Origin: a virus | Lineage: Duplodnaviria; Heunggongvirae; Uroviricota; Caudoviricetes | Length of the DNA stretch: 64,000 nucleotides | Direction: 5' to 3' (one strand) | Virus record (IMG/VR): IMGVR_UViG_3300031999_000011 | Shown: in pieces, positions 1-64,000 of the stretch | How the letters are laid out: each line of letters opens with the position of its first letter | Position numbering within the stretch: position 1 is the stretch's first letter | Translations under genes and position numbers: made by a program | Notes under the pieces: generated by a model | The model's database searches: none | Told to the model about the DNA's origin: nothing | What the model saw: the letters and a program-made list of their open reading frames with translations, nothing else

Positions 1-51
1 GGAGATGGAGCTTTTAGTATTTAATGTTACTACTTTGATAAGATTGGTGTT

Positions 52-366
52 ATGAATATTCAACAAGTATACGATGCAGCTATTGTTGACTCTAGAGTCA
101 CTGGAGTAGATATACCTGTTTGGATATTGAGCGATGACACTGTAGTTCCTGTTGTAGGTGTATCGAATGTTATAGATAATTTTACATTGCACAACGATAT
201 GTTTTTTATAGGTATTGAAGATCAACAAGTTTATGAAAATTGTAATATTGATACTCAACAATTAAATAAACTTAAAACCTGGATTACAACCAATAAAACT
301 GCATTATTAAACCATTGGTATAATAATCCATATATTTTCAACACATTGTCGAAATTATATTTATGA
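52..366 (+). CDS. hypothetical protein
   Basis: 104-aa ORF, co-oriented with neighbours; no motif recognised. Confidence 0.4.
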   Translation: MNIQQVYDAAIVDSRVTGVDIPVWILSDDTVVPVVGVSNVIDNFTLHNDMFFIGIEDQQVYENCNIDTQQLNKLKTWITTNKTALLNHWYNNPYIFNTLSKLYL

Positions 367-407
367 GGTTAGATGAGTTGCAATTATTATTTGGTTAAAT
401 GGTTTTA

Positions 408-463
408 TAAGTAGCTCAGCAGTAGAGCGGGAGTCGGTGGTTCGATTCTACTCTTACGAAAAC
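408..463 (+). pseudogene. degenerate tRNA-like remnant (D-arm tAGCTCAGcagTAGAGCg and GGTTCGATTC T-loop present, anticodon arm missing)
   Basis: Canonical D-arm and T-loop strings with only ~7 nt between them; cannot fold into a full cloverleaf. Confidence 0.25.
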
Positions 464-469
464 GAAGAA

Positions 470-506
470 CCCTATATTTGTTAGTCTAGATATGGGGTTT
501 TTTATT
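470..506 (+). terminator. rho-independent terminator
   Basis: CCCTATAT ... ATATGGGG stem followed by TTTTTTATT. Confidence 0.55.
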
Positions 507-530
507 GTATAGAAATAAAGTGAGGTTAAA

Positions 531-821
531 ATGTCAAAAACATACACACATACCATGATGAGAAAAATTAAAACAGCGATGGTAGAACGAAAACGAGTAT
601 TACATGGAGAAGATCCTAAAAATGGTAAATGTTCACTTGGATTTGGTACAATAGAAATGCAGGATCCTACTATGATGCAATTACTATATCAATGGCGTAT
701 GGGTCCAAATAGAAGTGGATATCAAAGAAAAACTGAAGCAAAAAGTAAAGTTCAAAATAGGCGAATTGATAAAGCTAAATCAAAAAAAGATTATCGTAAA
801 GAGTTAGGTATAGAATATTAG
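531..821 (+). CDS. hypothetical small basic (K/R-rich) protein
   Basis: 96-aa ORF, lysine/arginine-rich. Confidence 0.45.
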   Translation: MSKTYTHTMMRKIKTAMVERKRVLHGEDPKNGKCSLGFGTIEMQDPTMMQLLYQWRMGPNRSGYQRKTEAKSKVQNRRIDKAKSKKDYRKELGIEY

Positions 822-854
822 TATAAATATTAATTTAAAAATAAGGACATTTAT

Positions 855-1403
855 ATGAATATATGGGAAATATTTGATACAAGTATACAATTAACATGGC
901 AACAAAACGGACAATATGAATTAGCAGCTTTAAATTTTGAGAACATACCATATGTTTTACAAATATATAAAACACAATTAAGACAAATACCTGAATTGTT
1001 AGGTAAGAATACAGCTGAAGTTTCATTTTTTCGATCTGACTTAACTGATCAACAGAGTTTTTCAACCACATATGATGTTCCATCTCCTACTATGTTGTAT
1101 GGTGTTATAAGTAATGCACTTGCAGATAAATTTGCAAATTATGATGCATTTTACTTTTCAGCTGAAAAAGCTCACTCAAGTACGAAAGATGAATATGATG
1201 CAAAGGTTAGCATATATCAATATGCTGCAAGGAGAATGCTTAAACGATATGGAGCTAAGGACTATGTAAATATTAATAATAGAGGAACTGATTTTATAAT
1301 TTCAAAAATAGCAATTGTTAGTGATGCATATAAAAACCCTGTAAAAGAATATCTTGATCAATTAGATTGGAATACAGTTCCTAATATTAAATCAAAAAAG
1401 TAA
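855..1403 (+). CDS. hypothetical protein
   Basis: 182-aa ORF with SD-like AAGGA upstream. Confidence 0.5.
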   Translation: MNIWEIFDTSIQLTWQQNGQYELAALNFENIPYVLQIYKTQLRQIPELLGKNTAEVSFFRSDLTDQQSFSTTYDVPSPTMLYGVISNALADKFANYDAFYFSAEKAHSSTKDEYDAKVSIYQYAARRMLKRYGAKDYVNINNRGTDFIISKIAIVSDAYKNPVKEYLDQLDWNTVPNIKSKK

Positions 1404-1407
1404 TATA

Positions 1408-2121
1408 ATGCAAATATTAAAAGAAAAAATACAAGCTGCAAATAAAATTGTGATATTATCAGGAGCTGGATTATCAGCTCCCAGTGGGATTAAAACATTT
1501 CGTGATAATGGCGGGTTATGGAATACATATCAAGTGGAAGATGTTGCAACAACTCGTGCGTTTAAGACAAATCCAAAAATAGCATGGGAATTTTATGATC
1601 TACGTCGTTCTGAATTGCCCACCTTTCACCCAAATGAAGCACATATTCAAATTGGTTTATTGCAAAAATCTAAACCTGTAACATTATTAACTCAAAATGT
1701 TGATGATTTATTAGAACGGGCAGGTTGTTCTAATGTTATACATTTGCATGGAACATTATTAGATACAAAATGTGATGAATGTGATTATTTGATATTGAAT
1801 GACACTCAAAGTAGAAGTAATGATTATATATATCCGGAGTGTCGTCGTGGTACATTAAGACCTTGTGTAGTTTTATTTGGTGAATTATTATCATATGATG
1901 AATTTTATATTGCTGATGCTGCTATAAGTGCATTAACAAAAGACAATGTATTAATCGTAGTTGGTACAAGTTTAGAAGTACATCCAGTATGTAATTTCCC
2001 TAATAAAGCTTTAAGAAACGGTGCTATTGTCATAGAAATTAATAAAAAGGCTGTATTATTTGGAAATGATGTTTATCAAATTGAAATGGATTGTGCAGAA
2101 GCATTTCGATTATTATTTTAA
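1408..2121 (+). CDS. Sir2-family NAD-dependent protein deacylase (sirtuin)
   Basis: GAGLSAPSGIKTFRD...GLW N-terminal NAD-binding motif, TQNVDDL, HG catalytic His region, paired Cys (CDECD...CRRG) zinc ribbon, VVGTSL. Confidence 0.85.
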   Translation: MQILKEKIQAANKIVILSGAGLSAPSGIKTFRDNGGLWNTYQVEDVATTRAFKTNPKIAWEFYDLRRSELPTFHPNEAHIQIGLLQKSKPVTLLTQNVDDLLERAGCSNVIHLHGTLLDTKCDECDYLILNDTQSRSNDYIYPECRRGTLRPCVVLFGELLSYDEFYIADAAISALTKDNVLIVVGTSLEVHPVCNFPNKALRNGAIVIEINKKAVLFGNDVYQIEMDCAEAFRLLF

Positions 2122-2979
2122 ATGATAAATATCATAAAAGTAATTATTATGAAATTACATGATTTGCTACCTAAACAAAAGCCCTTCACATCAGCAGTTG
2201 TTAATTTATATTTAAAAGAATACGCGGTTGAGTTTGATATTAATACAATTATCTATGAAGGTGAGTATAAAACATACCCCCGTCAAGACTTAATAAAAAA
2301 AATAAAAAATGAATTGAAATTGACAGTATATCCAGATGAACATGATCCAAACAATATATTAGTACAATTTTTACCAAGATTTGTAAAAGTAATGCCAAAA
2401 TTATTACAACAAGTGCAGTTGTATGGTTGGTTTATTTCTGGAATTGAAACAGATACAGAACAAGAATATAAAGGATCTGATGAAGTAACAATTAACAATT
2501 TTTTACATTCAGGTTATAGAGAAGCTATAATAACACTTGAACCTAAATATAGTGATGAATTTAAAACTCCAAAATTGTTGTATCACGTAACTCCAATAAG
2601 TGTATGGGAAACAAAGATAAAACAATACGGGTTGTCACCAAAATCTAAATCAGTTCAATCATTTCATCTTGAACGAGTGTATGTAACTACAACAGCAGAT
2701 TTAGCAATTGAATTAATTAAACCACTCGCAAATGCTGGACTGAACAATGCATCTAATCAACATTATGATTCGGCAAAATTTAATCCTAAAGAATATTATA
2801 AAAAATGGGTAGTATTAGAAATTGATACTACTAAAATATCTAGTGTTGATGGATACTCTTATTTTAGAGTACATATTGATCACAACACTGATAGTTTTAA
2901 TCAGCATGTTAGTTTGTATACGCAAAATTATATTCCTCCTGTAGCTATTAGAATAATCAAAACCATCAATGCTTATTAA
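2122..2979 (+). CDS. hypothetical protein; weak resemblance to KptA/Tpt1 RNA 2'-phosphotransferase core (LYHVT...GL.P...R.YV)
   Basis: 285-aa ORF; the H-x-T...GLSP segment resembles the Tpt1 HGT...GL.PM motif, otherwise unrecognised. Confidence 0.5.
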   Translation: MINIIKVIIMKLHDLLPKQKPFTSAVVNLYLKEYAVEFDINTIIYEGEYKTYPRQDLIKKIKNELKLTVYPDEHDPNNILVQFLPRFVKVMPKLLQQVQLYGWFISGIETDTEQEYKGSDEVTINNFLHSGYREAIITLEPKYSDEFKTPKLLYHVTPISVWETKIKQYGLSPKSKSVQSFHLERVYVTTTADLAIELIKPLANAGLNNASNQHYDSAKFNPKEYYKKWVVLEIDTTKISSVDGYSYFRVHIDHNTDSFNQHVSLYTQNYIPPVAIRIIKTINAY

Positions 2980-2993
2980 TAATTGATTTTTAT

Positions 2994-3203
2994 ATGTTAA
3001 AAACACTAGGTGAAAAAATGAGAATGATTAACATTGAAGAAGGATTAGGAGACGATATTCATTGTAGTAAATGTAATGGATATATTGATACTGGATTAGA
3101 ATGTACAGAATGTGGTCACGACATGCGCCCAGAAATTTATCCGGAAGATTATGTGTTAAATGCGTTAGTCTACAAAATATCGTATAATACGCATATCAAT
3201 TAA
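2994..3203 (+). CDS. small zinc-ribbon protein
   Basis: CSKCNGY...CTECGH four-Cys arrangement. Confidence 0.45.
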   Translation: MLKTLGEKMRMINIEEGLGDDIHCSKCNGYIDTGLECTECGHDMRPEIYPEDYVLNALVYKISYNTHIN

Positions 3204-3208
3204 GTGAG

Positions 3209-4387
3209 GTGGACTGTATGGAAGTCTTTATCTGTGGTGGTGCTGTTCGTGACGTAATCATGGGTCACGAACCAAAAGACATTGATTTTGTGGTCGTAGG
3301 TTCAACTCCTGCAGAAATGATTGCAAATGGTTTTAAACAAGTAGGTGTAGATTTTCCTGTGTTTTTGCATCCTAAGACTGGTGAAGAGTGGGCACTCGCA
3401 AGAACAGAGAGGAAAATCTCAGTTGGTTATAACGGTTTTACATGTGAGACAACTGATGTCACGTTGATACAAGACTTGTCACGCAGAGATTTATCTTGCA
3501 ACTCAATGGCTGTTAGAATCGAAGATTGGGCAGAATTCAAAAACACTAAAAGTGCGCATTTGGTTATAGATCCATTTTGGGGTCAAGCTGATATACATTG
3601 TGGTATATTGATTCATACCAGCGAAGCTTTTTCAGAAGACCCAATTCGGGTACTTCGTGTATCTCGCTTCGCTGCGAGGTACAACTTTGCTGTTGCACCT
3701 GAAACAATGCAGTTGATGTCTGATATCGTACATGAACTTGATCATGTACCAACAGAACGAATCTGGATGGAGTTTGAAAAAGGCTTGATGGAAGATCATT
3801 CACATAGGATGATTGAGGTCTTGCATGAAGTTGGTGCATTTCACGTTAAAGTCATGCAACCATTTAATCGTGCTCCTGATATGTGGCAACGTCCAAGTAG
3901 ATCTGATGTTTTGAAAAAAGCTGTTCATATTAAACATTTGCCATCCAGATTTGCTTTGATTGGTACAGGGTTTACAAAAGATGAATTTAAAACACACCGT
4001 ATTCCAAATGACTGTGCTGATATAAGTTTAATTATTAACAAACACGTTGAACGTTTGGCATTTTTTCATGTTTTTAATAAAGCTCAAAGATTGAATATTA
4101 TAATGGAATTGAGGGCAATACAACGACCTGTTGCATTTTTAAATCAGGTGTTTGATGTAGTAGATATATTGTTTGATGTGGATTGTACCATACATCGTGA
4201 TAAATTTTTTCAAGATATTAAAGATATTTCAAGAGTTGATGCTGCAGTTGTTGCTGAAAAAGCTAAAAAAGCATTTAACCCAAATGATATTTGGAGCTTA
4301 GGTACAACAATACAGAATGCAATCTTTAATGCAAGATTGGACATGATGGATGTTGATAAGCGTAATTGGGTAGTATCTGGTCAGTAA
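3209..4387 (+). CDS. cca: tRNA nucleotidyltransferase (CCA-adding enzyme) / poly(A) polymerase family
   Basis: N-terminal FICGGAVRDVIMG...KDIDFVV (GGxVRD...DxD class II nucleotidyltransferase head), RRD, ~390 aa. Confidence 0.85.
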   Translation: MDCMEVFICGGAVRDVIMGHEPKDIDFVVVGSTPAEMIANGFKQVGVDFPVFLHPKTGEEWALARTERKISVGYNGFTCETTDVTLIQDLSRRDLSCNSMAVRIEDWAEFKNTKSAHLVIDPFWGQADIHCGILIHTSEAFSEDPIRVLRVSRFAARYNFAVAPETMQLMSDIVHELDHVPTERIWMEFEKGLMEDHSHRMIEVLHEVGAFHVKVMQPFNRAPDMWQRPSRSDVLKKAVHIKHLPSRFALIGTGFTKDEFKTHRIPNDCADISLIINKHVERLAFFHVFNKAQRLNIIMELRAIQRPVAFLNQVFDVVDILFDVDCTIHRDKFFQDIKDISRVDAAVVAEKAKKAFNPNDIWSLGTTIQNAIFNARLDMMDVDKRNWVVSGQ

Positions 4388-4436
4388 TATAAATATAAAC
4401 AATAAATGGATGTAAAACTTATAGGAGGTAATTAAT

Positions 4437-4511
4437 ATGAAATGGGAAACACCAAGTTATAAAGACTTACGATTCGGATTCGAAATAACAATGTATATAT
4501 ATCATCGATAA
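4437..4511 (+). CDS. PqqA-like 24-aa peptide (MKWETPSYKDLRFGFEITMYIYHR)
   Basis: Strong SD TAGGAGG 8 nt upstream; about half the residues match canonical PqqA [23 protein letters not shown], including W, P, DLR, G, the E-x3-Y pair, I and terminal R. Confidence 0.5.
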   Translation: MKWETPSYKDLRFGFEITMYIYHR

Positions 4512-4513
4512 TT

Positions 4514-4909
4514 GTGAAATATTTATTGATAATATTAGTATTATTATGTACTAGTTGTGCTGACTACCCATATTATGGAGGATACGGAGGTGGATATCCT
4601 TATTATTCAGGATACGGCGGATATCCATATTATCGATCATATGGTGGATACCCGTATTATCGATCATATGGTGGATACCCGTATTATCGATCATATGGTG
4701 GACACGGTGGTGGATACGGTGGATACAGAGGAGGCTACTACAGTGGATGGAGTGGAGTACATAGTGGTGGAGGGAGTGGAGGACACGGTGGTGGATGGAG
4801 TGGAGGACACGGTGGTGGATGGAGTGGAGGACACGGTGGTGGATGGAGTGGAGGACACGGTGGTGGATGGAGTGGAGGACACGGTGGTGGATGGAGTGGG
4901 CATCGTTAA
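4514..4909 (+). CDS. Gly/Tyr-rich secreted repeat lipoprotein (GGYPYY(R)SY and GGHGGGWSG repeats)
   Basis: GTG start 2 nt after the PqqA-like stop; signal peptide with LLCTSC lipobox; two nested 30-bp tandem repeat arrays. Confidence 0.6.
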   Translation: MKYLLIILVLLCTSCADYPYYGGYGGGYPYYSGYGGYPYYRSYGGYPYYRSYGGYPYYRSYGGHGGGYGGYRGGYYSGWSGVHSGGGSGGHGGGWSGGHGGGWSGGHGGGWSGGHGGGWSGGHGGGWSGHR

Positions 4910-4956
4910 ACACTTAATCTAAAAACGTAATATTTATCAAATTTTAAAAATAATTA

Positions 4957-5229
4957 TTGCAATTTTTAGAAAATATCTTTAATATAGAGTATCACTATTC
5001 ATATAGTGATGTTTTATATTTGGAGATATATGTTATGAATTATTCTGATGATGCCACGAAAGTGGATATGTCTTATCCAATTTCTGTAAATGATATAGAA
5101 GATATACACCATACAAGAATTGCAATAACTGCATATTATAAGGCGGAAAAACGAAACTTTACACCTGGTCATGAACTTAATGATTGGCTGATTGCTGAAA
5201 AAGAATGTGATGTGTTTAGATATATTTAA
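4957..5229 (+). CDS. DUF2934-like small protein (AYYKAEKRNF..G....DWLIAEKE motif)
   Basis: C-terminal motif nearly identical to the C-terminus of the hydroxylase at 46483..47430. Confidence 0.5.
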   Translation: MQFLENIFNIEYHYSYSDVLYLEIYVMNYSDDATKVDMSYPISVNDIEDIHHTRIAITAYYKAEKRNFTPGHELNDWLIAEKECDVFRYI

Positions 5230-5315
5230 TTCATTAAATATTATGCAGTTTGAGGAGGTGATGTATCACAATTATGATAAATACTCCTATAATGTGATAT
5301 ATAGATTATTGGAGA

Positions 5316-5645
5316 GTGGTTATGTCGTTGATTATTGTTGGTAGTCTAAAATGGAATGCATCTAAAGCACTTGACGTTGTTGGATATCGTGTATATTGGA
5401 CTGTTAGTGCTTTACCTTTAAATTATAGTTCGCGGTTTGTAGATGTTGGGAATGTAACAGAAGTTCATTTACCATTCGCAGGTATGCCACTTAATTGTTG
5501 TTATAAAATAGGAGTGGTATCAATTGATAGAACTGGTAATATATCTGATATATCAATTCCTGTTATTGTTTCATTAAGTCCGCATAAACGAAATATATGG
5601 GGTACACTTAAACGTATTCTTAAAAAGTTATCACACTGGTTCTAA
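5316..5645 (+). CDS. Ig/FN3-like domain protein (tandem paralog A)
   Basis: W.ASKALDVVGYRVYWT...VDVGNVTEVHLPF; paralogous to the next ORF. Confidence 0.55.
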   Translation: MVMSLIIVGSLKWNASKALDVVGYRVYWTVSALPLNYSSRFVDVGNVTEVHLPFAGMPLNCCYKIGVVSIDRTGNISDISIPVIVSLSPHKRNIWGTLKRILKKLSHWF

Positions 5646-5746
5646 CAATAAAAATTATTTAAAAATAATTTAACTTTATAAAAAATTTAATAAATACATA
5701 TATACAGTGATACACAAGTTATTGTATATTTTAATGGAGATCGCAT

Positions 5747-6058
5747 ATGGCATTAATTAAACCTGTAGGAAGTGTACAATGGGTTGCATCTATTGCACCT
5801 GATGTAATTGGTTATCGTGTGTTTTGGACAATTGATGGAACAGCACCTGATTATACAAGTCAATCTGTAGATGTTGGGAATGTAACAGGGGTTCAATTAC
5901 CATTCACTGGATTGGAAGCATTTGAAGGTATTCTTCAGGTTGGTGTCGCTGCAATTGACGCTGCTGGAAATGTATCTGATATAGCTGCACCAGTGAATAT
6001 ACCTTTGGACTCAATTGCACCAGATGCACCAACTGGTGTTGTATACGTTGCAGCATAG
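5747..6058 (+). CDS. Ig/FN3-like domain protein (tandem paralog B)
   Basis: WVASIAPDVIGYRVFWT...VDVGNVTGVQLPF; about 50% identity to the previous ORF. Confidence 0.55.
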   Translation: MALIKPVGSVQWVASIAPDVIGYRVFWTIDGTAPDYTSQSVDVGNVTGVQLPFTGLEAFEGILQVGVAAIDAAGNVSDIAAPVNIPLDSIAPDAPTGVVYVAA

Positions 6059-6109
6059 AGCAGTATATACTTAAGTATCACACCAAGAAATAACCACAAG
6101 TGTAATTAA

Positions 6110-6140
6110 AGGAGATGTATTGCTACATCTCCTTTTTATT
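6110..6140 (+). terminator. rho-independent terminator
   Basis: AGGAGATGTA-ttgc-TACATCTCCT perfect 10-bp stem followed by TTTTATT. Confidence 0.6.
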
Positions 6141-6171
6141 GTTCGTATTATATTGATGTATAATAAATAAT

Positions 6172-6528
6172 ATGATACAACCCAGGAATTATATTATGAA
6201 ATTAACACAAATAGCTGGCAAAAAAGTAGTAGCCGGTAATCCAAAAAATATAAGTTTTTGGGAAGCGATAAAAAATCTATATCCATTTGTTAAGAAACAT
6301 GAAGACCCTATCATATTATGGTTAGTTGATAATGATATCAACTTTACTACACCGTCTGCAGGCCGTTATAAGATCGCACATAATCCACTAGCTTGTAAAG
6401 TATTAACATTGTATTCAAAAAATGGTAAATTAGTTGTACAACCATTAAGCGGTAAACAAGAAGTTACTGTAAGTGATAAACCAAATGAGTTAATGAAAAC
6501 AATAAAAATTTATCGAGAAGTGAAGTAA
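6172..6528 (+). CDS. hypothetical protein
   Basis: 118-aa ORF. Confidence 0.5.
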   Translation: MIQPRNYIMKLTQIAGKKVVAGNPKNISFWEAIKNLYPFVKKHEDPIILWLVDNDINFTTPSAGRYKIAHNPLACKVLTLYSKNGKLVVQPLSGKQEVTVSDKPNELMKTIKIYREVK

Positions 6529-6586
6529 AACTTGATTTCTTTGTTAATTTAGTATATAATATTGATACACTGATAAGGAAAATGAT

Positions 6587-6877
6587 ATGAATAAGTTAAT
6601 ATTAATTGTATTATTATTATTTAGTACTAATGTTTTTGCAGAAGGGTTTTCGTTTGTTCCAAATGAACAGATTGTTACAAGTGGGTGGGTTGATGGTAAA
6701 TATCAAACCAAAACTACTATTATTGATTCAACAGGTAAACAAGCAACAACATCTGGATGGCAAAACAATAAGTATGTAACTGAAACCACAGTTATAGATA
6801 CTGATGGGAATGGTGCAACAACATCTGGATGGCAAAACGGTAAATATGTAACTAAAAGATCGACCTTTCAAAAATAA
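6587..6877 (+). CDS. secreted repeat protein (3x TSGWQN.KYVT.TTVID.DG)
   Basis: Signal peptide MNKLILIVLLLFSTNVFA; three ~18-aa repeats. Confidence 0.55.
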   Translation: MNKLILIVLLLFSTNVFAEGFSFVPNEQIVTSGWVDGKYQTKTTIIDSTGKQATTSGWQNNKYVTETTVIDTDGNGATTSGWQNGKYVTKRSTFQK

Positions 6878-7078
6878 TAAGGTAGGTGTATCATGAGTAC
6901 AAACGCAAGATGGTATTGGATAATATGCATTGTTGGGATAGTGATGTACGGTTTGTATAAAATGGAGGAATTGTATCTCAACCATATGGCTCAAATGCAA
7001 CACGTTTCTAGACAAGTTATAGAAAAATAATATGTTACATACTATATTTATAAATTTAATTGAATTGATAATATCATA

Positions 7079-7519
7079 TTGTTTAGTTATTATCCTATAT
7101 CGATGGGCACCATATTTATGATTAATAAAACAGGGTTTGCAGCAATTGTTGAATCAATACGTAATAATTCAAATACTTTACCTCGATATGGAAAGATTGC
7201 AGTATTAACCGATGAAATGAGTAAGTTAACTGTATCGATGCTTGTACAAGATGGTAAAACACCCATAACAGATAAAATGGAAACTCCAATGGGTAATGTT
7301 GCAGATATTATGCTAACATTATTTGATATTATACAAGATTGCTATCCAACTCTTAGTGGTGCAGAAATATACACCCAATTACAACATAAAATACATTGTA
7401 AATACGCTAAATGGTCATTACAGGTAGAACCAGTCGTTAATAATGATAATTCGGTTAAATCTAAGCAACGTCATTGGGCTGATGATACTATGTCAATTAG
7501 TATTATTAATACTTCTTAA
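7079..7519 (+). CDS. hypothetical protein
   Basis: 146-aa ORF (start uncertain; ATG at 7107/7128 also possible). Confidence 0.45.
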   Translation: MFSYYPISMGTIFMINKTGFAAIVESIRNNSNTLPRYGKIAVLTDEMSKLTVSMLVQDGKTPITDKMETPMGNVADIMLTLFDIIQDCYPTLSGAEIYTQLQHKIHCKYAKWSLQVEPVVNNDNSVKSKQRHWADDTMSISIINTS

Positions 7520-7576
7520 TTTGATTAAAATTATACTATATTATTAAATAAATATCTTTTTAATAAGGAGATATTT

Positions 7577-7711
7577 ATGTATAAATTAGGTATAGTAATA
7601 TTAGTAATATTGGGATATGTATGTTTGCAATATTTTGTAGAATCAGCAAAACCGTGTTCGCCTTTTAGTCGGGAATATGGAATATGTGGATCAGATATAC
7701 AAAAGAATTAA
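7577..7711 (+). CDS. small membrane peptide (44 aa)
   Basis: SD TAAGGAG upstream; hydrophobic core IVILVILGYVCL. Confidence 0.3.
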   Translation: MYKLGIVILVILGYVCLQYFVESAKPCSPFSREYGICGSDIQKN

Positions 7712-7914
7712 AAGAATTTTTTTAAAACTTTTTCAATTGCATAATGTAAATCCGATTCAAGATCCTCTACATCTTTTTCTGGTATAATAATGTCTTTAGG
7801 TAATTTCACTTTAGTGGTTACTTCATTATCATGTATTGTAGTTGAATATATTGCATTGGGAGTTAAGCAAGTATGATCTTTATCATATTTTTCAATTAAA
7901 TTTTTTAGTAACAT
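7708..7914 (-). CDS. hypothetical protein (minus strand)
   Basis: 68-aa ORF in a gap between + strand genes, not overlapping them. Confidence 0.35.
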   Translation of the reverse strand: MLLKNLIEKYDKDHTCLTPNAIYSTTIHDNEVTTKVKLPKDIIIPEKDVEDLESDLHYAIEKVLKKFF

Positions 7915-7992
7915 ATTATTATTCCGTTAATTATATATTATTTATGAGCTACTTTAGATTGTTAATAATAACAATAAGGGTAGTTCACTATT

Positions 7993-8367
7993 GTGGGGAG
8001 TTATATCGATATGAGTTATGATATTTATTTAAAGTATCCAGGTACTGATGATGCTTGTGTTTTAGAGGAACGTCATCAAATGAGAGGTGGTACATATCAA
8101 ATTGGTGGTACACCGAAAGCTGAATTTAATATTACCTGGAATTATGCAAAATTTTATTATGTATTATTTGGAGAATCTGGTATTCGTACACTTTATGGAA
8201 AAACTGGAGTGGAAAGTATTCCAATATTAGTAGATGCCATTAATCAATTAGGTGATGACGTTAGTGATAATTATTGGGATGCAACTGAAGGTAATGCAAA
8301 AAAAGCATTACAGTGTTTATTGGTGTTAGCTGAACAATGTCCTGATGGTATTTGGGATGGTGACTAG
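7993..8367 (+). CDS. hypothetical protein
   Basis: 124-aa ORF; small hairpin plus T-run just downstream (8375-8400). Confidence 0.5.
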   Translation: MGSYIDMSYDIYLKYPGTDDACVLEERHQMRGGTYQIGGTPKAEFNITWNYAKFYYVLFGESGIRTLYGKTGVESIPILVDAINQLGDDVSDNYWDATEGNAKKALQCLLVLAEQCPDGIWDGD

Positions 8368-8454
8368 TGTATTGCGGTGAGGGTCACTCATTTTCACAAC
8401 CAGATACTCTTAGGTTATAATTATATATTTAATATTTTTTAATTAAGCTGAAAT

Positions 8455-8670
8455 ATGAATGTTAAAAAACTGAAACAATTGTTAGAAACTGTACCAGATG
8501 ATACAGTGATTTTAATTCCAGGTAATAATCATGATTATTATGAAGTGTCAATTGGTGAATTTACAACTGCACTATATGATAAACTTGAATGGTTTGAAGA
8601 TTTCGGAAATGCAGCAACCCCTGAAGAACAATATGGTGTAAGAATACCGGTATTTGTAGTAAGCGCATAA
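8455..8670 (+). CDS. hypothetical protein
   Basis: 71-aa ORF. Confidence 0.45.
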   Translation: MNVKKLKQLLETVPDDTVILIPGNNHDYYEVSIGEFTTALYDKLEWFEDFGNAATPEEQYGVRIPVFVVSA

Positions 8671-8763
8671 TATAATAATTATTCATTTTATTGAGGTTAC
8701 CTTATATTACCATTATAAAAAAATAATAAATAATATATTAACCACAAATAAGGAAGATGTATT

Positions 8764-9327
8764 ATGCCAACATCAAATGGATTACCTAATTATACTGATT
8801 TTTTATCAGAAAATAAAGCGGGTATTAAACCACCAAATACTGTTGTAACAGATAAGTATAATGACATATTTGACCAGAATATGGTATTTTTGGTTGCTGC
8901 CGCAGCTGCTGAATTAGATAATGTTGCAACAACTGACCTCGCACCAAGATCGTTATCAGAATTTGCAGCACAAACATTATTATTAAAACAAGAAATTATT
9001 CGTAATGAAAAGCTTACATTGCTTGGTGTAGATTTTAATACACTTAAAACGGATTTTACTACACTTAAAACCGATTTCACTACATTTAAAACAGAATTTA
9101 ATATATTTAAAAATGATTTTAATATATTTAAAACAGATTTTAATTCACTTAAAGAACGAGGGGTTAATGAGAGTTTAGGTATTGTCAGTCGTGGAATTAG
9201 TGTAGGTGATATGAATAAAGATAATCGTGGTTTGATACGAATGGCATTAGATGATTCAGGTATGAAAGAAACATATCTCGCTGCACGACAAAGTGAAGTT
9301 GATACTCCAATGATTCCTAGCAGTTGA
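8764..9327 (+). CDS. repeat protein with heptad-like (F/L)KTDF(T/N)T repeats; possible fibre/adhesin component
   Basis: Seven or more consecutive 7-aa repeats encoded by a degenerate 21-bp DNA repeat. Confidence 0.55.
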   Translation: MPTSNGLPNYTDFLSENKAGIKPPNTVVTDKYNDIFDQNMVFLVAAAAAELDNVATTDLAPRSLSEFAAQTLLLKQEIIRNEKLTLLGVDFNTLKTDFTTLKTDFTTFKTEFNIFKNDFNIFKTDFNSLKERGVNESLGIVSRGISVGDMNKDNRGLIRMALDDSGMKETYLAARQSEVDTPMIPSS

Positions 9328-9578
9328 TAACTATGCCAAAAGCAGTTCGAGTTACAGATACTGATAGTGATGGAGATACCCAAATTACTGGATCCCCTGA
9401 TGTATTTACAAACAATTTAAAAAATGTTCGTGTACTTGATGTTGACAGTGATGGAGATATTCAACTAACTGGATCAGCTAATGTGTTTATTAATAATAAA
9501 AAAGCTGTTCGAGTTACAGATACAGATAGTGACGGAGATACACAAACTACTGGATCACCTAATGTGTATATAGGTTAA
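9324..9578 (+). CDS. three ~27-aa repeats with DxDxDGD calcium-binding-like loops
   Basis: AVRVTDTDSDGDTQ(I/T)TGS.NV repeated 3x (81-bp DNA repeat); start overlaps upstream stop (ATGA). Confidence 0.5.
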   Translation: MITMPKAVRVTDTDSDGDTQITGSPDVFTNNLKNVRVLDVDSDGDIQLTGSANVFINNKKAVRVTDTDSDGDTQTTGSPNVYIG

Positions 9579-9843
9579 AAATATATCATAATTGAAGATA
9601 CGTGGAGCTCAATGTCTAATTTCAACATAATGTAGGTATAGAACTAATATTTGATATCTCTAATAATATTAGTTGCATAATCATTATAAGCATGATATAA
9701 TGTACACATTAATTAAAGGTAAATAAAGTGAAAAACCCTGTTGCAAAATATAATATTAAGTATAACCGTTCTGTGATTCAAAAGGATCGTAAGAAGGATT
9801 ATTCTCGTAAAATCAAATATAAAAAATTTGAATAATATGATGT

Positions 9844-10059
9844 TTGAAAAACCTGAAAGATACTTGTACATTGGAAGAACGTAAGTCAGTATTACTACCT
9901 ATAGTTTTAAAGATTATACCGAGATTACTTGTAGTCGATATCTTAGAAGTTCAACCTATGTCATTAGCAGATGTTGATTATTCGTTTAATACTAAATATG
10001 ATAATATTCCGCGAACATATAAACAAGGTACTGTAATACATGACTTTGTGCGTGGATAG
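9844..10059 (+). CDS. hypothetical protein
   Basis: 71-aa ORF. Confidence 0.35.
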   Translation: MKNLKDTCTLEERKSVLLPIVLKIIPRLLVVDILEVQPMSLADVDYSFNTKYDNIPRTYKQGTVIHDFVRG

Positions 10060-10308
10060 ATGAGATATTATGGTACAGAATTCATTACAGAAGATTTGTG
10101 GTGGAAAATACAAATACGAGGATTATAATATGGAATTTATTACTCCCCTAATATGAAAATAATTAAACAAATAATTAAACAAATTACTAATAAGTTTAAA
10201 TATATTTGCTATTCAGTGTTAACGGTATCAACAACTGATGTTATAGTTATGTTAATTTTTTTGATATTAGTTGCTATTGATTTAATTTGGTGATGGTAAG
10301 GTATTAAA

Positions 10309-10608
10309 ATGATTATAGGTGATATTGTTACTATTATTGATCCAAAATTTAATACAATATGTGGTGAATTTAATACAGGTATAGTAATAAGTATTTCACC
10401 ATTTATGATTGTTTCAGAAAATGAATGGGGTGCTTTTATATGGATACCATTAGTAACTGATTGTGAAGTTTGTGGATATACTGATACTGAAACGTTAAAT
10501 AGGTGTATATCTTATATCCCTAAGTCAGAAGCGACTGTACTTGATGAATTAAAATCGAGTTTACAATATTATGATCAAAATGCCATGAGTCATTTATTAT
10601 CGAAATAA
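10309..10608 (+). CDS. hypothetical protein
   Basis: 99-aa ORF. Confidence 0.4.
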   Translation: MIIGDIVTIIDPKFNTICGEFNTGIVISISPFMIVSENEWGAFIWIPLVTDCEVCGYTDTETLNRCISYIPKSEATVLDELKSSLQYYDQNAMSHLLSK

Positions 10609-10620
10609 CGTGGAGACACA

Positions 10621-10854
10621 ATGATAACTGAACGCATAATACATTGTATAAGATGTAATATATACGTTGGGACAATACGGGATGCTAAGCTTAAGAAAGG
10701 GTTAGCATTTGTTTGTCCAACTTGTATCGTTGAATTTAATAATATATCAAGTAGTTCTAGTAGTTCTAGTAGTTCTAGTAGTTCTAGTAGTGTATTTAGT
10801 GATTTATTTAATGATAGTATATTTGGAGGTATTTTTGATAAGGACAAATTATAA
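10621..10854 (+). CDS. zinc-ribbon protein with poly-Ser tract
   Basis: CIRCN...CPTC then 16 consecutive Ser encoded by the (AGTAGTTCT)n repeat. Confidence 0.45.
   Translation: MITERIIHCIRCNIYVGTIRDAKLKKGLAFVCPTCIVEFNNISSSSSSSSSSSSSSSVFSDLFNDSIFGGIFDKDKL
10746..10795 (+). repeat. (AGTAGTTCT)n microsatellite inside the CDS
   Basis: Five or more perfect 9-bp units read directly. Confidence 0.8.
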
Positions 10855-11042
10855 TGAAAACAACTACTCCAAATTTACCAATAAGTGAAGTACCACCGGT
10901 GTGTGTTAATGAGTTCTTGCAAGAGTTAATACAATTATGTAAGAAGTATGAGTTTGAGCTTATCGGGCATTGTTATGGTGTTGACGGAAAAGTAAATGGT
11001 GATATTGCCATTACAAAGGCTGAATCAACAACCACACACTGA
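10854..11042 (+). CDS. hypothetical protein
   Basis: 62-aa ORF; start overlaps previous stop. Confidence 0.4.
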   Translation: MKTTTPNLPISEVPPVCVNEFLQELIQLCKKYEFELIGHCYGVDGKVNGDIAITKAESTTTH

Positions 11043-11198
11043 ATCCAATATATGAAAATTACATTTCAAGATTCAAATATTGAATTTGGTGAATTAGACA
11101 AAATTGCCGATGCATTAAAAATTTTAGACATTGAACCTATATCGTTATGGATTAACCGATCATGATTAACTTATTTACTGTATTACAAGAGCATTAAT

Positions 11199-11561
11199 AT
11201 GAGCTACTTACATCCAGATGGCAGTCCAGATACACATGAAGAAATACTTGAAAGTGCCCGATGTTTTGTAGCGGTTATTGGTAAATTGTTTCAACCAAAT
11301 GAAGGTATGGTGGTTGAGTTAGAATATCAGGCAAATTATACTAATGACAAATGGGGTAAATACATTGTCTGGAAAGATGAAAAGTCTCAACAGATTAAAA
11401 TTGATAAACTATCGACAACTGACTACATATATAACTCACCAAATGGTCAATTAGTTTGGGTACACGCTGATGTATGTGTTGCACCATGGGACGACTTACA
11501 GGTAGGTGAATATATCAATATCGCAGAGAAAGTTGGGAAGATAGTAATACAGTTGAGGTAG
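11199..11561 (+). CDS. hypothetical protein
   Basis: 120-aa ORF. Confidence 0.5.
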   Translation: MSYLHPDGSPDTHEEILESARCFVAVIGKLFQPNEGMVVELEYQANYTNDKWGKYIVWKDEKSQQIKIDKLSTTDYIYNSPNGQLVWVHADVCVAPWDDLQVGEYINIAEKVGKIVIQLR

Positions 11562-11718
11562 TACAACATCCAGACGGGTTATATATTAATTTTAAAACGG
11601 GTATCTATCCAACTCCGTTAATAGATATACCAGCAGACGCAATTTTTACTAAGGAATAAAAACATGAAAAAATACGAAATAAGAGGACAGTGCATTTTCC
11701 ATTAGTTTAATTTAACTG

Positions 11719-12279
11719 ATGGAGAGGAAAATGCTTACAGTAAAACAAAAAAATTATTACGGGAAAAAAGATGTTGTTATCGGTTATTTTACAGATATAA
11801 AACAAGTTTTTGATTATTTCAAAAATATTCATGGGATGTATGAGTTAGAAAAACACTTCTCACATGACCCATCTGAATATTATCGTAGAACCTTTGTTTA
11901 TAGCCGTGAATACAAACAATACACATCGCGTTATGTAGTATCAGCACCAGAATACTGCTACGTTATTTCAAACGATAAAGATATTCGTTATAGCCGCGAA
12001 ACAGTACTTGGTGAATTCCGTAAAATAAGAAAAGGTCGCAAATTTGGATATTATCGTTATTTTTACGGATACAAAAGACATAACCGTGGTAGTTACCACC
12101 GCAGACCTGATACATTTCAAGAACGTACGATGTCTGTAAATGTGATTGAAGAAGAAGGTGAACCCAAATGGAGACCTTCAAGAAATATGCATAATTTACC
12201 AACAACATACGATGATTTGCAACACTACGATCAACGTATTAATAACTGGAAACGATACAGAAAAACTCAGTGGAAGTAA
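11719..12279 (+). CDS. hypothetical Tyr/Arg-rich protein
   Basis: 186-aa ORF. Confidence 0.5.
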   Translation: MERKMLTVKQKNYYGKKDVVIGYFTDIKQVFDYFKNIHGMYELEKHFSHDPSEYYRRTFVYSREYKQYTSRYVVSAPEYCYVISNDKDIRYSRETVLGEFRKIRKGRKFGYYRYFYGYKRHNRGSYHRRPDTFQERTMSVNVIEEEGEPKWRPSRNMHNLPTTYDDLQHYDQRINNWKRYRKTQWK

Positions 12280-12773
12280 GAATGTATTATTATAATGTAC
12301 CGAGAGTCAATGGTGTAAGTGGTAAGGCAACTCCTCTTACTAAAGAGGAGTATGAAGTTGCAGTATATGAGCTTGTTGATGATATTAGTTCTGCTGATAC
12401 TTCATGTCCTATGGTTAATTATTATGAGGATGGATTCTTATTAAGAGTAGAAGATGAATTGCGGTTAGTAGAATTAACTGCAAATTATTATAAAGTTAGT
12501 ATTACAAGAATTTCACTCAAAGTATCAAGAGTAACAAAACAAGACTACGATGATATTGCATCGAAAATTGATGGGTTTAACATATTGGATGATGTTATTA
12601 CAGTAAATGGTGATGATCGATACGTAATTAGTTATTATTTTACCGAAACAGACGAGGGACCTCAAGTATATGTAGATGTTATTGAAGAGGGATTTTATAT
12701 TGCTATGGAAAATGAAGAACTATCCACATTCAAATGGAAACGTAATTATTCAGGCATATTAAATGACAATTGA
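12270..12773 (+). CDS. hypothetical acidic protein
   Basis: 167-aa ORF overlapping the previous stop. Confidence 0.5.
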   Translation: MEVRMYYYNVPRVNGVSGKATPLTKEEYEVAVYELVDDISSADTSCPMVNYYEDGFLLRVEDELRLVELTANYYKVSITRISLKVSRVTKQDYDDIASKIDGFNILDDVITVNGDDRYVISYYFTETDEGPQVYVDVIEEGFYIAMENEELSTFKWKRNYSGILNDN

Positions 12774-13005
12774 GGAAGAAATAATCTTTCAGGATTACAC
12801 TGAATGTGTAATTTATAAGGTCGTAGATCAAGGTGAGGACGCTGCATTAACAACAGTGTTAGATATTTGTTTGCATGAAAATATTGGGCAATCACTTCAT
12901 TGTTTATTGGAATCTGAAAAAATAACAGATGATGATATTTCAACTGGAGTTATTTGTTACACTACTAAAGAAAGCTTTGCTGAGAATTCAGTTAAATTAA
13001 ATTAG
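12763..13005 (+). CDS. hypothetical protein
   Basis: 80-aa ORF. Confidence 0.35.
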   Translation: MTIEEEIIFQDYTECVIYKVVDQGEDAALTTVLDICLHENIGQSLHCLLESEKITDDDISTGVICYTTKESFAENSVKLN

Positions 13006-13035
13006 CTAGAACAAAACGGTTAGATGAATAATATT

Positions 13036-13110
13036 GACGTGTTGGTATAGTGGTTGTTGCCCTGGTCTGCAAAACCAGTGAGAAGGGTTCAATTCCCTTA
13101 CACGTCTCCA
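13036..13110 (+). tRNA. tRNA-Cys (GCA), encoded CCA
   Basis: Acceptor GACGTGT/ACACGTC; anticodon stem CTGGT/ACCAG with loop CTGCAAA; T-arm AAGGG-TTCAATT-CCCTT; 3' T-CCA. Confidence 0.8.
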
Positions 13111-13127
13111 AACAATAAGGGATTAAT

Positions 13128-13562
13128 ATGATACATTCAAAATCGACTACACTTTGTATTAAGAAAGCAAATAATGAAGTCACTATGACTACTAGACTTT
13201 CGCAAATTACTAGTCTGTTAACAGATTATAATATTGTTTACGGTCGTAAAACTTTACGAGAAATCAATGAAATTCTTCAAGGTATACCCGATAATGGATA
13301 TTTAGATTATGAAATATTTGAATCAGTTGAACCTATGAATATGGATTTACATTATCATGATGATCTTGAAGCCCGAGTTATTACAACCGGGTTAGGTACG
13401 TTTTTGTTTCCAAGTGATGATGCTGTAATTGAATTACAAGTATCAGCTGGTGATTATATTGTTATTCCAGGTAAAATGAAACATAGTTTTAAAACCCCTG
13501 GTAATCTTGCTGCCATTCGATTGTTTACAAATTATGATGGTTATATTGCTAATTATGTATAG
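13128..13562 (+). CDS. cupin-fold protein (two-motif cupin, acireductone-dioxygenase-like)
   Basis: HYHDDLEARVITTGLG (H.H...E......G) and GDYIVIPGKMKHSF (G.....P.G..H) cupin motifs. Confidence 0.55.
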   Translation: MIHSKSTTLCIKKANNEVTMTTRLSQITSLLTDYNIVYGRKTLREINEILQGIPDNGYLDYEIFESVEPMNMDLHYHDDLEARVITTGLGTFLFPSDDAVIELQVSAGDYIVIPGKMKHSFKTPGNLAAIRLFTNYDGYIANYV

Positions 13563-13666
13563 AGTTTATTTTGAACAAATAAATTAATATGGTAAAAAAA
13601 TTACAAATTTAAGTTGATTTATTGTTATAAATATACTACAATATAATATAATAAATTGACTTAGAG

Positions 13667-14107
13667 GTGTTTATGATCACAATATATCCATATAAGCTAC
13701 CTGGTAGCTCGTATATGATGATTGATAGAACAGGGATTGAAGTTCCAGGTCTTGATGTTTGGGTGTTTGATGATGAACAGCACGGATTACATCAAGAAGC
13801 TCTTATTTCTGGTACAGATGAAGTTATTGAATTTGTAACTAAAGACATACCAGATGCTGAAAAAGGCTTTAAATTAATATTCAGTGATGAAATGTTTGAA
13901 AATTATCAATTAGTTGGATATTGGTACAAAGCAGGTTATGCTAAGGGACCTTGGGCTAGTGATATTAAAGGTAATTGGTATCTTTGGAATTTACCATTTC
14001 AAAATAATCCAAAAATATATGGTTGGTTGTGCCCAGCGTTGTTTTTATATTTTGAAACTGCTCCATCAAAATTATATATCAGAGTTGAACCTATTAAACC
14101 TAAATAA
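13667..14107 (+). CDS. hypothetical protein
   Basis: 146-aa ORF. Confidence 0.5.
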   Translation: MFMITIYPYKLPGSSYMMIDRTGIEVPGLDVWVFDDEQHGLHQEALISGTDEVIEFVTKDIPDAEKGFKLIFSDEMFENYQLVGYWYKAGYAKGPWASDIKGNWYLWNLPFQNNPKIYGWLCPALFLYFETAPSKLYIRVEPIKPK

Positions 14108-14136
14108 TTAATATAAGTCAAATATAGGGATATAAT

Positions 14137-14667
14137 ATGAAACTTGATGAATTAATTGCACAAACATTACCATTACCATATACATGGATAAACGATCATA
14201 CTGCTACATTCGAATTTAAAGGTATTACCTTTATAATAGCATTAGCACCAACAGATCCTATCAAATTTGAAAAACAGAAAGATGGGTTGCGAGGCTTACA
14301 TATTGCATTCGGGATTGCAACACGACATGATTCAGACGGAACATATGATTTAAATACTGAATTAACCGGATTACATAATGCACGATTAGTTATTGCGACA
14401 GTAACATATGCTATTATTGATAAACTTAATAGTATATCATCATTGTATGATTTTATAGCTATAGTATCTAAAAATGATGCAGCGATGTCATCAAGAACTA
14501 AAATTTATCGAGCCGCGGTTATTGACGTAACAGATCATTTAACTCGTATGGGATATCAGTATACATATCAGTTAAAAAATGAGTTAGGAGCTGGTGTTTT
14601 CTTAATCTCAAAAATAGAATTAACACAATGGCAAGCTCAATTTATTGCTAAATTTCATTGTTCTTGA
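14137..14667 (+). CDS. hypothetical protein
   Basis: 176-aa ORF. Confidence 0.5.
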   Translation: MKLDELIAQTLPLPYTWINDHTATFEFKGITFIIALAPTDPIKFEKQKDGLRGLHIAFGIATRHDSDGTYDLNTELTGLHNARLVIATVTYAIIDKLNSISSLYDFIAIVSKNDAAMSSRTKIYRAAVIDVTDHLTRMGYQYTYQLKNELGAGVFLISKIELTQWQAQFIAKFHCS

Positions 14668-14704
14668 ATAATATAAGTAAATTAAAATGGATTTAAGAAA
14701 TTAA

Positions 14705-15049
14705 ATGCGAGTTTTAAAATTTGTTCAATTAGATGACGATTTAGTACCTATATCTGAAATAATTAATGTTGATATATCACAAATAATTACTGAAACTGTT
14801 TTAGTGTTATTAAAAAACGGTAAGATATATACCATCGTTGGACATCCGGCTCTTGAGATTATTTGGAGACTTAAACCTTCAGCATTAGAGGGAAATAGAT
14901 GTATAATATGGAAAAAACATATGTGGGCAGTACATAATATAATAGCTCATCCTCTTATGCAGATATTTGCTTGGTTTGGTGCGTATGATTTAGCTATTTG
15001 TATACATGATAGTACAATTCCAAAACCTATTGGATATAAAACATATTAA
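14705..15049 (+). CDS. hypothetical protein
   Basis: 114-aa ORF. Confidence 0.45.
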   Translation: MRVLKFVQLDDDLVPISEIINVDISQIITETVLVLLKNGKIYTIVGHPALEIIWRLKPSALEGNRCIIWKKHMWAVHNIIAHPLMQIFAWFGAYDLAICIHDSTIPKPIGYKTY

Positions 15050-15055
15050 CGTATT

Positions 15056-15445
15056 ATGAATAATGTATCACTATTAGTATTAATTGCATTGTTTATACTT
15101 AAACATTTTGTTATTGATTTTTTTTTAGAAACTCCTTATCAATCTAATAATAAACATATATTAGGTCATTTAGGAGGTATATTGCATGCACAGTTACATA
15201 GTTTTACATCTTGGGTAATATTAGGATTTACATTTAACTTCTTTATACCTATAGTTGTGGTAGCTGTGGTAGCTGAATTTTTTATTCATTATTTTATTGA
15301 TTTAGTTAAAACAAATTTATGTGTATTATATAAATGGCAGTATAATACTCAAAAAGGGTTTTGGTATATGTTAGGTGCTGATCAAGCACTTCATTATTTG
15401 ACGTATATTGCGATGATATATTATATTATTACACATATTAATTAA
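15056..15445 (+). CDS. integral membrane protein (tandem paralog A, DUF3307-like His-rich TM protein)
   Basis: LKHFVIDFFLETPYQSNNKHILGHLGGILHAQLHSFTSWVILGF; 3-4 predicted TM segments. Confidence 0.55.
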   Translation: MNNVSLLVLIALFILKHFVIDFFLETPYQSNNKHILGHLGGILHAQLHSFTSWVILGFTFNFFIPIVVVAVVAEFFIHYFIDLVKTNLCVLYKWQYNTQKGFWYMLGADQALHYLTYIAMIYYIITHIN

Positions 15446-15449
15446 AATT

Positions 15450-15821
15450 GTGAACACTACATTATTGATTGTAATCGGACTTTTTACGATTAAACACTTT
15501 ATTATGGATGTTTTGTGTCAAACACCATATCAATTTCAACATAAACATATATTAGGACATCCAGGTGGAATTATCCACACATCATTACACGCATTTACGT
15601 CTTGGTTAATACTAGGATTTATATTTGGGTTTTTAACTCATGTAGTTGTAATTGCCGTTATATTTGAGTTTTTTGCTCATTATTTTATAGATTTTTTTAA
15701 AAGAAATTTCACATTAATGCATAAATTAACTCCAGCTGATTTGAACTATTGGTACGTATCAATATTTGATCAATTATTACATTATTTAACATATTTTTGT
15801 ATGATTTATTATATAATATAG
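15450..15821 (+). CDS. integral membrane protein (tandem paralog B)
   Basis: IKHFIMDVLCQTPYQFQHKHILGHPGGIIHTSLHAFTSWLILGF; about 55% identity to the previous ORF. Confidence 0.55.
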   Translation: MNTTLLIVIGLFTIKHFIMDVLCQTPYQFQHKHILGHPGGIIHTSLHAFTSWLILGFIFGFLTHVVVIAVIFEFFAHYFIDFFKRNFTLMHKLTPADLNYWYVSIFDQLLHYLTYFCMIYYII

Positions 15822-15979
15822 TGGCATTATAATTAGAAATAATGTATAATGTACTTAGAATTTAAGTTATAACAATTTTATGAATTATTTAAAAACTTTT
15901 GAATATATAATATGTTTTGAAGATAATTTAATTTAATTTAATTTAATTATATAATATTTTAAATATTTGGAGATAAATT

Positions 15980-16249
15980 ATGAATTACTATAATGTTAGT
16001 TTAGCAATTAGCGGATATGCATTTATGCGACGTATCAGTTATGAGTTGTATGATACATGTAATAAACTAATTAATGATGCACGTTCCCGTTATCGTTATA
16101 CCACAATTATATTAAATGGTATGGAATATGATGTAATATCATATGGTTATGGTTTTTACATTGCAGTAGCTGAACCAACATATAACCACCGTTTATCAAA
16201 TGTTAATCGTAGCAGTATTGAGTGCAATCATATTGTGGCCGAACAATAA
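15980..16249 (+). CDS. hypothetical protein
   Basis: 89-aa ORF. Confidence 0.4.
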   Translation: MNYYNVSLAISGYAFMRRISYELYDTCNKLINDARSRYRYTTIILNGMEYDVISYGYGFYIAVAEPTYNHRLSNVNRSSIECNHIVAEQ

Positions 16250-16276
16250 AATAATTCAATATATGATGATACGATA

Positions 16277-16510
16277 ATGTCAATTCAAGAATTTTTAGAT
16301 AGTTGTAATGATACAGTTGATATTGATAATTCATTCACTTTAAGTTGGTCCAAAGAAGGTGTCGGATTTGGTGAGTTTCGGTTTTATAAAAGTGAAGACG
16401 AGGCAATTCATATTAATAATGAATGTATGGGAAAGAATTTTATTAAAAATGTATTATGTAATATGGTTGATATTGCTATTTTAGATGATCCCTACGAAAA
16501 AATTGAATAG
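16277..16510 (+). CDS. hypothetical protein
   Basis: 77-aa ORF. Confidence 0.4.
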   Translation: MSIQEFLDSCNDTVDIDNSFTLSWSKEGVGFGEFRFYKSEDEAIHINNECMGKNFIKNVLCNMVDIAILDDPYEKIE

Positions 16511-16526
16511 GTTAAAATAATTATTA

Positions 16527-16814
16527 ATGCGAAATATAAACAATATATCTGTTAAACTTGACAAAGAATGTTATTGTCCTGTATGTAATTGTAAAATCAA
16601 TGCAGCTACAGCATTAGATGGTAGTGGTGTAGTACCTAATGCTGGAGATGTAAGTATGTGTGTCATGTGTTCTGCATATTTAAAATATTCAGATGATTTA
16701 ACTCTCCGTGAGCTAACAGTTGATGAACTGGTTGATTTACCAGATGATATATTATATGTGCTAACTAAAACACGTAGTATATTTAAAAATATAAGTGGCA
16801 ATAAAAACTGTTAA
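16527..16814 (+). CDS. small Cys-rich (zinc-binding?) protein
   Basis: CYCPVCNC...CVMC. Confidence 0.4.
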   Translation: MRNINNISVKLDKECYCPVCNCKINAATALDGSGVVPNAGDVSMCVMCSAYLKYSDDLTLRELTVDELVDLPDDILYVLTKTRSIFKNISGNKNC

Positions 16815-16911
16815 TTGATAAGTTATATAGGAGAATAATTATGATTAAATTATAAATTGTCTACCATTGATAAATACAATTTTTTTCTAATTTCGTTTAA
16901 AGTGACTTAAA

Positions 16912-17556
16912 ATGTTTATATTTGATATATCTAGCCTCATAATAGGGGCAATGTTTGGCGGTATTTGGGCATCTATATTCTCAACTATGTTTATTGCTGC
17001 GGTAATTTTATTAACCGCTACTGATGAATTTTGGTGGTCATATGGATCATTATTATTGTATACTGTAATATTAGCAATATTTACACCAGCTAATCCGTTT
17101 TTATATATTTGGCACAATCCACTAAGCTCTATCGAAATTTTTATTGGATATTTTATAATAGGTGCCGTTTTTGCTTTATTAAAGTACTGGTCTTTTATAC
17201 AAAGGGTTGTACAGAAAATAAAAGATTTTAAGAAACAATTTATTATTGATAATAAACTTGAAATATCTACAATTGATGAAATACCAGAAGAGTATAAAAA
17301 ATTATGGAATAGTTATAAATCACAGAAGTTATCAAGTTCAGAATTACATAAAATTAATAATGGTTTACGTCCGAGTAATAACTCAGCACTTATTATGAAT
17401 TGGATTGCATGGTGGCCATTTGTGGCTGTAGGGTTATTTGTTGCAGATCCATTAAGAAAGTTGGTTAAAGCAATATACGAACATCTAGTTTCCACCTTTG
17501 GGAAAATGTATGAACATATTGTTACAAAAAACATCAATATGACAGACTTAAAATAA
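16912..17556 (+). CDS. integral membrane protein
   Basis: Five or more hydrophobic segments in the N-terminal 170 aa. Confidence 0.55.
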   Translation: MFIFDISSLIIGAMFGGIWASIFSTMFIAAVILLTATDEFWWSYGSLLLYTVILAIFTPANPFLYIWHNPLSSIEIFIGYFIIGAVFALLKYWSFIQRVVQKIKDFKKQFIIDNKLEISTIDEIPEEYKKLWNSYKSQKLSSSELHKINNGLRPSNNSALIMNWIAWWPFVAVGLFVADPLRKLVKAIYEHLVSTFGKMYEHIVTKNINMTDLK

Positions 17557-17573
17557 CATATGAGGAAGATTTA

Positions 17574-17744
17574 ATGTTAGAAGATATAGTGTTAGATATA
17601 TGTGGTGCACTTGGGTTAATTGTATGTGGTGTAATTGGTATTGGTGTGTTTGCAGCATGTATTGCATTCCCGTGGATCCTAGGTATTGTAGGTGCAATAT
17701 CAATTAATGCAGTGATAGAAAACGATGAATCATTAGTACTTTAA
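17574..17744 (+). CDS. small membrane protein (56 aa)
   Basis: SD GAGGAAG upstream; two hydrophobic helices with GxxxG-like spacing. Confidence 0.35.
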   Translation: MLEDIVLDICGALGLIVCGVIGIGVFAACIAFPWILGIVGAISINAVIENDESLVL

Positions 17745-17768
17745 TACTTAAGTTTATACGAATAAGTA

Positions 17769-17978
17769 ATGCAAAACGAATCAATTGATTATCCAGTAGC
17801 TTCAGCAAATAAACCATATCGAGTGACAGCATATCATTATACCCGTAATAATAACCGTAGTTTTATCGTTGGAGATTATCGCTGGTATTGGCAAGCTAAT
17901 TTAGTATCTTGGTGGTGGCATCAACTAGGATGGGGTTGTAACACATGGAAAAAATACAACAACATTTCTGAAGCTTAA
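17769..17978 (+). CDS. hypothetical Trp-rich protein
   Basis: 69-aa ORF. Confidence 0.35.
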   Translation: MQNESIDYPVASANKPYRVTAYHYTRNNNRSFIVGDYRWYWQANLVSWWWHQLGWGCNTWKKYNNISEA

Positions 17979-18082
17979 GATCTATTATTGATCAAATAAT
18001 AGGTCATCAAATTGCTGAAGAAATTTGGGGTGGCTCAATTACTCGTAAACCACGTATATTACCAACTATTAAGGTAACAAAA

Positions 18083-18478
18083 ATGGAACAATATTTGATA
18101 GATGATTATGGAGTTATTGAAAGTGAACAATATCTTCAACGAGTTGAAGATATAGAGCCTTATTTTGAAAATTGTAGTGAGGGTATGTTTGATTGTGGTC
18201 GAGGATATTATCAAGATGAAATTTACCGTTTTGTAAAAATTGGTGATAAGTTTTATAATGTACGCATTACAGCAGTAATATATAATCACAAGCAAGATCG
18301 TGGTGCTGAATTATACTATGTAAATTCAATTGCTGATGTTACATATAACGAAATTGATAAACCATTACCGATTCTAAAAAAATTGATTAATTTGGAGGTA
18401 GCAATATCTGATTCACGATTAGCAGAATTGAAAGAGTGGTTAGATACACACGGTGTAGAATATAGTAATTTTGCATAA
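18083..18478 (+). CDS. hypothetical protein
   Basis: 131-aa ORF. Confidence 0.5.
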   Translation: MEQYLIDDYGVIESEQYLQRVEDIEPYFENCSEGMFDCGRGYYQDEIYRFVKIGDKFYNVRITAVIYNHKQDRGAELYYVNSIADVTYNEIDKPLPILKKLINLEVAISDSRLAELKEWLDTHGVEYSNFA

Positions 18479-18627
18479 GATTTAATTTGATTTTTACTTA
18501 AAATGGATATATAATATCTTTATGTTGTTAAACAGGAGGAGTTATATGGATATAACATAGATTTAACTAAAATACATTTTGTCTTTTAGTTAAATTACAT
18601 GTGTCGAATTTGTATAAATAAAGAATT

Positions 18628-18702
18628 GGTAGATGAGCTAGTTTGGAATAGCGTGCGCCTGAAGAGCGTGAGAATAAGGTTCGAATCCTTGATCTACCAC
18701 CA
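18628..18702 (+). tRNA. tRNA-Phe (GAA), encoded CCA
   Basis: Acceptor GGTAGAT/ATCTACC; D-arm GCTA-GTTTGGAA-TAGC; anticodon loop CTGAAGA; T-loop TTCGAAT; A-CCA. Confidence 0.8.
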
Positions 18703-18710
18703 GAATTAAT

Positions 18711-18786
18711 TGGGCTATAGTGTAATTGGAAACACCTCACACTTTGACTGTGATATTGTTCGGTTCGAGTCCGGCTAGCCCTACCA
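18711..18786 (+). tRNA. tRNA-Gln (TTG), encoded CCA
   Basis: U1 start as in bacterial tRNA-Gln; D-arm GTGT-AATTGGAA-ACAC; anticodon stem TCACA/TGTGA with loop CTTTGAC; T-loop TTCGAGT; 1:72 U-U mismatch. Confidence 0.7.
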
Positions 18787-18858
18787 CTTTTAAAAAGATA
18801 AATAAGTAGATACACTAAAAGTAGTGGTTAAAATATAATATACGTAGGAGATTGTATA

Positions 18859-19245
18859 ATGATAAAATTAATATTTATAGCACTATTATGTGTTTTTGTT
18901 ACAGGTTGTGCATCAATGAGCAATTGGACGCCAACAGTTGATACATATAACGATAGACGTGCATCTCATATCCCGCAAGATCAAGCAGAGTGCAGACAAT
19001 TAGCATCTCAAGCATCTGGTGGAACAGTTAAAGAAACCTTTACCGGTGCAGGTGTAGGAGCATTAATAGGTGCAGCAGGTGGAGCAATCGCTGGAGCGTT
19101 TATCGGAAATCCAGCAACTGGTGCAGCGATTGGTGCTGCTGCAGGTGGTTTTGGTGGTGGTGCTGGATTGGGCTTCAACGCCGAGAACAATTATAAACAA
19201 TCATACAAAGTTTGTATGAGACACAGAGGTCATACAGTAATTTAG
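18859..19245 (+). CDS. OsmB/SlyB-like glycine-zipper outer-membrane lipoprotein
   Basis: Lipobox FVTGCAS; GAGVGALIGAAGGAIAGAFIGNPATGAAIGAAAGGFGGG glycine zipper; paralog of 33194..33673. Confidence 0.65.
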   Translation: MIKLIFIALLCVFVTGCASMSNWTPTVDTYNDRRASHIPQDQAECRQLASQASGGTVKETFTGAGVGALIGAAGGAIAGAFIGNPATGAAIGAAAGGFGGGAGLGFNAENNYKQSYKVCMRHRGHTVI

Positions 19246-19258
19246 TATGAAAAATTAT

Positions 19259-19336
19259 GCGCTCGTAGCTCAATTGGATTAGAGCATAGGATTTCTAATC
19301 CTATGGTTGGAGATTCGAATTCTCTCGAGCGTGCCA
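19259..19336 (+). tRNA. tRNA-Arg (TCT), encoded CCA
   Basis: Acceptor GCGCTCG/CGAGCGT; anticodon stem TAGGA/TCCTA with loop TTTCTAA; T-arm GGAGA-TTCGAAT-TCTCT; G-CCA. Confidence 0.8.
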
Positions 19337-19353
19337 AACATTAAAAGAATTAT

Positions 19354-19431
19354 GTCCATGTAGCTCAATTGGATTAGAGCATCGGTCTACGAAACCGAAG
19401 GTTATCCGTTCAAATCGGATCATGGATACCA
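19354..19431 (+). tRNA. tRNA-Arg (ACG), encoded CCA
   Basis: Acceptor GTCCATG/CATGGAT; anticodon stem TCGGT/ACCGA with loop CTACGAA; T-arm ATCCG-TTCAAAT-CGGAT; A-CCA. Confidence 0.8.
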
Positions 19432-19472
19432 AATGGTAAAAAAATGATATATAATATATCTTAATGAATAAT

Positions 19473-19548
19473 GCAGGTGTAGCTCAATGGGTAGAGCGCC
19501 GTCCTTCCAAGTCGGATGTTGCAGAATCGTCCTCTGTCACCTGCTCCA
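19473..19548 (+). tRNA. tRNA-Gly (TCC), encoded CCA; atypical T-loop ATCGTCC
   Basis: Acceptor GCAGGTG/CACCTGC; anticodon loop CTTCCAA; one mismatch in the anticodon stem; A54/U58 instead of T54/A58. Confidence 0.65.
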
Positions 19549-19555
19549 ATTTTAT

Positions 19556-19631
19556 GCTTCGTTAGCTCAATGGGTAGAGCACTGCATTGTCACTGCAGAG
19601 GCAGCGGGATCATAGCCCGCACGAGGCGCCA
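19556..19631 (+). tRNA. tRNA-Asp (GTC), encoded CCA; atypical T-loop ATCATAG
   Basis: Acceptor GCTTCGT/ACGAGGC; anticodon stem CTGCA/TGCAG with loop TTGTCAC; T-stem GCGGG/CCCGC; G-CCA. Confidence 0.7.
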
Positions 19632-19663
19632 AATATAATGTAATTATATCAATTAAATGATTT

Positions 19664-19885
19664 ATGAAATTTCACAAACTTGAAGTATACGTTTTCGATT
19701 TTGAAGAAGGTGATAATATTAAAGATATTATCGTTGAAATTGAACAAAATCGACATTTTAATATGGAAGTTAAAGCTCATCAAACAGTTGATATTGGTGA
19801 ATGGGATGATGATCATGAATTAAATCTAACACGCACTTCATTAGAACAGTTTAGAGCGTATTTTGAAAAGAATAATGTCGGGTGA
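19664..19885 (+). CDS. hypothetical protein
   Basis: 73-aa ORF lying between tRNA genes. Confidence 0.4.
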   Translation: MKFHKLEVYVFDFEEGDNIKDIIVEIEQNRHFNMEVKAHQTVDIGEWDDDHELNLTRTSLEQFRAYFEKNNVG

Positions 19886-19922
19886 TACTCATGTGAATCC
19901 GTGAGTCTGGTTATAATTAAAT

Positions 19923-20000
19923 GGGCCTGTATCCCAATTGGTAAGAGGACACCGGCTTAGACCCGGTGTGTTGGAGATTCGAATTCTCTCAGGCCTACCA
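19923..20000 (+). tRNA. tRNA with anticodon TAG (Leu, reads CUA) but class-I short variable loop; encoded CCA
   Basis: Acceptor GGGCCTG/CAGGCCT; 3-bp D-stem; anticodon stem ACCGG/CCGGT with loop CTTAGAC; variable GTGTT; T-arm GGAGA-TTCGAAT-TCTCT; A73-CCA. Confidence 0.6.
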
Positions 20001-20017
20001 ATTTTAGTGAGGTTGTA

Positions 20018-20200
20018 ATGACAAAAGCGTTAAATGATTCCATATTCGATAATTTAGCTATAGTAATTATTGCTGTTATAGTTGTTATGGTTTTACTTGG
20101 TATATTATTAAGTTTTGTATCTACTGTATTTAAATTCATTATACTTTGTATTATAGTTGGTGCTAGTTATAAATTATACAAATATTACAACACTAAGTAA
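20018..20200 (+). CDS. small membrane protein
   Basis: 60-aa ORF; hydrophobic IVIIAVIVVMVLLGILLSFV. Confidence 0.4.
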   Translation: MTKALNDSIFDNLAIVIIAVIVVMVLLGILLSFVSTVFKFIILCIIVGASYKLYKYYNTK

Positions 20201-20203
20201 TTT

Positions 20204-20620
20204 TTGCTTTTGATAATATTCCCTACCCAAATATATGAAAATTATATTTGGGTTTTTAGTTTAATGGAGTGTTGTATGGTTTTATTTCAACATGATACTG
20301 GATATACTAAAATTACTAAAAAGTATTTAAGATTGGCTGCTGTATATAGAAGATTTGCTGAACGTTCCCCACATTATGATTTTTCAATGAGAAGTTTAAT
20401 TGAATGTTTTAGACACGAAACATATGGTGATAAACATTCTCCGATGAATGGATATGTTCATGGAAAACACCTTAAAGATATTACCGTCTCTATGTGGATT
20501 GAAGATATAGATAAGTGTAATTTCTGCAAAGCTGAATTTTTAACTCCTTTAAATAAGTGGTGGGTCTCAAAAGCATTTGATACTATAATGCCACCTACAT
20601 GGTTTCCATTTCAAAAATAA
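20204..20620 (+). CDS. hypothetical protein
   Basis: 138-aa ORF. Confidence 0.45.
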   Translation: MLLIIFPTQIYENYIWVFSLMECCMVLFQHDTGYTKITKKYLRLAAVYRRFAERSPHYDFSMRSLIECFRHETYGDKHSPMNGYVHGKHLKDITVSMWIEDIDKCNFCKAEFLTPLNKWWVSKAFDTIMPPTWFPFQK

Positions 20621-20633
20621 CAAGGACGACACA

Positions 20634-21221
20634 ATGATAGGCGACAATTTAATAGATTATATAGACCAAGGTCAACGTATGCTAGATGATATAAGAACTA
20701 ACTTCTCTGATCATCAAAATTCAAATAAATTAATACAATCCGCTTACGATAAACTTAATTTCTTTAAAACTGATCCCTCAATTACACCCAGTTGTGATTG
20801 GGTACCTGGTGGGATTTACAACAGGTACGGATACGATTCAGAAATTCCAGGATTTATTGCTGAATTGATTGCTCAATGTAATTGCATACAATATATGGAT
20901 TTACCAGTTATTGTTGCTCAAGATAAACAAAGTCAATGCAATGATCAAATTGATTTTTGGTGCGGTGATTTTTCATTTCAAGTTAAAGCTGCAATAACAA
21001 CACATTGGGTTCGCATTGGGATTCGCAGAGATTGGGTAACTCATTCACAAGCAACTTACTTAGCATTAGTAGACATAATGTTGCAAACTAATATTATGTC
21101 AGAACGTACTCAGTTACTTAAAGAATTTTCTACTAGAAGTACAACTCGCAGTTTACATATTGATGATCTAAAAGATATATCGCTGTATGGTAAAATAAAT
21201 AATGATTGGCTATATTCATAG
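20634..21221 (+). CDS. hypothetical protein
   Basis: 195-aa ORF. Confidence 0.5.
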   Translation: MIGDNLIDYIDQGQRMLDDIRTNFSDHQNSNKLIQSAYDKLNFFKTDPSITPSCDWVPGGIYNRYGYDSEIPGFIAELIAQCNCIQYMDLPVIVAQDKQSQCNDQIDFWCGDFSFQVKAAITTHWVRIGIRRDWVTHSQATYLALVDIMLQTNIMSERTQLLKEFSTRSTTRSLHIDDLKDISLYGKINNDWLYS

Positions 21222-21274
21222 TTGATTAAACATACATTATAATATATAATGTATATTTAAATAAGGAGAATAAT

Positions 21275-21448
21275 ATGTGGCAAGCAATAAAAAGTTTCTA
21301 CTATATTCATGTTAATATGAGTGTAGTATGGTTTTTAGTTGGCGCAGGTGTGGTGTATACCATGATTCCATTTGGTGAATTCGTAGGTTTTGCTTTAATG
21401 TTTGGTGCGGTAGTTTACTGGTTTGATAGTGGAAGGTACAGTAGATAA
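21275..21448 (+). CDS. small membrane protein (57 aa)
   Basis: SD AAGGAG 7 nt upstream; two hydrophobic helices. Confidence 0.35.
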   Translation: MWQAIKSFYYIHVNMSVVWFLVGAGVVYTMIPFGEFVGFALMFGAVVYWFDSGRYSR

Positions 21449-21506
21449 GATATCAGGTATTAGCAACCTAAAATAAATACATAGTCTACTTATAGGAGAG
21501 ATTATA

Positions 21507-21908
21507 ATGAAATTTTTAGGATTGTTAGTATTATTGTTAATTGTATCTGGTTGTGCAACTATAATTAGTGGTACTACAGATAATGTGTTAGTTAAAAGTA
21601 CTCCATCAGGAGTACCGTTTACTATACAAAATAAATCGGGTGTAACAGTAGTAGGTGGTGTAACACCAACAAAAGTTCAGCTGAAAAGAGGTGATGGATA
21701 TTTTAATGATGAAGTATATAAAGTAAATTATGTTATAAAAGGGTTTTACCCGCAAACAAGTGTTATTGCAGCATCAATAAATCCATGGTATTTTGGTAAT
21801 TTAATATTTGGTGGAATAATAATAGGCGGAATAATAATAGATCCGTTAACAGGTGCAATGTGGTCATTCCCAAGCGATACAAATATATTATTATTTCCAA
21901 TTCAATAA
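21507..21908 (+). CDS. lipoprotein with C-terminal glycine zipper (GGIIIGGIIIDP)
   Basis: Lipobox IVSGCAT; SD-like GGAGAG upstream. Confidence 0.55.
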   Translation: MKFLGLLVLLLIVSGCATIISGTTDNVLVKSTPSGVPFTIQNKSGVTVVGGVTPTKVQLKRGDGYFNDEVYKVNYVIKGFYPQTSVIAASINPWYFGNLIFGGIIIGGIIIDPLTGAMWSFPSDTNILLFPIQ

Positions 21909-21919
21909 TTGTTTAAAAG

Positions 21920-22150
21920 GTGTGTAAAATGGTAGCTGAAAGGTTAGGTGCAAGAATGGTATTAGCAACAATAATTATTGGCGGGTTGATATCAATAGGT
22001 ACACGATTAATATGGCCTACATTATATCCACAAGCTCCATTAGAACGGGTATTGTGGGAACTAATTTGTTATGTATTTGGATATGAGCTTAGTGATAAAC
22101 TTGGTGATGTATTTAATAATATGTTTAAGAAGAAATCAGTAAGTGGTTGA
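21920..22150 (+). CDS. small membrane protein
   Basis: 76-aa ORF with hydrophobic N-terminus. Confidence 0.4.
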   Translation: MCKMVAERLGARMVLATIIIGGLISIGTRLIWPTLYPQAPLERVLWELICYVFGYELSDKLGDVFNNMFKKKSVSG

Positions 22151-22454
22151 TACACGACAGGTGTCTGCAGATGAACAAGTCGAATTATTATTAATACAGG
22201 CAATTAGTAACGATGTTAAATTATTTACTAAACTTGTACTTGAAACGTTACAAAAAATAAGTGAAGATGTAGATGGATCGTATAATATAAGTGAATCATT
22301 ATTGCCTGAAGCTACATATAATGAAATTGCTACAATTATATATAAATCTCGTTCTGAAATAACAAATAAGGTAGAGTTAGATTTATATCTTATTAATATT
22401 ATGATTAATATTACTCAAGCTGTTGTTGACGCAAATAGATTAAAAAGTAATTAA
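22143..22454 (+). CDS. hypothetical protein
   Basis: 103-aa ORF overlapping the previous stop. Confidence 0.4.
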   Translation: MVDTRQVSADEQVELLLIQAISNDVKLFTKLVLETLQKISEDVDGSYNISESLLPEATYNEIATIIYKSRSEITNKVELDLYLINIMINITQAVVDANRLKSN

Positions 22455-22494
22455 TAAATATTAGACGAGCAGTTACAATTTAATGAGGTAATTT

Positions 22495-23112
22495 GTGAGT
22501 AGTTCAAACAAAGATTGGTATTCAATAACTAATACATATTTAGATTGTCGACTCAATAGTATTTTTTTTCGTGTTAAAGAAAAATTTGGTGGATTATCAA
22601 ATATGTCGAACGATTTTCCAATTTGTGTTAATGGGTACAGTATAGCTAATAATGAGGCATTATATCAAGCATGTAGGTTTCCAGATTATCCTGAAATACA
22701 ACGAGAAATTATTATTCAACATAGTGGTATTGCAGCTAAAATGAAAAGCAAAAAATACCGGAAAGAGTTTACAAGAGTAGATTGGGATGATGTTCGAGTT
22801 GATATTATGCGTTTTTGTTTACAACTTAAACTTCAACAGTATGAAAAACCATTTGGTCTACTACTTATGAGTACTACTCAAACAGACATTGTTGAACGAT
22901 CAAGTAAAGATGCATTTTGGGGTGCTGTTTGGGACGATAACGCAGGCGCTTATGTTGGTCAAAACATACTAGGTAAGTTACTTATGGAGTTACGTGATTG
23001 GTTTTTTAATTGCGATATGAGTCTTAATGAACGTGGGTTATTTAGTTATAATTACATTGAACTGTTGAATGTTAACAATTTTTTGTTATTAGGAAATAAT
23101 ATAATTCTATGA
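22495..23112 (+). CDS. NADAR (YbiA-like, DUF1768) domain protein
   Basis: FGGLSNMSNDFPICVNGYSIANNEALYQACRF (LSNF...G..y.s.EH.yQa.KF) and DAFWGAV (D.yWG.G) NADAR signature motifs. Confidence 0.7.
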   Translation: MSSSNKDWYSITNTYLDCRLNSIFFRVKEKFGGLSNMSNDFPICVNGYSIANNEALYQACRFPDYPEIQREIIIQHSGIAAKMKSKKYRKEFTRVDWDDVRVDIMRFCLQLKLQQYEKPFGLLLMSTTQTDIVERSSKDAFWGAVWDDNAGAYVGQNILGKLLMELRDWFFNCDMSLNERGLFSYNYIELLNVNNFLLLGNNIIL

Positions 23113-23157
23113 ACAACTAAATAACATTTAAATAATCTATGCTAGGAGGAATAGCAC

Positions 23158-23355
23158 ATGTGTAAAAAATTACAAATTATAAGTTTAGTTGTAGTATATA
23201 GTATTTGGCCTCAGGTTACCAGTGCAGAAACAGGTGTTACACATGATAGAAATAAAACAGGTTCATATAAACGAATGGATCCGCTAACCTCTTTTTTTGG
23301 TGGACTCGGGTTAATTGGTATCGGTATGTGGATGAACCACAAAAATAAAGTTTAA
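23158..23355 (+). CDS. small secreted/membrane protein
   Basis: SD TAGGAGG upstream; signal-peptide-like N-terminus. Confidence 0.4.
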   Translation: MCKKLQIISLVVVYSIWPQVTSAETGVTHDRNKTGSYKRMDPLTSFFGGLGLIGIGMWMNHKNKV

Positions 23356-24509
23356 TAATATACTCGTTTATGTGGAGTTTTATATACTAACGCACCTTGT
23401 GCATTCGGTTCTTTTCGTGAATTATATAATTTATGAGGACAAAAACCAACCATTGATTTAGGATGTATTCGCATTTTATATAACGATATAATAGCATCAC
23501 TAAATGTATGTCCACTAACAACATTATCATCGATAAAAATTATATCTTTGTCTTGTAGTTGAGAAGCAATATGTTTTACAGCTAATTGAAAATTGTAAAA
23601 CCCTCTATCTCGATCTCCTCCTACTGGTGCTATTGCATTGTGAATACTAAATCTTGAATTTTCTAACCTATCAGTTGCTGTAGCTAATTCATTTTCAGCT
23701 TTAGTCAATTCTCTGTGAGTCATATCTAATTCTTCTATAGTATCAAAATCAGCATTATTTAATCTAACTATATGTTGTTTTAAGTGTGCAATAGTATTTT
23801 GTAATTCTTTTAACCGATTATGAGGACTAATTGATCTATCAGCTGCAGTATCATGTTCTTCACCTTTTACACCTCTAGGTTCATATATACCACCCGTATA
23901 CACATAGTTAGATAATCGAGGCCAATGGTTCTTCAAAAATGCACCATGTATAATATTAATATTACTCAAATATTCAGAAATTATATTAGCAAATTGTTTA
24001 ACTACAGGTGAACTTGATGATAATGTAACTAATACTACTTGGTTGTGTTCATCTGGGTGTATTTTATTATTGTGTAATCTTACAAACATTTTTTGAATTG
24101 CAGCATATTGTTTATCACGTGAAGTGCGTTGTTCAGGTTTTGGTAGTATATGTGATATTACTTTTTTTAATCCCACTCTTACAAATTTTTCAATTTCCGC
24201 ATCCGACATAGTATGATTCGTATTTCGTTTTTTAATAGCATCCATTAACCCAGTTGTATGTTCTTGATTTTCCCAACCTATAGGAGTTTTATCTAATGAA
24301 TATGCATGTAATACAGGAATACTTGCAGGTGGTTTGAGTAGGTTATATCTATTAAACAACATTAATTCTTCTTTTTGCAAATTGATTTGCACAGTATGAA
24401 TACCTGTTTTGTATTCTTTAGCATTTAATGTACCGGGTTCATCAAATTCATGAGCATATGTACCGTCTGCTAATTGCCGTTTAATCGTTTTAATTTCAGT
24501 TAATAACAT
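23352..24509 (-). CDS. phosphoribosyltransferase (type I PRTase) domain protein with inserted coiled-coil region
   Basis: C-terminal PRPP-binding loop IIFIDDNVVSGHTF; earlier VVLVTLSSSSPVV hood-like segment; minus strand, convergent with the NADAR gene. Confidence 0.6.
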   Translation of the reverse strand: MLLTEIKTIKRQLADGTYAHEFDEPGTLNAKEYKTGIHTVQINLQKEELMLFNRYNLLKPPASIPVLHAYSLDKTPIGWENQEHTTGLMDAIKKRNTNHTMSDAEIEKFVRVGLKKVISHILPKPEQRTSRDKQYAAIQKMFVRLHNNKIHPDEHNQVVLVTLSSSSPVVKQFANIISEYLSNINIIHGAFLKNHWPRLSNYVYTGGIYEPRGVKGEEHDTAADRSISPHNRLKELQNTIAHLKQHIVRLNNADFDTIEELDMTHRELTKAENELATATDRLENSRFSIHNAIAPVGGDRDRGFYNFQLAVKHIASQLQDKDIIFIDDNVVSGHTFSDAIISLYKMRIHPKSMVGFCPHKLYNSRKEPNAQGALVYKTPHKRVYY

Positions 24510-24610
24510 GTATATTTCTCGGTAAGTATGTATATTTATTTATTGCAAACTTGTGGAAAGTATATTATAATAAAATATATTATAATAAAATATTGTTAAT
24601 AAGGGGTATA

Positions 24611-24841
24611 ATGTTTTTCGTAACAACAGCTACAAATCATCCAACGGGTGCTGGTTATTTTGAAATCCATACTGATGATTATAGTGAGGCAAATAAAGCT
24701 TGTTTTGATACATTAGGTGAGAAATGGTGTTTCTTATATAATGATATTAACAAACTTCATGAATTGGATCGTATTAAATTAGGTGAAATTTATGTTGAAG
24801 AGGATGATCCAGAACACACAGGGTATATAATATTTACATAA
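24611..24841 (+). CDS. hypothetical protein
   Basis: 77-aa ORF (ATG at 24611 preferred over the longer track ORF). Confidence 0.4.
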   Translation: MFFVTTATNHPTGAGYFEIHTDDYSEANKACFDTLGEKWCFLYNDINKLHELDRIKLGEIYVEEDDPEHTGYIIFT

Positions 24842-24863
24842 TAATTTAATCAGGTACTTAATT

Positions 24864-25094
24864 ATGAATATAACTGAAGCAGTTGATAGAGCTATACAAG
24901 AATGTACACTAATAGATGCGTTATCTTGGATTTGTGTATGGGAAAGTGAGCGGGCAATACAACAAGCACGATTTAATTATGGATCTGGTTCCAATGGACA
25001 AGGATGGGATACTTGTTTTAAGTATTGTATATCTGAAGTAGTTAAAAGATACCAAGCTACTGATATAATTTTAAAAATAGATAATACTTGTTAG
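24864..25094 (+). CDS. hypothetical protein
   Basis: 76-aa ORF. Confidence 0.4.
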   Translation: MNITEAVDRAIQECTLIDALSWICVWESERAIQQARFNYGSGSNGQGWDTCFKYCISEVVKRYQATDIILKIDNTC

Positions 25095-25103
25095 TTATCT
25101 ACT

Positions 25104-25949
25104 ATGTTTGATTCACCAGTTGTACCAAAATCGTTTTTTATGAATGTTGGAGAGAACTCAGCAAATATTGCATTGAGTTTAACTGTAGCAAAAGAGAAAG
25201 TGATAGTACGTATAACAGGTGGTTGTGGATATATGAGTGTAGAAGATGCTAATGGGTTGTATGATCTATATAGTCAAGCGTTTAGTGGATTTAACGGTGT
25301 GATGTTGTTTGGTGGTACTCGTATGGTTAGCAGGATAGACCGAAATACGGTCATTCCAGGTATAACTGAAGTTGTTCCTCGTATTAAGCATGAAAATCCA
25401 GGTTGTGTTGTTTTAGGAGTTGTTCCAAGAACAGAGGATGTTAAACTGGATACAACTTATGGGTTTATTATTTCAGACGATAATAACCCGTGGATAACTA
25501 TTCCACATCCAGATCAAGATTTTTTTGTAATTGTACAACGTTCAGTAGATCAATCAGCTGATTGGAATGATGAATGGCAAGAATGTTATAATGTAACAAA
25601 ACGATTACGAACCTATTGTGATTGGACTTCATTATTAATTGCATATAATGGCGGTGGAGTTACTGAAAAAGAAATACTTACAATTGCAGCAGCTGGTTGG
25701 CCTGTATTGTTGGTTAATGGTGGAGGTAGGAAAACAGATGAGTATGCTGCAAATGAAGAATTTTTAGCAGCACATCCAAATGTAAGAGTATGTGAAAAAA
25801 ATGTAAGAGATTTTAGAAATACATTGATTGAAATGGGTATACTACTTGGGTTTAGGAAATCTTTAAATCTACAAGTAGTAAATGGTGGTAAAATTAATTT
25901 AAGAGAGTATATTAATTATGAACATAACAGCACAAACAGTAATAAATAA
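25104..25949 (+). CDS. LOG/SLOG-like Rossmann-fold protein (tandem paralog A)
   Basis: RITGGCGYMS (compare LOG GGGxxGxMG) and LLVNGGGRKTDE (compare LOG PGGxGTxxE). Confidence 0.55.
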   Translation: MFDSPVVPKSFFMNVGENSANIALSLTVAKEKVIVRITGGCGYMSVEDANGLYDLYSQAFSGFNGVMLFGGTRMVSRIDRNTVIPGITEVVPRIKHENPGCVVLGVVPRTEDVKLDTTYGFIISDDNNPWITIPHPDQDFFVIVQRSVDQSADWNDEWQECYNVTKRLRTYCDWTSLLIAYNGGGVTEKEILTIAAAGWPVLLVNGGGRKTDEYAANEEFLAAHPNVRVCEKNVRDFRNTLIEMGILLGFRKSLNLQVVNGGKINLREYINYEHNSTNSNK

Positions 25950-26694
25950 GTCGGGTAAAGTTGATTTATTTGTATCAGAAAGCAGTGGAGTTTTACCTGC
26001 TAATTATATGTTAGTGGCAACAAAAGCTAAGTCAAAAGTTGCACTACGTATTGCAGGTGGTTGTAAAAATATGAGTGAGCAAGATAAGTTAGATATGCTT
26101 GATTTTTTTGCTACCGCTTTAATTGGATATTCAGGTGTTCTTTTTTCTGGAGCGACTCGACAATTAACAGCTGATGGTTTACTGGATCCAATGGTGACTG
26201 ATGTTCCTGGTTATGTTGCTCAAAAAAATGATGGTATAATTGCATTAGGTACAGCACCACGCACTGATGCTTGGTCATTACAAGGTGAATCTGCATTTAT
26301 ATTAGATGGATATGGTACAAGACCAAACCCAACAATGGATGCTATTTTATTAGTACAAGATGGTCCTGATGCAACATTAGATTGGGATGGAGATGTACCA
26401 GTTTATTTGAAAATTATGGAATCTTGGAGAAGTTATGCTGGTTTTGAACATGTTGGTTTAATTTCGTGGAACGGTGGCGCAGTCACAGAAGCTGAATTTA
26501 GAGCTACTGCTAACCGTAAATGGCCTACCATATTAATACAAGGTTCTGGTCGTGCTACTGATGATGCTATTCAAGCAATAGTAGGAGAATTACCGGGTGC
26601 GTTACAAGGTGATCATGTATATGTTGTTGATAAGTCTGATCCATTAGCATTACGACAACTTTTAATCGATAATGGTTTTATATTAATTATTTAG
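25918..26694 (+). CDS. LOG/SLOG-like Rossmann-fold protein (tandem paralog B)
   Basis: RIAGGCKNMS and ILIQGSGRATDD; overlaps paralog A by 32 nt; same length and architecture. Confidence 0.55.
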   Translation: MNITAQTVINKSGKVDLFVSESSGVLPANYMLVATKAKSKVALRIAGGCKNMSEQDKLDMLDFFATALIGYSGVLFSGATRQLTADGLLDPMVTDVPGYVAQKNDGIIALGTAPRTDAWSLQGESAFILDGYGTRPNPTMDAILLVQDGPDATLDWDGDVPVYLKIMESWRSYAGFEHVGLISWNGGAVTEAEFRATANRKWPTILIQGSGRATDDAIQAIVGELPGALQGDHVYVVDKSDPLALRQLLIDNGFILII

Positions 26695-26711
26695 TGTAAA
26701 TAAAAATTTAA

Positions 26712-26747
26712 CACCTAAATATTGTACCATAGTACAATATTTAGGTG
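26712..26747. promoter_or_regulatory. perfect 36-bp palindrome (16-bp arms, 4-nt centre), candidate operator or RNA hairpin
   Basis: CACCTAAATATTGTAC-cata-GTACAATATTTAGGTG read directly; ends 7 nt before the next start codon. Confidence 0.45.
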
Positions 26748-26753
26748 AACAAT

Positions 26754-27176
26754 ATGAATAATACGGATGATGAATTACAGAATATCGATATAACTGAATT
26801 AACCACACGTTTAACTCAAATACGTCAATTACAAAATATATTACTAACTCCAGTGTATACTTTATCACAAATTATTACAGTGTGTATAGGATTAATATTA
26901 TTACTGGTTGTAGGTGCGGCTGGATGGATAAATCTTAATAATAAAATCACATACAATAAAGACAGATCAGAAATAGGTGTTAGTGAGTTACGTACTGATA
27001 TAATTAATGATATTAAAAATATTAGAGATACAATATTATATGTCGAAAAAAATATAATGGAGTACGAAAAACCACATCAAGTAGCTATAAAAGATTTAAC
27101 AGTTAAAGTGCAAGAATTAGACAATACTGTGACACAATTGTATTTTAGGTTATCAAAAAATAAAAACAAAAATTAG
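26754..27176 (+). CDS. single-pass membrane protein with C-terminal coiled coil (paralog of 30167..30589)
   Basis: TM helix ITVCIGLILLLVVGAAGW; C-terminus LDNTVTQLYFRLSK resembles LDSTVNQLYTRSSQ of the paralog. Confidence 0.5.
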   Translation: MNNTDDELQNIDITELTTRLTQIRQLQNILLTPVYTLSQIITVCIGLILLLVVGAAGWINLNNKITYNKDRSEIGVSELRTDIINDIKNIRDTILYVEKNIMEYEKPHQVAIKDLTVKVQELDNTVTQLYFRLSKNKNKN

Positions 27177-27236
27177 TGGATATTTCATATTATATAATGT
27201 ATAATATAACATATAAAATAACTTAGGAAAAGTAGT

Positions 27237-27701
27237 ATGATATATTATGGTTTTACGAACATGTATTTAAGTTCGATTCAAGTTGGTATACAAAATGCTC
27301 ATTGTTTGGTAAATATAGGTCGAAAATACAATAACGATAACAGTAATGTTTTTATATTGGAAAGTGACGTAGCTGCTAGATCAAATTATATCGATTGGTC
27401 AGATAACTACAAAACTATGGTTTGCTTAAATGGTGGAAATCAAGCAAACCTTAAAGAAATTGTTGATATATTTTGTGCACATGATAATCCGTTTGCATGG
27501 AATTGTTTTTATGAAGATGAACAATCGTTAAATAATTGTTTAACTTGTGTAGGTATTATTTTACCAGAGCGTATTTATGATGCAGCTCAGAGAATCCGAG
27601 AAGACAGAACTGGGCAATTTGTAATTGCGTTGCAAAATGAATTTATTGATTGGGAATTTAAATTAATGTCAATTATTAATAGTTGTAGATTAGCAAATTA
27701 A
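27237..27701 (+). CDS. hypothetical protein
   Basis: 154-aa ORF. Confidence 0.5.
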   Translation: MIYYGFTNMYLSSIQVGIQNAHCLVNIGRKYNNDNSNVFILESDVAARSNYIDWSDNYKTMVCLNGGNQANLKEIVDIFCAHDNPFAWNCFYEDEQSLNNCLTCVGIILPERIYDAAQRIREDRTGQFVIALQNEFIDWEFKLMSIINSCRLAN

Positions 27702-27772
27702 CATTTTTAAAGATTGTACAGTTAACTAAGATAATTAGTTATTATATTTCTAACGTTGAAGTGGAGTAATTT

Positions 27773-28027
27773 ATGGTAGAGCAAGTTGAAAAAACAAAAC
27801 GTAATTTTTTCTTTTTTAATGATGGTAATTTTGAAGTGAAAAATGTTGAAGCGTTTTCTTGTGAAGGATTTCCTGAGACTTGGTTTGTACCTGGTGCAGG
27901 TACGTGTACTATTGGATCTAGTATATTTGAGGATATATCATCGGTGCAAAAACACGCAAGAGCAATATTGCGTCAAAAAGAAAACTTACTTGAAGAATTA
28001 CGGTTAAAAGTTGATTTAATAAAGTAA
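27773..28027 (+). CDS. small Cys-containing protein (tandem paralog A)
   Basis: NVEAFSCEGFPETWFVPGAGTCTIGSSIFED. Confidence 0.5.
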   Translation: MVEQVEKTKRNFFFFNDGNFEVKNVEAFSCEGFPETWFVPGAGTCTIGSSIFEDISSVQKHARAILRQKENLLEELRLKVDLIK

Positions 28028-28064
28028 TAGTTGCAATTGTATATTAATATAATTGAGGTGAAAT

Positions 28065-28319
28065 ATGGACGAACAAATTGAAGTAGTAGGTTCTCGTAAA
28101 TTTTTTCATTTAAATGTAGATACTTTTGATGTGAAAGTTGTTAACGCGTTTTCTTGTGATGGGCAATCAGATATTTGGTATATTCCGAATGAAGGATTAT
28201 GTACTATCGGTAATACCATATTTGATAATACCCAAACTTTGCGTAATACAGCTCGGGTTATCTTAAATAAAAAAGATATTGAACAATTTAGGTTAAATGA
28301 AAAGTTTTTAAAAATGTAA
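28065..28319 (+). CDS. small Cys-containing protein (tandem paralog B)
   Basis: VVNAFSCDGQSDIWYIPNEGLCTIGNTIFDN; same length (84 aa). Confidence 0.5.
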   Translation: MDEQIEVVGSRKFFHLNVDTFDVKVVNAFSCDGQSDIWYIPNEGLCTIGNTIFDNTQTLRNTARVILNKKDIEQFRLNEKFLKM

Positions 28320-28332
28320 TTAAACATTTACA

Positions 28333-28563
28333 ATGGTAGCAATTGTACATCATACATACGATGAACCAAAAGAATGGAATATAGGTGGATATCCATATGC
28401 ACACATGTTTGAGCATTTTAATGCTGTTCAAATAGTAGAAGCCGATGGATTTGAGCTAGAACAAATTATTCGACTAGTACAAAATCTACCATATATTGTT
28501 GGTGCTGACAAACAGGTTTGGACGGGTGATTTAGCTAGGTTAGTTGTTCAAGCACTGTTATAA
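28333..28563 (+). CDS. hypothetical protein
   Basis: 76-aa ORF. Confidence 0.45.
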   Translation: MVAIVHHTYDEPKEWNIGGYPYAHMFEHFNAVQIVEADGFELEQIIRLVQNLPYIVGADKQVWTGDLARLVVQALL

Positions 28564-28578
28564 TTTGTTCATAATCAA

Positions 28579-29697
28579 TTAATCCCAAAAGTATACTAAA
28601 TTTGTCCCAATTACATAGAAATGATTATATTCAGTTGAGTGATGTCTAATATCTGTTGGATCAATAAACCCACCACCTTGAATATAATGCCCTTCTATAT
28701 TTGCTATCCATGATCCTTTATGCCAACCTATTCCTAAATTTATATCTTTAGTATATGTCTGTATTTGAGGTGCAGTGTTATCCGGTGAACGATATTGATT
28801 ATAATTTGCGCGTATTGAAAAATCTTCATTTATATTATATGTAATTGTTGGAGATATACCACAATATAATTTACTAAATTGAGTCCATCCTACATTTTTA
28901 CGTTTAACACATATTCCTTCTAAAGATGCTGTAAAATCATCTTGTACCCATTCTATACCAGTTCCAACTCGGCTACCTGCATTAAGTCCAATATCGATTG
29001 GTATCGGATTTGAGGTAATAATTTTAGATGTTTCCCAAAATGCAATAGTCCTTACACCATATTTTGGAAATTCATAACCGAGTGATACTAATTGGTGATC
29101 ACCGAATTTAGTTTTAATCGGTTTAGGTTTATTATCTTTTTCATCATCGTCACTGAATAGTGTTTGGGTATCAGTAAATTGTGTTGTTTGTTTATCTATA
29201 AGATATGATAATTTGAAGTTTTTATATTTTGCATCAAACCCCACACCTACCCCACTAGTATTAGATTCTTCAAATATATTCCAATATAAAGCTCGTGGTT
29301 GAAATACACCTTGTCTTGTTCTTGGATTTACTCTAGTAATATTATATAGTGTGGTATCATACCATATTTTACCACCTTTTAATGTTAATTGAAAATTATT
29401 AATAGGTATATTAGGAGTATACGCAATGTGATTGTATACCAATATATCATCTACAGTCGTACCATATTTGAATTGATTAAATACAACTAATCTATCTGTT
29501 AACTTAAGGTTAGTAATAAACCCTGCTTCTATTCCTGTTCCAGCTGCATCAAATTCAACATGCGATAATATATATCGTGCTCCTAAATATCCAGAAATCT
29601 GTAAATTTATCCCATTTGAAAACTCATAAGTTATAGCAAAAATCTGATTACTTGGTATAATTAAACAGATTAAATATACAATTTGTTTTATTGACAT
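28579..29697 (-). CDS. secreted protein, likely outer-membrane beta-barrel (porin-like)
   Basis: Signal peptide; alternating aromatic/Gly-rich beta-strand-like pattern; C-terminal ...NLVYFWD. Confidence 0.5.
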   Translation of the reverse strand: MSIKQIVYLICLIIPSNQIFAITYEFSNGINLQISGYLGARYILSHVEFDAAGTGIEAGFITNLKLTDRLVVFNQFKYGTTVDDILVYNHIAYTPNIPINNFQLTLKGGKIWYDTTLYNITRVNPRTRQGVFQPRALYWNIFEESNTSGVGVGFDAKYKNFKLSYLIDKQTTQFTDTQTLFSDDDEKDNKPKPIKTKFGDHQLVSLGYEFPKYGVRTIAFWETSKIITSNPIPIDIGLNAGSRVGTGIEWVQDDFTASLEGICVKRKNVGWTQFSKLYCGISPTITYNINEDFSIRANYNQYRSPDNTAPQIQTYTKDINLGIGWHKGSWIANIEGHYIQGGGFIDPTDIRHHSTEYNHFYVIGTNLVYFWD

Positions 29698-30143
29698 TGA
29701 GGTAGGTCATCACATATAACTATAGTTTTATTATATGTAATTAATTGATAATTAACATAACCTATCGCTCCATTGTGACTATGAACTAACTGTATCATAG
29801 CTGCATCATTCTGAACTTCTACTACATTTGTAGCTCTTGCAGTATAAGTATTTACTTCTAAATTATGTTTATAGTTATATATTGTCATGTTTAATACTGA
29901 CATTATAAAAAAGCGATGTTCTATAGAATCTATTGGTTTAATATACACAGTTATATTTTCTCTGTTGTTCCAATAAGTTTCTTTTCTAGTAAATATACGC
30001 TGTAACATTATTGTATTCATGAATACTGTATTCGGTAAATCATAGTTTGTAAAAATAATTTTTGGATCGTCAGTATCACTTTTTAACATTATAGGAATTC
30101 CACTTAATATAATCAATAATATATATTTGAATATTTTTATCAT
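29688..30143 (-). CDS. secreted periplasmic protein
   Basis: Signal peptide MIKIFKYILLIILSGIPIMLKS; 10-nt overlap with the downstream beta-barrel gene (operon). Confidence 0.5.
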   Translation of the reverse strand: MIKIFKYILLIILSGIPIMLKSDTDDPKIIFTNYDLPNTVFMNTIMLQRIFTRKETYWNNRENITVYIKPIDSIEHRFFIMSVLNMTIYNYKHNLEVNTYTARATNVVEVQNDAAMIQLVHSHNGAIGYVNYQLITYNKTIVICDDLPQCQ

Positions 30144-30166
30144 TTTATTATGTAAGGGGTGATTAG

Positions 30167-30589
30167 TTATTTTGTATTTCGATTTGATTGTGATGATCTA
30201 GTATATAATTGATTAACAGTGCTATCTAAGTCATCTATTTTATTATTTAATTCTTTTATTGTTGTTTGCATTTGAATTAGATGGTTGTCATACTTTGTAC
30301 GCAACTCTTTATCCTTAATATCTATATTATCTATATCTTTATGTATTTGTTCAATAATTAAATCTGTGCTAACTTTTTGTGTGTCAAGTTTACTAGTAAC
30401 GCCATTCCACGCAGCTAATATTCCTCCTCCTAGAGTAAAAATTGCAAATAGCACTGCCGCAGCTTGAGAAAAAGTAATTACTCCTCCTCCTGTAGTGTTA
30501 TTCTGGGGAGACTGATTTAACTTTGCTTCTTCTAAGAGCTGCAGTAGAAGTTCTGTTATTCTTTTTTCACTCGCGTTAGTCATAGTCAT
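30167..30589 (-). CDS. single-pass membrane protein with coiled coil (paralog of 26754..27176)
   Basis: TM AAAVLFAIFTLGGGILAAW; C-terminal LDSTVNQLYTRSSQ. Confidence 0.5.
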   Translation of the reverse strand: MTMTNASEKRITELLLQLLEEAKLNQSPQNNTTGGGVITFSQAAAVLFAIFTLGGGILAAWNGVTSKLDTQKVSTDLIIEQIHKDIDNIDIKDKELRTKYDNHLIQMQTTIKELNNKIDDLDSTVNQLYTRSSQSNRNTK

Positions 30590-30826
30590 AATATTATAAA
30601 TCTCTAGTAAATCCTACTGATTTTCTTATATAAGTATTTATAATTTATACATAATATGAATAATGTACAATAAGCTATAAAAACAATAAAGTAACAGTGG
30701 ATTTATTTAAATAAATATGTTATAATTATCATATATTATTTAATTATGAATAATATGTGAATTATTACCTTTATTGACTTTAATTTATGTGGTGTTAGTC
30801 AATCACCGGTTTCAAAGGAGAAAAAA

Positions 30827-31546
30827 ATGATGTATCAGTCAAAGTTTATTGCTTGTCTAAAAGCAAATGGTAAAATCTTACGTGAATTCAACGATACAGT
30901 TCGTGTTCCTTTCGGAACAGAGTTTTCAATTTTATTAAAAAATTTAAATACTGTTCGTGCACAGGTATCTATCAGTATTGATGGTGAATCAGTAACTGGC
31001 GAAAGTAAAATTATTGTTAACTCAAATGAAGATTTTGAATTAACACGATATATAAAGAATAGGAATTTAACTAGTGGTAATTGTTTTAAATTCATTGAAC
31101 GTACAGCTAGTATTGAAGATTATCGTGGTGTAAGATTAGATGACGGTATTATTAGAGTTCAATTTCAAGTTGAACACAAACCATTGCCATCAATTTATAT
31201 AAACTCTATAAAACCATATTGGTCTTACAGTAGTACTTCAGTGTATCGATCTGCAGTTGCATGTGATTCATCTAATAATACGGGGTTTATGGATCAAGTT
31301 AATGATGCAGGAATAACTGTACCAGGTTCAATTTCTAATCAACAATTTCAAAGTATTGATAATTTTCCTGTAGAAAGTGAAACACATGTTATTGTACTTA
31401 AAATGATTGGAATAGTGGGAAATGGTCAATTAGTAACTCAACCAGTTACTGTGAAGGTTCAAAATATATGTCAAACATGTGGTAAAGTGAATAAAATAAA
31501 CTCAAAATATTGTTCTGAGTGTGCTACTAATTTAGTTGTTATATAA
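30827..31546 (+). CDS. protein with C-terminal zinc ribbon (CQTCG...CSEC)
   Basis: 239-aa ORF; SD AAAGGAG upstream. Confidence 0.5.
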   Translation: MMYQSKFIACLKANGKILREFNDTVRVPFGTEFSILLKNLNTVRAQVSISIDGESVTGESKIIVNSNEDFELTRYIKNRNLTSGNCFKFIERTASIEDYRGVRLDDGIIRVQFQVEHKPLPSIYINSIKPYWSYSSTSVYRSAVACDSSNNTGFMDQVNDAGITVPGSISNQQFQSIDNFPVESETHVIVLKMIGIVGNGQLVTQPVTVKVQNICQTCGKVNKINSKYCSECATNLVVI

Positions 31547-31578
31547 TTTAATTTTTTGACTAACCAATATAAAGATGT

Positions 31579-31842
31579 ATGAATATACAAGAAAAACCTA
31601 ATATGACTTTTAGTATAACTAGTAACCGGGTTACATTAATTATAACTACTATTTGTATAGTAATTGCAGTTTTTTGTGCTGGTATGTTATTCGAAAAATA
31701 TTTGCATGAATTTACTGATTATGAATTAATGATAATAGAATTGATGATTAATTCACCAGATACAACAGAATCAGCTGATATTAATGAAAGTGAAGAGGAA
31801 GATGGCGGTATTATGAGTTGTAGTAAGGAAACAGAATGTTAA
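31579..31842 (+). CDS. small membrane protein
   Basis: TM ITTICIVIAVFCAGMLF. Confidence 0.4.
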   Translation: MNIQEKPNMTFSITSNRVTLIITTICIVIAVFCAGMLFEKYLHEFTDYELMIIELMINSPDTTESADINESEEEDGGIMSCSKETEC

Positions 31843-32138
31843 AAGGTGAGATGCAATCTACAATTATTGGAATTATTATAACTGTGATAGTGGTTATATT
31901 AATAGTTACATTTATATATATGTCATATAATAATGAGAATAAATTAACTCAAACTACATTAACATCAACTGAATTTGTATTGGAAAGTAAAGTAAAAATT
32001 AATATACCGGAACTTGAGGATTGCACACTGTATACACTTACGTACGAGACAATAGCTTGGCCAATACGTGTTATCCGGTGTGCTAACTCAATATCTACAC
32101 AAATTAATGATAATATTTCTATAATTGCAAATGATTAA
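31836..32138 (+). CDS. small membrane protein
   Basis: TM IIGIIITVIVVILIVTFIY. Confidence 0.4.
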   Translation: MLKGEMQSTIIGIIITVIVVILIVTFIYMSYNNENKLTQTTLTSTEFVLESKVKINIPELEDCTLYTLTYETIAWPIRVIRCANSISTQINDNISIIAND

Positions 32139-32185
32139 TGCATTTATTATTATAATTATTGGATAAATACTAAAAGGTAACATAT

Positions 32186-32512
32186 ATGAAACGTTTAATA
32201 TTAATTGGTATATTGTTATGCAGTATATCAGCATATGCATATGGTCACGGTTACGGAGGTGGTTGGAGTAATAATGGGCAAAATGCTTACAATAATCAAA
32301 ATTGGAGCAATCGTCAATGGAATGCTACTATTCCAGGATATAATGTTCCTTATCGTTATTATGGTTACGGTTATACACCTTACCCTTATTATCCCCAACA
32401 GTATTATGGTTATCCCCAACCGTATTATGGTTATCCACAACCGTATTATGGTTATGGTGGTGCACAATTTGGTATTTCAATACCTGGTTTCAGTTTATTT
32501 TTTGGTAATTAA
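32186..32512 (+). CDS. secreted Gly/Tyr/Pro/Gln-rich repeat protein (paralog 1 of 3)
   Basis: Signal peptide; YYGYPQP repeats; C-terminus GISIPGFSLFFGN. Confidence 0.6.
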   Translation: MKRLILIGILLCSISAYAYGHGYGGGWSNNGQNAYNNQNWSNRQWNATIPGYNVPYRYYGYGYTPYPYYPQQYYGYPQPYYGYPQPYYGYGGAQFGISIPGFSLFFGN

Positions 32513-32538
32513 ATTTATTACCTAATAGGAGTGTTAAA

Positions 32539-32862
32539 ATGTATAAATTAACAATACTAATAATAGTATTATTTTTTAATGTGGTAGTCTATGCAGACGG
32601 TGGGGAACATCATGGTCACGGTGGATATGGTGGGGGTTGGGAAGGACATCATGGTCACGGTGGATATGGTGGGGGTTGGGAAGGACATCGTGGTGGTTGG
32701 GGAGGACATCATGGTGGATATGGACGTCAACTATATTACCCTTATCCTTCATACCCACAATATCCTATAATTCAACAACCTTACTACCCACAACAGTATT
32801 ATGGTTATGGTCAACAATTTGGTATTATAGCACCTGGTGTTAGTATATTTTTTGGTAATTAA
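32539..32862 (+). CDS. secreted Gly/His/Tyr-rich repeat protein (paralog 2 of 3)
   Basis: Signal peptide; [13 protein letters not shown] repeats; C-terminus [13 protein letters not shown]. Confidence 0.6.
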
Positions 32863-32888
32863 TTTATTATGATATTAAGGAATATAAA

Positions 32889-33191
32889 ATGTATAAGTTA
32901 TTATTAATACTGTTATTGTTTAGTGTATTAGTATACGCTGACGACGACGATGACGATGACGATGATAATGGGAGATATCAACAAGGTTATAGTTATTCAA
33001 TACCAACATATGGATATCCACAAGGTTATGGATATCCACAAGGTTATGGATATCCACAAGGTTACGGATATCCACAAGGTTATGGATATCCACAAGGATA
33101 CCGGTATCCACCACACGGTTATAGATATCACCCAAGACAAGGTGGCGTACAAATAATTGTACCAGGATTATATTTAAATTTTGGAGGATAA
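32889..33191 (+). CDS. secreted poly-Asp plus (YPQGYG)n repeat protein (paralog 3 of 3)
   Basis: Signal peptide; D9 tract; six YPQGYG repeats; C-terminus [12 protein letters not shown]. Confidence 0.6.
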
Positions 33192-33193
33192 TA

Positions 33194-33673
33194 ATGAAAT
33201 ATTTAATAATAGTAATGTTGTTGTTAGTTGGTTGCGCAAGTGAAAGTGGTTGGGTTCCAACTGTCGACACATCATATCAACCACAACAACAACAATATCA
33301 ACCACAACAACAATATCAACCACAACCTGGAGCGCCATCAGTGCAGCAAGGTGGATATGTACCGGAAGTACAACAAGGTTATGATCCGAATGCATACAAT
33401 CAGGCAATGGTTGAATGTCAGATGCTTGCTAAACAGGCATCTGGTGGTACATTCAATTCAACTATTACTGATGCTGCAGGTGGTGCTTTATTAGGTGCTG
33501 CAGGTGGAGCAATTGTAGGAGCATTCACAGGAAACCCTGGAACTGGAGCTGCTATTGGTGCTGCTGCAGGTGGTTTTGGGGGAGGTACATATGGTGGATT
33601 AAGTTCCAATGCAACTTATAAAAGTGCATTTTCAAATTGTTTAAGGCAAAGAGGTTATCGAGTACTCAATTAA
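33194..33673 (+). CDS. OsmB/SlyB-like glycine-zipper lipoprotein with Q-rich linker (paralog of 18859..19245)
   Basis: Lipobox LLVGCAS; QPQQQQYQPQQQYQPQ; LLGAAGGAIVGAFTGNPGTGAAIGAAAGGFGGG; conserved C-terminus ...C..RG..V. Confidence 0.65.
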   Translation: MKYLIIVMLLLVGCASESGWVPTVDTSYQPQQQQYQPQQQYQPQPGAPSVQQGGYVPEVQQGYDPNAYNQAMVECQMLAKQASGGTFNSTITDAAGGALLGAAGGAIVGAFTGNPGTGAAIGAAAGGFGGGTYGGLSSNATYKSAFSNCLRQRGYRVLN

Positions 33674-33878
33674 CGCATATATGGAACTATTAAACGATTT
33701 TTTTTGTAGTTATTTGATATAATAAATATACATGAAGTTATACTATTTGTTAGCAAGCATATATTTAAAATATTGCTGTTAATTATACGATAAAGGGGTT
33801 ATAATATGAGAGATGGAAATCAAAATATAGTAGTTATTATTGTTGTTTTATTAGTTCTTGTGGTTCTAGGAGCATTAG

Positions 33879-34322
33879 GTGCCTTACAACCACTTTATTT
33901 ACCATTTTAGGAGCATACAAATGAAGTATTTTTTATTATTATTGTTTATGATTCCGTGTATTAGTATAAATGCGGGATCACAAGCAACAGATGTAAGTAT
34001 TGAGGCTGGTGTTGTCAATAAAGATTTAACGGTAGAGTCAGAGTATCCATCTTCAGCTGATACTTCTACAGAATTATTGGTTGCACCACCTTCAGATGTT
34101 CATGTTATTTGTGATGATAATTGTGTTAACAGTGAACCCAAACAATTAGATAATAAAAGTGTAAAGATTATTCCAGTACAACCTGTAGTTGTACCAATTA
34201 TAGCACCAGTGTTAACTATACAAAAACCTCAAGTTGTAAAACACACTAAAAATAAATCGAAAAAAGTAATGAAAACAAAAGCGAAATTAGTATCAGAAGA
34301 AGGTTGTAAACCGGCAAAATAA
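33879..34322 (+). CDS. secreted protein
   Basis: Signal peptide MKYFLLLLFMIPCISINA (internal ATG at 33921 is the probable start). Confidence 0.5.
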   Translation: MPYNHFIYHFRSIQMKYFLLLLFMIPCISINAGSQATDVSIEAGVVNKDLTVESEYPSSADTSTELLVAPPSDVHVICDDNCVNSEPKQLDNKSVKIIPVQPVVVPIIAPVLTIQKPQVVKHTKNKSKKVMKTKAKLVSEEGCKPAK

Positions 34323-34368
34323 CATTAAGGTTGTGATACGGATATCTTATAATATCATGGAGTGATGA

Positions 34369-34581
34369 ATGCAAGCACATAAAGTAACATGTCGTTTAAA
34401 GAATGGTAATATTAAAAAATATGAAGTTGATGGAGTTGACACTGCGCAAGCGGCAAGAGAATTTGTAATATCACAAGTTAAAAATATACGTACTGTGTTA
34501 GCTTTAGTTAATTCTCCAAGTATACATCCAGAACCATTGGAATTTGAACCAGAAGACCTACCACCTAAACGATATGCATAA
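34369..34581 (+). CDS. hypothetical protein
   Basis: 70-aa ORF; SD GGAGTGA upstream; its stop overlaps the next start (ATGCATAA). Confidence 0.4.
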   Translation: MQAHKVTCRLKNGNIKKYEVDGVDTAQAAREFVISQVKNIRTVLALVNSPSIHPEPLEFEPEDLPPKRYA

Positions 34582-35095
34582 TATTTTAAAGTTAACTTCG
34601 TCTGTGTTATATATGCCAATTGGACCGTCTGGTTGTGGTAAAAGCACATTATATCATAAGTTACGAGGTGTACAACGAGAATTACATAATTTATCAAAGG
34701 ATAGTATACGTTGTTTATTATACGGTGATGATTATGCTAAAGCTTGGATAGCTGCAAATAATGATAAAGATTTTGTAGCTAAAGTAAAAGTTATATATGA
34801 GAAAATGTTAGGTGAAAAAAGCAAAATATATTTAGATAACACTAACTTGTCTCCAAAAATTCGTAGGTATTGGTTGACAGAAGCAAGTAAATACAATTAT
34901 ACAAAAATTGCTATTGTATTTGATGTAGATGTAGATATATTATTATCTCGTCAAGTGACTCGTGAAGATAAAACAGTACCAAAAAGTGCTATTTACCAAC
35001 AAGTAGCAGCGCTTAAACAACCTGTTATTGGTGAGTTCGATGTTGTATATTCAATAATTGATGTAATTAGAGTATTAGAAAATGTTAACACATAA
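34574..35095 (+). CDS. P-loop nucleotide/polynucleotide kinase-like protein (AAA_33/zeta-toxin-like fold)
   Basis: Walker A GPSGCGKST near the N-terminus; DNTN (Walker-B-like). Confidence 0.6.
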   Translation: MHNILKLTSSVLYMPIGPSGCGKSTLYHKLRGVQRELHNLSKDSIRCLLYGDDYAKAWIAANNDKDFVAKVKVIYEKMLGEKSKIYLDNTNLSPKIRRYWLTEASKYNYTKIAIVFDVDVDILLSRQVTREDKTVPKSAIYQQVAALKQPVIGEFDVVYSIIDVIRVLENVNT

Positions 35096-35369
35096 TCTTA
35101 GAACATTTCCCCGTTCTCAACAAACTATTAGTACTATAAAAGATTTAGATGAACTTTTTGATAAGTGGATTGGGATACAAAAAGATGATTATATTGTTAG
35201 TATAGAAGAGATATTCTGTTATGTATCACTTGAATTCGCACAACAATATTATTTAAAACATTTAATGCGTGATAACATTCCTGAGAACAGGGAATATATG
35301 TTTAAACCTATAGAGCATATTCCTGGTATATATAAAGTAACCGCAATGTATATAAAGTGTACAGAATAA
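35082..35369 (+). CDS. hypothetical protein
   Basis: 95-aa ORF. Confidence 0.45.
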
Positions 35370-35719
35370 TTATTATGCTTATAACGAAATTAAAATCTAA
35401 GATACATAGGGTTACGGTAACAGACTCAAATTTGTCATATGAAGGATCTTGTGGAATTTCTATTGATTTATTGCAGCTTGCAAATATACAATCATATGAG
35501 CAAATTCATTTATATAATGTAAATAATGGAGAACGATTTACTACGTATGCAATAGAAGGTGAACCTAATATAATTTCAGTTAGAGGAGCTGCAGCTAGAA
35601 AAGCAGTTGTTGGTGATATATTAATTATATGTACGTATTGTCAAATATCAGAAGATAACGATTATCAACCAATTAATGTTTATGTAGACTCACAAAATAA
35701 TCCAATGTCTAATATATAA
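35357..35719 (+). CDS. panD: aspartate 1-decarboxylase (pyruvoyl-dependent), PanD
   Basis: [33 protein letters not shown]...[12 protein letters not shown]...[16 protein letters not shown] aligns with E. coli PanD (KLHRV.VT.ADL.YEGSC.ID, G-S cleavage site, NG.RF.TYAI). Confidence 0.85.
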
Positions 35720-35738
35720 TTTCAAGAGTACAATTATT

Positions 35739-36095
35739 ATGAATCTAAATATTAAATATGGATCTTCTGTAGCAGCATTAGTACTTACAGATGTTGTATG
35801 TGAACACACAAATAGTAATAAAATCAACCGTAAAGTTGCTCGCACATTAAATCAATTTAATATTCGTGCTAATTACATTGAAACCAGTTGTAACGATGTC
35901 GTTAAAAAACTTGAATCAACAATTGTATTTTATGAATTATTAGTAAAAGATTATATACATCGGTGTGATACAATTTTTCATAATGAAGCGGATATAAAAG
36001 TAAATTCTTTTATTAAAAATGTTATTAAAGCTAGATATAAAGCTTGGTTAGATAAAAACTTAAAAATACACAAACAATATACTAGAAGGAAGTAA
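35739..36095 (+). CDS. hypothetical protein
   Basis: 118-aa ORF. Confidence 0.45.
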   Translation: MNLNIKYGSSVAALVLTDVVCEHTNSNKINRKVARTLNQFNIRANYIETSCNDVVKKLESTIVFYELLVKDYIHRCDTIFHNEADIKVNSFIKNVIKARYKAWLDKNLKIHKQYTRRK

Positions 36096-36104
36096 TGTAA
36101 TTTT

Positions 36105-36467
36105 ATGAGCACCGATATACCGAGTGAAAAAAACATAACAGCATTTAATGGAATTTTTACAGCACGTCTTAATAAAATAATTAAAGATATAAAAAAAGTT
36201 CGACGTGATCCTACAAAAAAAGATAAACTAAAATCGTTGTTGCAGGAGGCTAAACATCTTAAACATAGTATAAAAACTTCTAATAAAAAACAACATTATA
36301 ATATATCAACTACATATGAAATTAATGAAGATGGTATGATATTGTTTGATACTGTTAATTTATTATCTAATAATGGTGTTAAAGTTGTTGATATATTTAC
36401 ATCTGTAAATAATACTTCAGATAATCATAAAACATTTACTATCAATTTTATCATTAAACAACAGTAG
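36105..36467 (+). CDS. hypothetical protein
   Basis: 120-aa ORF. Confidence 0.45.
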   Translation: MSTDIPSEKNITAFNGIFTARLNKIIKDIKKVRRDPTKKDKLKSLLQEAKHLKHSIKTSNKKQHYNISTTYEINEDGMILFDTVNLLSNNGVKVVDIFTSVNNTSDNHKTFTINFIIKQQ

Positions 36468-36583
36468 ATTTTTCTCCTAACTTATACTATACTATATTAT
36501 ACTATAATACATTATATGTATAATATATGTAGTAAATAATAACTAATTATAATAACTAATTTTATTAACCAGATAGGTTTAAT

Positions 36584-36802
36584 ATGCAAATTTTTACAAG
36601 AGATACACTTGACATAATAATAACGAAAATACTTAGTGTGATTTTCACATCGACCAGACGAGTAATATTTATATCGTTAGTGTTAACAGGTACGATGATA
36701 ATGTATTTTGGTTTTTGGACTTATATGGGAATAACAATTGTTGTATGTGCAATATTTATTATACTTATTTGGTGTGATGGTAAATTACACCCGGTTGATT
36801 AA
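36584..36802 (+). CDS. small membrane protein
   Basis: Two TM segments. Confidence 0.4.
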   Translation: MQIFTRDTLDIIITKILSVIFTSTRRVIFISLVLTGTMIMYFGFWTYMGITIVVCAIFIILIWCDGKLHPVD

Positions 36803-36805
36803 TAG

Positions 36806-37408
36806 GTGTTTTTTGTGAGTCGTACACTATATAACTTAGTTTTATTTACATCTGAATCTGGCAATTTAGCTAAGTTTGTGGGTAATCATTTTAAGTCAAA
36901 TAATCCAATCTATATATCTCCAGATGACGATCTTGAAGTGGTATTTCATCATTTGGTGCATCTTTCAATTCGACGTAGATTAATTGGAATCTCTGTTGGT
37001 TATACTAAATTAATACCAAAAAATATTATCGATTTGTTTGAAGGTCAATTATTTAACACTCACCCAGGTGAATTACCGTTAACACGTGGATTATATGGTA
37101 TTACAGCAATTCAAAAAATGATTACTTCGTATAAATCACTAGGAAGAATAACCATTCATCGAGTTGATGAACATTATGATACTGGTAGTGTAATTGCAAC
37201 CATTACATTTCCATATTTAACAGAGTTAGTTGATATGCAACTATTATATGAACTTTCAAATAATAATGATAGTCCCATACCTAAAGATTATTTATATGAA
37301 TGGACAGTAGATTACTCAAGAATGTTAAAATTGATTGAACCAACATTCGTTGTTAAATTTATTGATAATTGCTTTAAAACTAAATTAAAAAGTCATATTA
37401 AAAAATAA
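36806..37408 (+). CDS. formyltransferase (PurN/Fmt N-terminal catalytic domain family)
   Basis: LVLFTSESGNLAKF (compare PurN LISGNGSNLQAI), FNTHPGELPLTRG (N.HPSLLP..RG), ITIHRVDEHYDTGSVIA (GVTIH.VDE.LDTGPII); GTG start. Confidence 0.7.
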   Translation: MFFVSRTLYNLVLFTSESGNLAKFVGNHFKSNNPIYISPDDDLEVVFHHLVHLSIRRRLIGISVGYTKLIPKNIIDLFEGQLFNTHPGELPLTRGLYGITAIQKMITSYKSLGRITIHRVDEHYDTGSVIATITFPYLTELVDMQLLYELSNNNDSPIPKDYLYEWTVDYSRMLKLIEPTFVVKFIDNCFKTKLKSHIKK

Positions 37409-37479
37409 ATTAAATAAAATTTTAGTTGATCAATTGTGCCATTTAGTATAAACTCATATTTTCTTAAAGGAGTTTAAAT

Positions 37480-38547
37480 ATGATAGAAGAACATTATAAA
37501 AGTTATACTGGGATTAGTAGAGATCATAGTGCGTCTATGAAACATCTTACTAAGTATGCTGCAATTGATTACAATAATCAAATTCAAGAAATTAAAGCTA
37601 ATGCAGAGGGTATAGACACTATAGTTAGTGTTGTTAAATGTGGCGTTGGTAGACAGGGTATTGTTGAACGAATTATAACTAATTCAAATGTTAATGTATT
37701 AAAGGAAATTACCACATCTGATTATGATGCTGATGGTTGGTCAACTCCATTATTTGATAGTATTGGTACATTGATCGAATTATTTGAAGCCGCACCTGAT
37801 GCAAATGAGGATACTGTTGCGTTCTTAGTTATGGCTATTACTGATGGTGAAGAAAATAGCTCAGTTAAATGGAAGCATACATTATTTCAAAAAATCCAAC
37901 AATTACAAGCGACTGATAAATGGACTTTTGTATTTCGTGTACCTAAAGGTTATGCGAAATCATTAACAAAATTTGGTATACATCCAGGTAATATTCTCGA
38001 ATGGGATCAAACAGAAGCAGGTTTTGTAAAAGCAACACAAGAAACAAGTACTGCACTAAGTGGGTACTATAATAATTTAAGATCCGGGGTTAGATCAACT
38101 GACCGGTTCTTTACTAATATTGCTGATGTTAGTCCTGATGAAATCAAAAAGAAATTACATGATATCACAAATCAAGTTAGTTTTTGGGTCGTAAGTGATT
38201 CAGAAGCGGGTGTTCAAATTCGTGATTTTTGTGAGTCACACTTACACGGTCAAAAAATGTTAAAAGGGGCTGGGTTTTATCAATTAGTAAAACCAGAAAA
38301 AGATATTCAAGACTACAAACAAATTATCATTCGTGATAAGTCATCCGGGTTAGTTTATACTGGCGATGCAGTTCGTGATATGTTAGGTTTACCAAATTAC
38401 GGACATATTAAAGTATCACCGGGCGATCATGGTCAATGGGATATATACATACAATCGACATCTGTAAATCGTAAGTTACCAGCTGAGACTTCTGTGTTAT
38501 ATTATGCAAATATAGGGAAACCATATCATGAAGGTAAGTCCGCTTAA
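37480..38547 (+). CDS. von Willebrand factor type A (vWA) domain protein
   Basis: MIDAS-like DHSAS (DxSxS) near the N-terminus; ITDGEEN (TDGxxN); Rossmann-like alternating pattern. Confidence 0.65.
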   Translation: MIEEHYKSYTGISRDHSASMKHLTKYAAIDYNNQIQEIKANAEGIDTIVSVVKCGVGRQGIVERIITNSNVNVLKEITTSDYDADGWSTPLFDSIGTLIELFEAAPDANEDTVAFLVMAITDGEENSSVKWKHTLFQKIQQLQATDKWTFVFRVPKGYAKSLTKFGIHPGNILEWDQTEAGFVKATQETSTALSGYYNNLRSGVRSTDRFFTNIADVSPDEIKKKLHDITNQVSFWVVSDSEAGVQIRDFCESHLHGQKMLKGAGFYQLVKPEKDIQDYKQIIIRDKSSGLVYTGDAVRDMLGLPNYGHIKVSPGDHGQWDIYIQSTSVNRKLPAETSVLYYANIGKPYHEGKSA

Positions 38548-38755
38548 TTTAAAAAAATCAACGGATGTAAACAAGATGAGAGTCTATATAAGACTAGCGT
38601 TCTCATCATTATTAATTTTATTAGATATAGGATGGTTATTACCTATCTTAATATCTAGTAAATCTGGATGTTTAGTTATGTTAGGTTTTGTTTTAGTAAT
38701 TTTAACAATTCCATTTGCATATTATGCATATCGGTGGAGTGTTAAAACAGATTAA
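38528..38755 (+). CDS. small two-TM membrane protein
   Basis: Hydrophobic LLILLDIGWLLPILI and VMLGFVLVILTIPFAYYAY (alternative start ATG 38575). Confidence 0.4.
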   Translation: MKVSPLNLKKSTDVNKMRVYIRLAFSSLLILLDIGWLLPILISSKSGCLVMLGFVLVILTIPFAYYAYRWSVKTD

Positions 38756-38810
38756 TGGTAATTTAATTATGTATTAAAATAATTAAAATAAAAATAAGGA
38801 TAGTTTAAAT

Positions 38811-39716
38811 ATGAATAAGGATAATTTAAGTATGAATATGAATAGTTTTGTCGGTTGGTTTATTGCTGCTGTTGTATTAGTTGGTGGATTGATATTTTGG
38901 TCAAATTGGGAAAAAGTTCCCGCTGGGTATGTTGGTGTAAAGGTGCATTTACTTGGATCTGATAAAGGTGTTGATACAGAAGAATTAGGTACAGGTAGAT
39001 ATTATATTGGAATGAATGATGAGTTGTATACATTTCCAACGTTTTCTCAAAATCAAATATGGACATTAAGTAAAAATGAAGGTAGTCCAAATGATGATTC
39101 ATTAACTTTTCAATCTGTAGAGGGGTTGGAAATTAATACAGATATTGGTATTACTTATAACGTTAAAGCAGATCACGCTACTAAAATATTTCAGAAATAT
39201 AGAAAAGGTATAGATGAAATTACCTCATTGTATTTAAGGAATATGGTAAGAGACGCGTTAGTAACTACAGCTTCTACTATGTCAATTGCTGATATTTATG
39301 GTGCTAAAAAAGCTGATCTTATGGCTAATACTATTGCCTCTGTTAGAGATCAGACAAAAGATATTGGTATCAATATTGAAAAAATATATTGGATAGGTAA
39401 AATGCGACTACCTACATCTGTTGAAACTGCTATTAATGATAAAGTCAATGCATCACAAAAAACTGTTCAACGAGAAAACGAAGTAGCTCAAGCAAAAGCA
39501 GAAGCAAATAAAGTAATTGAAGCTGCAAGAGGTGAGGCGCAATCTAAATTATTAATTGCACAAGCAGAAGCTCAAGCAATTACAATTAAAGGAAAAGCAC
39601 TTAATGATAGCCCTAAAATTATTGAATTAAATGCTGTAGAAAAATGGAATGGTACATTACCAGTTTATACAATGGGTACATCGACTCCATTTATTAATCT
39701 TGGTGAGATTAAATAA
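38811..39716 (+). CDS. SPFH/band-7 (prohibitin/stomatin/HflK-like) membrane protein
   Basis: N-terminal TM; band-7 core; C-terminal Ala/Glu/Gln-rich helix EVAQAKAEANKVIEAARGEAQSKLLIAQAEAQAI typical of the family. Confidence 0.75.
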   Translation: MNKDNLSMNMNSFVGWFIAAVVLVGGLIFWSNWEKVPAGYVGVKVHLLGSDKGVDTEELGTGRYYIGMNDELYTFPTFSQNQIWTLSKNEGSPNDDSLTFQSVEGLEINTDIGITYNVKADHATKIFQKYRKGIDEITSLYLRNMVRDALVTTASTMSIADIYGAKKADLMANTIASVRDQTKDIGINIEKIYWIGKMRLPTSVETAINDKVNASQKTVQRENEVAQAKAEANKVIEAARGEAQSKLLIAQAEAQAITIKGKALNDSPKIIELNAVEKWNGTLPVYTMGTSTPFINLGEIK

Positions 39717-39768
39717 TTATTGTAATAATCTGATAAATAATAATATTACTATTGGAAATAAATATAAT

Positions 39769-40356
39769 ATGAAATTAAAAGAAATTATATATAATCAAAT
39801 ATTACAAGAAGTACGTCAACAAGATGTTATTTTTTCTTATGATGGTAGAGCTGTTGTTGATACATCACATGCGACTGCTCGTTTTCTTGAAAGAGTTCGT
39901 AATATATCATTTGATAAATTATGTGATTTATATACTCAAATGATTAAACGTGTCATTCACATGGATTCAACAAAAAGTGTACCAGCTGAAGAAATGTTGG
40001 TATATTCTAAAAAATTAGATCAAGCAGTGATTGTTGCATACAGGTATGATAGGTTTGATAGTCAAGATAATAATAAAAATTTTTACATTATGACGTATTT
40101 ACCAAGAGGTAAGAAAACACCAAGAGCGGGTACTACTGCGTTAATAGTTGAAGCGCATAATGATCATCTATTGAACTGTTCGCCGGAGTTAATGACGTAC
40201 TTATCAAATATTGTACAAAATAGAAGAATAAAGTTGAATGAAGACACTGTGAATTACGATTATATACCAGTTGTGTTAGCAAACGGATTAGATTACAAAA
40301 TTATATTACATGAAAATAAAATATATGACGTAAATCTTGAAATACTTGAATTTTAA
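39769..40356 (+). CDS. hypothetical protein
   Basis: ORF starting MKLKEIIYNQ (the longer track ORF overlaps the upstream gene). Confidence 0.5.
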   Translation: MKLKEIIYNQILQEVRQQDVIFSYDGRAVVDTSHATARFLERVRNISFDKLCDLYTQMIKRVIHMDSTKSVPAEEMLVYSKKLDQAVIVAYRYDRFDSQDNNKNFYIMTYLPRGKKTPRAGTTALIVEAHNDHLLNCSPELMTYLSNIVQNRRIKLNEDTVNYDYIPVVLANGLDYKIILHENKIYDVNLEILEF

Positions 40357-40371
40357 CTTAAAAGAGAGAAT

Positions 40372-40746
40372 ATGAAAACTACAATTGCAATATTAATAAT
40401 AGTAGGGTTGACAGGATGTGCAATACTTACATTTGATCCTGTTGAATATGATAGGTATATCACATTAAAAATGACAGCTGATGCTGCTATTCCAGAATGT
40501 GGTACCGATAAAATTAATAATAGTGTAATACAGTTAAGTGATTTAATCGCACATCAATATGTATCAACATCAAATAGAAGCGGTCGTGTACAAATAACAA
40601 CAGCAACTACTGAAATGGCTTCTTTGATTTCACAACTACAAATAAGGTATAAAGAAGGAACCCCTTCTATTGGATACTGTCAAGAAAAATTAAAAAATAT
40701 TTCTTCAGGTGCCACAACAATTTTACACACCTTGGGACAAATGTAA
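40372..40746 (+). CDS. lipoprotein
   Basis: Lipobox IVGLTGCA. Confidence 0.5.
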   Translation: MKTTIAILIIVGLTGCAILTFDPVEYDRYITLKMTADAAIPECGTDKINNSVIQLSDLIAHQYVSTSNRSGRVQITTATTEMASLISQLQIRYKEGTPSIGYCQEKLKNISSGATTILHTLGQM

Positions 40747-40749
40747 ATT

Positions 40750-41007
40750 ATGGATAAGAATGCAGACGTAAAAGAGCTTTTAAACTCACCTATCCCAGAA
40801 GTAGTAACAGCTGCACAACACGCTATTACACTTAATGAAAGATTTGCTCGTAAAGAAATTTCATTATCAGAATATAATGAATTAATTGATGATATAGCAA
40901 GATTAGATAGAATTGATACTGCTATGTTTAAAGAAGATGTTTATGTAGCTGTTAATAAAGCGTATAAAATAATTTTAGCTTTAAAAACCTTTGCTCCAAT
41001 GATATAA
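40750..41007 (+). CDS. hypothetical protein
   Basis: 85-aa ORF. Confidence 0.45.
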   Translation: MDKNADVKELLNSPIPEVVTAAQHAITLNERFARKEISLSEYNELIDDIARLDRIDTAMFKEDVYVAVNKAYKIILALKTFAPMI

Positions 41008-41026
41008 AAATTACTTGTGTTGTTAA

Positions 41027-41067
41027 AAACCCTTCTATTTATTTTATAAATAGAAGGGTTTTTATTG
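41027..41067. terminator. strong bidirectional rho-independent terminator
   Basis: AACCCTTCTATTTAT-ttt-ATAAATAGAAGGGTT perfect 15-bp stem flanked by A-run and T-run. Confidence 0.7.
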
Positions 41068-41081
41068 CATATTAATGTTTA

Positions 41082-41459
41082 TTGAATTATAATTTTATTT
41101 ATTTAAATTATATTTTTATGCAAAACATAAATGAAATAGATATAATAACTCAACTCGATGTATTCATATTAAGTAACATTCGCACCGCATGGTTAGAGAA
41201 CAAATACATGAAAGTGTATGTTCGAAAAGCGTTTCATAATATTGATGGAGTATGTGAGTGCACATTTGACGTTGCTAATGTGACTGTGTTTACCAAATAT
41301 CAAAAACGTGGTCATTTTAAAAATTTAATGCAACATGTTGAAACGTTAGGACGAAGTATATATGTTGAAAGCATAAATAATCCTGATTTAAAAAGTATGT
41401 TAATTAAAAACGGTTATACTATAGATTATACAGGATATAATGCATACAAGAAAGTTTAA
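41082..41459 (+). CDS. hypothetical protein
   Basis: 125-aa ORF. Confidence 0.45.
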   Translation: MNYNFIYLNYIFMQNINEIDIITQLDVFILSNIRTAWLENKYMKVYVRKAFHNIDGVCECTFDVANVTVFTKYQKRGHFKNLMQHVETLGRSIYVESINNPDLKSMLIKNGYTIDYTGYNAYKKV

Positions 41460-41540
41460 TATACTATTATTGTGCTGGTATAATTTATGATGATAATAAG
41501 TATGAAGTGAATTTAATTTTAACCTTAAATAAAAAATTAT

Positions 41541-43100
41541 ATGAAAACATTTAATATATCAATCATAACGGCATTCATTGTAATGATGATTGTGTCAATA
41601 ACAGTCGATGCTAAACCAAGTAGTTTTGGAGGTAGAAGTAGTGGGTCAGGTTCCTCAAGTTCCTCAACATCTCGGAGTTATTCCTCACCCGGTACTACTT
41701 ATTCAAGAAGTACCGGGTCAAGTGCTTCAAGTTCTTCAAGTAATCGTGCTTTATTTGGTGGGCGGTCAACATCAACAGCAATATTTACTGGAACAGCAGC
41801 AACAGCTGCAGCCTCAAATAGTAATCCGAAACCGATTGTTGTAACACGTGATAAACAATTAAGCAATATTGGTAATAAAGGAGCCACAGGGTCAGCTGCA
41901 GGTTTATTATATAAAGACTTTCAAACTAAATCTAAACCTGTATCTCCACAAGTAGTATTATCCCCAACCGATGTAAATCGAGTGTTTAGTCCACAATATC
42001 GTACTGAACGTAGACAAACGTATTATGAAGGGTATATACCACATAGATCTACACATATGCCGTCAACAAGTAATTATGGTCCTTGGGATGCATTAATGTT
42101 TGCTGCATTGTTAGATAATCTCGGTGATAGACAAATGTATTATAATCATCAAGATGAGCCCGGATTTCAACAGTGGAGAACTGATGCAAATCTTGCATGT
42201 CAAAAAGGAGATAAAGATGTTTGTGATAAGTTAGTAGATTTAGATCGGGAAATGGTTGAATATAAAAATAAAGGTATTAAGCCTAATCCGAGTTATATAA
42301 CTCCGGGAATTGATTCGAGCATTTATACTGCACAAAATATTGATACTAGCGGCCTCGTTCCAATTCGAATATGTTCTGGTTCTGTCGCATCTGATTATTC
42401 TAGATTTACTAGTCAGATTACAAAATTTACAAAAGTAAAAACTAATACAATAGTTTCAAATGGATCTGCAGATAATATCGCAGAAATGGCAAACGGGTTA
42501 TGTGATATGTCGTTTGTACAAGACGATGTTGCGAATACTACTCCCAATTTAGTTAAAGTAATGACGTTAAATCAGTTGGAAATTGTAGGGTTAGCATGCA
42601 CTACATCATATGAAAAGCTTAAAGACGTACCTGCTAATACTACAGTTTATGTAGGATCTGATCAAACTGGTAGCTTATTTACATATAATCAATTGGTGGC
42701 AAAAATACCAAGTTTGGCTAAGTTGAAATTAGATACAAGTAAAACAAGTCTACAAGCTGCAAATGATGTTGTAAGTGCAGGTGGTTGTGTATTTAGTGTA
42801 TCAACACCTGAATCTCCGTTATTTAAAGCAATAGATGCAACCGGTAAGATGAAGTTAGTACCGATCAATGCTGAAGACTTTGCTGATGGTAAACCCTCGT
42901 ATCAAATGGTTATAGTAATGGATTCTCATTATAAGAATTTAATTAACGATAAATTCAAAGGATTTGGTACAAATAGAGGTACAGATACGTTAGCTGTTAA
43001 AACAAGTTTAATTACTCCTCAATCTTGGATTGATAGTAACAAAACAGCGTTTGATATATTAATGCTGAATAGTACTGCATTAAAAGAATCAGTTCAATAA
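41541..43100 (+). CDS. membrane-anchored Ser-rich protein with C-terminal periplasmic substrate-binding-like domain (TAXI/TRAP-SBP-like)
   Basis: N-terminal TM, ~100-aa S/T/G-rich linker, then VSNGSADNIAEMANGLCDMSFVQDDVA resembling the TAXI motif qStGgS.eN...sGe.DlafvQsDva. Confidence 0.5.
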   Translation: MKTFNISIITAFIVMMIVSITVDAKPSSFGGRSSGSGSSSSSTSRSYSSPGTTYSRSTGSSASSSSSNRALFGGRSTSTAIFTGTAATAAASNSNPKPIVVTRDKQLSNIGNKGATGSAAGLLYKDFQTKSKPVSPQVVLSPTDVNRVFSPQYRTERRQTYYEGYIPHRSTHMPSTSNYGPWDALMFAALLDNLGDRQMYYNHQDEPGFQQWRTDANLACQKGDKDVCDKLVDLDREMVEYKNKGIKPNPSYITPGIDSSIYTAQNIDTSGLVPIRICSGSVASDYSRFTSQITKFTKVKTNTIVSNGSADNIAEMANGLCDMSFVQDDVANTTPNLVKVMTLNQLEIVGLACTTSYEKLKDVPANTTVYVGSDQTGSLFTYNQLVAKIPSLAKLKLDTSKTSLQAANDVVSAGGCVFSVSTPESPLFKAIDATGKMKLVPINAEDFADGKPSYQMVIVMDSHYKNLINDKFKGFGTNRGTDTLAVKTSLITPQSWIDSNKTAFDILMLNSTALKESVQ

Positions 43101-43116
43101 TAAATTAGGGGGTATA

Positions 43117-43812
43117 ATGATTTTTGGTATAGTAGTTATATGTGTAATAATTGGAATAATAGGATTTTATGTTTATAGAACATGGTTCTATGTTCCCAAA
43201 TCAACAATTAACTCAGATGGAGTAGATGTGAGTCAACATAGAGGTCAGATTTTCGATCACACTATGGTTAATGCAATACACCGTAGTAAATATTTTCCGG
43301 ATGATTTATATATTGGTCGCATGGCAAAATTAGATCCATCGTTAAAGGTGATGTTTAAAAATGTATTATTCGGTTTTCCAATTGACCCATTAATTGTAAA
43401 TAAGTTTTTATATTTTGATATTGATGGTAATCCTTTTGAAGAAGTTCAATTTGATAAAATTGGAGTTAAAGATTACATATTATTGTATGATACAACTGAA
43501 AAAGTTATTTACTTTTTAAATAAGTTGATGACGATTGGTATACCTGAAGGTGAGCAACCTGCTATGGTAACTGATGATGTTATTGTACTTGAAGAAGCTG
43601 GTGAAAAATATACATATAATGATTTCTCAGGCTTAATCAAAGTTAGGGTTACATCTGCAGGTGATAGTGCGTTTGATAGATTGATTCGTGTATATCAGCG
43701 TGAAATCACACCTGATGACAATGAGTATTGTATAATGATGATGAATACACCAGGTGTAGTAAGTATTTACATCGGATTCAACATCGGTATTATACAGTTA
43801 GAAATAATTTAA
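43117..43812 (+). CDS. membrane-anchored hypothetical protein
   Basis: N-terminal TM MIFGIVVICVIIGIIGFYVY. Confidence 0.5.
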   Translation: MIFGIVVICVIIGIIGFYVYRTWFYVPKSTINSDGVDVSQHRGQIFDHTMVNAIHRSKYFPDDLYIGRMAKLDPSLKVMFKNVLFGFPIDPLIVNKFLYFDIDGNPFEEVQFDKIGVKDYILLYDTTEKVIYFLNKLMTIGIPEGEQPAMVTDDVIVLEEAGEKYTYNDFSGLIKVRVTSAGDSAFDRLIRVYQREITPDDNEYCIMMMNTPGVVSIYIGFNIGIIQLEII

Positions 43813-43879
43813 AACATCGGTTGATTTTAGCCACAATATAGTATATAATATAAATTTTAATTAATAGTAGGTAATAAAT

Positions 43880-44635
43880 ATGAGTTTAAACTTTTTTAAG
43901 CATTTCGTTGGTGTTAAAGCTGGTCAAGCAGATGAAGCATTGGTCAATTTTGCAGCCAATATTGATCCAGAAGCCGTCAGTGAAGTTGCTGTTAAACAGA
44001 TGGAAGAAAAACACGCTGAATACGTGAAGCAATTGGCAGCTGCTCAGACTGACTTCAAACGTGAAAAACAAGATTATCTTGACATTAAAGTTGTATATGA
44101 TAAAAAAATGAATGGTGCTGAACGCGCACAGGCAGATTTGGATAAAGATCCGAATAATACTGAAGCAGCAGCTGCATTATCTGAGTTATTGGATAGCATT
44201 GAAAAAATGATGCCCAAATTGGAAAAAGAAGAACGTGAATACAAAGATGCTGAGCGTTTGATGCATGAACTCGATACTGCCTCAAATGAAGTAGCACAAG
44301 AGTTGTTACAGTTACGTGAAATTTTAAACCAATCTAAAGCTGATTTGAAGACTGCACAAGTCGACGCTGAACGTCAAAAGCAAAATTTGGAAAAAGCGAA
44401 AGTGTTAGCCGGTTTGAAAACATCTGGTGATAAATTTGATGCTGCAAAAAACGCATTACAAAAACGCGTTGAACAAACACAACAAGCAGCTAATGAAAGC
44501 CGAATTGCTGCTGAACAATTACGTAAACCTGTTGTAACTGTTTCTGCCGCTGCAAGCAAATATTTGGATGATGCACCTGCGGCATCAACCGAAACATTGC
44601 AAGAACGTATGGCTCGATTAAAAGCAAAAGTTTAA
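43880..44635 (+). CDS. PspA/IM30 (phage-shock protein A / Vipp1)-like coiled-coil protein
   Basis: NIDPEAVSEVAVKQMEE (compare PspA EDPEKMLEQAIRDMEE) and ~230 aa of continuous heptad coiled coil; locally elevated G+C. Confidence 0.5.
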   Translation: MSLNFFKHFVGVKAGQADEALVNFAANIDPEAVSEVAVKQMEEKHAEYVKQLAAAQTDFKREKQDYLDIKVVYDKKMNGAERAQADLDKDPNNTEAAAALSELLDSIEKMMPKLEKEEREYKDAERLMHELDTASNEVAQELLQLREILNQSKADLKTAQVDAERQKQNLEKAKVLAGLKTSGDKFDAAKNALQKRVEQTQQAANESRIAAEQLRKPVVTVSAAASKYLDDAPAASTETLQERMARLKAKV

Positions 44636-44657
44636 ACCTACTTCTCCTGGTTGGGTA

Positions 44658-44698
44658 AACCATATCTGTGAAACATCAGATGTGGTTTTACTTTTTAT
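44658..44698 (+). terminator. rho-independent terminator
   Basis: AACCATATCTG ... CAGATGTGGTT 11-bp stem (one G-U) followed by TTTACTTTTTAT. Confidence 0.6.
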
Positions 44699-44710
44699 AA
44701 ACAGCGTAAT

Positions 44711-45445
44711 ATGAAAAAACCTATTTTATATCTTGAAGCATTAACTACTAATAAACAACGATTAGCTTTTGATTTTTGTTATTCTGCAAAAATGGGTGCT
44801 GAACAATGTGGTATTAAAGTAAAAGCGTTTCAAAATATTTCAGATGTATCAAATGATCCTACTAATATTGTAGTTGGTTCTGTTGAAACATGTTCACTTT
44901 GGCTTCAAAATGCAGGATTTCAAATACCAAATGCTGTTGATATATCATTATTTCAAGAGTTTTTAGGTAGAAATATTACTGTTATTGATATTCAAGATGT
45001 TAAATTTCCTTCTTTTATTAAACCGTATTCCAAAATTAAAGCGTTTACTGGATTTGTAGCTATTGATAAATTATACGTTAGTATATTTTCAGAAAACTAC
45101 AAAGGGTTAGTTTGGTCACAAGATGTAGTTGAAATTATAAGTGAATATCGGTTGTATATTAATTGTCATAAAATTATTGGAATGAAGCATTGTCGTGGTG
45201 ATTGTTTATCATTTCCTGATGTTAATTTTATTAAAATATGTGTTAATAAATCAATAAAGATACTTGATTATCATGCATATACATTAGATTTTGGTGTACT
45301 TGAAGATGGTAGTACTATATTAATTGAAATTAATGATGGGTTTGCAATTGGTAATTATGGGTTAGAACCTCTTGATTATTATTACTTTATTCGAAATAGG
45401 TGGCTTCAACTAACAGGTATACGCCATCGAATGGAAGGTTTGTAG
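44711..45445 (+). CDS. possible ATP-grasp-fold protein
   Basis: FIKP...K.FTGFV, EYRLYI, ILIEINDGFAIGNYGL arrangement typical of ATP-grasp central and C-terminal subdomains; weak. Confidence 0.45.
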   Translation: MKKPILYLEALTTNKQRLAFDFCYSAKMGAEQCGIKVKAFQNISDVSNDPTNIVVGSVETCSLWLQNAGFQIPNAVDISLFQEFLGRNITVIDIQDVKFPSFIKPYSKIKAFTGFVAIDKLYVSIFSENYKGLVWSQDVVEIISEYRLYINCHKIIGMKHCRGDCLSFPDVNFIKICVNKSIKILDYHAYTLDFGVLEDGSTILIEINDGFAIGNYGLEPLDYYYFIRNRWLQLTGIRHRMEGL

Positions 45446-45508
45446 ATAAGTAATTTTTGCAATTACCGGTTAAATGTATTATAATGTATTTTTGATAAGA
45501 GTCTAAAA

Positions 45509-45751
45509 ATGGCTGGATATGGTAGTGTAGATGATGCATGGCAATGTGCAGAAGATGTTCGTGAAAATCAAATTGAATTATGTAAATTATTAATACCAAG
45601 TGGTGATAGTTTACATAATTGTATTAAATGCGGTGAAGTTATACCGGAAACAAGACGAATAGTTTTACCTGGTGTTAAAACTTGTATATTATGTCAAAAA
45701 ACCGTCGATATGCATAGGCCTAAGATTAAAGTGATGAGATATATACTTTAA
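45509..45751 (+). CDS. DksA/TraR-family C4 zinc-finger protein
   Basis: CIKCGEVIPETRR...LPGVKTCILCQ (CxxC-17-CxxC) with N-terminal acidic helix. Confidence 0.6.
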   Translation: MAGYGSVDDAWQCAEDVRENQIELCKLLIPSGDSLHNCIKCGEVIPETRRIVLPGVKTCILCQKTVDMHRPKIKVMRYIL

Positions 45752-45851
45752 CATTATCATTGCATCTCCCTAAGAGACTTAAGAGGAAACATGCAAATAT
45801 ATAAGTTTTTATTTTAGTAGGTGTAATAATAGCAATATTTATAAATGTGAT

Positions 45852-45860
45852 TGGTATAAT
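45852..45860 (+). promoter_or_regulatory. extended -10 promoter element TGGTATAAT
   Basis: Perfect TGnTATAAT in a 730-bp AT-rich non-coding region. Confidence 0.3.
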
Positions 45861-46029
45861 TGAGAGGATAAAAAGTTATACAATACACGAAATAATTAGT
45901 GTATTATTGATGTAATTAGGTATTAATAATTGGGCGTTATTACAAATATATTTATTATACATAATAGCGGTTGGTTTAAAGGTTGTTATTATAACAGTCT
46001 TTAAGTTTTATATACATCAATATTTACAT

Positions 46030-46038
46030 TGGTATAAT
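46030..46038 (+). promoter_or_regulatory. extended -10 promoter element TGGTATAAT (second copy)
   Basis: Perfect TGnTATAAT; same flanking ATTGGTATAATT as the first copy. Confidence 0.3.
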
Positions 46039-46039
46039 T

Positions 46040-46210
46040 ATGAGCGAACAAATTAATATACACGAAAATGAGTTTAACATACACATATATATGTACTGGA
46101 TAGCTATATTATCAACTCTGATAATGTTTGGGTTATTATACATATACTACAATCATATAACTATAGTTGATATACATACATTTATATCAACTATATTAGA
46201 TCATGATTAA
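46040..46210 (+). CDS. possible small membrane peptide (56 aa)
   Basis: ORF immediately after the second TGGTATAAT; hydrophobic WIAILSTLIMFGLLYIYY; no clear SD. Confidence 0.25.
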   Translation: MSEQINIHENEFNIHIYMYWIAILSTLIMFGLLYIYYNHITIVDIHTFISTILDHD

Positions 46211-46482
46211 AATTAATTATGTAGAAAACATGGAAAATATTTAATGGAATTCGCAAAATATTGATTTAGGATAGAAATATTTTTTAATGTGATTTTAATG
46301 TGTTCTTAATATTATTTTAAGCCAATCATATTATAATTATATTATGATTAAAATTATAATTAGATGTTAATGTTACTTTAATATAGTTTTATGATAAATA
46401 CAATATTAAAATACCTAATAAAGTGTGCTCACAGTGAACCCGGAGATAATGAGTATATCGAAAAAATAACAAGGAGAATCCC

Positions 46483-47430
46483 ATGTTAGATTTAATTATG
46501 CAAATTGTGATCGGTTATATCCGGTCTATTTCTGTTTCAAGTAACTTGATGATTGTAGTGATATTAATAGTATTTTCAATATTATTAGTATACGAAACAT
46601 TACATCCTAGAGAAAAATATCCAACAAAAAACTTATATCAATCATATAAAACAAATATTGGTATGTTTATTGTTAACACCATAATTTTGTCTGTATTATC
46701 TGCATCATCGTTACTATTATTAGTTGATGTACATTCATATAATGGAATATTTAACTTTATAACCAATAATAATGTTAAAATTATAGTGTCATTCTTATCA
46801 TTAGATTTATTGTTGTATTATTGGCATAGAATCTGTCATGAGTATGATAGGTTATGGATGTTTCATAGAGTACATCATAATGATTCATATTTAAACGTAT
46901 CAACTGCATTTCGTGTACACTTTATTGAATTATTTTTTACAAATGTATTAAAAGTAGTATTTGTAACAATAATAGGTATTAATGGGTTTATATTATTAAT
47001 ACATGAATTGATAACTATTTTATTTGTTATGGTTCATCACACTAATGTTAGTATTAAATATGAAAATATATTAAGTAAATTATTTATTGGGCCATCACTA
47101 CATCAAACACATCACTCTATGAATAGAGAGGAACATGATAGTAATTATGGTGCGATATTTTCTTTTTGGGATAGAGTGTTTGGAACATTATTAGAGACAA
47201 GTACAGTTAAAATTGGTATTAAAGGGTATTCTCCACAAAGTCTTATAAATTTAATAAGTTTTGGTTTTACTACCCCTGTTATACAACTGAAAAAACCTAC
47301 AATTGCAATAGAAGATATGATACGAGTGGCAGCGTATTATAGGGCAGAAAAACGTGGTTTTATTCACGGAAATGACCAATATGATTGGTTTATTGCAGAA
47401 CGTGATATTCATAATACAATAATTGTGTAG
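46483..47430 (+). CDS. fatty-acid hydroxylase superfamily (sterol desaturase / C4-methyl oxidase-like di-iron membrane oxygenase) fused to a C-terminal DUF2934-like motif
   Basis: His boxes HRICHE, HRVHHN, HHTNV, HQTHHS on a four-TM scaffold; C-terminal AAYYRAEKRGF.HG....DWFIAERD; strong SD AAGGAG. Confidence 0.75.
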   Translation: MLDLIMQIVIGYIRSISVSSNLMIVVILIVFSILLVYETLHPREKYPTKNLYQSYKTNIGMFIVNTIILSVLSASSLLLLVDVHSYNGIFNFITNNNVKIIVSFLSLDLLLYYWHRICHEYDRLWMFHRVHHNDSYLNVSTAFRVHFIELFFTNVLKVVFVTIIGINGFILLIHELITILFVMVHHTNVSIKYENILSKLFIGPSLHQTHHSMNREEHDSNYGAIFSFWDRVFGTLLETSTVKIGIKGYSPQSLINLISFGFTTPVIQLKKPTIAIEDMIRVAAYYRAEKRGFIHGNDQYDWFIAERDIHNTIIV

Positions 47431-47544
47431 TAGCTTCAGTAAATTAACCAGGTAAATGTGAGTGGTTTAATTATAATACAGATATATGTAAATTATATCA
47501 ATAAAGTGGCATTTATTTGCAATGTATACTATAATAGTATATGA

Positions 47545-48105
47545 TTGTGTTCTCGTGGAGATAAAATGCTAAGTATACTGAGTAAAATGAAAATAAGGTC
47601 TAGTTCAATTACATGGGCTATACAAGATGTAAACGAGTACTATTGTAATCTCAGTAAGACTCAATATGAAGAATTAATAACTCAATTAACTGGTATACCT
47701 ATACCAGTATCAATAATAGATACGTTAGTTGCTGAGATAACGTTTAAATATATTATACAAGGAATTATCCAAAATTTGTTATGTGATACAAAGAAAACTA
47801 TTTTAGATATCGTTAATGAAGCTGCAGGTAAAGCAAATAAACTAGTTGATGAAAATGGTAATATTATGCGTATGCTTCGTAATCCAGTTGACATTAAAAC
47901 AAAAGACATTAATGTTATTAAAACAATTAAAAAAGTAACACATAAGTTCGGTATAAGTAGACGAGATCAAGCTAACGAGCTCATTGAACAAAATAAATTA
48001 TTGGATAAATCTGCGGTTTTAGATATTTTAGTTATAGAGATGATGATTAAAAAACCAAATGCAAATGTATATTACACTAAATGGAAAGATTTGCAAATTG
48101 AATAG
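47545..48105 (+). CDS. hypothetical protein
   Basis: 186-aa ORF. Confidence 0.5.
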   Translation: MCSRGDKMLSILSKMKIRSSSITWAIQDVNEYYCNLSKTQYEELITQLTGIPIPVSIIDTLVAEITFKYIIQGIIQNLLCDTKKTILDIVNEAAGKANKLVDENGNIMRMLRNPVDIKTKDINVIKTIKKVTHKFGISRRDQANELIEQNKLLDKSAVLDILVIEMMIKKPNANVYYTKWKDLQIE

Positions 48106-48116
48106 GATAAATAATT

Positions 48117-48842
48117 TTGATTATTAAAAGTGTATTCAAAGACTATTATGATCATATTGAACATATTACTGGTGGTGACCCTAAAGTTGTTTATATAAGA
48201 CATAGGTTAAAACCACTTAAAGATATGGGAGATATTCATTTACCTCAATTTCTTAAATTTCAATTTAATTTACACAGATCTCTCCCGCATAGTTATAGTA
48301 GTAAATTTCAAGATTGTAACTTTAAATGGTGTATTGTAGCCGGTAAGTATTATCTTATTGTTGAAGAACACCCTACAGATAAACCAATTAAACCTTGGAC
48401 TATAGTAACACCTGAATCAGATATAATGAAAAGGTTATGTCCTGATAAGAAAAGTAAAAGTTTTTTAGATCGTGATAATAAACCAGAATTATTTTTTGGA
48501 ACAAGTAATTCATCCGCTATCGAATTGTGTAGGTTATTAAATCAACCAGTTTTTGTTGTTGAGAATGGTTTGGGATATCTTAATGATCAAGATCAGAATG
48601 CTTATCATCGAAAACGTGTTCAAATGGTGACAGTATGTTGTGAATTACCAATTTTAAAAGATTTAGGTTTTGCATCTGTAATACCAGCAGAAATAATGTA
48701 TCAAGATATTGCTTATTTTATGAGTAATACTATTCGTACAAACCCTGATATTTCACCTCCTGTGGAAATTGGTAACCTGGATAAAATTGTCGGACATGGT
48801 TTTGATTTACGTGAATCCTTTAGACATAGAAAAGCTTTGTAA
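48117..48842 (+). CDS. hypothetical protein
   Basis: 241-aa ORF. Confidence 0.5.
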   Translation: MIIKSVFKDYYDHIEHITGGDPKVVYIRHRLKPLKDMGDIHLPQFLKFQFNLHRSLPHSYSSKFQDCNFKWCIVAGKYYLIVEEHPTDKPIKPWTIVTPESDIMKRLCPDKKSKSFLDRDNKPELFFGTSNSSAIELCRLLNQPVFVVENGLGYLNDQDQNAYHRKRVQMVTVCCELPILKDLGFASVIPAEIMYQDIAYFMSNTIRTNPDISPPVEIGNLDKIVGHGFDLRESFRHRKAL

Positions 48843-48910
48843 ATAATAGTTGCATTGTACATATATGTATATTATAATAATAACATATAACTAGGTAGAG
48901 AATAAAAACT

Positions 48911-49135
48911 ATGCGTAAATCACAATTAGCAGCGTTAGTTGGGTTATCTTTCTCAACAGAAGGTATTTCAGATAAATTAAAAGATATTTGGGGTGATGTA
49001 TATAGTTCAACTACTGATATTGTAAATATGAAACAAACAGTTAGAGCTGAAAATATTCCGTTAAGTGTTGAAGTTATAGAACGTATTAATAAAGCTGAAG
49101 CAAAACGGGCACGTAAACAATTAAAGAGATTATAA
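48911..49135 (+). CDS. hypothetical protein
   Basis: 74-aa ORF. Confidence 0.4.
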   Translation: MRKSQLAALVGLSFSTEGISDKLKDIWGDVYSSTTDIVNMKQTVRAENIPLSVEVIERINKAEAKRARKQLKRL

Positions 49136-49137
49136 TC

Positions 49138-49323
49138 ATGAACACATTAATAACTACAGGGGGAATCCCGGTTAATGAGCAGTATATGCTAACGGGTGCG
49201 TCTTATAACATAGAACAACCTAAATATGTTGATATAAACGATGTAACAAGGACAACTAATCAAGAATTACTTGAAGAAGTTGAGTGGATTTTATCTTCAT
49301 TGGATGATTATTATAACGTTTAA
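49138..49323 (+). CDS. hypothetical protein
   Basis: 61-aa ORF. Confidence 0.35.
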   Translation: MNTLITTGGIPVNEQYMLTGASYNIEQPKYVDINDVTRTTNQELLEEVEWILSSLDDYYNV

Positions 49324-49482
49324 AGTGTTTGATATAAACTACTAGTGCTTAAATAATAAATTGTATGTTTAGTGTATTATGTATTAATACTAGAATTGAA
49401 ACCGTAAGAGTATTATATCACGGAGTATATTGATGTACCATCCGAATCAGATGTTGTTTGTATTACTGTAAGTAAAAACGGT

Positions 49483-49677
49483 ATGGTATATGGGTGGGTT
49501 TGTCAACCTAACGTATGTACTGAATTTGATGATTGGATATGTAGTGTGCCAGGTCAATTTTTAGGAACTCTTACCTATAATGGTAATTGGGTAAAGTCAT
49601 TAGTTTATGTAAGTGAAAATGAAAAACAATTGTTGTCAAGTACCCATAATTTAACAATATTATTAAAAAGGAAGTAA
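49483..49677 (+). CDS. hypothetical protein
   Basis: 64-aa ORF. Confidence 0.35.
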   Translation: MVYGWVCQPNVCTEFDDWICSVPGQFLGTLTYNGNWVKSLVYVSENEKQLLSSTHNLTILLKRK

Positions 49678-49678
49678 A

Positions 49679-49909
49679 ATGCCAAAGTTAAGAAAAGCTG
49701 CACATGTTCGTAGTATGAAGTCTATTGCTATTAAAGTTGGTGCTAAAATTGGTGGACGTAAAAGTAAGGTAAGTGTCAAAGGATTGTCTAATGCTACGTT
49801 GTTAAAAGAAGCTAATCACATTATTAGACCTCGGGACAAAAATAAAATCATGACAGAAATAAATGTACGTGGGTTAAATACATTAGTTAAATCCACAGAA
49901 ACAATTTAA
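49679..49909 (+). CDS. small basic (K/R-rich) protein
   Basis: 76-aa ORF with SD GGAAG. Confidence 0.4.
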   Translation: MPKLRKAAHVRSMKSIAIKVGAKIGGRKSKVSVKGLSNATLLKEANHIIRPRDKNKIMTEINVRGLNTLVKSTETI

Positions 49910-50058
49910 TGATGAGTTTAGAAGCCCCTAGGTCTTTATCCTAAGAGAAGTTCACATAAATTGGTTTAATATTATACATATTGTAATATAAACTTGATTA
50001 TAAGTTTGTATTATAATATACTATATAATATTAAAACTAAACATGGAGCAGTACTTAA

Positions 50059-50325
50059 ATGGATAATTCAAAAGCATATCGTCAAGTAATTGACAATTTA
50101 GTATATCACGCCACAAATGTTATAATTCAAGCTTTACACGATGATACATCATCACACTCAGTTCTAGATATTATTACAACTAGACAATCCGCTATATGGA
50201 ATCAATTAGATAATATAGTTGCTATTTGTTCTACAACATATCACATATCAATTGAACAAATAATTTCAGATTATACAACGCGATTAGCTTTTATTATGAC
50301 TCAAAAACTTAACGAGTGCGGTTAA
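50059..50325 (+). CDS. hypothetical protein
   Basis: 88-aa ORF. Confidence 0.45.
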   Translation: MDNSKAYRQVIDNLVYHATNVIIQALHDDTSSHSVLDIITTRQSAIWNQLDNIVAICSTTYHISIEQIISDYTTRLAFIMTQKLNECG

Positions 50326-50944
50326 GTTGTATAAGTTTCGATATTTGGGTATATTCACTACAATTAATATAGTAACAGTTATCTGCATATAACATAACTT
50401 CATGTCCACTTGTAATTCCTGCTCGCAAGTTTGTATTTTGATATAGTGATTCAAATTCTGGTGTATCAATATATTTTAATAATGTTCCGATAACTTTAGG
50501 TTCTTCATGATATAAGGATGTAAGAGTACCAAACAGATCTTTTGTTTTTCTATTTAAATAATTAAATAAATCTGAAATTTGTGGAGACCAGATAAACTTA
50601 AATTCACCAAGTGGTATTACAACATATATAGTTGAGCTGTACGTTTCTGCATCAGACATATTACTTGTTGTAAATGTACCATTTCTAAACGGGATTCCAA
50701 ATTTTGTTTTAAACACTCTATTAATTGCAGCATGTAAGTGTATAGGGATATCTCTTGGTTTTCTATTATCGCGATACCCAGGTAATATAATAACTGGATT
50801 TAATGATTTACCTGCACCTCTGTATAATACATATTCATCAGTATCATAGTTAATTAATTCCAAAAACGGTTTACATGTCGATATAATATTATTGGCAATA
50901 TGTTCGTATGGAGATTTTGTATCATTAAGTTCTAGTAATTTCAC
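50309..50944 (-). CDS. paralog A of a two-member family; possible R-S-E type ADP-ribosyltransferase fold
   Basis: CKPFLE...YVLYRG ... TFTTSNMSD ... SGHEVMLY; about 30% identity to 55767..56396 on the + strand. Confidence 0.45.
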   Translation of the reverse strand: MKLLELNDTKSPYEHIANNIISTCKPFLELINYDTDEYVLYRGAGKSLNPVIILPGYRDNRKPRDIPIHLHAAINRVFKTKFGIPFRNGTFTTSNMSDAETYSSTIYVVIPLGEFKFIWSPQISDLFNYLNRKTKDLFGTLTSLYHEEPKVIGTLLKYIDTPEFESLYQNTNLRAGITSGHEVMLYADNCYYINCSEYTQISKLIQLNRTR

Positions 50945-51002
50945 GAGTAGCTCCTTATATCTATATATTTATACATATTATAATTATAAATATATGAAAT
51001 AA

Positions 51003-51815
51003 TTGGAGGGTATTCATATGAATGCTGAATATATTAAAGTAATACAAAGAGAGTTAAATAATATTAAGAAAACTAAACTAACAGTTGATGGTATTTTAGG
51101 TAGTAGTACAATGGCTCAAATAAACAATTTAGTTGATGTTCCAATTCAATGGAATGTTGATCGTAAGGTTGTTGGTACATTACAATGGATTTGTAAATAT
51201 CATGGTTTAGAAGTAGGTGAAATTGATGGATATTTTGGTGATCAAACAGAATCTTGTTATGATGATCTTGTGGTATTATTATCAACTGGAAAATTACCTG
51301 AACCATTTCGTACTGAATCACCAACATTAGGTCGTAAAACAACATCAAAATGGCCATTACAAACTACAGCTGCATTAAATGCATTTTACGGACCTGTTGG
51401 TACTAATCAAGTTATGATACGGGTTCCGTATCCGTTACGTATTGCTTGGGACACTAAAAGTATAGCTAATAAAATTCAATGTCATACAAAAATAGCTGAG
51501 AGTGTATTGAGTGTATTGGAGCAAACTAAAGCTCATTATGGTAGTGATATATCGAATCTTGGACTTGATTTGTATGGTGGATGTTTAAATGTACGTAAAA
51601 TGCGAGGTGGAACTAATTATAGTGTACATAGTTGGGGTACCGCGTTAGACTTTGATCCAAGTCGTAATCAATTAAAAATGAATCACGCCACAGCTACTTT
51701 TGCAAAACCAATATACAATAAATGGTTTGATTTTTGGGAAAGTGAAGGTGCGACAAGTTTAGGTCGCTCTTGTGATTTCGATTGGATGCACGTGCAGTTT
51801 GCTTGCTTGAAATAA
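51003..51815 (+). CDS. endolysin: two peptidoglycan-binding repeats plus M15-family zinc peptidase
   Basis: PG_binding_1-like ...LTVDGILGSSTMAQI and ...GEIDGYFGDQT; C-terminal ...VHSWGTALDFDP (SxHxxGxAxD) M15 signature. Confidence 0.8.
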   Translation: MEGIHMNAEYIKVIQRELNNIKKTKLTVDGILGSSTMAQINNLVDVPIQWNVDRKVVGTLQWICKYHGLEVGEIDGYFGDQTESCYDDLVVLLSTGKLPEPFRTESPTLGRKTTSKWPLQTTAALNAFYGPVGTNQVMIRVPYPLRIAWDTKSIANKIQCHTKIAESVLSVLEQTKAHYGSDISNLGLDLYGGCLNVRKMRGGTNYSVHSWGTALDFDPSRNQLKMNHATATFAKPIYNKWFDFWESEGATSLGRSCDFDWMHVQFACLK

Positions 51816-51878
51816 TAGTTGAGCTGTTTAATTAATTAAGATATAATTGCACATTATTAATTTATAAGTGGGGGCAAA

Positions 51879-52088
51879 ATGAGCAAAGAAACCAATATAG
51901 ATGATGCAGGTGAAATATTAATTGTTTATAATATTTGTTATATTGTACTTGGTTTTGTGCTAGTCGGGATTGCACCATTATTTGACATACAATTTTCAAT
52001 TAGTGTTATAATAGTATCAATACTTATTTTATTGTGTAATAAAATACATTTAATGCCTTATTGGCTTACAGTTTTTAGGAAATCTTAA
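51879..52088 (+). CDS. small membrane protein (holin-sized, 2 TM)
   Basis: 69 aa immediately downstream of the endolysin; two hydrophobic helices. Confidence 0.4.
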   Translation: MSKETNIDDAGEILIVYNICYIVLGFVLVGIAPLFDIQFSISVIIVSILILLCNKIHLMPYWLTVFRKS

Positions 52089-52090
52089 TT

Positions 52091-52504
52091 ATGAAAAAAA
52101 TGATAATAGTTATGAGAACTGATCTTAATATGAGATGTGGAAAGCAAATTATCCAAGGTGCGCACTGTGCAGTTAATGTTATTTTACAACAAGGTGAGAT
52201 TTTATCACATAACAATGAAATGGGTATTTTTATACCATTAACAGCCGATTTAACTGAATGGTTAAATGGTGATACGTTTGAGTTATTTAATGGTAAGTAT
52301 ACCAAAATAACTGTCGGAGTAAATTCAGAAGATGAAATAATTGATCTTTGTAGACAAGCTGATTTTGCAAGTATTAATTATAAAATTACAACAGATTTAG
52401 GACTTACTGAATTTCACGGTATTCCGACTATTACAAGTTGTGCAATAGGTCCTGCCGATGTAGATGAAATTGATAAAATAACTGGTCATTTAAAATTATT
52501 ATAA
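52091..52504 (+). CDS. peptidyl-tRNA hydrolase, PTH2 family
   Basis: KMIIVMRTDLNMRCGKQIIQGAHCAVNV matches the PTH2 signature KMVLVVRTDL.MGKGKIAAQC.HA. Confidence 0.8.
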   Translation: MKKMIIVMRTDLNMRCGKQIIQGAHCAVNVILQQGEILSHNNEMGIFIPLTADLTEWLNGDTFELFNGKYTKITVGVNSEDEIIDLCRQADFASINYKITTDLGLTEFHGIPTITSCAIGPADVDEIDKITGHLKLL

Positions 52505-52514
52505 AGGAAAACAA

Positions 52515-53252
52515 ATGTATAATGTAGCACGTTGGACATCATCTTCTTTGTTAAAACGGGTTGAAGAATATTTTGGGGTAACCAGATTATATTGTGGAAC
52601 CGCAAAAGAATGGGACAATTGGGGTTCTCGCTTTGTAATTGAGCATCCATATATAAATTGGTTATATAATAAAATAGATAGTATTCAAGAAGTTTTACAA
52701 TATCCGTTTTATAAATTATATGATATATTGTATTATATTAGGTATAGGTATATTATAAAAACACATTATGTACCTACGGGGTTACCACCAGGTGAGTGGT
52801 ATGAAACTGATGAACGATTAATATTTTCAATGTTTAATTTATTAGTTGATTTTATTGAAATTGAAAAAGCAAATATGCAACGGTTATGTAAAAGTAATTC
52901 ATATAGTAATACTCCATGGTATTTAATATATAGATCTCGCGAACAAGGATTGCAATATCTTAATTGGGAGATTACATTAACTGGTGAAGATGGAAGACAA
53001 TCTTATACAGCTCAAGAACAATTAGCATTGTATAATTGGTGGACAGAAATCAGACCAAATAGGTTAGATCCATATGAATCAACTGGATATAATAGTCATT
53101 GTGATACCAGAGATTGGCAATTATGGGACGATGTTGATGATGTATTACAACCTATGTTAAGACAAATTCGAGAAATACAAAATGATTATAATGTTGAAGA
53201 TACTGATATGATGATACGGTTAGTTCGAGTACGAGCTTCACTTTGGACATAA
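52515..53252 (+). CDS. hypothetical protein
   Basis: 245-aa ORF. Confidence 0.5.
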   Translation: MYNVARWTSSSLLKRVEEYFGVTRLYCGTAKEWDNWGSRFVIEHPYINWLYNKIDSIQEVLQYPFYKLYDILYYIRYRYIIKTHYVPTGLPPGEWYETDERLIFSMFNLLVDFIEIEKANMQRLCKSNSYSNTPWYLIYRSREQGLQYLNWEITLTGEDGRQSYTAQEQLALYNWWTEIRPNRLDPYESTGYNSHCDTRDWQLWDDVDDVLQPMLRQIREIQNDYNVEDTDMMIRLVRVRASLWT

Positions 53253-53302
53253 GTATTTAATATTATATAAATACTATTATAACAATTTTAGGAGTATTAT
53301 AT

Positions 53303-53614
53303 ATGAATATTAGAGCTCAACTACTTAACTTTTTTGGTGTGTTAGGTCAGTTTTTATCAGTATTATTTCGTGAAGCATTACAAAAAGAATTGGTAATAGT
53401 TGTACCATTAGCTAGAGAGATTGTTGCACAAGTAGCATTTGATCCAACATTATTATCATCATCTGCCAAGCGTAACGCTGCTATTGCTGTAATTATAACA
53501 AAATTAGCGGCCCAACAATTAACAATAGGTCAAGACGTTATTCGTTTAGCTATTGAATTAGCCTATCAAGATTTTAAAATCAGTCCACCTGTACCGGTAA
53601 CTTCTGCAAGTTAA
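53303..53614 (+). CDS. hypothetical protein
   Basis: 103-aa ORF. Confidence 0.45.
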   Translation: MNIRAQLLNFFGVLGQFLSVLFREALQKELVIVVPLAREIVAQVAFDPTLLSSSAKRNAAIAVIITKLAAQQLTIGQDVIRLAIELAYQDFKISPPVPVTSAS

Positions 53615-53631
53615 AAAGTTGTGTTAAAATT

Positions 53632-53667
53632 AAAAAACCATTATAATTCCACATATGTGGTTTTTTA
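53632..53667 (+). terminator. rho-independent terminator
   Basis: AAAAAACCA...CCACATATGTGG...TGGTTTTTT nested palindromes followed by a T-run. Confidence 0.5.
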
Positions 53668-53768
53668 ATGTGTTTAATATAATTGTAAGTTATGATATCA
53701 ATAACAATTACTAGTGAAGTTGTAGATAATATAATTGAATTTAGTAATTATAATATTACGGAGAAAAA

Positions 53769-54278
53769 ATGAAACAATATGGTCAAACAGAAATAGTAGT
53801 ACCAGCAGTTGGAAGAATTGTTGTGGCGTGCGAAAGTGGTGATACATTACCTATAGCTGGGCTCGAAGGTATGTTTTTTTATCATAGAGGAATGAAATCA
53901 CTTTTTTTCTATGTAGATCAATGGTATAAAATTCCATTTGGTGATGGTAATTTAATAAATTCAATTCGATCGTTAAACTATGTAGCAGAGCTTGATGATA
54001 GTTGTAGCTTAAGTTCTGATATTGGAGGTACGTATTTAATAACTGGAAATAATCACGATATTATAATATCATTACCACCAGTTACAATTTCATTAGGGGT
54101 CACGTATATAATTAAATCGATGGGACCAACATTTATTATATCAGGTGCGTCAGAATTTGAAAATATTGATGGTAAAGAAACACAAACTGTGGGAGTATGG
54201 GAAACTATCACAGTTCAAAGTACTCGTGCAGGCTGGCATATAATTAATTGGTATATACCTAAATCATCATGGAGTTGA
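53769..54278 (+). CDS. hypothetical protein
   Basis: 169-aa ORF. Confidence 0.45.
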   Translation: MKQYGQTEIVVPAVGRIVVACESGDTLPIAGLEGMFFYHRGMKSLFFYVDQWYKIPFGDGNLINSIRSLNYVAELDDSCSLSSDIGGTYLITGNNHDIIISLPPVTISLGVTYIIKSMGPTFIISGASEFENIDGKETQTVGVWETITVQSTRAGWHIINWYIPKSSWS

Positions 54279-54281
54279 TGT

Positions 54282-54485
54282 ATGGCTTCATATATTAATG
54301 ATTATAAATTCACAGTTAATACTGGTGTTCAATATATTTTTAAAGGTTATGTGTATGATGATGTACTGACAAAAATAGTAGTATTAGATATTAATCATTT
54401 ACCAGTGTCAGAGGATGATCAGAATTCGTATGTGCTAACACCAGAAGAATCAAAAATAATATATAAAGGAATTATGAGTAAATAA
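54282..54485 (+). CDS. hypothetical protein
   Basis: 67-aa ORF. Confidence 0.4.
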   Translation: MASYINDYKFTVNTGVQYIFKGYVYDDVLTKIVVLDINHLPVSEDDQNSYVLTPEESKIIYKGIMSK

Positions 54486-54487
54486 TA

Positions 54488-55345
54488 ATGACAACATTTA
54501 CATTATCAATAACAGATGCTCCAACTGGAGATTTTAATTTATACATGCGAGCTATTCGCCGTGTTCCGAGATTAACAAAAGAACAAGAATATGAATTAGC
54601 TATAAAATATAAAGAGTATAATGATATATCTGCGGCTCAAACATTAATTTTATCTAATTTACGATTTGTGGTGTATATTGCTAAAACATTTAAAAAATGT
54701 AATATTCCATTGTCTGATATAGTACAAGAAGGTAACATTGGATTGATGAAAGCTGTATCTAATTTTGATCCATACGCAGGTGTTAGATTAGCGTCATATG
54801 CAGTATATTGGGTAAAAGCAGCTATAGTTGAATATATTATAAAGAATAATAATGTGGTTAAAACTATATTATCAAAGCCTCATCGAAAAGTGTTTTTTAA
54901 TATTAACAAATATATTAAAGAAGGTGAACAATTAACTGCCGACTTAGTTAATACAATAGCGACAGAGTTATGTGTTACTACACGAAATGTGTATGATGTT
55001 ATTGAACGTATGTCTCATCGTGAAGTACCTTTTGACTTTACTGATGATGTATCAACTAATTTTTCACTTGCAGAAATATTAACGTCTTCAGATGTTGACC
55101 CGGCTAAGATCATTGAACAAGAACAAGAATTAAAGTGGCAATATGAAATATTAACAAAAGCGTTACAACAATTAGATGCACGTAGTTTAGATATTATTAC
55201 TTGTAGAAAATTAATAGATCCCCCGATGACATTTAAAGAATTAGGAGTGAAATATCATTCCACTCATCAAAATATTGAACAAATTGAAAAACGAGCGATG
55301 AAAAAAATAAAGAATTTTATACAAAACGAGGTTAATAATGTTTAG
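54488..55345 (+). CDS. sigma-70 family RNA polymerase sigma factor (RpoD/RpoH-like regions 2 and 4)
   Basis: DIVQEGNIGLMKAVSNFDPYAGVRLASYAVYWVKAAIVEYI (regions 2.2-2.4) and MTFKELGVKYHSTHQNIEQIEKRAMKKIKN (region 4.2 HTH). Confidence 0.85.
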   Translation: MTTFTLSITDAPTGDFNLYMRAIRRVPRLTKEQEYELAIKYKEYNDISAAQTLILSNLRFVVYIAKTFKKCNIPLSDIVQEGNIGLMKAVSNFDPYAGVRLASYAVYWVKAAIVEYIIKNNNVVKTILSKPHRKVFFNINKYIKEGEQLTADLVNTIATELCVTTRNVYDVIERMSHREVPFDFTDDVSTNFSLAEILTSSDVDPAKIIEQEQELKWQYEILTKALQQLDARSLDIITCRKLIDPPMTFKELGVKYHSTHQNIEQIEKRAMKKIKNFIQNEVNNV

Positions 55346-55700
55346 ATTTATAAAAGAAAATAATCAGTTAGTAGAAATTGAAGACAAAATATTTAACCTT
55401 GAAACACTATACGTTGATTGTGAGTGTAATACAGCTGATCATGTATTTAGATTTGCATATGTATTAGATAATAGTAATAAATATATTGATGATGATTTAT
55501 ATCTCGAATGTGTGTTATGTTATGACGGGTTTTTATATAGATTAAAAACAGCACTTCTATATATTTTTAATTATCACAATATACGGCGATGGAACACAAT
55601 TTTAATATCTCATAATGATGCAAAAAAAATAAAAGAATTATGTGAGTTGTATTTAAGATCTAATGATGAAATTAAAAAGGTAGTTTCAAAGTCTGTTTGA
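55338..55700 (+). CDS. small Cys-containing protein overlapping the sigma-factor stop (candidate sigma partner)
   Basis: 120-aa ORF; CECN...ECVLC. Confidence 0.45.
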   Translation: MFRFIKENNQLVEIEDKIFNLETLYVDCECNTADHVFRFAYVLDNSNKYIDDDLYLECVLCYDGFLYRLKTALLYIFNYHNIRRWNTILISHNDAKKIKELCELYLRSNDEIKKVVSKSV

Positions 55701-55766
55701 AATGATAAAACCATCCCATATTGATTAATATTGTATAAATACTAACATATTTTTAAGGATATCAAT

Positions 55767-56396
55767 ATGTCTACAACATTTAAACAATATTTAATAGAAG
55801 GTTTATCAACAAAAGAAATTTACGACGTTGTTGAAGAAATTGTTACTAATTGTAAACCGTATTTAAACGAAATTAAAGACCCACATAATTATATGTTATA
55901 TCGAGGAGTATCACAATTAGTTTCACCAACTGGTGATATTCATAACACTCATCGAGATAGAATACCCAGTGACACAAGTTCTTCATTTCACAAAGCATTA
56001 GATGAGTGGTTTGTTAATAAATTTAATATTAGATTTAGAAGTCATTATTCAATGTTTTGTACACCAAATATGCATCAAGCTGCGTCGTACGGAAATGTTT
56101 GTGTTATATATCCAATCGGTAAGATTAATTATATCTGGGCTCCTAAAATGCGTGACTTGTTTGCGTATATTGCACATAAAGAAAGAATAAATAATATATC
56201 ACAAAACACTACACCTGAAGAAGCATATAAACATATAAATAAATGGTTTAACGAAGATAATGTTGAATATTATTTTAATACACAGTTAACCTCAAATGCG
56301 AATAATGAAGTAATGATTCACGTACCTAGTTATTATGTTATACCATTACAAACACAGCAAACTATTGAATATGGTTTAGCGAAACGAATGAAATAA
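55767..56396 (+). CDS. paralog B of the two-member family; possible R-S-E type ADP-ribosyltransferase fold
   Basis: CKPYLNEIKDPHNYMLYRG ... NNEVMIHV; paralog of the minus-strand ORF 50309..50944. Confidence 0.45.
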   Translation: MSTTFKQYLIEGLSTKEIYDVVEEIVTNCKPYLNEIKDPHNYMLYRGVSQLVSPTGDIHNTHRDRIPSDTSSSFHKALDEWFVNKFNIRFRSHYSMFCTPNMHQAASYGNVCVIYPIGKINYIWAPKMRDLFAYIAHKERINNISQNTTPEEAYKHINKWFNEDNVEYYFNTQLTSNANNEVMIHVPSYYVIPLQTQQTIEYGLAKRMK

Positions 56397-57158
56397 TTAT
56401 CTCATTTTACTTGTCCATTTGGACATTGCTACCCCAACATCATCGACATTTCGGTAAATATGTGGAGATAAACTCTTACTACCGGTACTTTTAATTACAT
56501 TAAAATATTTATTTCCAGTTGGGTTCATAATTGGTGACATATAAAAATTATTAATTTGATTTGCAGCTTGAGTAAACTCAATATCATTTGAGTTAGTGTT
56601 GATAATAATAAAAGGGCCACCTCCTTGTATAGGTATTTTTTCACTTAGATATTGTATATTGTGGTCTTCTTGGTGAGACGCTCTTATAATGTAATCAGGA
56701 TCAACATGTCTTGGTCTTTTAGCCGCTCTTTCTATACTGGTTTCTAAATCCGTACGGATCCATAAAATACCAATATCATAACCCATTGAATATAAAATAT
56801 CTATCCTATTTAACATTGATTTGGGGTTTGTTGCAGTACCATCAATTAATAGTGGTAACATATTATGTACGTAATGAATTAATTGTTCCTTATTTAAGTC
56901 TTGAGCTTTTGTTAATATAGGTATAATTTCTCGTGGATTTGCGTTAGGTCCGACATCGATATTGTGTTTTATACTTAAGTATTCATAAAATTTATCAAAG
57001 TTAATAATTTTAGGATAAACTCTACAATGTAATAATAATCGTTTTGCGAGAGTGCTTTTTCCACTACCTGGTAATCCAGCTATAAATATAGCTTTAAATA
57101 TACCAGCATCATTAATACCTTCAATTAATATATTATTGTTAATTTCACTAATTTTCAT
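56397..57158 (-). CDS. P-loop kinase (AAA_33/zeta-toxin/polynucleotide-kinase-like)
   Basis: Walker A AGLPGSGKSTLAKRL; divergent from the Thg1-like gene. Confidence 0.6.
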   Translation of the reverse strand: MKISEINNNILIEGINDAGIFKAIFIAGLPGSGKSTLAKRLLLHCRVYPKIINFDKFYEYLSIKHNIDVGPNANPREIIPILTKAQDLNKEQLIHYVHNMLPLLIDGTATNPKSMLNRIDILYSMGYDIGILWIRTDLETSIERAAKRPRHVDPDYIIRASHQEDHNIQYLSEKIPIQGGGPFIIINTNSNDIEFTQAANQINNFYMSPIMNPTGNKYFNVIKSTGSKSLSPHIYRNVDDVGVAMSKWTSKMR

Positions 57159-57259
57159 TGATATTGCCTGTATATGTAGTTATATTATATTTATATTAGT
57201 TGATTTATGTCGGTAATTACGTTATAATGCACAGATCAACTATTAAAAGGATAACATAA

Positions 57260-57985
57260 ATGAGTATAAGAGATAATTTAGGAAATCGTATGAAAAAATA
57301 TGAAACTGTTCATACTAATTTTTTAATGCGTAGAACACCTGTAATAATTCGTATTGATGGTAAGGCTTTCCATACATGGACGAGAAATTGTGAGCAACCA
57401 TTTGATGAAATGTTACACGAATCAATGAAAGCTACTATGCGTTTTTTAGTTAATGAAATGCAAAATGCAGTTTATGGATATACTCAAAGTGATGAGATTT
57501 CAATTCTATTATGCGATTGGTTGACATTTACTACTGAACAATGGTTTGATGGTAATATTCAAAAAATTGCATCTGTATCAGCTAGCCTTGCAACAGGTAT
57601 ATTTAACGCAATTCCAAACAATCATACCTCGCAACTTGCGTTTTTTGATGCACGGGTTTTTAATGTACCTTTTGCTGATGTACATAATTATTTCTTGTGG
57701 AGACAACAAGACGCTACTCGAAATTCAATTCAAACATACGCACGTGCTTACTTTTCTCATAAAGAGTTACACAAAAAATCTTGCAATGAAATTCAACAAA
57801 TGTTGTTTGAACAACATGGTGTAAACTGGAATGATTTAGATGTTTGGAAAAAACGTGGTTCACATGTTTATCGAGTACCTGATGAAGTACAAGGTGGTAC
57901 TTGGATGTATCATACTGAAATGCCAATTATTAATAAAGACTTCGCCGCGTTTGGACCCATAAATACATATTTAAAAATGGAGTAA
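57260..57985 (+). CDS. tRNA-His guanylyltransferase (Thg1) / Thg1-like 3'-5' polymerase
   Basis: IIRIDGKAFHTWT (compare VVRLDGRNFHRF), YGYTQSDEISIL (AYGQSDEYSFV), YFLWRQQDATRNSI (YLSWRQADCHINNL). Confidence 0.85.
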   Translation: MSIRDNLGNRMKKYETVHTNFLMRRTPVIIRIDGKAFHTWTRNCEQPFDEMLHESMKATMRFLVNEMQNAVYGYTQSDEISILLCDWLTFTTEQWFDGNIQKIASVSASLATGIFNAIPNNHTSQLAFFDARVFNVPFADVHNYFLWRQQDATRNSIQTYARAYFSHKELHKKSCNEIQQMLFEQHGVNWNDLDVWKKRGSHVYRVPDEVQGGTWMYHTEMPIINKDFAAFGPINTYLKME

Positions 57986-57989
57986 TTAT

Positions 57990-58250
57990 ATGAAATTATT
58001 AGTATGTATAGTGTTTTTTGCACCAGTAATATTGTTAGGTTGTGCAACAAAAACAAGTGTAGAGCAACTTCAAGCACAAATTGACCCAATTAAATATGAT
58101 GTTCGAGAGTTACATAAAGCTACAACAAGTGCGAAGTATGCAGTTGAACGTGCTAATATGCGTGCTGATAAAGCTTATATCGCAAGTAAATTAGCATTAC
58201 AGATAAATCAAGAGCTTAATGAAAGGGTTACATCAGAGGTAAATAAATAA
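57990..58250 (+). CDS. Lpp (Braun lipoprotein)-like small coiled-coil lipoprotein; possible o-spanin or exclusion lipoprotein
   Basis: Lipobox VILLGCAT followed by ~60-aa heptad helix, as in Lpp. Confidence 0.5.
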   Translation: MKLLVCIVFFAPVILLGCATKTSVEQLQAQIDPIKYDVRELHKATTSAKYAVERANMRADKAYIASKLALQINQELNERVTSEVNK

Positions 58251-58255
58251 AGTTT

Positions 58256-58693
58256 ATGTTTAAATATATTGTATTAGCATTAGTATTTACAACAAATGTA
58301 TATGCAACTCATTATAATACTCTCACTGCGGCATATATTGAAGTAACAAAGAAGATGATGTCTAATATGATAACAAATGATAAGTGTGATATTACAGATC
58401 GGTTGGGTAATACAAATAATTTAGGAGATATTGTAGTTGTTGTAAATGTTATGTGTCAAGGTAAAAACAGTTTTACTCAATATTTAATGAATGTGTATGA
58501 TAACGTGAATGGTAATAGTGTAATTACTGAACCTATAATTGTTGGTGATGAATATGATTTTAAAGTTGAGTTAGTTATAGTTACCGATAACGGTATTATA
58601 TTACGCGGTAAACAATGGTTAAAAACAGATGCACATTACGATTCATCATTAACAGATCACAAATATATATTATACAATCATCAATTAAAATAA
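58256..58693 (+). CDS. secreted hypothetical protein
   Basis: Signal peptide MFKYIVLALVFTTNVYA. Confidence 0.45.
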   Translation: MFKYIVLALVFTTNVYATHYNTLTAAYIEVTKKMMSNMITNDKCDITDRLGNTNNLGDIVVVVNVMCQGKNSFTQYLMNVYDNVNGNSVITEPIIVGDEYDFKVELVIVTDNGIILRGKQWLKTDAHYDSSLTDHKYILYNHQLK

Positions 58694-58702
58694 AGGACTA
58701 AA

Positions 58703-59176
58703 GTGAATATTATTAAAAAAAATACAAATATTATTATATTATTCGGAATATTTGTTGTTACTATAGCAACAGCACTTACAAACACCGAATCAACTTGTCC
58801 TGTACCTAGTACACCGGGTAATTTATCTTGCACTGTTACGAAAATAATAGATGGAGATACAGTGCACGCTCAATGCGGTGGAATTGATACCAAAATTAGG
58901 TTAACTGTTATTGATTCTTATGAGTCAAAGAAAAATACTCGAGCATTTAAACAAGCATATGAACAAAAAATAACAGTTGAAGAAGTCGTTATACGTGGAA
59001 AGCAAGCTACTGAATATACTAAACAAGAATTAGCAGATAAGCAAATTTTAGTTGTACCACCTGCTAAATCACAAATTGATAGATATGGTAGAACATTAGG
59101 CACAATATATTTTAATTGTGTTGATATAAATCAAAAATTACTTACAGAGCACCCAGATGTGTTTTTAAGATATTAA
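58703..59176 (+). CDS. membrane-anchored thermonuclease (staphylococcal nuclease, SNase) -like protein
   Basis: IIDGDTVHA...IRLTVIDSYE (V.DGDT...R..GIDaPE) and IDRYGRTLGTIYFNCVDINQKLLTEHPD (DrYGR.La.vy..g.dvN..LV..G.A). Confidence 0.5.
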   Translation: MNIIKKNTNIIILFGIFVVTIATALTNTESTCPVPSTPGNLSCTVTKIIDGDTVHAQCGGIDTKIRLTVIDSYESKKNTRAFKQAYEQKITVEEVVIRGKQATEYTKQELADKQILVVPPAKSQIDRYGRTLGTIYFNCVDINQKLLTEHPDVFLRY

Positions 59177-59260
59177 ATAGTCGATAATAATTTTATTTAA
59201 GTATATAATAAAGAGCACTTAAAAAGTGTTTTTATTTTTAATTTTTTTCAGGGAAGAAAA

Positions 59261-60037
59261 ATGCTAATTACACATGAAGTACCGTTTAGTTTGTTAGAAA
59301 TGTCTAGAGAATTCAATGATATAGATTATGTTCTCGTGCATTTACTGGAAGATTACCCAAATTACTACAAGTTTTTTGAAAAATCATTAGCAATGGGGCG
59401 TACAGTAATTTTAGACAACAGTATTTTTGAGCTCGAAGAGGTCTTTGATGCTGACAGGTTTGCGTATTGGGTTGAAAGATTAAAACCAACTGAATATATT
59501 ATTCCAGATGTACTTGATAATAGTACAGCGACTATTGAGTCATGTATGAATTGGATAACTGAGTATAGTCATTTACCTGGTAAGACAATTGGTGTTATTC
59601 AAGGTGCAACCGTTGAAGATGCGATTGAATGTTATTCAACAATATCTTTGTTAGTTGATAAAGTTGCGATTAGTTTTAATTGTAAATTTTATGAGTACTT
59701 ATATCCCCATACAAATAAATTATTTTCATGGATGCACGGTAGGCAAATGTTTATTGATTTATTAATAGATGAAGGTATAATTAACATATCACAACCGTTT
59801 CATTTATTAGGAATAGCTCTTCCTCAGGAAATACAACATTATAAGAGTGGATATGATTTTATTGAAAGTATTGATACCAGCAACCCAATAGTGCACGCAA
59901 TCAATAATATTTCATATAAATCATATGGGTTAGATAGTAAAGTAAGTGAAAAAATGATAAATTATTTGCATTATACTGAAATTGATCACAATATTTTAAA
60001 TCATAATATAAAAAAATTTAGGAGCTTTATAAAATGA
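59261..60037 (+). CDS. hypothetical protein; candidate DpdA/TGT-like transglycosylase
   Basis: RTVILDNSIFEL resembles the TGT catalytic-Asp motif ILTDSGGFQV; IDTSNPIVH resembles the second catalytic-Asp motif FDCVLPTR; inference from motifs and neighbourhood only. Confidence 0.5.
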   Translation: MLITHEVPFSLLEMSREFNDIDYVLVHLLEDYPNYYKFFEKSLAMGRTVILDNSIFELEEVFDADRFAYWVERLKPTEYIIPDVLDNSTATIESCMNWITEYSHLPGKTIGVIQGATVEDAIECYSTISLLVDKVAISFNCKFYEYLYPHTNKLFSWMHGRQMFIDLLIDEGIINISQPFHLLGIALPQEIQHYKSGYDFIESIDTSNPIVHAINNISYKSYGLDSKVSEKMINYLHYTEIDHNILNHNIKKFRSFIK

Positions 60038-60561
60038 AATGGCTAGCACTATTTAGTCAAACCGGTAGTGAACTTAAAAATATTATTGAGCAGACTGGAC
60101 GTAAACCTAATATGGTTTTAACAAACAGATTAGGTTCATCTGAAATTGATGGAGTGGTACCGATAACATATACTCCTAAAACACCTACTTCAATTGTATA
60201 CAATTTTTATTTTAATCATTATGATATTATCACATTACATGGTTATTTGAGAATAATATCACCTGATGCTTGTGATCATTTAATTTATAATGGACATCCT
60301 GCTGCTATTCATTTATATCCTGAATTGAAAGGTAAAGATAAACAAGAAGATGCATTTATTTACAAAGACAAATATCCAAGAATGGGAGTTGTTATTCATC
60401 GAGTAACACCTGAATTGGATGCTGGTGAAATTATAATGTGTCATGATGTAATTAATGATACAACAAGTATTGAAGATGCATATCAAAAATTAGCTAATTT
60501 ATCTGTTAGGCAATGGGTTATATTCGTAAAGAATAGACCAAATATGGGAGAACTCGTATGA
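60034..60561 (+). CDS. PurN-type (GAR-transformylase family) formyltransferase
   Basis: LALFSQTGSELKNIIE (VVLISGNGSNLQAIID), GYLRIISP...NGHPAAIHLYPELKG (GFMRILSP...NIHPSLLPKYPG; catalytic N and H conserved), IHRVTPELDAGEII (VHFVTDELDGGPVI; catalytic D conserved). Confidence 0.85.
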   Translation: MKWLALFSQTGSELKNIIEQTGRKPNMVLTNRLGSSEIDGVVPITYTPKTPTSIVYNFYFNHYDIITLHGYLRIISPDACDHLIYNGHPAAIHLYPELKGKDKQEDAFIYKDKYPRMGVVIHRVTPELDAGEIIMCHDVINDTTSIEDAYQKLANLSVRQWVIFVKNRPNMGELV

Positions 60562-61085
60562 AACTGGCACTTTGTGGGGTACACGGATCCGGAAAAACAA
60601 CATTATTAAATACGATACAAGAATTGAATCTGTTACCCGGTTATTATTATTCTACTAATTTAACTCGTAGATTAAGGGATCAGGGATATCTTATTAGTGA
60701 TAAGGGTGATGATGCGACACAAAATGCAATAATGAGTGTTCATAGAGCTAATATGGCATATACTGATATAATTATGGATAGATCTGCTTTAGATTGCTAT
60801 GTATATACTGAATACTTATATCGACAGGATAAGGTAAGTGGACTAACTAGTCAAAAGCTTTTTTCGCAAGCGATGGATTGTGTTAACAGGTATAATATTA
60901 TGTTTTACATTAAGCCAGAATTTGAATTAGAAGATGATGGTGTGCGACCTATTGATCAAAAATTTCAAAATGATATTGTGGAAACTTTTGATCGTATAAT
61001 AACTTTGTGTAGGTTACGAGTTACGTTATTGACAGGAACCGTTGATCAAAGAATTGAACAATTTAAACAAACATTAGGGATATAA
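60558..61085 (+). CDS. P-loop NTPase / (d)NMP-kinase-like protein
   Basis: MKLALCGVHGSGKTTLL Walker A at the extreme N-terminus, like phage dNMP kinases; start overlaps the upstream stop. Confidence 0.6.
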   Translation: MKLALCGVHGSGKTTLLNTIQELNLLPGYYYSTNLTRRLRDQGYLISDKGDDATQNAIMSVHRANMAYTDIIMDRSALDCYVYTEYLYRQDKVSGLTSQKLFSQAMDCVNRYNIMFYIKPEFELEDDGVRPIDQKFQNDIVETFDRIITLCRLRVTLLTGTVDQRIEQFKQTLGI

Positions 61086-61086
61086 T

Positions 61087-61989
61087 ATGTCAGATATTAA
61101 TAAACATTTAGGGCAAGTTTCGCAATATAGTTCAACATATTCACCAGATATTTTAGTACGTGAGAGTCGGTTGTTGAATCGGGAGGCACACTATGTAGAT
61201 TCAGATTCGTTTGTTGGTTATGATGTGTGGAATTTATATGAAGTTTCAGCATTAACTGATAATGGACTACCAGTTGTAGGGTTCGGTAAACTAATATACT
61301 CTGCTTCTAGTAAGTATATTGTTGAATCAAAATCTTTGAAATTGTACTTTTTTAGTTACAATATGGAGAAACTGTGGAGAAATACTGATGATGTTATTGA
61401 TACGATGGAACGACAAGTAGTTATTGATTTGTCATCATTACTTGAAACACCTGTTCAATTTAAGTTCTTTCACGCAAATGATAATCATATACCATATGCT
61501 CCATTTCAACTAACAGAAGATAGCAAAATACCATGTAAATTTAAAAATATTGATAATATTGATGGTGTTGAAGATATTAAATTTGTCGATTTTAAAGAAA
61601 ATAAAGATTTGTTAAAAGTTGAATATAATGATAAATTATGTTATAATGCTATAACATCTTGTTTTTTAAGATCGAATTGTCGCATAACTCATCAACCAGA
61701 TTGGGGGGACATTTATGTTTATTATAGAGGTGATTATCAATTAGATGAATTATCTTTTATTAAGTACATTGTTAGTTTTAGAAATGAATTCCACTTTCAT
61801 GAAGAGGTTTGTGAAATGATATATGCTGTATTATATAACATACTACAACCTAAAGAATTACTCGTAGGTTGTTTGTATACTCGGCGAGGGGGTTTAGATA
61901 TAAATCCTATACGAGCAACTCATACTTTTTTATTAGATTCTGGATTAATTGATATTAACACTGTTGTACAAAAAACAACAAGACAATAA
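61087..61989 (+). CDS. queF: NADPH-dependent 7-cyano-7-deazaguanine (preQ0) reductase, bimodular YqcD-type QueF
   Basis: Colinear with E. coli QueF: GYDVWNLYEVS, VESKSLKLYFFSY (E(S/L)K(S/A)LK(L/Y)(Y/F) QueF motif), SNCRITHQPDWGDIYVYYRG (catalytic Cys in NC.ITHQPDW), YIVSFRNEFHFHEEVCE, YTRRGGLDINP. Confidence 0.9.
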   Translation: MSDINKHLGQVSQYSSTYSPDILVRESRLLNREAHYVDSDSFVGYDVWNLYEVSALTDNGLPVVGFGKLIYSASSKYIVESKSLKLYFFSYNMEKLWRNTDDVIDTMERQVVIDLSSLLETPVQFKFFHANDNHIPYAPFQLTEDSKIPCKFKNIDNIDGVEDIKFVDFKENKDLLKVEYNDKLCYNAITSCFLRSNCRITHQPDWGDIYVYYRGDYQLDELSFIKYIVSFRNEFHFHEEVCEMIYAVLYNILQPKELLVGCLYTRRGGLDINPIRATHTFLLDSGLIDINTVVQKTTRQ

Positions 61990-61992
61990 TAT

Positions 61993-63543
61993 ATGGTATT
62001 AAAATATACAACTGAAAAGTTTATTGATAGGGCGATAATAGTACATGAAAACAAATATGTTTATACTAAATCAATATATCTAGGAGCAACAACCAAATTA
62101 ATTATTATATGCCCTATACATGGTGAATTTCCAAAAACACCAGATGGGCACATAAATGCAAAAAGTGGATGTCCACAGTGTGGTTATTTAAAATCAAAAC
62201 AAACAAATTTAGCACGATATGGAGTTGAATATCCGTTACAATCTAAAGAAATACATAATAAGACAAAACAATCATGTTTGATTAATAATGGAGTTGAATA
62301 TCCCTTACAATCTAAAAAATGTAGAGACAAAGCAAAAACCACAAGAGTTGAATTGTATGGAAATGAAAATTATTTAAATAGTGATGTTGGTGTTGAACAA
62401 CGTGCTAATATTATGCAAGAAAAGTATGGAACAGTACACGCACTACAAATAGTAGAATTTAAGGATAAATTAATACGAACAAATAAAAACAAGTATGGTA
62501 GAGAATACTCTCATCAACAACATATATCATATGAAGATGATAAAAAGTTAAATGATAAGGATTGGTTATATGAACAACATTATAATAAAAAATTAAACTT
62601 AACAGAAATATCTAACATATTAGGAGTATCAACTGGTACAATTGGTCGACATTTTCGAATATTAGGAATTGAAGTTCTTAATTTATCTCATTCACTTGGC
62701 GAAAAAGAGGTATTACAGTATATTCAAACATTAAATGATAATATAACTAGTAATAGTCGTAGTGTTATATCTCCACTTGAACTTGATATATATTTACCTG
62801 ATTACAACTTAGCTATTGAATATAACGGTACTTTTTGGCATTCTGAATTATGTGGAATTGATAAAAATTATCACATAAATAAAACAATTCAGTGTAATAA
62901 TAAAAATATTAGATTAATTCATATATTTGATACTGAATGGGAATTAAAACAAGAAATTGTTAAATCAAGATTATCATCTTTACTTGGTAACAATAACATA
63001 ATATATGCAAGAAAATGTATTATAGTTAAATTAACAAGTAAACAAAGTAGTGTATTTTTTAATGAAACACATATTCAAGGAAATGCGGGGAGTTCAATAT
63101 GCTACGGGTTAGAATATAATAATGAACTTGTTGTTGTAATGTCTTTTGGTAAAAGTCGGTTTAATAAAGATATAGAATATGAATTAGTTAGATTTGCTAA
63201 TAAATTATACACCAACGTAATTGGAGGTGCTAGCAGATTATTTAAATATTTTATTAAAACTCATCAACCAGCATCAATTATTAGTTATTCTGATAAACGA
63301 TGGAATACCGGCAATGTGTATTTACAATTAGGATTTAAATATTTACATACTTCTACTCCAAATTATTTTTATTTTCATAATACAAATAGCTACACACTAT
63401 TATCCAGACAACAGTTTCAAAAACACAAATTAAAAGATAAACTCGAAATTTTTGATCCTGTATTGACAGAGTGGGAAAATATGCAAAATAATGGATATAA
63501 TCGAATATGGGATTGTGGGAATGATGTATACATATATAAATAA
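61993..63543 (+). mobile_element. homing-endonuclease-like gene: N-terminal zinc-ribbon DNA-binding module, 3x GVEYPLQSK repeats, PD-(D/E)xK (Tlr8p/PBCV-type, IEYNGxxWH) nuclease core, C-terminal extension
   Basis: FIDRAIIVHENKYVYTK...CPIHGEF...GCPQCG; LPDYNLAIEYNGTFWHSE; free-standing, inserted directly after the queF stop. Confidence 0.55.
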
Positions 63544-63806
63544 GTCTTAATCGTATATAGGTATATTATAGTGGTAATATGTGTTTGCTACAATTTAAAC
63601 GAAGACAAAATAAACAAAGCATTAGAGAAAGGTATTGTACCTGCTAAAATGTATGATCATTTTGAATGTGATGCTCCTTGTGAGGTATGCATGGAAATGA
63701 TCGAAGAGCTTTTTGTGGAGAATGAACAAAAATAATCTTGATTTATCTCTTCATAGTAATTATAATTATACTTTATAAAATAGAAATTTAAACGGAGAGG
63801 TAGGTT

Positions 63807-64000
63807 ATGTCAACATTAAATATTAAAAACAATGCAGTATCTGTTGGCTTGAAAAAAGCAAACCATGAAGGTAGTGTACAACATGTTAAATCACCTGAAC
63901 AACAATTACTTGAAATAACAGTAATGACACTATGGGGTAAAGATTCATTTTATGAAGCCAATGATACTCGATTGATTCGTATTCGAGCACTAGTCAACAC
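63807..64000 (+). CDS. hypothetical protein (5' partial, runs off the window)
   Basis: SD GGAGAGG upstream; ORF open to the window edge. Confidence 0.4.
   Translation, partial: MSTLNIKNNAVSVGLKKANHEGSVQHVKSPEQQLLEITVMTLWGKDSFYEANDTRLIRIRALVN

Follow-up and report, generated by a model that had tools for sequence, protein, structure and literature searches.

An orphan pqqA gene in a large tRNA-rich phage, probably a source of precursor peptide for PQQ synthesis in its host

The stretch of DNA analysed here (64 kb, referred to as the window throughout) contains, immediately after a tRNA-processing gene, an open reading frame of only 24 codons whose product resembles PqqA, the precursor peptide of pyrroloquinoline quinone (PQQ). 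In the synthesis of this cofactor PqqD binds the PqqA leader, PqqE cross-links a Glu and a Tyr of the peptide, and proteases, PqqB and PqqC finish the molecule. One PqqA peptide is consumed for each PQQ molecule, and the enzymes turn over. The question raised by the locus is whether such a short ORF is a genuine PqqA and, if it is, what a phage could do with a precursor when no enzyme to process it can be seen nearby. The features on which the answer depends are the following, all of them on the same strand.

3218..4387, + strand: CCA-adding tRNA nucleotidyltransferase, upstream neighbour of pqqA (Pfam PolyA_pol and PolyA_pol_RNAbd; phrog_2244, E 2e-88)
4423..4428, + strand: Shine-Dalgarno core AGGAGG, 8 nt 5' of the pqqA ATG
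4437..4511, + strand: pqqA, ATG start, 24-codon precursor peptide MKWETPSYKDLRFGFEITMYIYHR plus stop (translation, TIGR02107, PF08042)
4482..4496, + strand: codons for Glu16-Ile-Thr-Met-Tyr20, containing the Glu-x3-Tyr pair (alignment of 26 PqqA)
4514..4909, + strand: lipoprotein-like gene, GTG start, no Shine-Dalgarno of its own, also called by the JGI and ENA pipelines
4589..4702, + strand: 27-nt tandem repeat, 4.2 copies, encoding GGYPYYRSY units, with a copy number that varies among otherwise identical contigs
4743..4899, + strand: 24-nt tandem repeat, 6.5 copies, encoding SGGHGGGW octarepeats (five exact HGGGW)

The peptide was compared with the two profiles of the family. TIGR02107, the NCBIfam equivalog model for PqqA, gave 41.9 bits (cut-off 20, E 5.9e-11) and Pfam PF08042 gave 43.1 bits (cut-off 21.1, E 3.7e-11), so that the family assignment made in the original prediction is borne out by both. 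The first 10 kb contain 141 ORFs of 20 aa or more, so that about 900 small ORFs are expected in the 64 kb, and even when corrected for this number the match is far beyond chance. The prediction had been based on agreement with PqqA at about half of the positions and on the presence of the Glu-x3-Tyr pair. Our own count is 11 of 23 positions against the Klebsiella peptide that was quoted there, and E16 and Y20 are invariant in an alignment of 26 representative viral and bacterial PqqA, all 26 of which match TIGR02107. The other invariant positions in this alignment are W3, P6, R12, G14, F15, T18 and M19, and the window peptide retains W3, P6, R12, G14, E16 and Y20. In characterised PqqA, the Glu and the Tyr of this pair are described as the residues cross-linked by PqqE (Barr et al. 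2016). The predicted leader recognised by PqqD (W-x-x-P ... R-x-G) is also intact at the level of sequence. The size is typical of PqqA as well, which has ~20-40 residues and its own start, stop and ribosome-binding site. The strong TAGGAGG noted originally in front of the 24 codons is a rare feature in this DNA, as the hexamer AGGAGG is found only 7 times in the 64 kb, the pqqA site included. On these grounds we consider the ORF at 4437-4511 to be real and a bona fide member of the PqqA family.

Other approaches to the same region gave nothing. A PDB sequence search with the 24 residues returned zero matches, and a scan for promoters and terminators at pqqA found nothing above the shuffled background. 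An RNA element in place of a coding gene was also considered and dropped, because folding of 4388-4540 gave z = -0.38 and the Rfam scan detected only tRNAs.

The enzymes of the pathway were looked for in several ways. PqqB, PqqC, PqqD and PqqE of Acinetobacter (from L002), which as a positive control recovered the Acinetobacter pqq operon, were used as tblastn queries against the window and the flanking loci, and the best match had an E of only 0.1. Neither the 30 larger or neighbouring ORFs nor 67 others of 80 aa or more (22 families matched) contained the Pfam domains PqqB-type Lactamase_B, PqqC, PqqD, Radical_SAM or SPASM. The radical-SAM motif CxxxCxxC was not found in any long ORF of the window; one occurrence close to its end lies in an ORF of 63 codons and was rejected as a radical-SAM gene. 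Precomputed Pfam annotation of ~10 kb of flanking DNA on each side likewise contained no PqqB-E or radical-SAM domain. Since the tblastn, Pfam and motif searches were all negative, ~84 kb (the window plus 10 kb per side) of a phage genome of at least 120 kb are free of pqqB-E. Genomic association with pqqBCDE, which is typical for PqqA yet not obligatory, was thus not found in these ~84 kb. The earlier statement that no PqqB-E is visible in the 64 kb was confirmed by the tblastn, the Pfam analysis of the 97 ORFs and the motif search, and its description of the gene as an orphan precursor applies to all of the inspected DNA.

How the gene has been maintained can be judged only from its relatives. 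Five samples (ENA, JGI and Logan) yielded metagenome contigs in which the pqqA region is 100% identical at the nucleotide level and which differ only in the number of repeats in the downstream lipoprotein gene. These contigs show that the phage is widespread and, because they are 100% identical around pqqA, they are uninformative on selection. With the CCA enzyme as the starting point (its match P0001 is 100% identical across 389 aa), we obtained a divergent relative with 71% protein identity in this enzyme. It is the one divergent relative whose contig (L310) extends to the pqqA site. Downstream of its CCA enzyme this contig has an intact pqqA encoding MKWETPSYKDLRFGFEVTMYIYNR, with the Glu-x3-Tyr pair preserved. 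The two pqqA genes differ at 9 nucleotides, corresponding to 7 synonymous codons and the conservative replacements I17V and H23N, a pattern that indicates purifying selection on the peptide. Each outcome that the original prediction had named as speaking against it (no significant profile match, loss of the E and Y positions in related phages, an absent or frameshifted ORF in close relatives) is contrary to what was found. The upstream flank of pqqA in L310 cannot be aligned with the window. In relatives with a CCA enzyme at 57-63% identity no pqqA was found in the DNA examined, so that not every member of the wider group carries the gene, and the CCA-enzyme search for relatives in IMG/VR found none.

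The gene that follows pqqA was described originally as a Tyr/Gly-rich secreted lipoprotein starting 2 nt downstream, and the sequence agrees: from the GTG at 4514 it encodes a signal peptide and a lipobox-like Cys, followed by Tyr/Gly-rich and then His/Gly/Trp-rich repeats. Among otherwise identical contigs the number of HGGGW copies is 2, 3 or 5 (2-3 in L003-L005). The protein has no Pfam or PHROG match, and a search for homologues with it found none, probably owing to its low complexity. In L310, nevertheless, pqqA is followed at the same 2-nt spacing by a homologue that is rich in Tyr, Gly, His and Trp and has a canonical lipobox (LLIVGC). This version has a single HGGGW, together with WNHG/WGH motifs. 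Judged by gene order in the window and in L310, pqqA and the lipoprotein gene have been kept together as a unit of two genes in this lineage, and they are probably a translationally coupled cassette.

Such an arrangement could mean that the 24 codons serve mainly to load ribosomes for the coupled lipoprotein, with the PqqA-like peptide secondary or vestigial. The lipoprotein start 2 nt past the pqqA stop in both contigs, without a Shine-Dalgarno of its own, fits this possibility, and so does the preservation of the pair as a unit next to an upstream flank that is not preserved. However, a leader of this kind would leave the excess of synonymous change (7 against 2 conservative replacements) and the retention of all the invariant PqqA residues without an explanation. 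Moreover, the 167 other viral pqqA loci listed in our searches (see below) all lack a lipoprotein partner of this kind, and therefore the ORF has a value independent of the lipoprotein. Translational coupling and PqqA function are, besides, not mutually exclusive. We consider it unlikely that ribosome loading is the main role of this ORF.

A functional PqqA would have to act in a host that makes PQQ, and the closest bacterial peptides point to which host this might be. Among species-representative genomes the nearest one is MKWETPSYTDLRFGFEVTMYIYNR, identical to the window peptide in 21 of its 24 residues and to the L310 peptide in 23 of 24. It was found in 30 genome loci, and all those with a genus- or family-level name belong to Methylococcales (Methylobacter, Methylovulum, Methylomicrobium, Crenothrix and Methylococcaceae MAGs). 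A variant with T7/K9 is found in Cycloclasticus and relatives. The bacterial form and the phage form have equal length and the same W-x-x-P and R-x-G-x-E-x3-Y core. The phage gene differs in its setting, between a CCA enzyme and a repeat lipoprotein in DNA of 30% GC, with no pqq enzyme in ~84 kb. A peptide identical to that of L310 adjoins pqqBCDE on the JGI contig Ga0315283_10035503 (L346), which has 85-90% nucleotide identity to Methylococcales MAGs. The identifier Ga0315283 is numerically near Ga0315290, from which a contig of the window phage comes, and this suggests that both belong to the same study. On the other hand, the GC content of the phage (~30%, versus ~40-50% in the Methylococcales loci) counts against the assignment. 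Because the closest peptides are from Methylococcales and the pqqBCDE contig is of the same affiliation, the host is most likely a gammaproteobacterial methanotroph of this order, a tentative assignment drawn from a 24-residue peptide and one co-occurring contig. By the same comparison, pqqA was most probably acquired from a gammaproteobacterial host lineage and, within it, from a Methylococcales methanotroph.

These results suggest that this is probably a functional stand-alone phage pqqA, which would supply precursor to the PqqBCDE enzymes of the host and in this way sustain its PQQ-dependent methanol dehydrogenase. Of the two uses contemplated in the original prediction, an auxiliary gene feeding a host PQQ pathway is the one best supported by the PqqA profiles, the orphan state and the conservation. 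During infection the phage gene would be transcribed and then efficiently translated from its strong ribosome-binding site. The PqqD of the host would bind the 24-residue peptide, its radical-SAM enzyme PqqE would cross-link Glu16 and Tyr20, and host proteases, PqqB and PqqC would trim and oxidise the cross-linked peptide to PQQ (for the biochemistry see Barr et al. 2016, Koehn et al. 2019 and Zhu & Klinman 2020). As a peptide would be destroyed for each PQQ and the enzymes can be reused, the precursor would be the one component that needs continuous synthesis. Phage-made precursor could then keep up or raise the PQQ available to the periplasmic methanol dehydrogenases MxaF/XoxF, so that the energy flow of the host would be sustained as host gene expression declines. 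What we infer, then, is that the gene is expressed in infection, that host enzymes process the peptide, that the phage gains from it and which bacterium is the host.

We propose the supply of precursor because the peptide is the sole consumable of the pathway, because methylotrophs have stand-alone copies of the gene and because of what is known from pqqA overexpression in Gluconobacter. One methylotroph strain has five pqqA copies, three of them isolated, and its stand-alone copies are highly expressed during PQQ synthesis (PMC9851590, where the stand-alone pqqA of Methylovorus MP688 is cited from Ge et al. 2015). As in the phage, these are isolated genes away from pqqBCDE, feeding one enzyme set; the difference is that they are chromosomal, whereas the window gene is virus-borne and would act only during infection. 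Overexpression of pqqA alone has been cited as raising PQQ in Gluconobacter oxydans. In the engineering literature, however, pqqB or the whole operon gives larger gains of PQQ than pqqA. The precursor may not be what limits PQQ synthesis in the host, and we count this against the proposal.

The lipoprotein half of the gene pair has a likeness of its own. The prion-protein octarepeat PHGGGWGQ is also organised in 8-residue tandem units, and the lipoprotein has HGGGW five times; there is no homology between the two, the phage protein being a bacterial-type lipoprotein with an additional Tyr-rich block. In the prion protein each HGGGW binds one Cu2+ (PMC2663819). An HGGGW octarepeat in what is probably a phage of copper-dependent methanotrophs makes a link to copper suggestive, in a sequence that is of low complexity. 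By this analogy pqqA and the HGGGW lipoprotein might constitute one cassette supporting the first two steps of methane oxidation in a Methylococcales phage, an extension that we find unlikely. If true, a copper-binding periplasmic or outer-membrane lipoprotein would serve the copper-dependent methane monooxygenase and the PQQ precursor would serve the methanol dehydrogenase.

Viral pqqA as such is already known, because Coutinho et al. (2020, Microbiome 8:163) described PqqA in T4-like phages of Methylophilaceae in Lake Baikal and put it forward as an auxiliary gene, alongside a viral methanol dehydrogenase. The Baikal phages and the one described here have in common a PqqA precursor without the full pathway and a proposed support of methanol oxidation by the host. 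They differ in the type of peptide, which is MWT[KT]P..TEMRFGFEVTMYVMNK in the Methylophilaceae phages and of the WETP/IY[HN]R type in the window. In addition, the phage studied here has a probable methanotroph host and a lipoprotein partner, and no methanol dehydrogenase gene was seen in the DNA inspected.

Resupply of a single component of a host pathway has a further analogue in the psbA gene of cyanophages. It is also found in the pmoC-phages of methanotrophs (Chen et al. 2020, Nat Microbiol 5:1504), which are, like this one, large, low-GC, tRNA-rich freshwater phages with a single component of a host energy pathway, the logic being the resupply of a limiting or high-turnover part. The gene and the step of the pathway are different, and pmoC was not found by Pfam among the 97 ORFs of the window. 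The pmoC-phage paper makes no mention of PQQ; the paper on phage Melnitz has PQQ only as a supplement of the medium and no viral pqqA. A 2026 study of a reservoir lists pqqA among virus-encoded phosphorus-cycling genes. A paper on RiPP mining that deals with PqqA and phages was discarded as a precedent, the PqqA there being bacterial, co-expressed with defence systems and not viral. What is new here is the peptide subtype, its presence in a large phage that probably has a methanotroph as host, the lipoprotein gene that accompanies it and the scale of unannotated viral pqqA.

An orphan peptide could in principle act in the opposite direction, as a decoy competing for the PqqD and PqqE of the host and shutting down or diverting PQQ synthesis. 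A substrate mimic encoded without the enzymes is formally compatible with an inhibitor of this kind. An inhibitor would be expected to diverge in the cross-linked residues and the core, yet these are identical to those of functional bacterial PqqA. Phages of obligate methylotrophs, moreover, depend on PQQ-dependent methanol oxidation for energy, and the assignment of the Baikal pqqA contigs and methanol dehydrogenase contigs to one phage genome argues for a boosting of the pathway. Inhibition of host PQQ synthesis seems to us very unlikely.

A tblastn search of a phage collection with the peptide gave 12 records, nine of which are isolate phages of Methylophilales (four Melnitz records, Venkman, P19250A, MEP301, MEP401 and MEP402), one an uncultured podovirus and two mislabelled bacterial DNA. 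One candidate, 'Acinetobacter phage MD-2021a', was rejected as a case of viral pqqA, being a bacterial chromosome with pqqBCDE instead. The nine isolate genomes have pqqA without pqqB-E. None of the five isolate phages whose annotation was inspected has pqqA annotated, and the hit table of MEP401 did not show it either; in the records inspected the ORF is unannotated or overlapped by a 'hypothetical protein' on the opposite strand. The gene is also missing from all metagenome gene calls around the window locus. Gene callers skip ORFs of less than 30 codons, and pqqA may be systematically unannotated because of this.

For peptides so short, we scanned IMG/VR with degenerate DNA patterns. The pattern for RFGFE[IV]TMY, for which we estimated ~0.1 chance matches, was found in at least 120 contigs, and all those listed have complete PqqA-like ORFs of 22-29 residues. 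A pattern for the WETP subtype gave 47 additional contigs, some of them of 171-372 kb. Among the matches listed, pqqB-E were found in 0 of the 167 viral loci (1.39 Mb of sequence), whereas in bacterial loci with the same type of peptide, retrieved with a like pattern, they adjoin pqqA in 82 of 120. The 167 listed viral loci have no common neighbouring enzyme, none of them is related to the window phage, and it shares no other gene with them, one distant match aside. In the viral contigs as many as 18 different nucleotide sequences code for a single peptide, and the pooled pN/pS across them is ~0.5 for the codons outside the search pattern. Orphan pqqA is, by these comparisons, a recurrent and selected feature of many unrelated phages.

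The same data bear on whether pqqA might be just a piece of recently captured host DNA without function for the phage. Its 21-23 of 24 residues shared with host-type peptides and its absence near the CCA enzyme of the more distant relatives would agree with a recent capture. Nevertheless, the gene has been kept, with mostly synonymous change, in a relative whose CCA enzyme is only 71% identical, it has no flanking host DNA or fragment of pqqB, and it is preceded by a strong ribosome-binding site in a phage context. It has also been retained independently in many unrelated viral lineages. We give very little credence to a passenger without function. A host-derived metabolic gene kept by selection accounts for what was found: near identity to Methylococcales PqqA, conservation in L310 and presence in at least 167 viral contigs.

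The gene content of the window gives the context for all of this. Its GC content is ~30% throughout, nearly all ORFs are on the + strand, and it has 8 clustered tRNA genes. Directly upstream of pqqA there are a Sir2 gene and the CCA enzyme, and these two, together with three families of unknown function, are the PHROG matches. The nearest phage homologues of these proteins are from large or jumbo myophages. The Pfam matches include two SLOG-domain proteins, an SPFH protein, an R2K ATP-grasp, a fatty-acid hydroxylase fused to DUF2934, a sigma-70 factor, a zeta-toxin-like kinase, QueF, Thg1, PTH2, NADAR, aspartate decarboxylase, a DksA/TraR zinc finger, a PAAR domain, the T4 gp30.3 domain and several Gly-zipper or alanine-zipper lipoproteins. 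Most of the genes have no known function. In the flanks, taken from identical metagenome contigs, there are Ro60/TROVE, RNA ligase, dUTPase, TelA, a TerF-like vWA protein, PRPP synthetase, YqeY and a second PTH2. The source contigs are up to 120 kb long, this being the length of k141_2851824 from ERZ27247761. By Megablast, the first 12 kb had no counterpart among 50,697 phage records.

If the window were a bacterial chromosome or some other mobile element, the orphan state of pqqA would be trivial, and the lack of capsid, tail or terminase genes in the 64 kb is what could suggest it. Against it there are the cluster of 8 tRNAs, the one-strand organisation, the mostly small and unknown genes and the 30% GC, together with the PHROG matches, the homologues in large and jumbo myophages and the T4 gp30.3 domain. 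The set of CCA enzyme, Thg1, PTH2, Ro60/TROVE and RNA ligase is typical of large phages, and no ribosomal or housekeeping operon is present. A non-phage origin is in our judgement extremely improbable. The most plausible source of the window is a large phage rich in tRNA genes, an identity that is well supported rather than proven because the visible DNA has no structural gene.

The second use contemplated originally, a leader for a different RiPP modified by phage enzymes that went unrecognised among the many window genes without known function, is hardly credible at all and unsupported, because no modifying enzyme lies nearby either here (no radical-SAM, YcaO, lanthipeptide-type or other RiPP domain in the 97 ORFs scanned) or in the 167 listed viral loci, which have no neighbouring enzyme in common, and the match is to an equivalog-level PqqA model and not to a generic leader.

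A phage supply of PqqA to host enzymes, the reading that we retain, extends viral pqqA to a large phage whose hosts are probably Methylococcales. Viral contigs commonly carry an orphan pqqA, at least 167 of them in IMG/VR and mostly without annotation, and cultured Methylophilales phages of several groups carry it, also unannotated in every record inspected. It may be among the most widespread and systematically unannotated auxiliary genes in phages of C1-oxidising bacteria, and it is a warning that standard pipelines do not see auxiliary genes of less than 30 codons. All the carbon and energy of methanotrophs and methylotrophs pass through methanol dehydrogenases that have PQQ as their cofactor. 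If the proposal is true, phages that resupply the one part of the PQQ pathway that is consumed would affect the turnover of methane and methanol in lakes and sediments.

Among cultured phages of Methylophilales, Melnitz, P19250A, Venkman, MEP301 and MEP402 carry full pqqA ORFs, none of them annotated:

L001 6001-6075 (MZ577097 76134-76208), pqqA ORF of Melnitz, unannotated
L009, L010 and L011, each about 4001-4069, pqqA ORFs of Methylophilales phages, unannotated
L013 624-692, pqqA ORF of a Methylophilales phage, unannotated

The Melnitz gene is overlain by an annotated 'hypothetical protein' on the opposite strand. Orphan pqqA was also found on very large IMG/VR contigs (L287 and L292, 372 kb each; L278, 172 kb; L041, 356 kb), and the first three carry the WETP subtype to which the window's copy belongs. 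Jumbo phages with pqqA are thus not confined to this window. The record labelled 'Acinetobacter phage MD-2021a' (L002, CAKLQF020000010.1 102204-114275) was rejected as a phage, this region being bacterial chromosome that contains fur, ppk, pqqA-E and a dipeptidase.

The lipoprotein-like gene that follows pqqA and is probably coupled to it in translation (4514-4909, +) includes a 24-nt tandem repeat (4743-4899) encoding SGGHGGGW octarepeats. Exact HGGGW pentapeptides number five in the window versus two or three in the contigs L003-L005, otherwise identical to it. The homologue in the divergent relative L310 retains a His/Trp/Gly-rich tail with one HGGGW. Each HGGGW unit of the prion-protein octarepeat binds Cu2+ (PMC2663819), the likeness here being one of sequence motif alone. 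The domain DUF2934 appears twice in the window:

5035-5229, stand-alone 64-aa DUF2934 protein, just 3' of the pqqA cassette
46483-47430, fatty-acid hydroxylase with DUF2934 fused at its C-terminus

The window is dense in tRNA and RNA maintenance genes, namely a CCA-adding enzyme, eight tRNAs, PTH2, Thg1 and QueF, with Ro60/TROVE and an RNA ligase immediately downstream of it and YqeY upstream:

3218-4387, CCA-adding enzyme
13036-20000, 52091-52504, 57260-57985 and 61087-61989, rest of the set in the window
L254 5452-8493, part of the set in the flank of the window

In one phage-like contig the CCA enzyme shares 57% identity with that of the window, and the gene following it codes for a 647-aa squalene-hopene cyclase (L312 8576-10519; L313 5030-6973). 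This enzyme of hopanoid synthesis would be unusual as a phage auxiliary gene.

The enzymes aspartate decarboxylase (PanD, E 7e-38) and acireductone dioxygenase (ARD) were matched in a Pfam scan of 67 further window ORFs of at least 80 aa. The scan also picked up a PAAR domain, T4 gp30.3 and several small lipoproteins of Gly-zipper, alanine-zipper or Lpp type. Other genes of the window, together with a NADAR domain protein elsewhere in it, look NAD/ADP-ribose-related:

1408-2121, Sir2
23352-24509 (-), PRTase-CE, weak match
25104-26694, two tandem SLOG (LSDAT_prok) proteins

This gene set possibly plays a role in counter-defence.

Follow-up and report, generated by a model that had tools for sequence, protein, structure and literature searches.

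A candidate metal-binding octarepeat lipoprotein encoded behind pqqA in a tailed phage genome

In the phage DNA analysed here (a stretch of 64,000 nucleotides, referred to as the window), a gene located directly behind pqqA was found to encode a putative lipoprotein carrying tandem HGGGW octapeptides. Our reading of it, which we favour tentatively and with less than even confidence, is that the product is an exported, lipid-tethered and disordered protein of the host envelope, predicted to bind metal and to be co-expressed with PqqA. The target gene would then take second place, behind pqqA, in a conserved phage cassette made up of these two cistrons. Coordinates of the features are collected in Table 1.

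Table 1. Features of the window discussed in the text, with strand and basis of assignment
Feature	Position	Strand	Basis and remarks
Shine-Dalgarno sequence AGGAGG serving pqqA	4423..4428	+	read from sequence
pqqA, first cistron, 24-aa PQQ precursor peptide MKWETPSYKDLRFGFEITMYIYHR	4437..4511	+	Pfam PF08042
Target prolipoprotein gene	4514..4909	+	ORF list; GTG start, 131 aa
Signal peptide and lipobox of the target, MKYLLIILVLLCTSC	4514..4558	+	read from sequence; aligns with the L017 ortholog
Array A, Tyr/Pro module	4589..4696	+	TRF, unit listing, repeat search; four 27-bp units, GGYPYY(SG/RS)Y
Array B, His/Gly/Trp module	4730..4897	+	TRF, unit listing; seven 24-bp units, GGHGGGWS
Long hairpin, 26-bp stem	4973..5029	+	strand folding of 4905-5034
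DUF2934 protein, 64 aa, downstream neighbour	5035..5229	+	Pfam PF11154, E 8.4e-11; same position in L017
Second glycine-zipper lipoprotein (context only)	18859..19245	+	Pfam marks on called gene; lipobox scan
Three tandem genes of a secreted family	32186-32512, 32539-32862, 32889-33191	+	ORF list, profile comparisons
Glycine-zipper (SlyB/YMGG-like) lipoprotein	33194..33673	+	Pfam PF13436, E 3.3e-10; directly after the secreted genes

The target gene and its product

A sequence-only reading made before this analysis had placed a GTG-initiated open reading frame at 4514-4909, and a frame of 131 aa was present exactly there. The same reading had raised the concern that this frame could be an artefact of alternative frames open over the repeats. 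The concern was justified, since in the ORF list the repeats are spanned by open frames in all three forward phases and in two reverse ones, and automatic gene callers picked the wrong (+2) frame in four of six public contigs. GC3 was 0.23 in frame 1 as compared to 0.61 and 0.70 in the remaining two forward frames, the mean for reference genes of the window being 0.18. That the frame is no gene, either a chance opening over a DNA-level repeat or the shadow of another, true frame, is hardly credible: the open frames, the gene callers' choice and a GTG start lacking a Shine-Dalgarno site favour it, whereas GC3 agrees with frame 1 only, the relative phage L017 keeps the leader, the lipobox Cys, the following ADY, the composition, the position of the stop and the pqqA junction in spite of DNA that cannot be aligned, and bacterial analogues of the same layout exist in genomes of 55-73% GC. 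GC3 and the L017 ortholog thus identify frame 1 as the coding frame, and from these features we take the target to be a real gene, mis-framed by automatic callers in most public contigs.

The leader consists of a short basic n-region (M-K-Y) and a hydrophobic stretch, LLIILVLL, as expected for a lipoprotein. It ends in Cys15, where lipidation is predicted; the next residues are ADY. The lipobox proposed earlier (LLCTSC) was retained as regards the hydrophobic leader ending in this Cys, but C-T-S-C proved atypical; compared with the pattern [LVI][ASTVI][GAS]C, positions -1 and -2 fit whereas the Cys at position -3 does not. Canonical lipoboxes are present in the five other lipoproteins predicted in the window. 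In L017, whose CCA enzyme is 71% identical to that of the window, the ortholog (MKYILVVLLLLIVGCADY...GHGGGWGHH) starts with ATG, displays a canonical lipobox (I-V-G-C) and has the same DUF2934 neighbour. Its leader, MKYILVVLLLLIVGC/ADY, aligns with that of the window position for position, so that the Cys and the ADY next to it coincide. A single exact HGGGW is present in this ortholog, the remaining His residues being located within GWNHGY contexts.

The mature protein (116 aa) contains 45% Gly, 21% Tyr, 11% Ser, 7% His, and 5% Trp. AlphaFold2, run on the single sequence, gave a mean pLDDT of 45.9 with a helix for residues 3-15 only, corresponding to the leader; no beta-rich or otherwise ordered structure appeared in this single-sequence prediction, which constitutes weak evidence, and the mature protein is predicted to be disordered. 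The earlier description of a Gly/Tyr-rich repeat lipoprotein was upheld as far as a genuine exported (lipo)protein can be recognized from its sequence. By contrast, nothing favoured the amyloid fold that had also been suggested, the AlphaFold2 model showing no beta-rich structure. A role as virion coat seems unlikely as well, because a Sec/lipoprotein leader takes the protein out of the cytoplasm, where tailed-phage virions are assembled; the gene is also located away from the identified virion genes, in an accessory region occupied by small ORFs and tRNAs. Binding of lanthanides or calcium by the target was considered and rejected, since it contains one acidic residue only.

Repeat arrays and copy number

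Two arrays of 30-bp tandem repeats had been described at about 4590-4700 and 4771-4900. The arrays and their places were confirmed but not their period, which is 27 bp in array A and 24 bp in array B; the sole 30-nt spacing runs from 4565 to 4595. Both arrays are in frame, and their TRF scores (158 for array A and 286 for array B) were far above chance. Units three and four of array A are identical, and array B is made up of two degenerate units (4730-4777) and five perfect ones (4778-4897, 100% identity). At the protein level, the first unit, given as (GGYPYYRSY)n, is GGYPYY(SG/RS)Y, and the second unit, given as (GGHGGGWSG)n, is the octapeptide GGHGGGWS and not a nonapeptide.

The locus had been suspected of varying in length, and unit numbers did differ among public assemblies. 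Nine contigs carried 2-3 RSY units in array A and 1-5 units in array B; the flanking sequence, compared over as much as 15,229 bp, showed 0 mismatches. All nine alleles stay in frame, the units being of 24 and 27 bp; an ON/OFF phase switch involves units that are not a multiple of three, and the pattern here is one of length variation instead. Between phage genomes of different samples, repeat number was the sole difference seen over stretches of up to 15 kb. The units are identical in DNA and in frame, and slippage or unequal recombination would alter the number of sites (1-5) while leaving the protein intact.

This comparison of related contigs establishes variation at the level of assemblies, and it is conceivable, although on balance doubtful, that the differences in unit number represent short-read collapse of perfect 24- and 27-bp repeats around one true allele in the population. 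Such a collapse would fit the 100% identity of the variable units, the fact that five contigs (L010, L182, L183, L016, and L018) terminate within or just before the gene, and the invariance of the imperfect arrays of genes 32186 and 32889 in the same assemblies. It fits less well with the seven allele combinations obtained from nine assemblies and two pipelines (MEGAHIT k141 and JGI), with the independent variation of arrays A and B, and with the 39-bp unit of gene 32539, which likewise differs in one contig; moreover, some arrays are much shorter than the final k-mer and should be resolved by a k=141 graph. If the variation is real, the locus could be used as a fast strain marker.

The pqqA cassette, the host and relatives of the target

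The pqqA gene immediately upstream was absent from the sequence-only reading, as were the likeness to the prion octarepeat and the bacterial analogues described below. PqqA matched PF08042 with an E value of 3.7e-11 (43.1 bits, gathering score 21.1), and its cross-link motif E-x3-Y is intact (E16-I-T-M-Y20). The pqqA stop is separated from the GTG of the target by 2 nt, and the same junction occurs in L017, where pqqA is conserved. Since no Shine-Dalgarno site of its own could be read in front of the target and its GTG follows so closely, ribosomes completing PqqA probably go on to translate the lipoprotein. A -1 frameshift joining PqqA to the lipoprotein was discarded, because the upstream frame is open in the window but closed in L017 and no slippery site was seen.

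The long hairpin downstream of the target (-32.1 kcal/mol, z = -5.85, folding of 4905-5034) probably marks the end of the cassette; its 3' arm overlaps the GGAG (5022-5025) of the following gene, and at the same position L017 presents a classic hairpin and U8 terminator. A simple terminator scan of the window returned no terminator, and Rfam gave no match at the target region and only tRNAs elsewhere in the window.

The window and the 5 kb upstream of it revealed neither PqqB-E nor radical-SAM families, so that this is not the setting of a pqqABCDE operon. Orphan pqqA has been described as an auxiliary metabolic gene in Methylophilaceae phages of Lake Baikal (PMC7678222). PqqA-like matches were obtained in the phages Melnitz, Venkman, and P19250A and in MEP phages, Methylophilales phages among them. 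Like these methylotroph phages, the window encodes an orphan PqqA precursor with no pqqBCDE nearby; unlike it, they have no Gly/Tyr lipoprotein 3' of pqqA, a tRNA gene occupying that place in Melnitz. No Gly/Tyr-rich ORF was found downstream of bacterial pqqA among the matches listed (at least 120 loci). A metagenome scan for the pqqA/lipoprotein junction with the correct pattern gave no match, and the present phage was evidently not part of the collection scanned. The cassette appears to be specific to the present phage lineage.

PqqA was identical to Methylococcales PqqA in 21 of its 24 residues, among the matches listed. Judging from this 24-aa peptide, the host of the phage probably belongs to the methane- or methanol-oxidising bacteria, and large phages of 32-44% GC infecting Methylococcales-type methanotrophs are known (PMC7674155).

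The target showed no family above the curated thresholds of Pfam, NCBIfam, and PHROGs. A protein homology search in which 8000 word-sharing candidates were scored produced none at E <= 0.01, an exact-sequence look-up gave no match, and neither did tblastn against 50,697 GenBank phage records. IMG/VR returned nothing for the exact repeat DNA, for two degenerate repeat patterns, for HGGGW-x3-HGGGW or for the CCA enzyme. These results for GenBank phages and IMG/VR patterns agree with the earlier opinion that the composition is unusual for phage proteins. When the window itself was compared with GenBank phages by megablast and blastn, no close relative was found, only short tRNA-nucleotidyltransferase matches. 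As seen from its sequence, the target remains a well-described orphan gene accompanied by a chemically specific and falsifiable prediction.

Three genes at 32186-33191 had been regarded as paralogs of the target, considered the first of four similar genes. Their signal peptides and Gly/Tyr/His/Pro-rich composition were confirmed, but they form a separate family. Its members combine a leader of the SPase-I type, which ends in A(D/H), with a Tyr/Pro/Gln module and either a His/Gly/Trp or a poly-Asp module; the family has 23 detectable relatives and a C-terminal motif, GIs(V/I)PGFs(F/L)FF, that is absent from the target (which ends in ...GGGWSGHR). BLASTP yielded no match between the target and these genes, and hhalign aligned the leader only (residues 1-13). 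The earlier wording is thus overstated, and the likeness is compositional and modular: both kinds of protein belong to the same phage, have about 100 aa, are exported and combine His/Gly/Trp and Tyr/Pro modules with tandem repeats, whereas the family at 32 kb has no lipoprotein leader and shows the reverse order of modules. No Pfam family was assigned to it; 'Fungus-induced' and GRP gave sub-threshold matches. PGF-CTERM, PEP-CTERM, and the OMP beta-signal were rejected as explanations of its C-terminal motif, as there is no transmembrane segment with a basic tail and residues continue beyond the final Phe. L017 has a single gene of this family at the corresponding position. In the window, each of the four genes at 32186-33673 is preceded by a purine-rich site of the AAGG/AGGAG/GGAGG type shortly 5' of its ATG.

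Unnamed exported proteins of bacteria combining His/Gly/Trp and Tyr/Pro modules were detected at metagenome loci L152, L160, L147/L169, L156, and L154. They share with the target a signal peptide or lipobox, HGGGW-type repeats (YSGGHGGGWSGGHGGGWSGGG in L147) and Tyr/Pro stretches such as AYPYYGGYY. The tandem units of L160 are identical to the GGHGGGWS of the target, and L152 presents the same order of elements (lipobox, Tyr/Pro, Gly/Trp/His, and an end in ...GGHR). Nevertheless, the analogues are located on high-GC contigs (0.55-0.73), none of them adjoins pqqA, and most display the reverse module order plus a hydrophobic Gly-rich segment, a Cys-pair or a Gly-zipper domain. Related exported proteins are rich in His, Asp, Glu, and Trp, and several have, by eye, a His right after a plausible Ala-x-Ala signal-peptidase site; both features are in keeping with metal binding. 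Pfam and NCBIfam assigned them no family except for the Gly-zipper domain of L154. BLASTP produced no alignment of the target with L152, and homology to the bacterial analogues is statistically unprovable because the sequences are of low complexity.

Possible functions of the target

Five exact units at 4778-4897 make up an octarepeat (HGGGW, 8-residue period, at least four copies), and the pattern used for scanning retrieved the mammalian prion protein PrP itself (L173) as positive control. The identical HGGGW core, the 8-residue period and the 24-bp units are shared with the prion octarepeat (PHGGGWGQ)4-5. In both proteins about 4-5 tandem units lie in a flexible, Gly-rich extracytoplasmic chain held by an anchor (GPI in PrP, a predicted lipoprotein anchor in the target), and copy number is polymorphic in PrP as target alleles vary in assemblies. 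On the other hand, the spacers differ (G..SG in the target and P..GQ in PrP), which departs from the PHGGGWGQ consensus, and the target has no folded C-terminal or globular domain. There is no evidence of common descent, and the likeness is convergent, one of presumed function rather than of family membership. HGGGW binds one Cu2+ through its His and two Gly amides, and in the multi-His mode of PrP about four His share one Cu2+ with a Kd of ~1e-10 M (PMC2663819). By analogy with this Cu(II)-binding unit, the His-Gly metal binding put forward in the sequence-only reading is the best supported of the functions that had been proposed.

In the reading that we tentatively favour, the 15-residue leader would direct the protein to Sec and lipidation would take place at Cys15; with Ala as residue +2, the E. 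coli Lol rule predicts a location on the inner face of the outer membrane. The mature chain, predicted disordered, contains (GGYPYYxSY)4 as its Tyr/Pro module and (GGHGGGWS)5 as its His/Gly/Trp module. One Cu(II) may be coordinated per HGGGW, by the imidazole of its His and the two backbone amides that follow; as described for the prion octarepeat, several His could also jointly wrap a single Cu(II) with greater affinity. The target would act as a lipid-tethered multivalent binder or buffer of metal, chiefly Cu2+, in the periplasm of the host. It would be produced along with the PQQ precursor, the two forming an accessory cassette that conditions this compartment in a host oxidising methane or methanol.

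Several observations weigh against this reading. Among 73 neighbour genes of 31 bacterial HGGGW-repeat loci, Pfam revealed no copper-homeostasis families and only a generic HlyD/CusB-type barrel-sandwich domain, so that a copper role receives no support from genomic context. Metal binding gives no account of the Tyr/Pro part, which makes up about half of the chain, and the L017 ortholog has just one exact HGGGW; the non-canonical lipobox of the window likewise counts against the reading as a whole. The copper rationale would also be weaker if the host were a non-methanotrophic methylotroph. Should the prediction hold, a copper-binding octarepeat of the prion HGGGW type would be recorded for the first time outside animals, in a phage lipoprotein and in scattered exported proteins of bacteria, and it would show clearly that metal sites can arise convergently in disordered proteins. 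As the gene is coupled to pqqA in a phage with a Methylococcales-type PqqA, it may also widen what phages contribute to the oxidation of methane and methanol (pmoC, methanol dehydrogenase, pqqA) by adding metal handling in the periplasm.

It is possible, if on the whole unlikely, that the target is a lipoprotein conditioning the envelope or excluding superinfection with no specific metal role. A sticky Gly/Tyr/Trp chain could bind outer-membrane proteins, LPS or peptidoglycan and stabilise the envelope in a long infection, or block the receptors or DNA entry of competing phages, acting alongside the glycine-zipper (SlyB/YfgH-like) and Lpp-like lipoproteins of the phage. In keeping with this, at least six lipoproteins are predicted in the 64 kb, two with a Gly-zipper and one with an alanine-zipper. 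The bacterial L154 protein is a single chain in which a lipoprotein Gly-zipper domain is fused to modules of the Tyr/Pro and Gly/Trp/His kinds, a Cys-pair motif resembling that of window 33194-33673 is found at the C terminus of L147 and L164, and BON, PDZ-protease and AmiC-type genes are found among the neighbours of the bacterial analogues. The glycine-zipper lipoproteins SlyB and YfgH are reported, in the available parts of two preprints, to stabilise the outer membrane in envelope stress (bioRxiv 10.64898/2025.12.22.696046 and 10.64898/2026.06.08.730324). However, the target itself has no Gly-zipper domain (PF13436, PF13441, PF13488), the Gly-zipper genes lie 14 and 28 kb away, no homology to known exclusion proteins was found in Pfam, PHROGs, and NCBIfam searches, and both the exact HGGGW periodicity and the coupling to pqqA are left unexplained. 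BLASTP between the Gly-zipper protein and L154 gave 35% identity over 128 residues with an E value of 1.8, which lacks statistical support.

A narrower version of the metal-binding reading, which we consider improbable, is that the cassette forms a two-cofactor module for C1 oxidation by methanotrophs, supplying the PQQ precursor for periplasmic methanol dehydrogenase and capturing or buffering copper for particulate methane monooxygenase. The PQQ precursor is consumed stoichiometrically, and in this version a Cu(II) octarepeat protein would be encoded on the same mRNA; a fast-slipping repeat number would tune copper capacity and affinity, as octarepeat number does in PrP. If so, the HGGGW copper site would have evolved independently in mammals and in envelope proteins of bacteria and phages.

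We give little credence to the earlier idea that the chain assembles into a material of its own, whether as amyloid, as condensate or hydrogel, or as a layer cross-linked by dityrosine, located in the periplasm or at the cell surface. Low-complexity [G/S]Y[G/S] domains and Tyr-cross-linked structural proteins are similar in composition to the target, whose Gly and Tyr contents speak for this idea, and bound Cu together with peroxide could drive the formation of dityrosine. Nonetheless, beta structure is missing from the single-sequence AlphaFold2 model, repeats of the Gln/Asn-rich or curli-like kind do not occur in the target, and the window showed no genes for tyrosinase, peroxidase or curli-type secretion; besides, a single lipid-anchored chain of 116 residues would be ill suited to building a layer.

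It is very improbable that the target assists lysis by disrupting the outer membrane late in infection, in the manner of an o-spanin or a Gly-rich antimicrobial peptide: o-spanins are small lipoproteins too, Gly/His- and Gly/Tyr-rich antimicrobial peptides exist in eukaryotes and the 32-kb proteins gave the sub-threshold Pfam matches mentioned above, but the neighbours of the target are the CCA enzyme, pqqA, and DUF2934, with no endolysin, holin or i-spanin nearby, the target has no Cys of the kind through which o-spanins form disulfide-linked dimers, and it would be co-transcribed with a metabolic precursor peptide. Pfam, PHROGs, and the neighbourhood likewise gave no sign of the Rz1-like arrangement, in which a small outer-membrane lipoprotein gene lies within or adjoins the gene of an i-spanin in a lysis cassette.

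As a small lipoprotein whose disordered mature part would serve as binder, the target resembles BilRI of Aggregatibacter, an intrinsically disordered outer-membrane lipoprotein, as described in the available part of the source (PMC5383217); composition, ligands, and origin of BilRI are unrelated, and it has no such tandem repeats.

The repeat gene and its reading frame

The gene of the Gly/Tyr-rich predicted lipoprotein was confirmed by the ORF listing at the coordinates and with the GTG start given by the sequence-only reading, and its two repeat arrays had been correctly placed, according to both Tandem Repeats Finder and the codon layout. The periods were 27 and 24 bp instead of the 30 bp proposed, the lone 30-nt spacing being that from 4565 to 4595, and the second peptide unit was an octapeptide rather than the nonapeptide GGHGGGWSG. 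The final two units of array A were identical, and array B consisted of two degenerate units (GGYYSGWS and GVHSGGGS) followed by five 100% identical ones (GGHGGGWS). The mature protein (after Cys15) had 116 residues with a single acidic one (44.8% Gly, 20.7% Tyr, 11.2% Ser, 6.9% His, 5.2% Trp, 4.3% Pro, and 4.3% Arg).

Features of the window referred to in the text
Feature	Coordinates	Strand	Description
pqqA ribosome-binding site	4423-4428		strong AGGAGG
pqqA	4437-4511	+	24 codons, MKWETPSYKDLRFGFEITMYIYHR
Lipoprotein gene	4514-4909	+	GTG start, 131 aa
Array A, Tandem Repeats Finder	4589-4702		27 bp, 4.2 copies, score 158
Array A, codons	4589-4696		four 27-bp units, GGYPYYSGY then GGYPYYRSY x3
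Array B, Tandem Repeats Finder	4743-4899		24 bp, 6.5 copies, score 286
Array B, codons	4730-4897		seven 24-bp units
14-nt stretch	4499-4512		pqqA stop to just before GTG
Segments 93% complementary to it	4629-4642, 4656-4669, 4683-4696		one in each RSY unit
Hairpin	4973-5029		26-bp
DUF2934 gene	5035-5229		stand-alone, 64 aa
Second DUF2934 domain	46483-47430		fused to fatty-acid hydroxylase domain
Secreted-protein genes	32186-32512, 32539-32862, 32889-33191	+	SPase-I-type leaders ending in YA
Further predicted lipoproteins	18859-19245, 21507-21908, 33194-33673, 40372-40746, 57990-58250		canonical lipoboxes
CCA-adding enzyme, PTH2 peptidyl-tRNA hydrolase, Thg1-like enzyme, eight tRNA genes	3209-4387, 52091-52504, 57260-57985, 13036-20000		tRNA maintenance set
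QueF-like gene	61087-61989		QueF_N + QueF
ORF after QueF-like gene	61993-63543		516 aa
Adjacent gene pair	5316-5645, 5747-6058		translations alike by eye
Adjacent gene pair	25104-25949, 25918-26694		common weak LSDAT_prok mark
Further tandem repeats	9030-9153, 9345-9572, 10750-10791, 62217-62361		21 bp x5.9, 81 bp x2.8, perfect 9 bp x4.7, 69 bp x2.1

Three forward and two reverse frames were open across the repeats, and in four of six public contigs the automatic gene callers took the +2 frame, so that database proteins for this locus are mostly wrong; in four contigs (L177-L180) the public calls ended at locus position 788, the real frame at 775. The GC3 of frame 1 (0.23) was close to the mean of ten long genes of the window (0.18), whereas the other two frames presented values of 0.61 and 0.70. 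A diverged ortholog was found in a relative phage, and bacterial analogues with the same layout occurred in contigs of 55-73% GC, where the frame context is wholly different. These three lines of evidence argued against an artefact of the alternative open frames and showed a real, conserved gene read in frame 1.

The relative phage (contig L017) had a CCA-adding enzyme 71% identical to that of the window, and none of the blastn alignments between the two exceeded 300 nt. Its ortholog, MKYILVVLLLLIVGCADYGGYYPYSSGYYPYSSGYYPQYHYHYYPSYGYGWNHGYGSYGGGYGGWNHGYSGGYGGWGHGGGWGHH, lies at the same position, starts with ATG, and its lipobox (I-V-G-C) is canonical, the Cys being placed as in the window protein and followed by ADY in both; a Tyr/Pro part precedes a Gly/His/Trp part, as in the window. 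The leader with its Cys is conserved, and the protein is predicted to be exported and lipidated. The window leader, MKYLLIILVLLCTSC, has an atypical Cys at lipobox position -3, which makes lipidation likely but not certain. In Escherichia coli, residue +2 decides the destination of lipoproteins, Ala directing them to the outer membrane; since residue +2 is Ala here, the lipidated protein would be sorted to that membrane. A single-sequence AlphaFold2 prediction (mean pLDDT 45.9) contained only a helix at residues 3-15, weakly suggesting a protein devoid of any predicted fold.

Variation in repeat number

Contigs near-identical to the window occurred in several metagenomes (the longest of 120,398 bp), and the protein was identical across nine contigs save for the numbers of its two units. 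The longer loci displayed 0 mismatches with the window by blastn across 5,108 to 15,229 bp, the sole differences being one or two gaps, both in this gene. A difference in repeat number alone, seen between phage genomes identical elsewhere, is new, an assembly artefact being possible. All alleles were in frame, so that the locus varies in length and does not switch ON/OFF.

Repeat units in the lipoprotein of the window and of near-identical public contigs
Contig	RSY	HGGGWSG	Length
Window	3	5	131 aa
L179	3	4	123 aa
L178	3	3	115 aa
L180	3	2	107 aa
L176	2	3	106 aa
L177	2	2	98 aa
L181	2	1	90 aa
L183 (partial)	2	1	
L182 (partial)	?	3	

The earlier proposal of a length-variable locus was supported in that unit numbers differed among public assemblies, but these differences could also reflect collapse of perfect repeats by short-read assemblers. 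Perfect repeats are what such assemblers collapse, several contigs ended in the gene or just before it, and the imperfect arrays of the genes at 32186 and 32889 were constant in the same assemblies; in contrast, the gene at 32539 differed by one 39-bp unit in one contig. On balance, we consider it fairly probable that at least part of the length variation is real. In both L016 and L018, independent assemblies of the relative phage, the contig broke inside pqqA, right before the lipoprotein gene, which would fit assembly problems or strain differences there as well.

Analogues, secreted proteins and candidate roles

Direct homology searches (exact look-up, word-sharing candidates, and tblastn on GenBank phages) yielded no relatives because of the low-complexity sequence of the protein. 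A degenerate DNA scan for HGGGW-x3-HGGGW gave nothing in IMG/VR and 32 loci in metagenome contigs. One of these (ERZ1645191 NODE-11605), presumably host or contaminant DNA, encoded the mammalian prion protein in full, with five PHGGGWGQ repeats, and served as positive control; most others were bacterial ORFs that combine a signal peptide with a His/Gly/Trp repeat and a stretch rich in Tyr and Pro. Tandem GGHGGGWS, identical to the phage unit, was present in L160, and YSGGHGGGWSGGHGGGWSGGG followed by AYPYYGGYYAAYPYYGGYY in L147 and L169. The layout of the phage protein was reproduced by the lipoprotein of L152 (LAVGGC, Tyr/Pro then Gly/Trp/His, end ...GGHR), and in L154 a lipoprotein glycine-zipper domain (Pfam PF13436) was fused to Tyr/Pro and (GGWGGWHGGGW)3 modules. 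Neither Pfam nor NCBIfam had a family covering the low-complexity parts of these analogues, and BLASTP against the phage protein did not establish homology. They are treated here as its analogues, possibly homologous, in one unnamed class; such a class of bacterial exported His/Gly/Trp plus Tyr/Pro proteins is new, as is the occurrence of an HGGGW octarepeat of the prion type in envelope proteins of a phage or of bacteria. A further contig (Ga0315338_1000247, 175 kb; L172 2901-4076) encoded a 345-aa bacterial signal-anchor protein ending in eight perfect RYGHGGGW octarepeats, with no Pfam family.

The three secreted-protein genes near 32 kb had been regarded as paralogs of the lipoprotein. They are organized as leader, His/Gly/Trp module (replaced by poly-Asp in the third), Tyr/Pro/Gln module and a conserved C-terminal motif (F/VGI..PG.s.FFGN). 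A profile built from them and P0002, searched against 1.84 billion cluster representatives, found 23 of these at E <= 1e-3, all secreted proteins of about 100 aa with the same motif and none with a Pfam family. Since the lipoprotein lacks this motif, has the modules in reversed order and aligned with the profile over the leader only, it is, as judged from sequence, a compositional cousin and not a demonstrable paralog. The relative phage carries one such gene at that place, ahead of a glycine-zipper lipoprotein, so the three genes may represent a lineage-specific tandem expansion, or the relative may have lost genes, two phages being compared. In the window they are also followed by a glycine-zipper lipoprotein (33194-33673; PF13436, 3.3e-10).

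At low copper, about four His of HGGGW repeats share one Cu2+, with a Kd near 1e-10 M, and this chemistry is a property of the peptide itself (PMC2663819). The phage protein carries five of these units and a further three His on a flexible tether and should bind Cu(II) in vitro, metal being held through the HGGGW units; it offers a chemically specific prediction for its putative role. That metal binding is what the protein does physiologically is far less certain, since no copper-homeostasis families were found among neighbour genes of the bacterial analogues, the ortholog has one exact HGGGW only, and the Tyr/Pro half is left unexplained. The main alternative is that the protein acts in the envelope independently of metal. 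The window encodes at least six predicted lipoproteins, the five further ones including two glycine-zipper and one alanine-zipper (Lpp-like) proteins, and the investment of the phage in proteins of the host envelope seems heavy; bacteria fuse modules of this type to glycine-zipper domains, and SlyB and YfgH-type proteins are reported to be outer-membrane stabilisers in two preprints (bioRxiv 10.64898/2025.12.22.696046, 10.64898/2026.06.08.730324). Metal binding and an envelope role are not mutually exclusive. A virion coat, as suggested earlier, is unlikely, since the protein is predicted to be exported and its gene lies in an accessory region.

The pqqA cassette and the phage host

The ORF directly upstream matched Pfam PqqA (E 3.7e-11, 43.1 bits; gathering score, 21.1), and its Glu-x3-Tyr pair, whose cross-linking leads to PQQ, is intact. 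No ribosome-binding site for the lipoprotein gene was found in the sequence, its GTG lying 2 nt past the pqqA stop, and the junction in the relative phage was the same (TAA, 2 nt, ATG); a purine-rich site precedes the ATG of each of the four genes at 32186-33673. Given the missing site and the conserved 2-nt junction, the simplest reading would be a single mRNA in which translation of the lipoprotein is coupled to that of pqqA. Downstream, the fold of 4905-5034 reached -32.1 kcal/mol (z = -5.85), and the 3' arm of the hairpin overlaps the ribosome-binding site of the DUF2934 gene, which is the next gene in both phages; in the relative, a terminator of the classic type (hairpin plus U8) stands at this place. 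The 14-nt complementarity to the RSY units could occlude the start region of the mRNA or be chance around an ATCGAT palindrome, and was not obviously conserved in the relative.

No pqqB-E or radical-SAM genes were found in the window or 5 kb upstream. Among the matches listed (120 loci), no Gly/Tyr-rich ORF followed a bacterial pqqA, and in phage Melnitz a tRNA gene follows the pqqA-like ORF, so the pairing looks specific to the present phage lineage. Phage accessory lipoproteins, tandem-repeat disordered proteins, His-rich metal-binding repeats and phage pqqA are known kinds; the conserved, putative coupling of an HGGGW lipoprotein to pqqA is new.

Among the matches listed, the peptide of the Methylococcales type, MKWETPSYTDLRFGFEVTMYIYNR, was identical to the window PqqA at 21/24 positions, and Burkholderiales types at best at 19/24; the former occurred in Methylobacter, Methylomonas, Methylomicrobium and several MAGs of Methylococcaceae, and a close variant of it in Cycloclasticus. 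The peptide of the relative phage was one residue away from the Methylococcales type, and a Methylococcales host is tentatively proposed. Large phages of 32-44% GC are known from gammaproteobacterial methanotrophs (PMC7674155) and orphan pqqA has been reported in methylotroph phages (PMC7678222), which makes a methanotroph or methylotroph host plausible; further pqqA matches were obtained in methylotroph phages.

The window has about 30% GC, eight tRNA genes and mostly small ORFs on one strand, and neither GenBank phages nor IMG/VR contained a close relative. PHROG matches included a tRNA nucleotidyltransferase (2e-88), a sigma factor, a family in common with Caulobacter phage Cr30, and a family annotated as GTP cyclohydrolase, the latter in the ORF with Pfam QueF domains. 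The 516-aa ORF after it matched homing/HNH endonuclease PHROGs and DUF723/DUF7487 families, and the pair may be linked to 7-deazaguanine metabolism. The two adjacent gene pairs may, from their sequences, be tandem duplicates, in which case local duplication would be common in this genome. Contig L007 carries another PTH2 gene, immediately upstream of the window. In two other contigs (L019 7295-9238 and L020 5030-6973), a 647-aa squalene-hopene cyclase follows a CCA enzyme 57% identical to that of the window, an unusual neighbour if these contigs are phage.

What the first reader, a model, noticed from the sequence alone, without database searches (positions are those of the whole stretch)
18628..20000. 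tRNA array of 7 genes with non-canonical features, interrupted by a lipoprotein gene
Seven + strand tRNAs lie within 1.4 kb: Phe-GAA, Gln-UUG, Arg-UCU, Arg-ACG, Gly-UCC, Asp-GUC and a UAG-anticodon tRNA. All encode their 3' CCA. Three oddities stand out. First, Gly and Asp have A54/U58 instead of the universal T54/A58 in the T-loop. Second, the UAG (Leu, CUA-reading) tRNA has A73 but a short class-I variable loop and a 3-bp D-stem. Third, an OsmB-like lipoprotein gene and a 73-aa ORF sit inside the array. Decoders for rare AGA and CUA codons are included, suggesting codon-usage compensation or replacement of host tRNAs destroyed by defence nucleases.
Basis: seen in the sequence. Interest (0 to 1): 0.6.

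Follow-up and report, generated by a model that had tools for sequence, protein, structure and literature searches.

The report
Phage tRNA gene cluster, atypical tRNAs
This is a genuine cluster of seven tRNA genes in an uncultured, AT-rich phage that probably infects methane-oxidising bacteria; its odd-looking tRNAs are forms that recur in many phage tRNA clusters, so the cluster is ordinary, though those forms seem little described.

Summary
ARAGORN and Rfam find all seven + strand tRNAs at 18628-20000 (47.9-66.1 bits; threshold 29). All encode CCA. Gly and Asp have A54/U58. The UAG tRNA has a 5-nt variable loop, a 3-bp D stem and A73. A glycine-zipper lipoprotein gene and a 73-aa ORF (phrog_3154) lie inside the array.

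A related uncultured phage (L133) has the same array. Its orthologous tRNAs differ by 2-11 compensatory stem changes each, so the genes are under selection.

The oddities are not idiosyncratic:
- Short-arm tRNA-Leu occurs in Cronobacter phage S13, Vibrio phage 1.081.O, Acinetobacter phage Bestia and more than 120 IMG/VR contigs. These carry the elements E. coli LeuRS needs: A73, A15-U48 and a 3-bp D stem.
- A54/U58 occurs in 33 of 1394 phage-array tRNAs, U54/U58 in none, and A54/U58 in 0 of 284 tRNAs from cellular genomes.

Two host-derived genes point to Methylococcales. Against that proxy host, codon compensation fits AGA, UGU and CGA but not CUA, and is not significant overall (p=0.44). The anti-nuclease idea remains untested.

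Verdict: an ordinary phage tRNA cluster carrying recurrent, phage-enriched tRNA variants that I could not find described in the literature.

The parts
18487..18517 (+). Promoter-like site (TTGATT-17-TATAAT) containing the first exact copy of GATATATAATAT, 110 nt upstream of tRNA-Phe
   Evidence: This is a consensus match only; function is inferred.
18628..18702 (+). tRNA-Phe (GAA), A73, CCA encoded
   Evidence: (48.0 bits). An ortholog in L133 differs by 5 compensatory stem changes.
18711..18786 (+). tRNA-Gln (UUG), U1.U72 mismatch, canonical T-loop, CCA encoded
   Evidence: (49.2 bits). The L133 ortholog has A54/U58 (AUCAUAC) instead.
18859..19245 (+). Glycine-zipper lipoprotein gene (128 aa, lipobox VTGC), apparently acquired from the host
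   Evidence: Pfam PF13436 30.3 bits. It is 60-70% identical to chromosomal Methylococcales proteins. It lies at the same position in the L133 array.
19259..19336 (+). tRNA-Arg (UCU), A20, G73, A53-U61, CCA encoded
   Evidence: (66.1 bits). Its T arm is identical to that of the UAG tRNA.
19354..19431 (+). tRNA-Arg (ACG), A20, A73, CCA encoded
   Evidence: (66.1 bits). It differs from the L133 ortholog by 11 compensatory changes.
19446..19457 (+). Second exact copy of GATATATAATAT, 16 nt upstream of tRNA-Gly; a possible internal promoter
   Evidence: These are the only two exact copies in the 64 kb window. Function is inferred.
19473..19548 (+). tRNA-Gly (UCC) with T-loop AUCGUCC (A54/U58), A53-U61, a U30.U40 mismatch, U73, CCA encoded
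   Evidence: (56.5 bits). The positional ortholog in L133 (anticodon ACC) keeps A54/U58 and differs by 8 compensatory stem changes.
19556..19631 (+). tRNA-Asp (GUC) with T-loop AUCAUAG (A54/U58, G60), G73, CCA encoded
   Evidence: (58.4 bits). The best anticodon-masked isotype model is Asp (33.8 bits). The L133 ortholog has the canonical UUCAAGU.
19664..19885 (+). 73-aa ORF of unknown function
   Evidence: phrog_3154, E=1.2e-10 over the full length. There are weak hits in two Synechococcus phages. It is absent from the L133 array.
19923..20000 (+). Short-arm (class I) tRNA-Leu (UAG): A73, A14, A15, U48, G18G19, 3-bp D stem with C13.A22, G1.U72, A53-U61, CCA encoded
   Evidence: (47.9 bits). 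With the anticodon masked it scores 32.9 bits on the short-Leu model and 22.6 bits on a model built from non-UAG short Leu, against 13.2 bits for the next isotype. The L133 ortholog is also short-armed and differs by 6 compensatory changes.
20018..20253 (+). 60-aa hydrophobic ORF (20018-20200) followed by a terminator-like hairpin (20225-20253); the probable end of the transcription unit
   Evidence: Consensus match only.
13036..13110 (+). Outlying eighth tRNA, Cys (GCA), CCA encoded
   Evidence: (54.4 bits).
3209..4387 (+). Phage-encoded tRNA nucleotidyltransferase (CCA-adding enzyme family); relevant context for tRNA 3'-end maintenance
   Evidence: Pfam PolyA_pol and PolyA_pol_RNAbd; phrog_2244, E=2e-88; phage homologs annotated as CCA tRNA nucleotidyltransferase.

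Best explanation
The locus is a functional, selectively maintained tRNA gene cluster. It belongs to an uncultured phage of about 30% GC whose host is probably a member of the Methylococcales.

How it most likely works:
- The genes appear to be transcribed from the + strand, from AT-rich promoter-like sites upstream of Phe and of Gly (inferred).
- Host RNase P and 3' nucleases would process the transcripts. No CCA addition is needed, because CCA is encoded. The phage's own CCA enzyme could repair damaged 3' ends (inferred).
- Host synthetases would charge the tRNAs (inferred).
- The tRNAs would then top up the host pool during infection.

The UAG tRNA is a short-variable-arm tRNA-Leu. It keeps the elements that bacterial LeuRS uses (A73, A15-U48, G18G19, A20a-type D loop, 3-bp D stem) and lacks only the long arm, which E. 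coli LeuRS does not need.

In Gly and Asp the U54.A58 reverse-Hoogsteen pair is swapped to A54.U58. This should keep the T-loop fold but removes the U54 substrate of TrmA.

Both forms recur in phage tRNA arrays and are not defects of this locus. The embedded lipoprotein gene is a host-derived moron carried within the array.
For: Shown:
- All seven tRNAs score well above the Rfam threshold.
- The array and its flanks are collinear with a second phage, L133, at 55-72% amino-acid identity.
- Orthologous tRNAs differ by 2-11 compensatory stem-pair changes with 0-2 disruptions each.

Short-arm Leu:
- 210 of 243 Leu tRNAs in 123 phage loci are short. These loci were selected for short UAG-Leu, but 52 CAA, 21 UAA and 10 GAG short forms came along unselected.
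- Cultured phages S13, 1.081.O and Bestia carry them; T5 and EniLVp02 do not.
- The set 3-bp D stem + A73 + A14 + A15 + U48 is present in 75% of unselected short Leu and in 0-8% of the other well-sampled isotypes.
- The window tRNA has all five features and scores best on the Leu models with its anticodon masked.
- The LeuRS identity rules come from PMC9976931.

A54/U58:
- Counts for positions 54/58 among 1394 phage-array tRNAs are UA 1328, AU 33, AA 27 and UU 0. Fisher p=2e-50 for the covariation.
- A54 goes with a purine at position 60.
- The pair flips by double substitution between the Gln and Asp orthologs of the two phages.
- It is absent from 284 tRNAs sampled from cellular genomes (p=0.004).

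Host: two genes of host origin point to Methylococcales.
Against: - There are no expression, processing, modification or charging data. Every step after the gene sequence is inferred.
- The window has unusual weak points: A53-U61 in three tRNAs, a U30.U40 mismatch in Gly, and G1.U72 in Leu.
- The Gly tRNA does not score best on the Gly model when its anticodon is masked.
- The phage samples were gathered with patterns that favour certain lineages. The cellular sample is small (284 tRNAs, 14 Leu) and is anchored on one D-arm type.
- The host is a proxy inferred from two genes.
- The window is only part of the genome, so the full tRNA set is unknown.
Confidence: 0.78

Rival explanations
1. Codon-usage compensation is the main reason for the array. 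An AT-rich phage in a host of about 41% GC supplies decoders for codons it overuses.
For: The phage uses AGA at 13.0 per 1000 codons against 7.7 in the proxy host, UGU at 12.9 against 4.9, CGA at 7.2 against 4.7, and GGA at 17.3 against 13.8. Four of the eight anticodons (UCU, UUG, UCC, UAG) pair with A-ending codons.
Against: - CUA is used half as often in the phage as in the proxy host.
- Covered codons are not enriched among phage-overused codons (p=0.44). They make up the same share of codons in phage and host (22.4% against 23.2%).
- The most overused codons (UAU, ACA, AUA, AAU, UCA) have no tRNA in the window.
- The host is only a proxy, and the rest of the phage genome has not been seen.
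Confidence: 0.3
2. The array is a counter-defence. The tRNAs replace host tRNAs cut by defence or toxin nucleases, and the structural variants (no long arm, A54/U58) make the phage copies poor substrates for host tRNA-targeting enzymes.
For: - Phage tRNAs rescue infection from PARIS, retron PtuAB and anticodon nucleases (PMC10264068, PMC11464382, PMC11555353).
- Both variant forms were found in phage arrays and not in the cellular sample.
- The phage also encodes a CCA-adding/repair enzyme and a NADAR protein next to the array.
- Human SLFN11 is reported to cleave type II (long-arm) tRNAs (cited in PMC13056530).
Against: - No nuclease is known that recognises the Leu long arm or U54/A58 in bacteria. 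The bacterial Schlafen studied so far cuts the anticodon arm.
- A54/U58 switches on and off between orthologs of two related phages. This looks more like near-neutral drift than a fixed adaptation.
- Nothing in the window tests this idea.
Confidence: 0.22
3. The odd features are tolerated, near-neutral variants. They accumulate because phage tRNAs are under relaxed constraint and AT mutation pressure. The tRNAs work, but the features have no function of their own.
For: - An A54/A58 intermediate is about as frequent as A54/U58 (27 against 33). U54/U58 is never seen. This suggests a drift path U.A to A.A to A.U.
- The state differs between orthologs.
- The 30% GC window phage also has A53-U61 in three tRNAs where L133 has G53-C61.
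- E. coli LeuRS does not need the long arm.
Against: - The strict covariation and the linked change at position 60 show selection on the alternative fold itself.
- Short-arm Leu dominates over long-arm Leu in many unrelated phage arrays. Drift alone would not be expected to produce this.
Confidence: 0.4
4. The UAG tRNA is not a Leu tRNA. It might derive from the neighbouring Arg-UCU gene, be charged with another amino acid, or be non-functional, which would recode or ignore CUA.
For: - Its 17-nt T arm is identical to that of Arg-UCU.
- ARAGORN names it from the anticodon alone.
- CUA is rare in the phage.
Against: - It lacks the Arg identity elements A20 and C35 (sequence).
- It carries the full Leu feature set and scores 32.9 and 22.6 bits on the Leu models against 13.2 bits or less on the others.
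- The L133 ortholog is conserved, with 6 compensatory changes.
Confidence: 0.05

Closest known systems
Phage T5 tRNA gene region (NC_005859, about 28-41 kb)
   Same: Same-strand tRNA genes lie in small groups separated by short ORFs and internal promoters. A lipoprotein gene sits next to a tRNA. CCA is encoded in the genes.
   Different: T5 has 23 or more tRNAs. All have canonical U54/A58 T-loops and its tRNA-Leu(UAG) is long-armed. There is no sequence relationship to this phage.
Array of the related uncultured phage on ENA ERZ27280210 k141_184624 (L133)
   Same: The gene order is collinear over about 12 kb. The tRNA set and order are Phe, Gln, lipoprotein, Arg, Arg, Gly, Asp, Leu(UAG). The Leu is short-armed. 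The Gly just upstream of Asp has A54/U58.
   Different: The order of the two Arg genes is swapped. There is an extra canonical Gly-UCC, and the A54/U58 Gly carries anticodon ACC. Gln, not Asp, has A54/U58. G53-C61 is kept throughout. The inserted small ORFs differ.
Short-arm tRNA-Leu genes of Cronobacter phage S13, Vibrio phage 1.081.O and Acinetobacter phage Bestia
   Same: They are 74-77 nt with a 4-5 nt variable loop, A73, A15/U48, a 3-bp D stem and an encoded CCA, and they lie inside tRNA arrays.
   Different: These phages carry two or three Leu isoacceptors (UAG, UAA, CAA); the window has only UAG. The window copy has one extra D-loop base, G1.U72 and A53-U61. The records annotate these genes simply as tRNA-Leu.
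A54.A58 / purine-60 T-loop of eukaryotic initiator tRNA and some tRNA-Ala (PMC7566577)
   Same: A54 replaces T54. U55, C56 and R57 are kept. Position 60 tends to be a purine: 73-88% A in phage A54 T-loops, and G60 in the window Asp.
   Different: Here position 58 is U, giving a swapped A.U pair rather than a purine-purine pair. The setting is phage elongator tRNAs, not eukaryotic ones. The window Gly has C60.
Animal mitochondrial tRNA-Leu, and minimal E. coli tRNA-Leu variants lacking the long arm (PMC9976931)
   Same: These tRNA-Leu species lack the long variable arm, with identity resting on A73 and D/T-loop tertiary elements.
   Different: They are organellar or engineered molecules. The window tRNA is a natural phage gene that would presumably use a bacterial LeuRS.

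Membership tests
Phage tRNA gene cluster | Several bona fide tRNA genes clustered on one strand of a phage genome | tested here: met
   Seven tRNAs lie in 1373 bp, all at or above 47.9 bits. Phage context is shown by endolysin, sigma-factor-like and phrog hits and by small same-strand ORFs.
Phage tRNA gene cluster | Conservation under purifying selection in related phages | tested here: met
   A syntenic array is present in L133. Orthologs differ by 2-11 compensatory changes with 0-2 disruptions each. Only one relative exists in the databases searched.
Phage tRNA gene cluster | Expression and aminoacylation during infection | not testable with these tools
   The phage is known only from metagenomes.
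Bacterial-type tRNA-Leu (LeuRS substrate) | Discriminator A73 | tested here: met
   A73 is present. 94% of 194 phage short-arm Leu tRNAs have it.
Bacterial-type tRNA-Leu (LeuRS substrate) | A15-U48 Levitt pair, G18G19, extra D-loop base (A20a), 3-bp D stem | tested here: met
   The D arm reads UCC-C-AAUUGGUAAG-A-GGA and the variable loop reads GUGUU. The combined feature set is specific to Leu anticodons among short tRNAs.
Bacterial-type tRNA-Leu (LeuRS substrate) | Long variable arm (class II architecture) | tested here: not met
   The variable region is 5 nt. The long arm defines the canonical structure but is not an E. coli LeuRS identity element (PMC9976931).
Bacterial-type tRNA-Leu (LeuRS substrate) | Leucylation by LeuRS | not testable with these tools
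   This needs an in vitro charging assay.
Amber suppressor tRNA | Anticodon CUA, pairing with the UAG stop codon | tested here: not met
   The anticodon is 5'-UAG-3' in the loop CUUAGAC. It reads CUA/CUG Leu codons.
Canonical elongator T-loop | U54.A58 reverse-Hoogsteen pair stacked on G53-C61 | tested here: not met
   Gly is A54/U58 on A53-U61. Asp is A54/U58 on G53-C61. U55, C56 and R57 are retained.
Initiator-like A54 T-loop (A54, A58, A60) | A54 together with A58 and A60 | tested here: not met
   A54 is present, but position 58 is U. Position 60 is C in Gly and G in Asp. The resemblance is partial.
Glycine-zipper outer-membrane lipoproteins (Pfam PF13436 / PF13441; SlyB/YcfJ/OsmB-like) | Signal peptide with a lipobox cysteine, and a Gly-zipper domain above the Pfam cut-off | tested here: met
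   The N-terminus reads MIKLIFIALLCVFVTGC. PF13436 scores 30.3 bits (cut-off 27). PF13441 (25.9, cut-off 28.9) and PF13488 (16.5, cut-off 25) fall below their cut-offs.
Anti-defence tRNA array (replacement of nuclease-cleaved host tRNAs) | The phage tRNAs resist a host nuclease that cleaves the host isoacceptors | not testable with these tools
   No host genome, nuclease or cleavage data are available. The idea is supported only by analogy.

The most novel reading that the evidence does not exclude
Phage tRNA arrays carry two recurrent body-structure variants that the sampled cellular genomes lack: a tRNA-Leu without the long variable arm, and an alternative T-loop (A54, A or U at 58, purine 60). 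On the most novel reading, these are adaptive. They would make phage tRNAs poor substrates for host enzymes that recognise the tRNA body, whether defence or toxin nucleases or modification enzymes such as TrmA, while the tRNAs remain chargeable. That would extend the known 'anticodon-loop escape' of phage tRNAs to the tRNA elbow and variable arm.
Probability: 0.15. Interest if true: 0.7.

Novelty: new member of a known kind. Interest (0 to 1): 0.38.

Why it matters
The array itself adds one more example of a well-known phage feature, here from a rare, uncultured lineage that probably infects methanotrophs.

The by-product is of more general use. Short-arm tRNA-Leu and the swapped A54.U58 T-loop pair are recurrent and appear phage-enriched. 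The A54.U58 form shows clean natural covariation: UA 1328, AU 33, AA 27 and UU 0. In the cultured-phage records examined, the short-arm Leu genes and the Bestia A54/U58 tRNA-Phe are annotated without comment. One A54/U58 tRNA-His (EniLVp02) is not annotated at all. I found no description of either form in the searchable literature.

The two forms give natural test cases for three questions:
- LeuRS recognition without the long arm.
- The tolerance of the T-loop fold.
- Whether phage tRNAs escape host enzymes through changes outside the anticodon loop.

Tried and rejected
- Close relatives in the cultured-phage collection. A blastn search with the array found only scattered single-tRNA matches.
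- IMG/VR search with the lipoprotein gave one locus without tRNAs. A search with the upstream 131-aa ORF gave nothing.
- The exact Asp T-arm pattern in IMG/VR gave four chance hits that are not tRNAs.
- A metagenome scan with the conserved 195-aa neighbour protein found nothing. A profile search of 5.8 billion proteins found only the window phage and L133, so ortholog covariation rests on two genomes.
- A metagenome scan with the Gly D-arm plus variable-region pattern was too general. It hit 119 loci with many isotypes and no third array relative, only one related Gly-UCC with A54/U58 (L302).
- The D-loop sequence CAAUUGGYAGAG as a Leu signature was rejected. It is common in 4-bp-stem tRNAs of other isotypes. 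A combined structural feature set replaced it.
- Extra RNAs in the gaps: none found at E<=1.
- Literature searches for A54/U58 or short-arm phage tRNA-Leu returned nothing relevant. This shows absence from that library only.
- Suppressor and Arg-derived identities for the UAG tRNA were rejected on sequence grounds.
- tblastn of the 73-aa ORF gave two weak cyanophage hits only.
Full report
**1. Observation**

ARAGORN finds eight tRNA genes in the window. The eighth is a Cys-GCA at 13036-13110.

Rfam's tRNA model matches all eight at 47.9-66.1 bits, against a gathering score of 29. The atypical Gly scores 56.5, Asp 58.4 and the UAG species 47.9.

Each gene is followed by a genomic CCA.

The T-loops read AUCGUCC in Gly and AUCAUAG in Asp. 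Both are A54/U58 with U55, C56 and R57 intact.

The UAG tRNA has these features:
- anticodon loop CUUAGAC, so it reads CUA/CUG and is not an amber suppressor
- A73
- a 5-nt variable region
- a 3-bp D stem with C13.A22
- G1.U72

- A53-U61 replaces the near-universal G53-C61 in Arg-UCU, Gly and the UAG tRNA.
- Gly has a U30.U40 mismatch.
- Gln has U1.U72.

No other RNA family matches in the gaps, even at E<=1.

**2. Protein genes inside the array**

ORF 18859-19245 has a lipobox (…FVTGC) and passes Pfam Gly-zipper_OmpA. It is 60-70% identical to proteins of Methylomicrobium, Crenothrix, Methylovulum and Methylococcales MAGs. In those bacteria the gene sits among housekeeping genes: the his operon, tatABC and ABC transporters. 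It is therefore best read as a host-derived moron.

The 73-aa ORF 19664-19885 matches phrog_3154 over its full length. This supports it as a real gene of unknown function.

A 12-nt motif, GATATATAATAT, occurs exactly twice in the 64 kb. One copy is upstream of Phe, within a TTGATT-17-TATAAT match. The other is 16 nt upstream of Gly. A terminator-like hairpin follows the 60-aa ORF after the last tRNA. These point to two or more transcription units, but that is inference only.

**3. Which phage and which host**

The window is about 30% GC. It is packed with small + strand ORFs. It encodes the following:
- an endolysin, a sigma-factor-like protein and a CCA-adding tRNA nucleotidyltransferase
- QueF
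- a NADAR protein
- a sterol-desaturase-family protein

It has no close relative among cultured phages. Identical proteins occur on JGI metagenome contigs.

The named homologs of the sterol desaturase are again from Methylococcales: Methylovulum, Methylobacter, Methylosarcina and Methylosoma. Two independent genes of apparent host origin thus point to Methylococcales as the host. This is an inference, not a demonstration.

**4. A related array shows selection**

One other uncultured phage, L133 (with L134 and L135 as copies), is collinear with window positions of about 15.0-27.5 kb at 55-72% protein identity. It carries the same array: Phe, Gln, ORFs plus lipoprotein, Arg-ACG, Arg-UCU, Gly-UCC, Gly-ACC, Asp, Leu-UAG.

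Across the acceptor, anticodon and T stems, orthologous tRNAs differ by 2-11 compensatory pair changes, with 0-2 disrupted pairs each. That is the signature of purifying selection on the cloverleaf.

The lineage is rare. A profile search of 5.8 billion proteins with a conserved neighbour found only these two phages.

**5. The UAG tRNA is a short-arm tRNA-Leu of a common phage type**

*Cultured phages.* Cronobacter phage S13, Vibrio phage 1.081.O and Acinetobacter phage Bestia each carry two or three tRNA-Leu genes of 74-77 nt with 4-5 nt variable loops, A73 and an encoded CCA. T5 and Vibrio phage EniLVp02 have long-arm Leu.

Besides the 122 selected UAG copies, ARAGORN found unselected short forms on those loci, including 52 CAA, 21 UAA and 10 GAG, against 33 long-arm Leu.

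*Shared features.* Among 194 unique short Leu, A73 is present in 94%, A15 in 97%, U48 in 98% and C13 in 89%. The D stem is 3 bp in about 90%. The combination 3-bp D stem + A73 + A14 + A15 + U48 is found in 75% of the unselected short Leu. It is found in 0-8% of the short tRNAs of the other well-sampled isotypes. The window tRNA has all five.

*Isotype scoring.* With its anticodon masked, the window tRNA scores 32.9 bits on the short-Leu profile. It scores 22.6 bits on a profile built only from non-UAG short Leu, and 13.2 bits or less on the other isotype models tested (the Val model could not be built).

*Literature.* These are the elements shown to matter for E. coli LeuRS: A73, A15-U48, G18G19 and A20a. 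The long arm and the anticodon are dispensable (PMC9976931).

*Cellular comparison.* In a sample of 117 loci from cellular genomes, all 14 Leu tRNAs were long-armed.

I therefore assign the tRNA to Leu. Charging itself remains untested.

**6. A54/U58 is a recurrent, covarying T-loop variant**

Counts for positions 54/58 among 1394 unique tRNAs from the phage loci were UA 1328, AU 33, AA 27 and UU 0. U58 occurs only with A54 (Fisher p=2e-50).

A54 loops keep U55, C56 and R57. They switch position 60 from pyrimidine (97%) to mostly A (73-88%). The same purine-60 association is described for the A54.A58 T-loops of eukaryotic initiator tRNA and some tRNA-Ala (PMC7566577).

The variant is concentrated in Asp, His and Ile-GAU. 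A second, metagenomic sample gave 11 AU in 468 unique tRNAs; 7 of the 11 copies lie in arrays of five or more tRNAs. None of 284 tRNAs from cellular genomes had A54 (p=2.5e-5 for A54 and 0.004 for AU).

Between the window phage and L133 the pair flips by double substitution in Gln and in Asp. It is retained in the Gly next to Asp.

Three points together suggest a path U.A to A.A to A.U under a constraint to keep a 54-58 pair:
- an A.A form is abundant
- U.U is never seen
- the pair flips between orthologs

Whether the swap has a function of its own is open. Loss of the TrmA substrate U54 follows from established knowledge of that enzyme. Any effect on nucleases is speculation.

**7. Why the array is there**

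Codon usage in 91 window ORFs shows:
- AGA is the commonest Arg codon (34%)
- CAA is 87% of Gln
- GGA is 30% of Gly
- CUA is only 6% of Leu
- AUA, at 42% of Ile, has no tRNA in the window

I compared this with 5947 codons from a Methylococcales chromosomal region of 41% GC. The phage overuses UGU, AGA, CGA and GGA but underuses CUA. Codons read by the eight tRNAs are not enriched among phage-overused codons (p=0.44). They cover the same fraction of codons in phage and host (22.4% against 23.2%).

Codon compensation is therefore partial at best. Two caveats apply: the host is a proxy, and only 64 kb of the phage is visible.

Replacement of host tRNAs destroyed by defence nucleases is well documented elsewhere. 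It would fit the phage's CCA enzyme and the neighbouring NADAR gene. Nothing here tests it.

My best reading is a general supplement to, and insurance for, the tRNA pool during infection. The specific driver is unresolved.

**8. Comparison and verdict**

In layout the locus resembles the T5 tRNA region: tRNA groups, small ORFs, internal promoters and a lipoprotein gene.

It is a new member of a known kind. The three 'non-canonical features' are real. They are also shared with many phage arrays already in the databases. There the short-arm Leu genes are labelled simply as tRNA-Leu. At least one A54/U58 tRNA, a tRNA-His in EniLVp02, is not annotated at all.

Six literature searches found no description of either variant. 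That shows absence only from the library searched.

Interest is modest for the locus itself. It is somewhat higher for the general pattern it led to.

Noticed in passing
window 13036-13110: An eighth tRNA (Cys-GCA, CCA encoded, 54.4 bits) lies 5.5 kb upstream of the array, just before a cupin/ARD-like ORF. UGU is the codon most overused by the phage relative to the proxy host.
   Followed up: partly
window 3209-4387: The phage encodes a tRNA nucleotidyltransferase (CCA-adding enzyme family; phrog_2244, E=2e-88), even though all eight of its tRNAs encode CCA. This suggests 3'-end repair rather than maturation.
   Followed up: partly
window 19306-19326 and 19970-19990; L133 10800-10877 and 11594-11670: The T arms of Arg-UCU and Leu-UAG are identical within the window phage (GGAGAUUCGAAUUCUCU). 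They are near-identical within L133 (GGGGG or GUGGG, then UUCGAAU, then CCCUC). They differ between the two phages. This looks like concerted evolution or gene conversion between two non-isoacceptor tRNA genes about 600 bp apart.
   Followed up: partly
window 19259-19336, 19473-19548, 19923-20000: Three of the eight tRNAs have A53-U61 instead of G53-C61. That state is found in only 8 of 1394 phage-array tRNAs and 2 of 284 cellular ones. The L133 orthologs have G53-C61.
   Followed up: partly
window 18711-18786; L133 9450-9524: tRNA-Gln has an unpaired U1.U72 in both phages. This is consistent with the known need of GlnRS to open the 1-72 pair. The discriminator differs: A in the window, U in L133.
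   Followed up: no
L133 11200-11275: The Gly tRNA orthologous to the window's A54/U58 Gly carries anticodon ACC (A34), which is unusual for bacterial-type tRNA-Gly. A related Gly-UCC with T-loop AUCGUGC sits alone on metagenome contig L302 (2069-2142).
   Followed up: partly
L007 6488-6563 (Vibrio phage EniLVp02, PP209424.1): ARAGORN finds a tRNA-His with an A54/U58 T-loop (AUCGUUA) that the GenBank record does not annotate. Standard pipelines may under-call this variant.
   Followed up: no
phage and metagenome loci L006-L128 and L269-L387: In A54 T-loops (both A.U and A.A), position 60 is A in 73-88% of cases, against a pyrimidine in 97% of canonical loops. This linked change mirrors the eukaryotic initiator tRNA T-loop.
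   Followed up: yes
L309 (Ga0315288_10001099): Several tRNAs in this array have T-loops beginning UGC or UGG (G at position 55 instead of U). This is a different departure from the T-loop consensus.
   Followed up: no
window 18506-18517 and 19446-19457: The only two exact copies of GATATATAATAT in the 64 kb both lie inside the array, each within a longer AAAATG..GATATATAATAT..CTT..ATG similarity. They are candidate phage promoters. With one mismatch allowed there are 13 sites against 5.7 expected.
   Followed up: partly
window 21507-21908, 22495-23112, 34544-39716, 46483-47430, 61087-61989: The window carries several auxiliary or possible counter-defence genes: a second lipoprotein (phrog_6823), NADAR, an AAA_33 kinase-like protein, PanD-like aspartate decarboxylase, a formyltransferase, a Band_7 protein, a sterol-desaturase-family protein with DUF2934 (best named hits in Methylococcales), and QueF.
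   Followed up: partly
L136 (Logan SRR8191145 contig) 2638-3027: A more distant relative carries a 69%-identical copy of the same glycine-zipper lipoprotein inside a different tRNA array (Ala, Thr, Val, Asn, Ile, Lys, Arg). The lipoprotein-in-array arrangement therefore recurs. Its Ile-GAU there also has A54/U58.
   Followed up: partly
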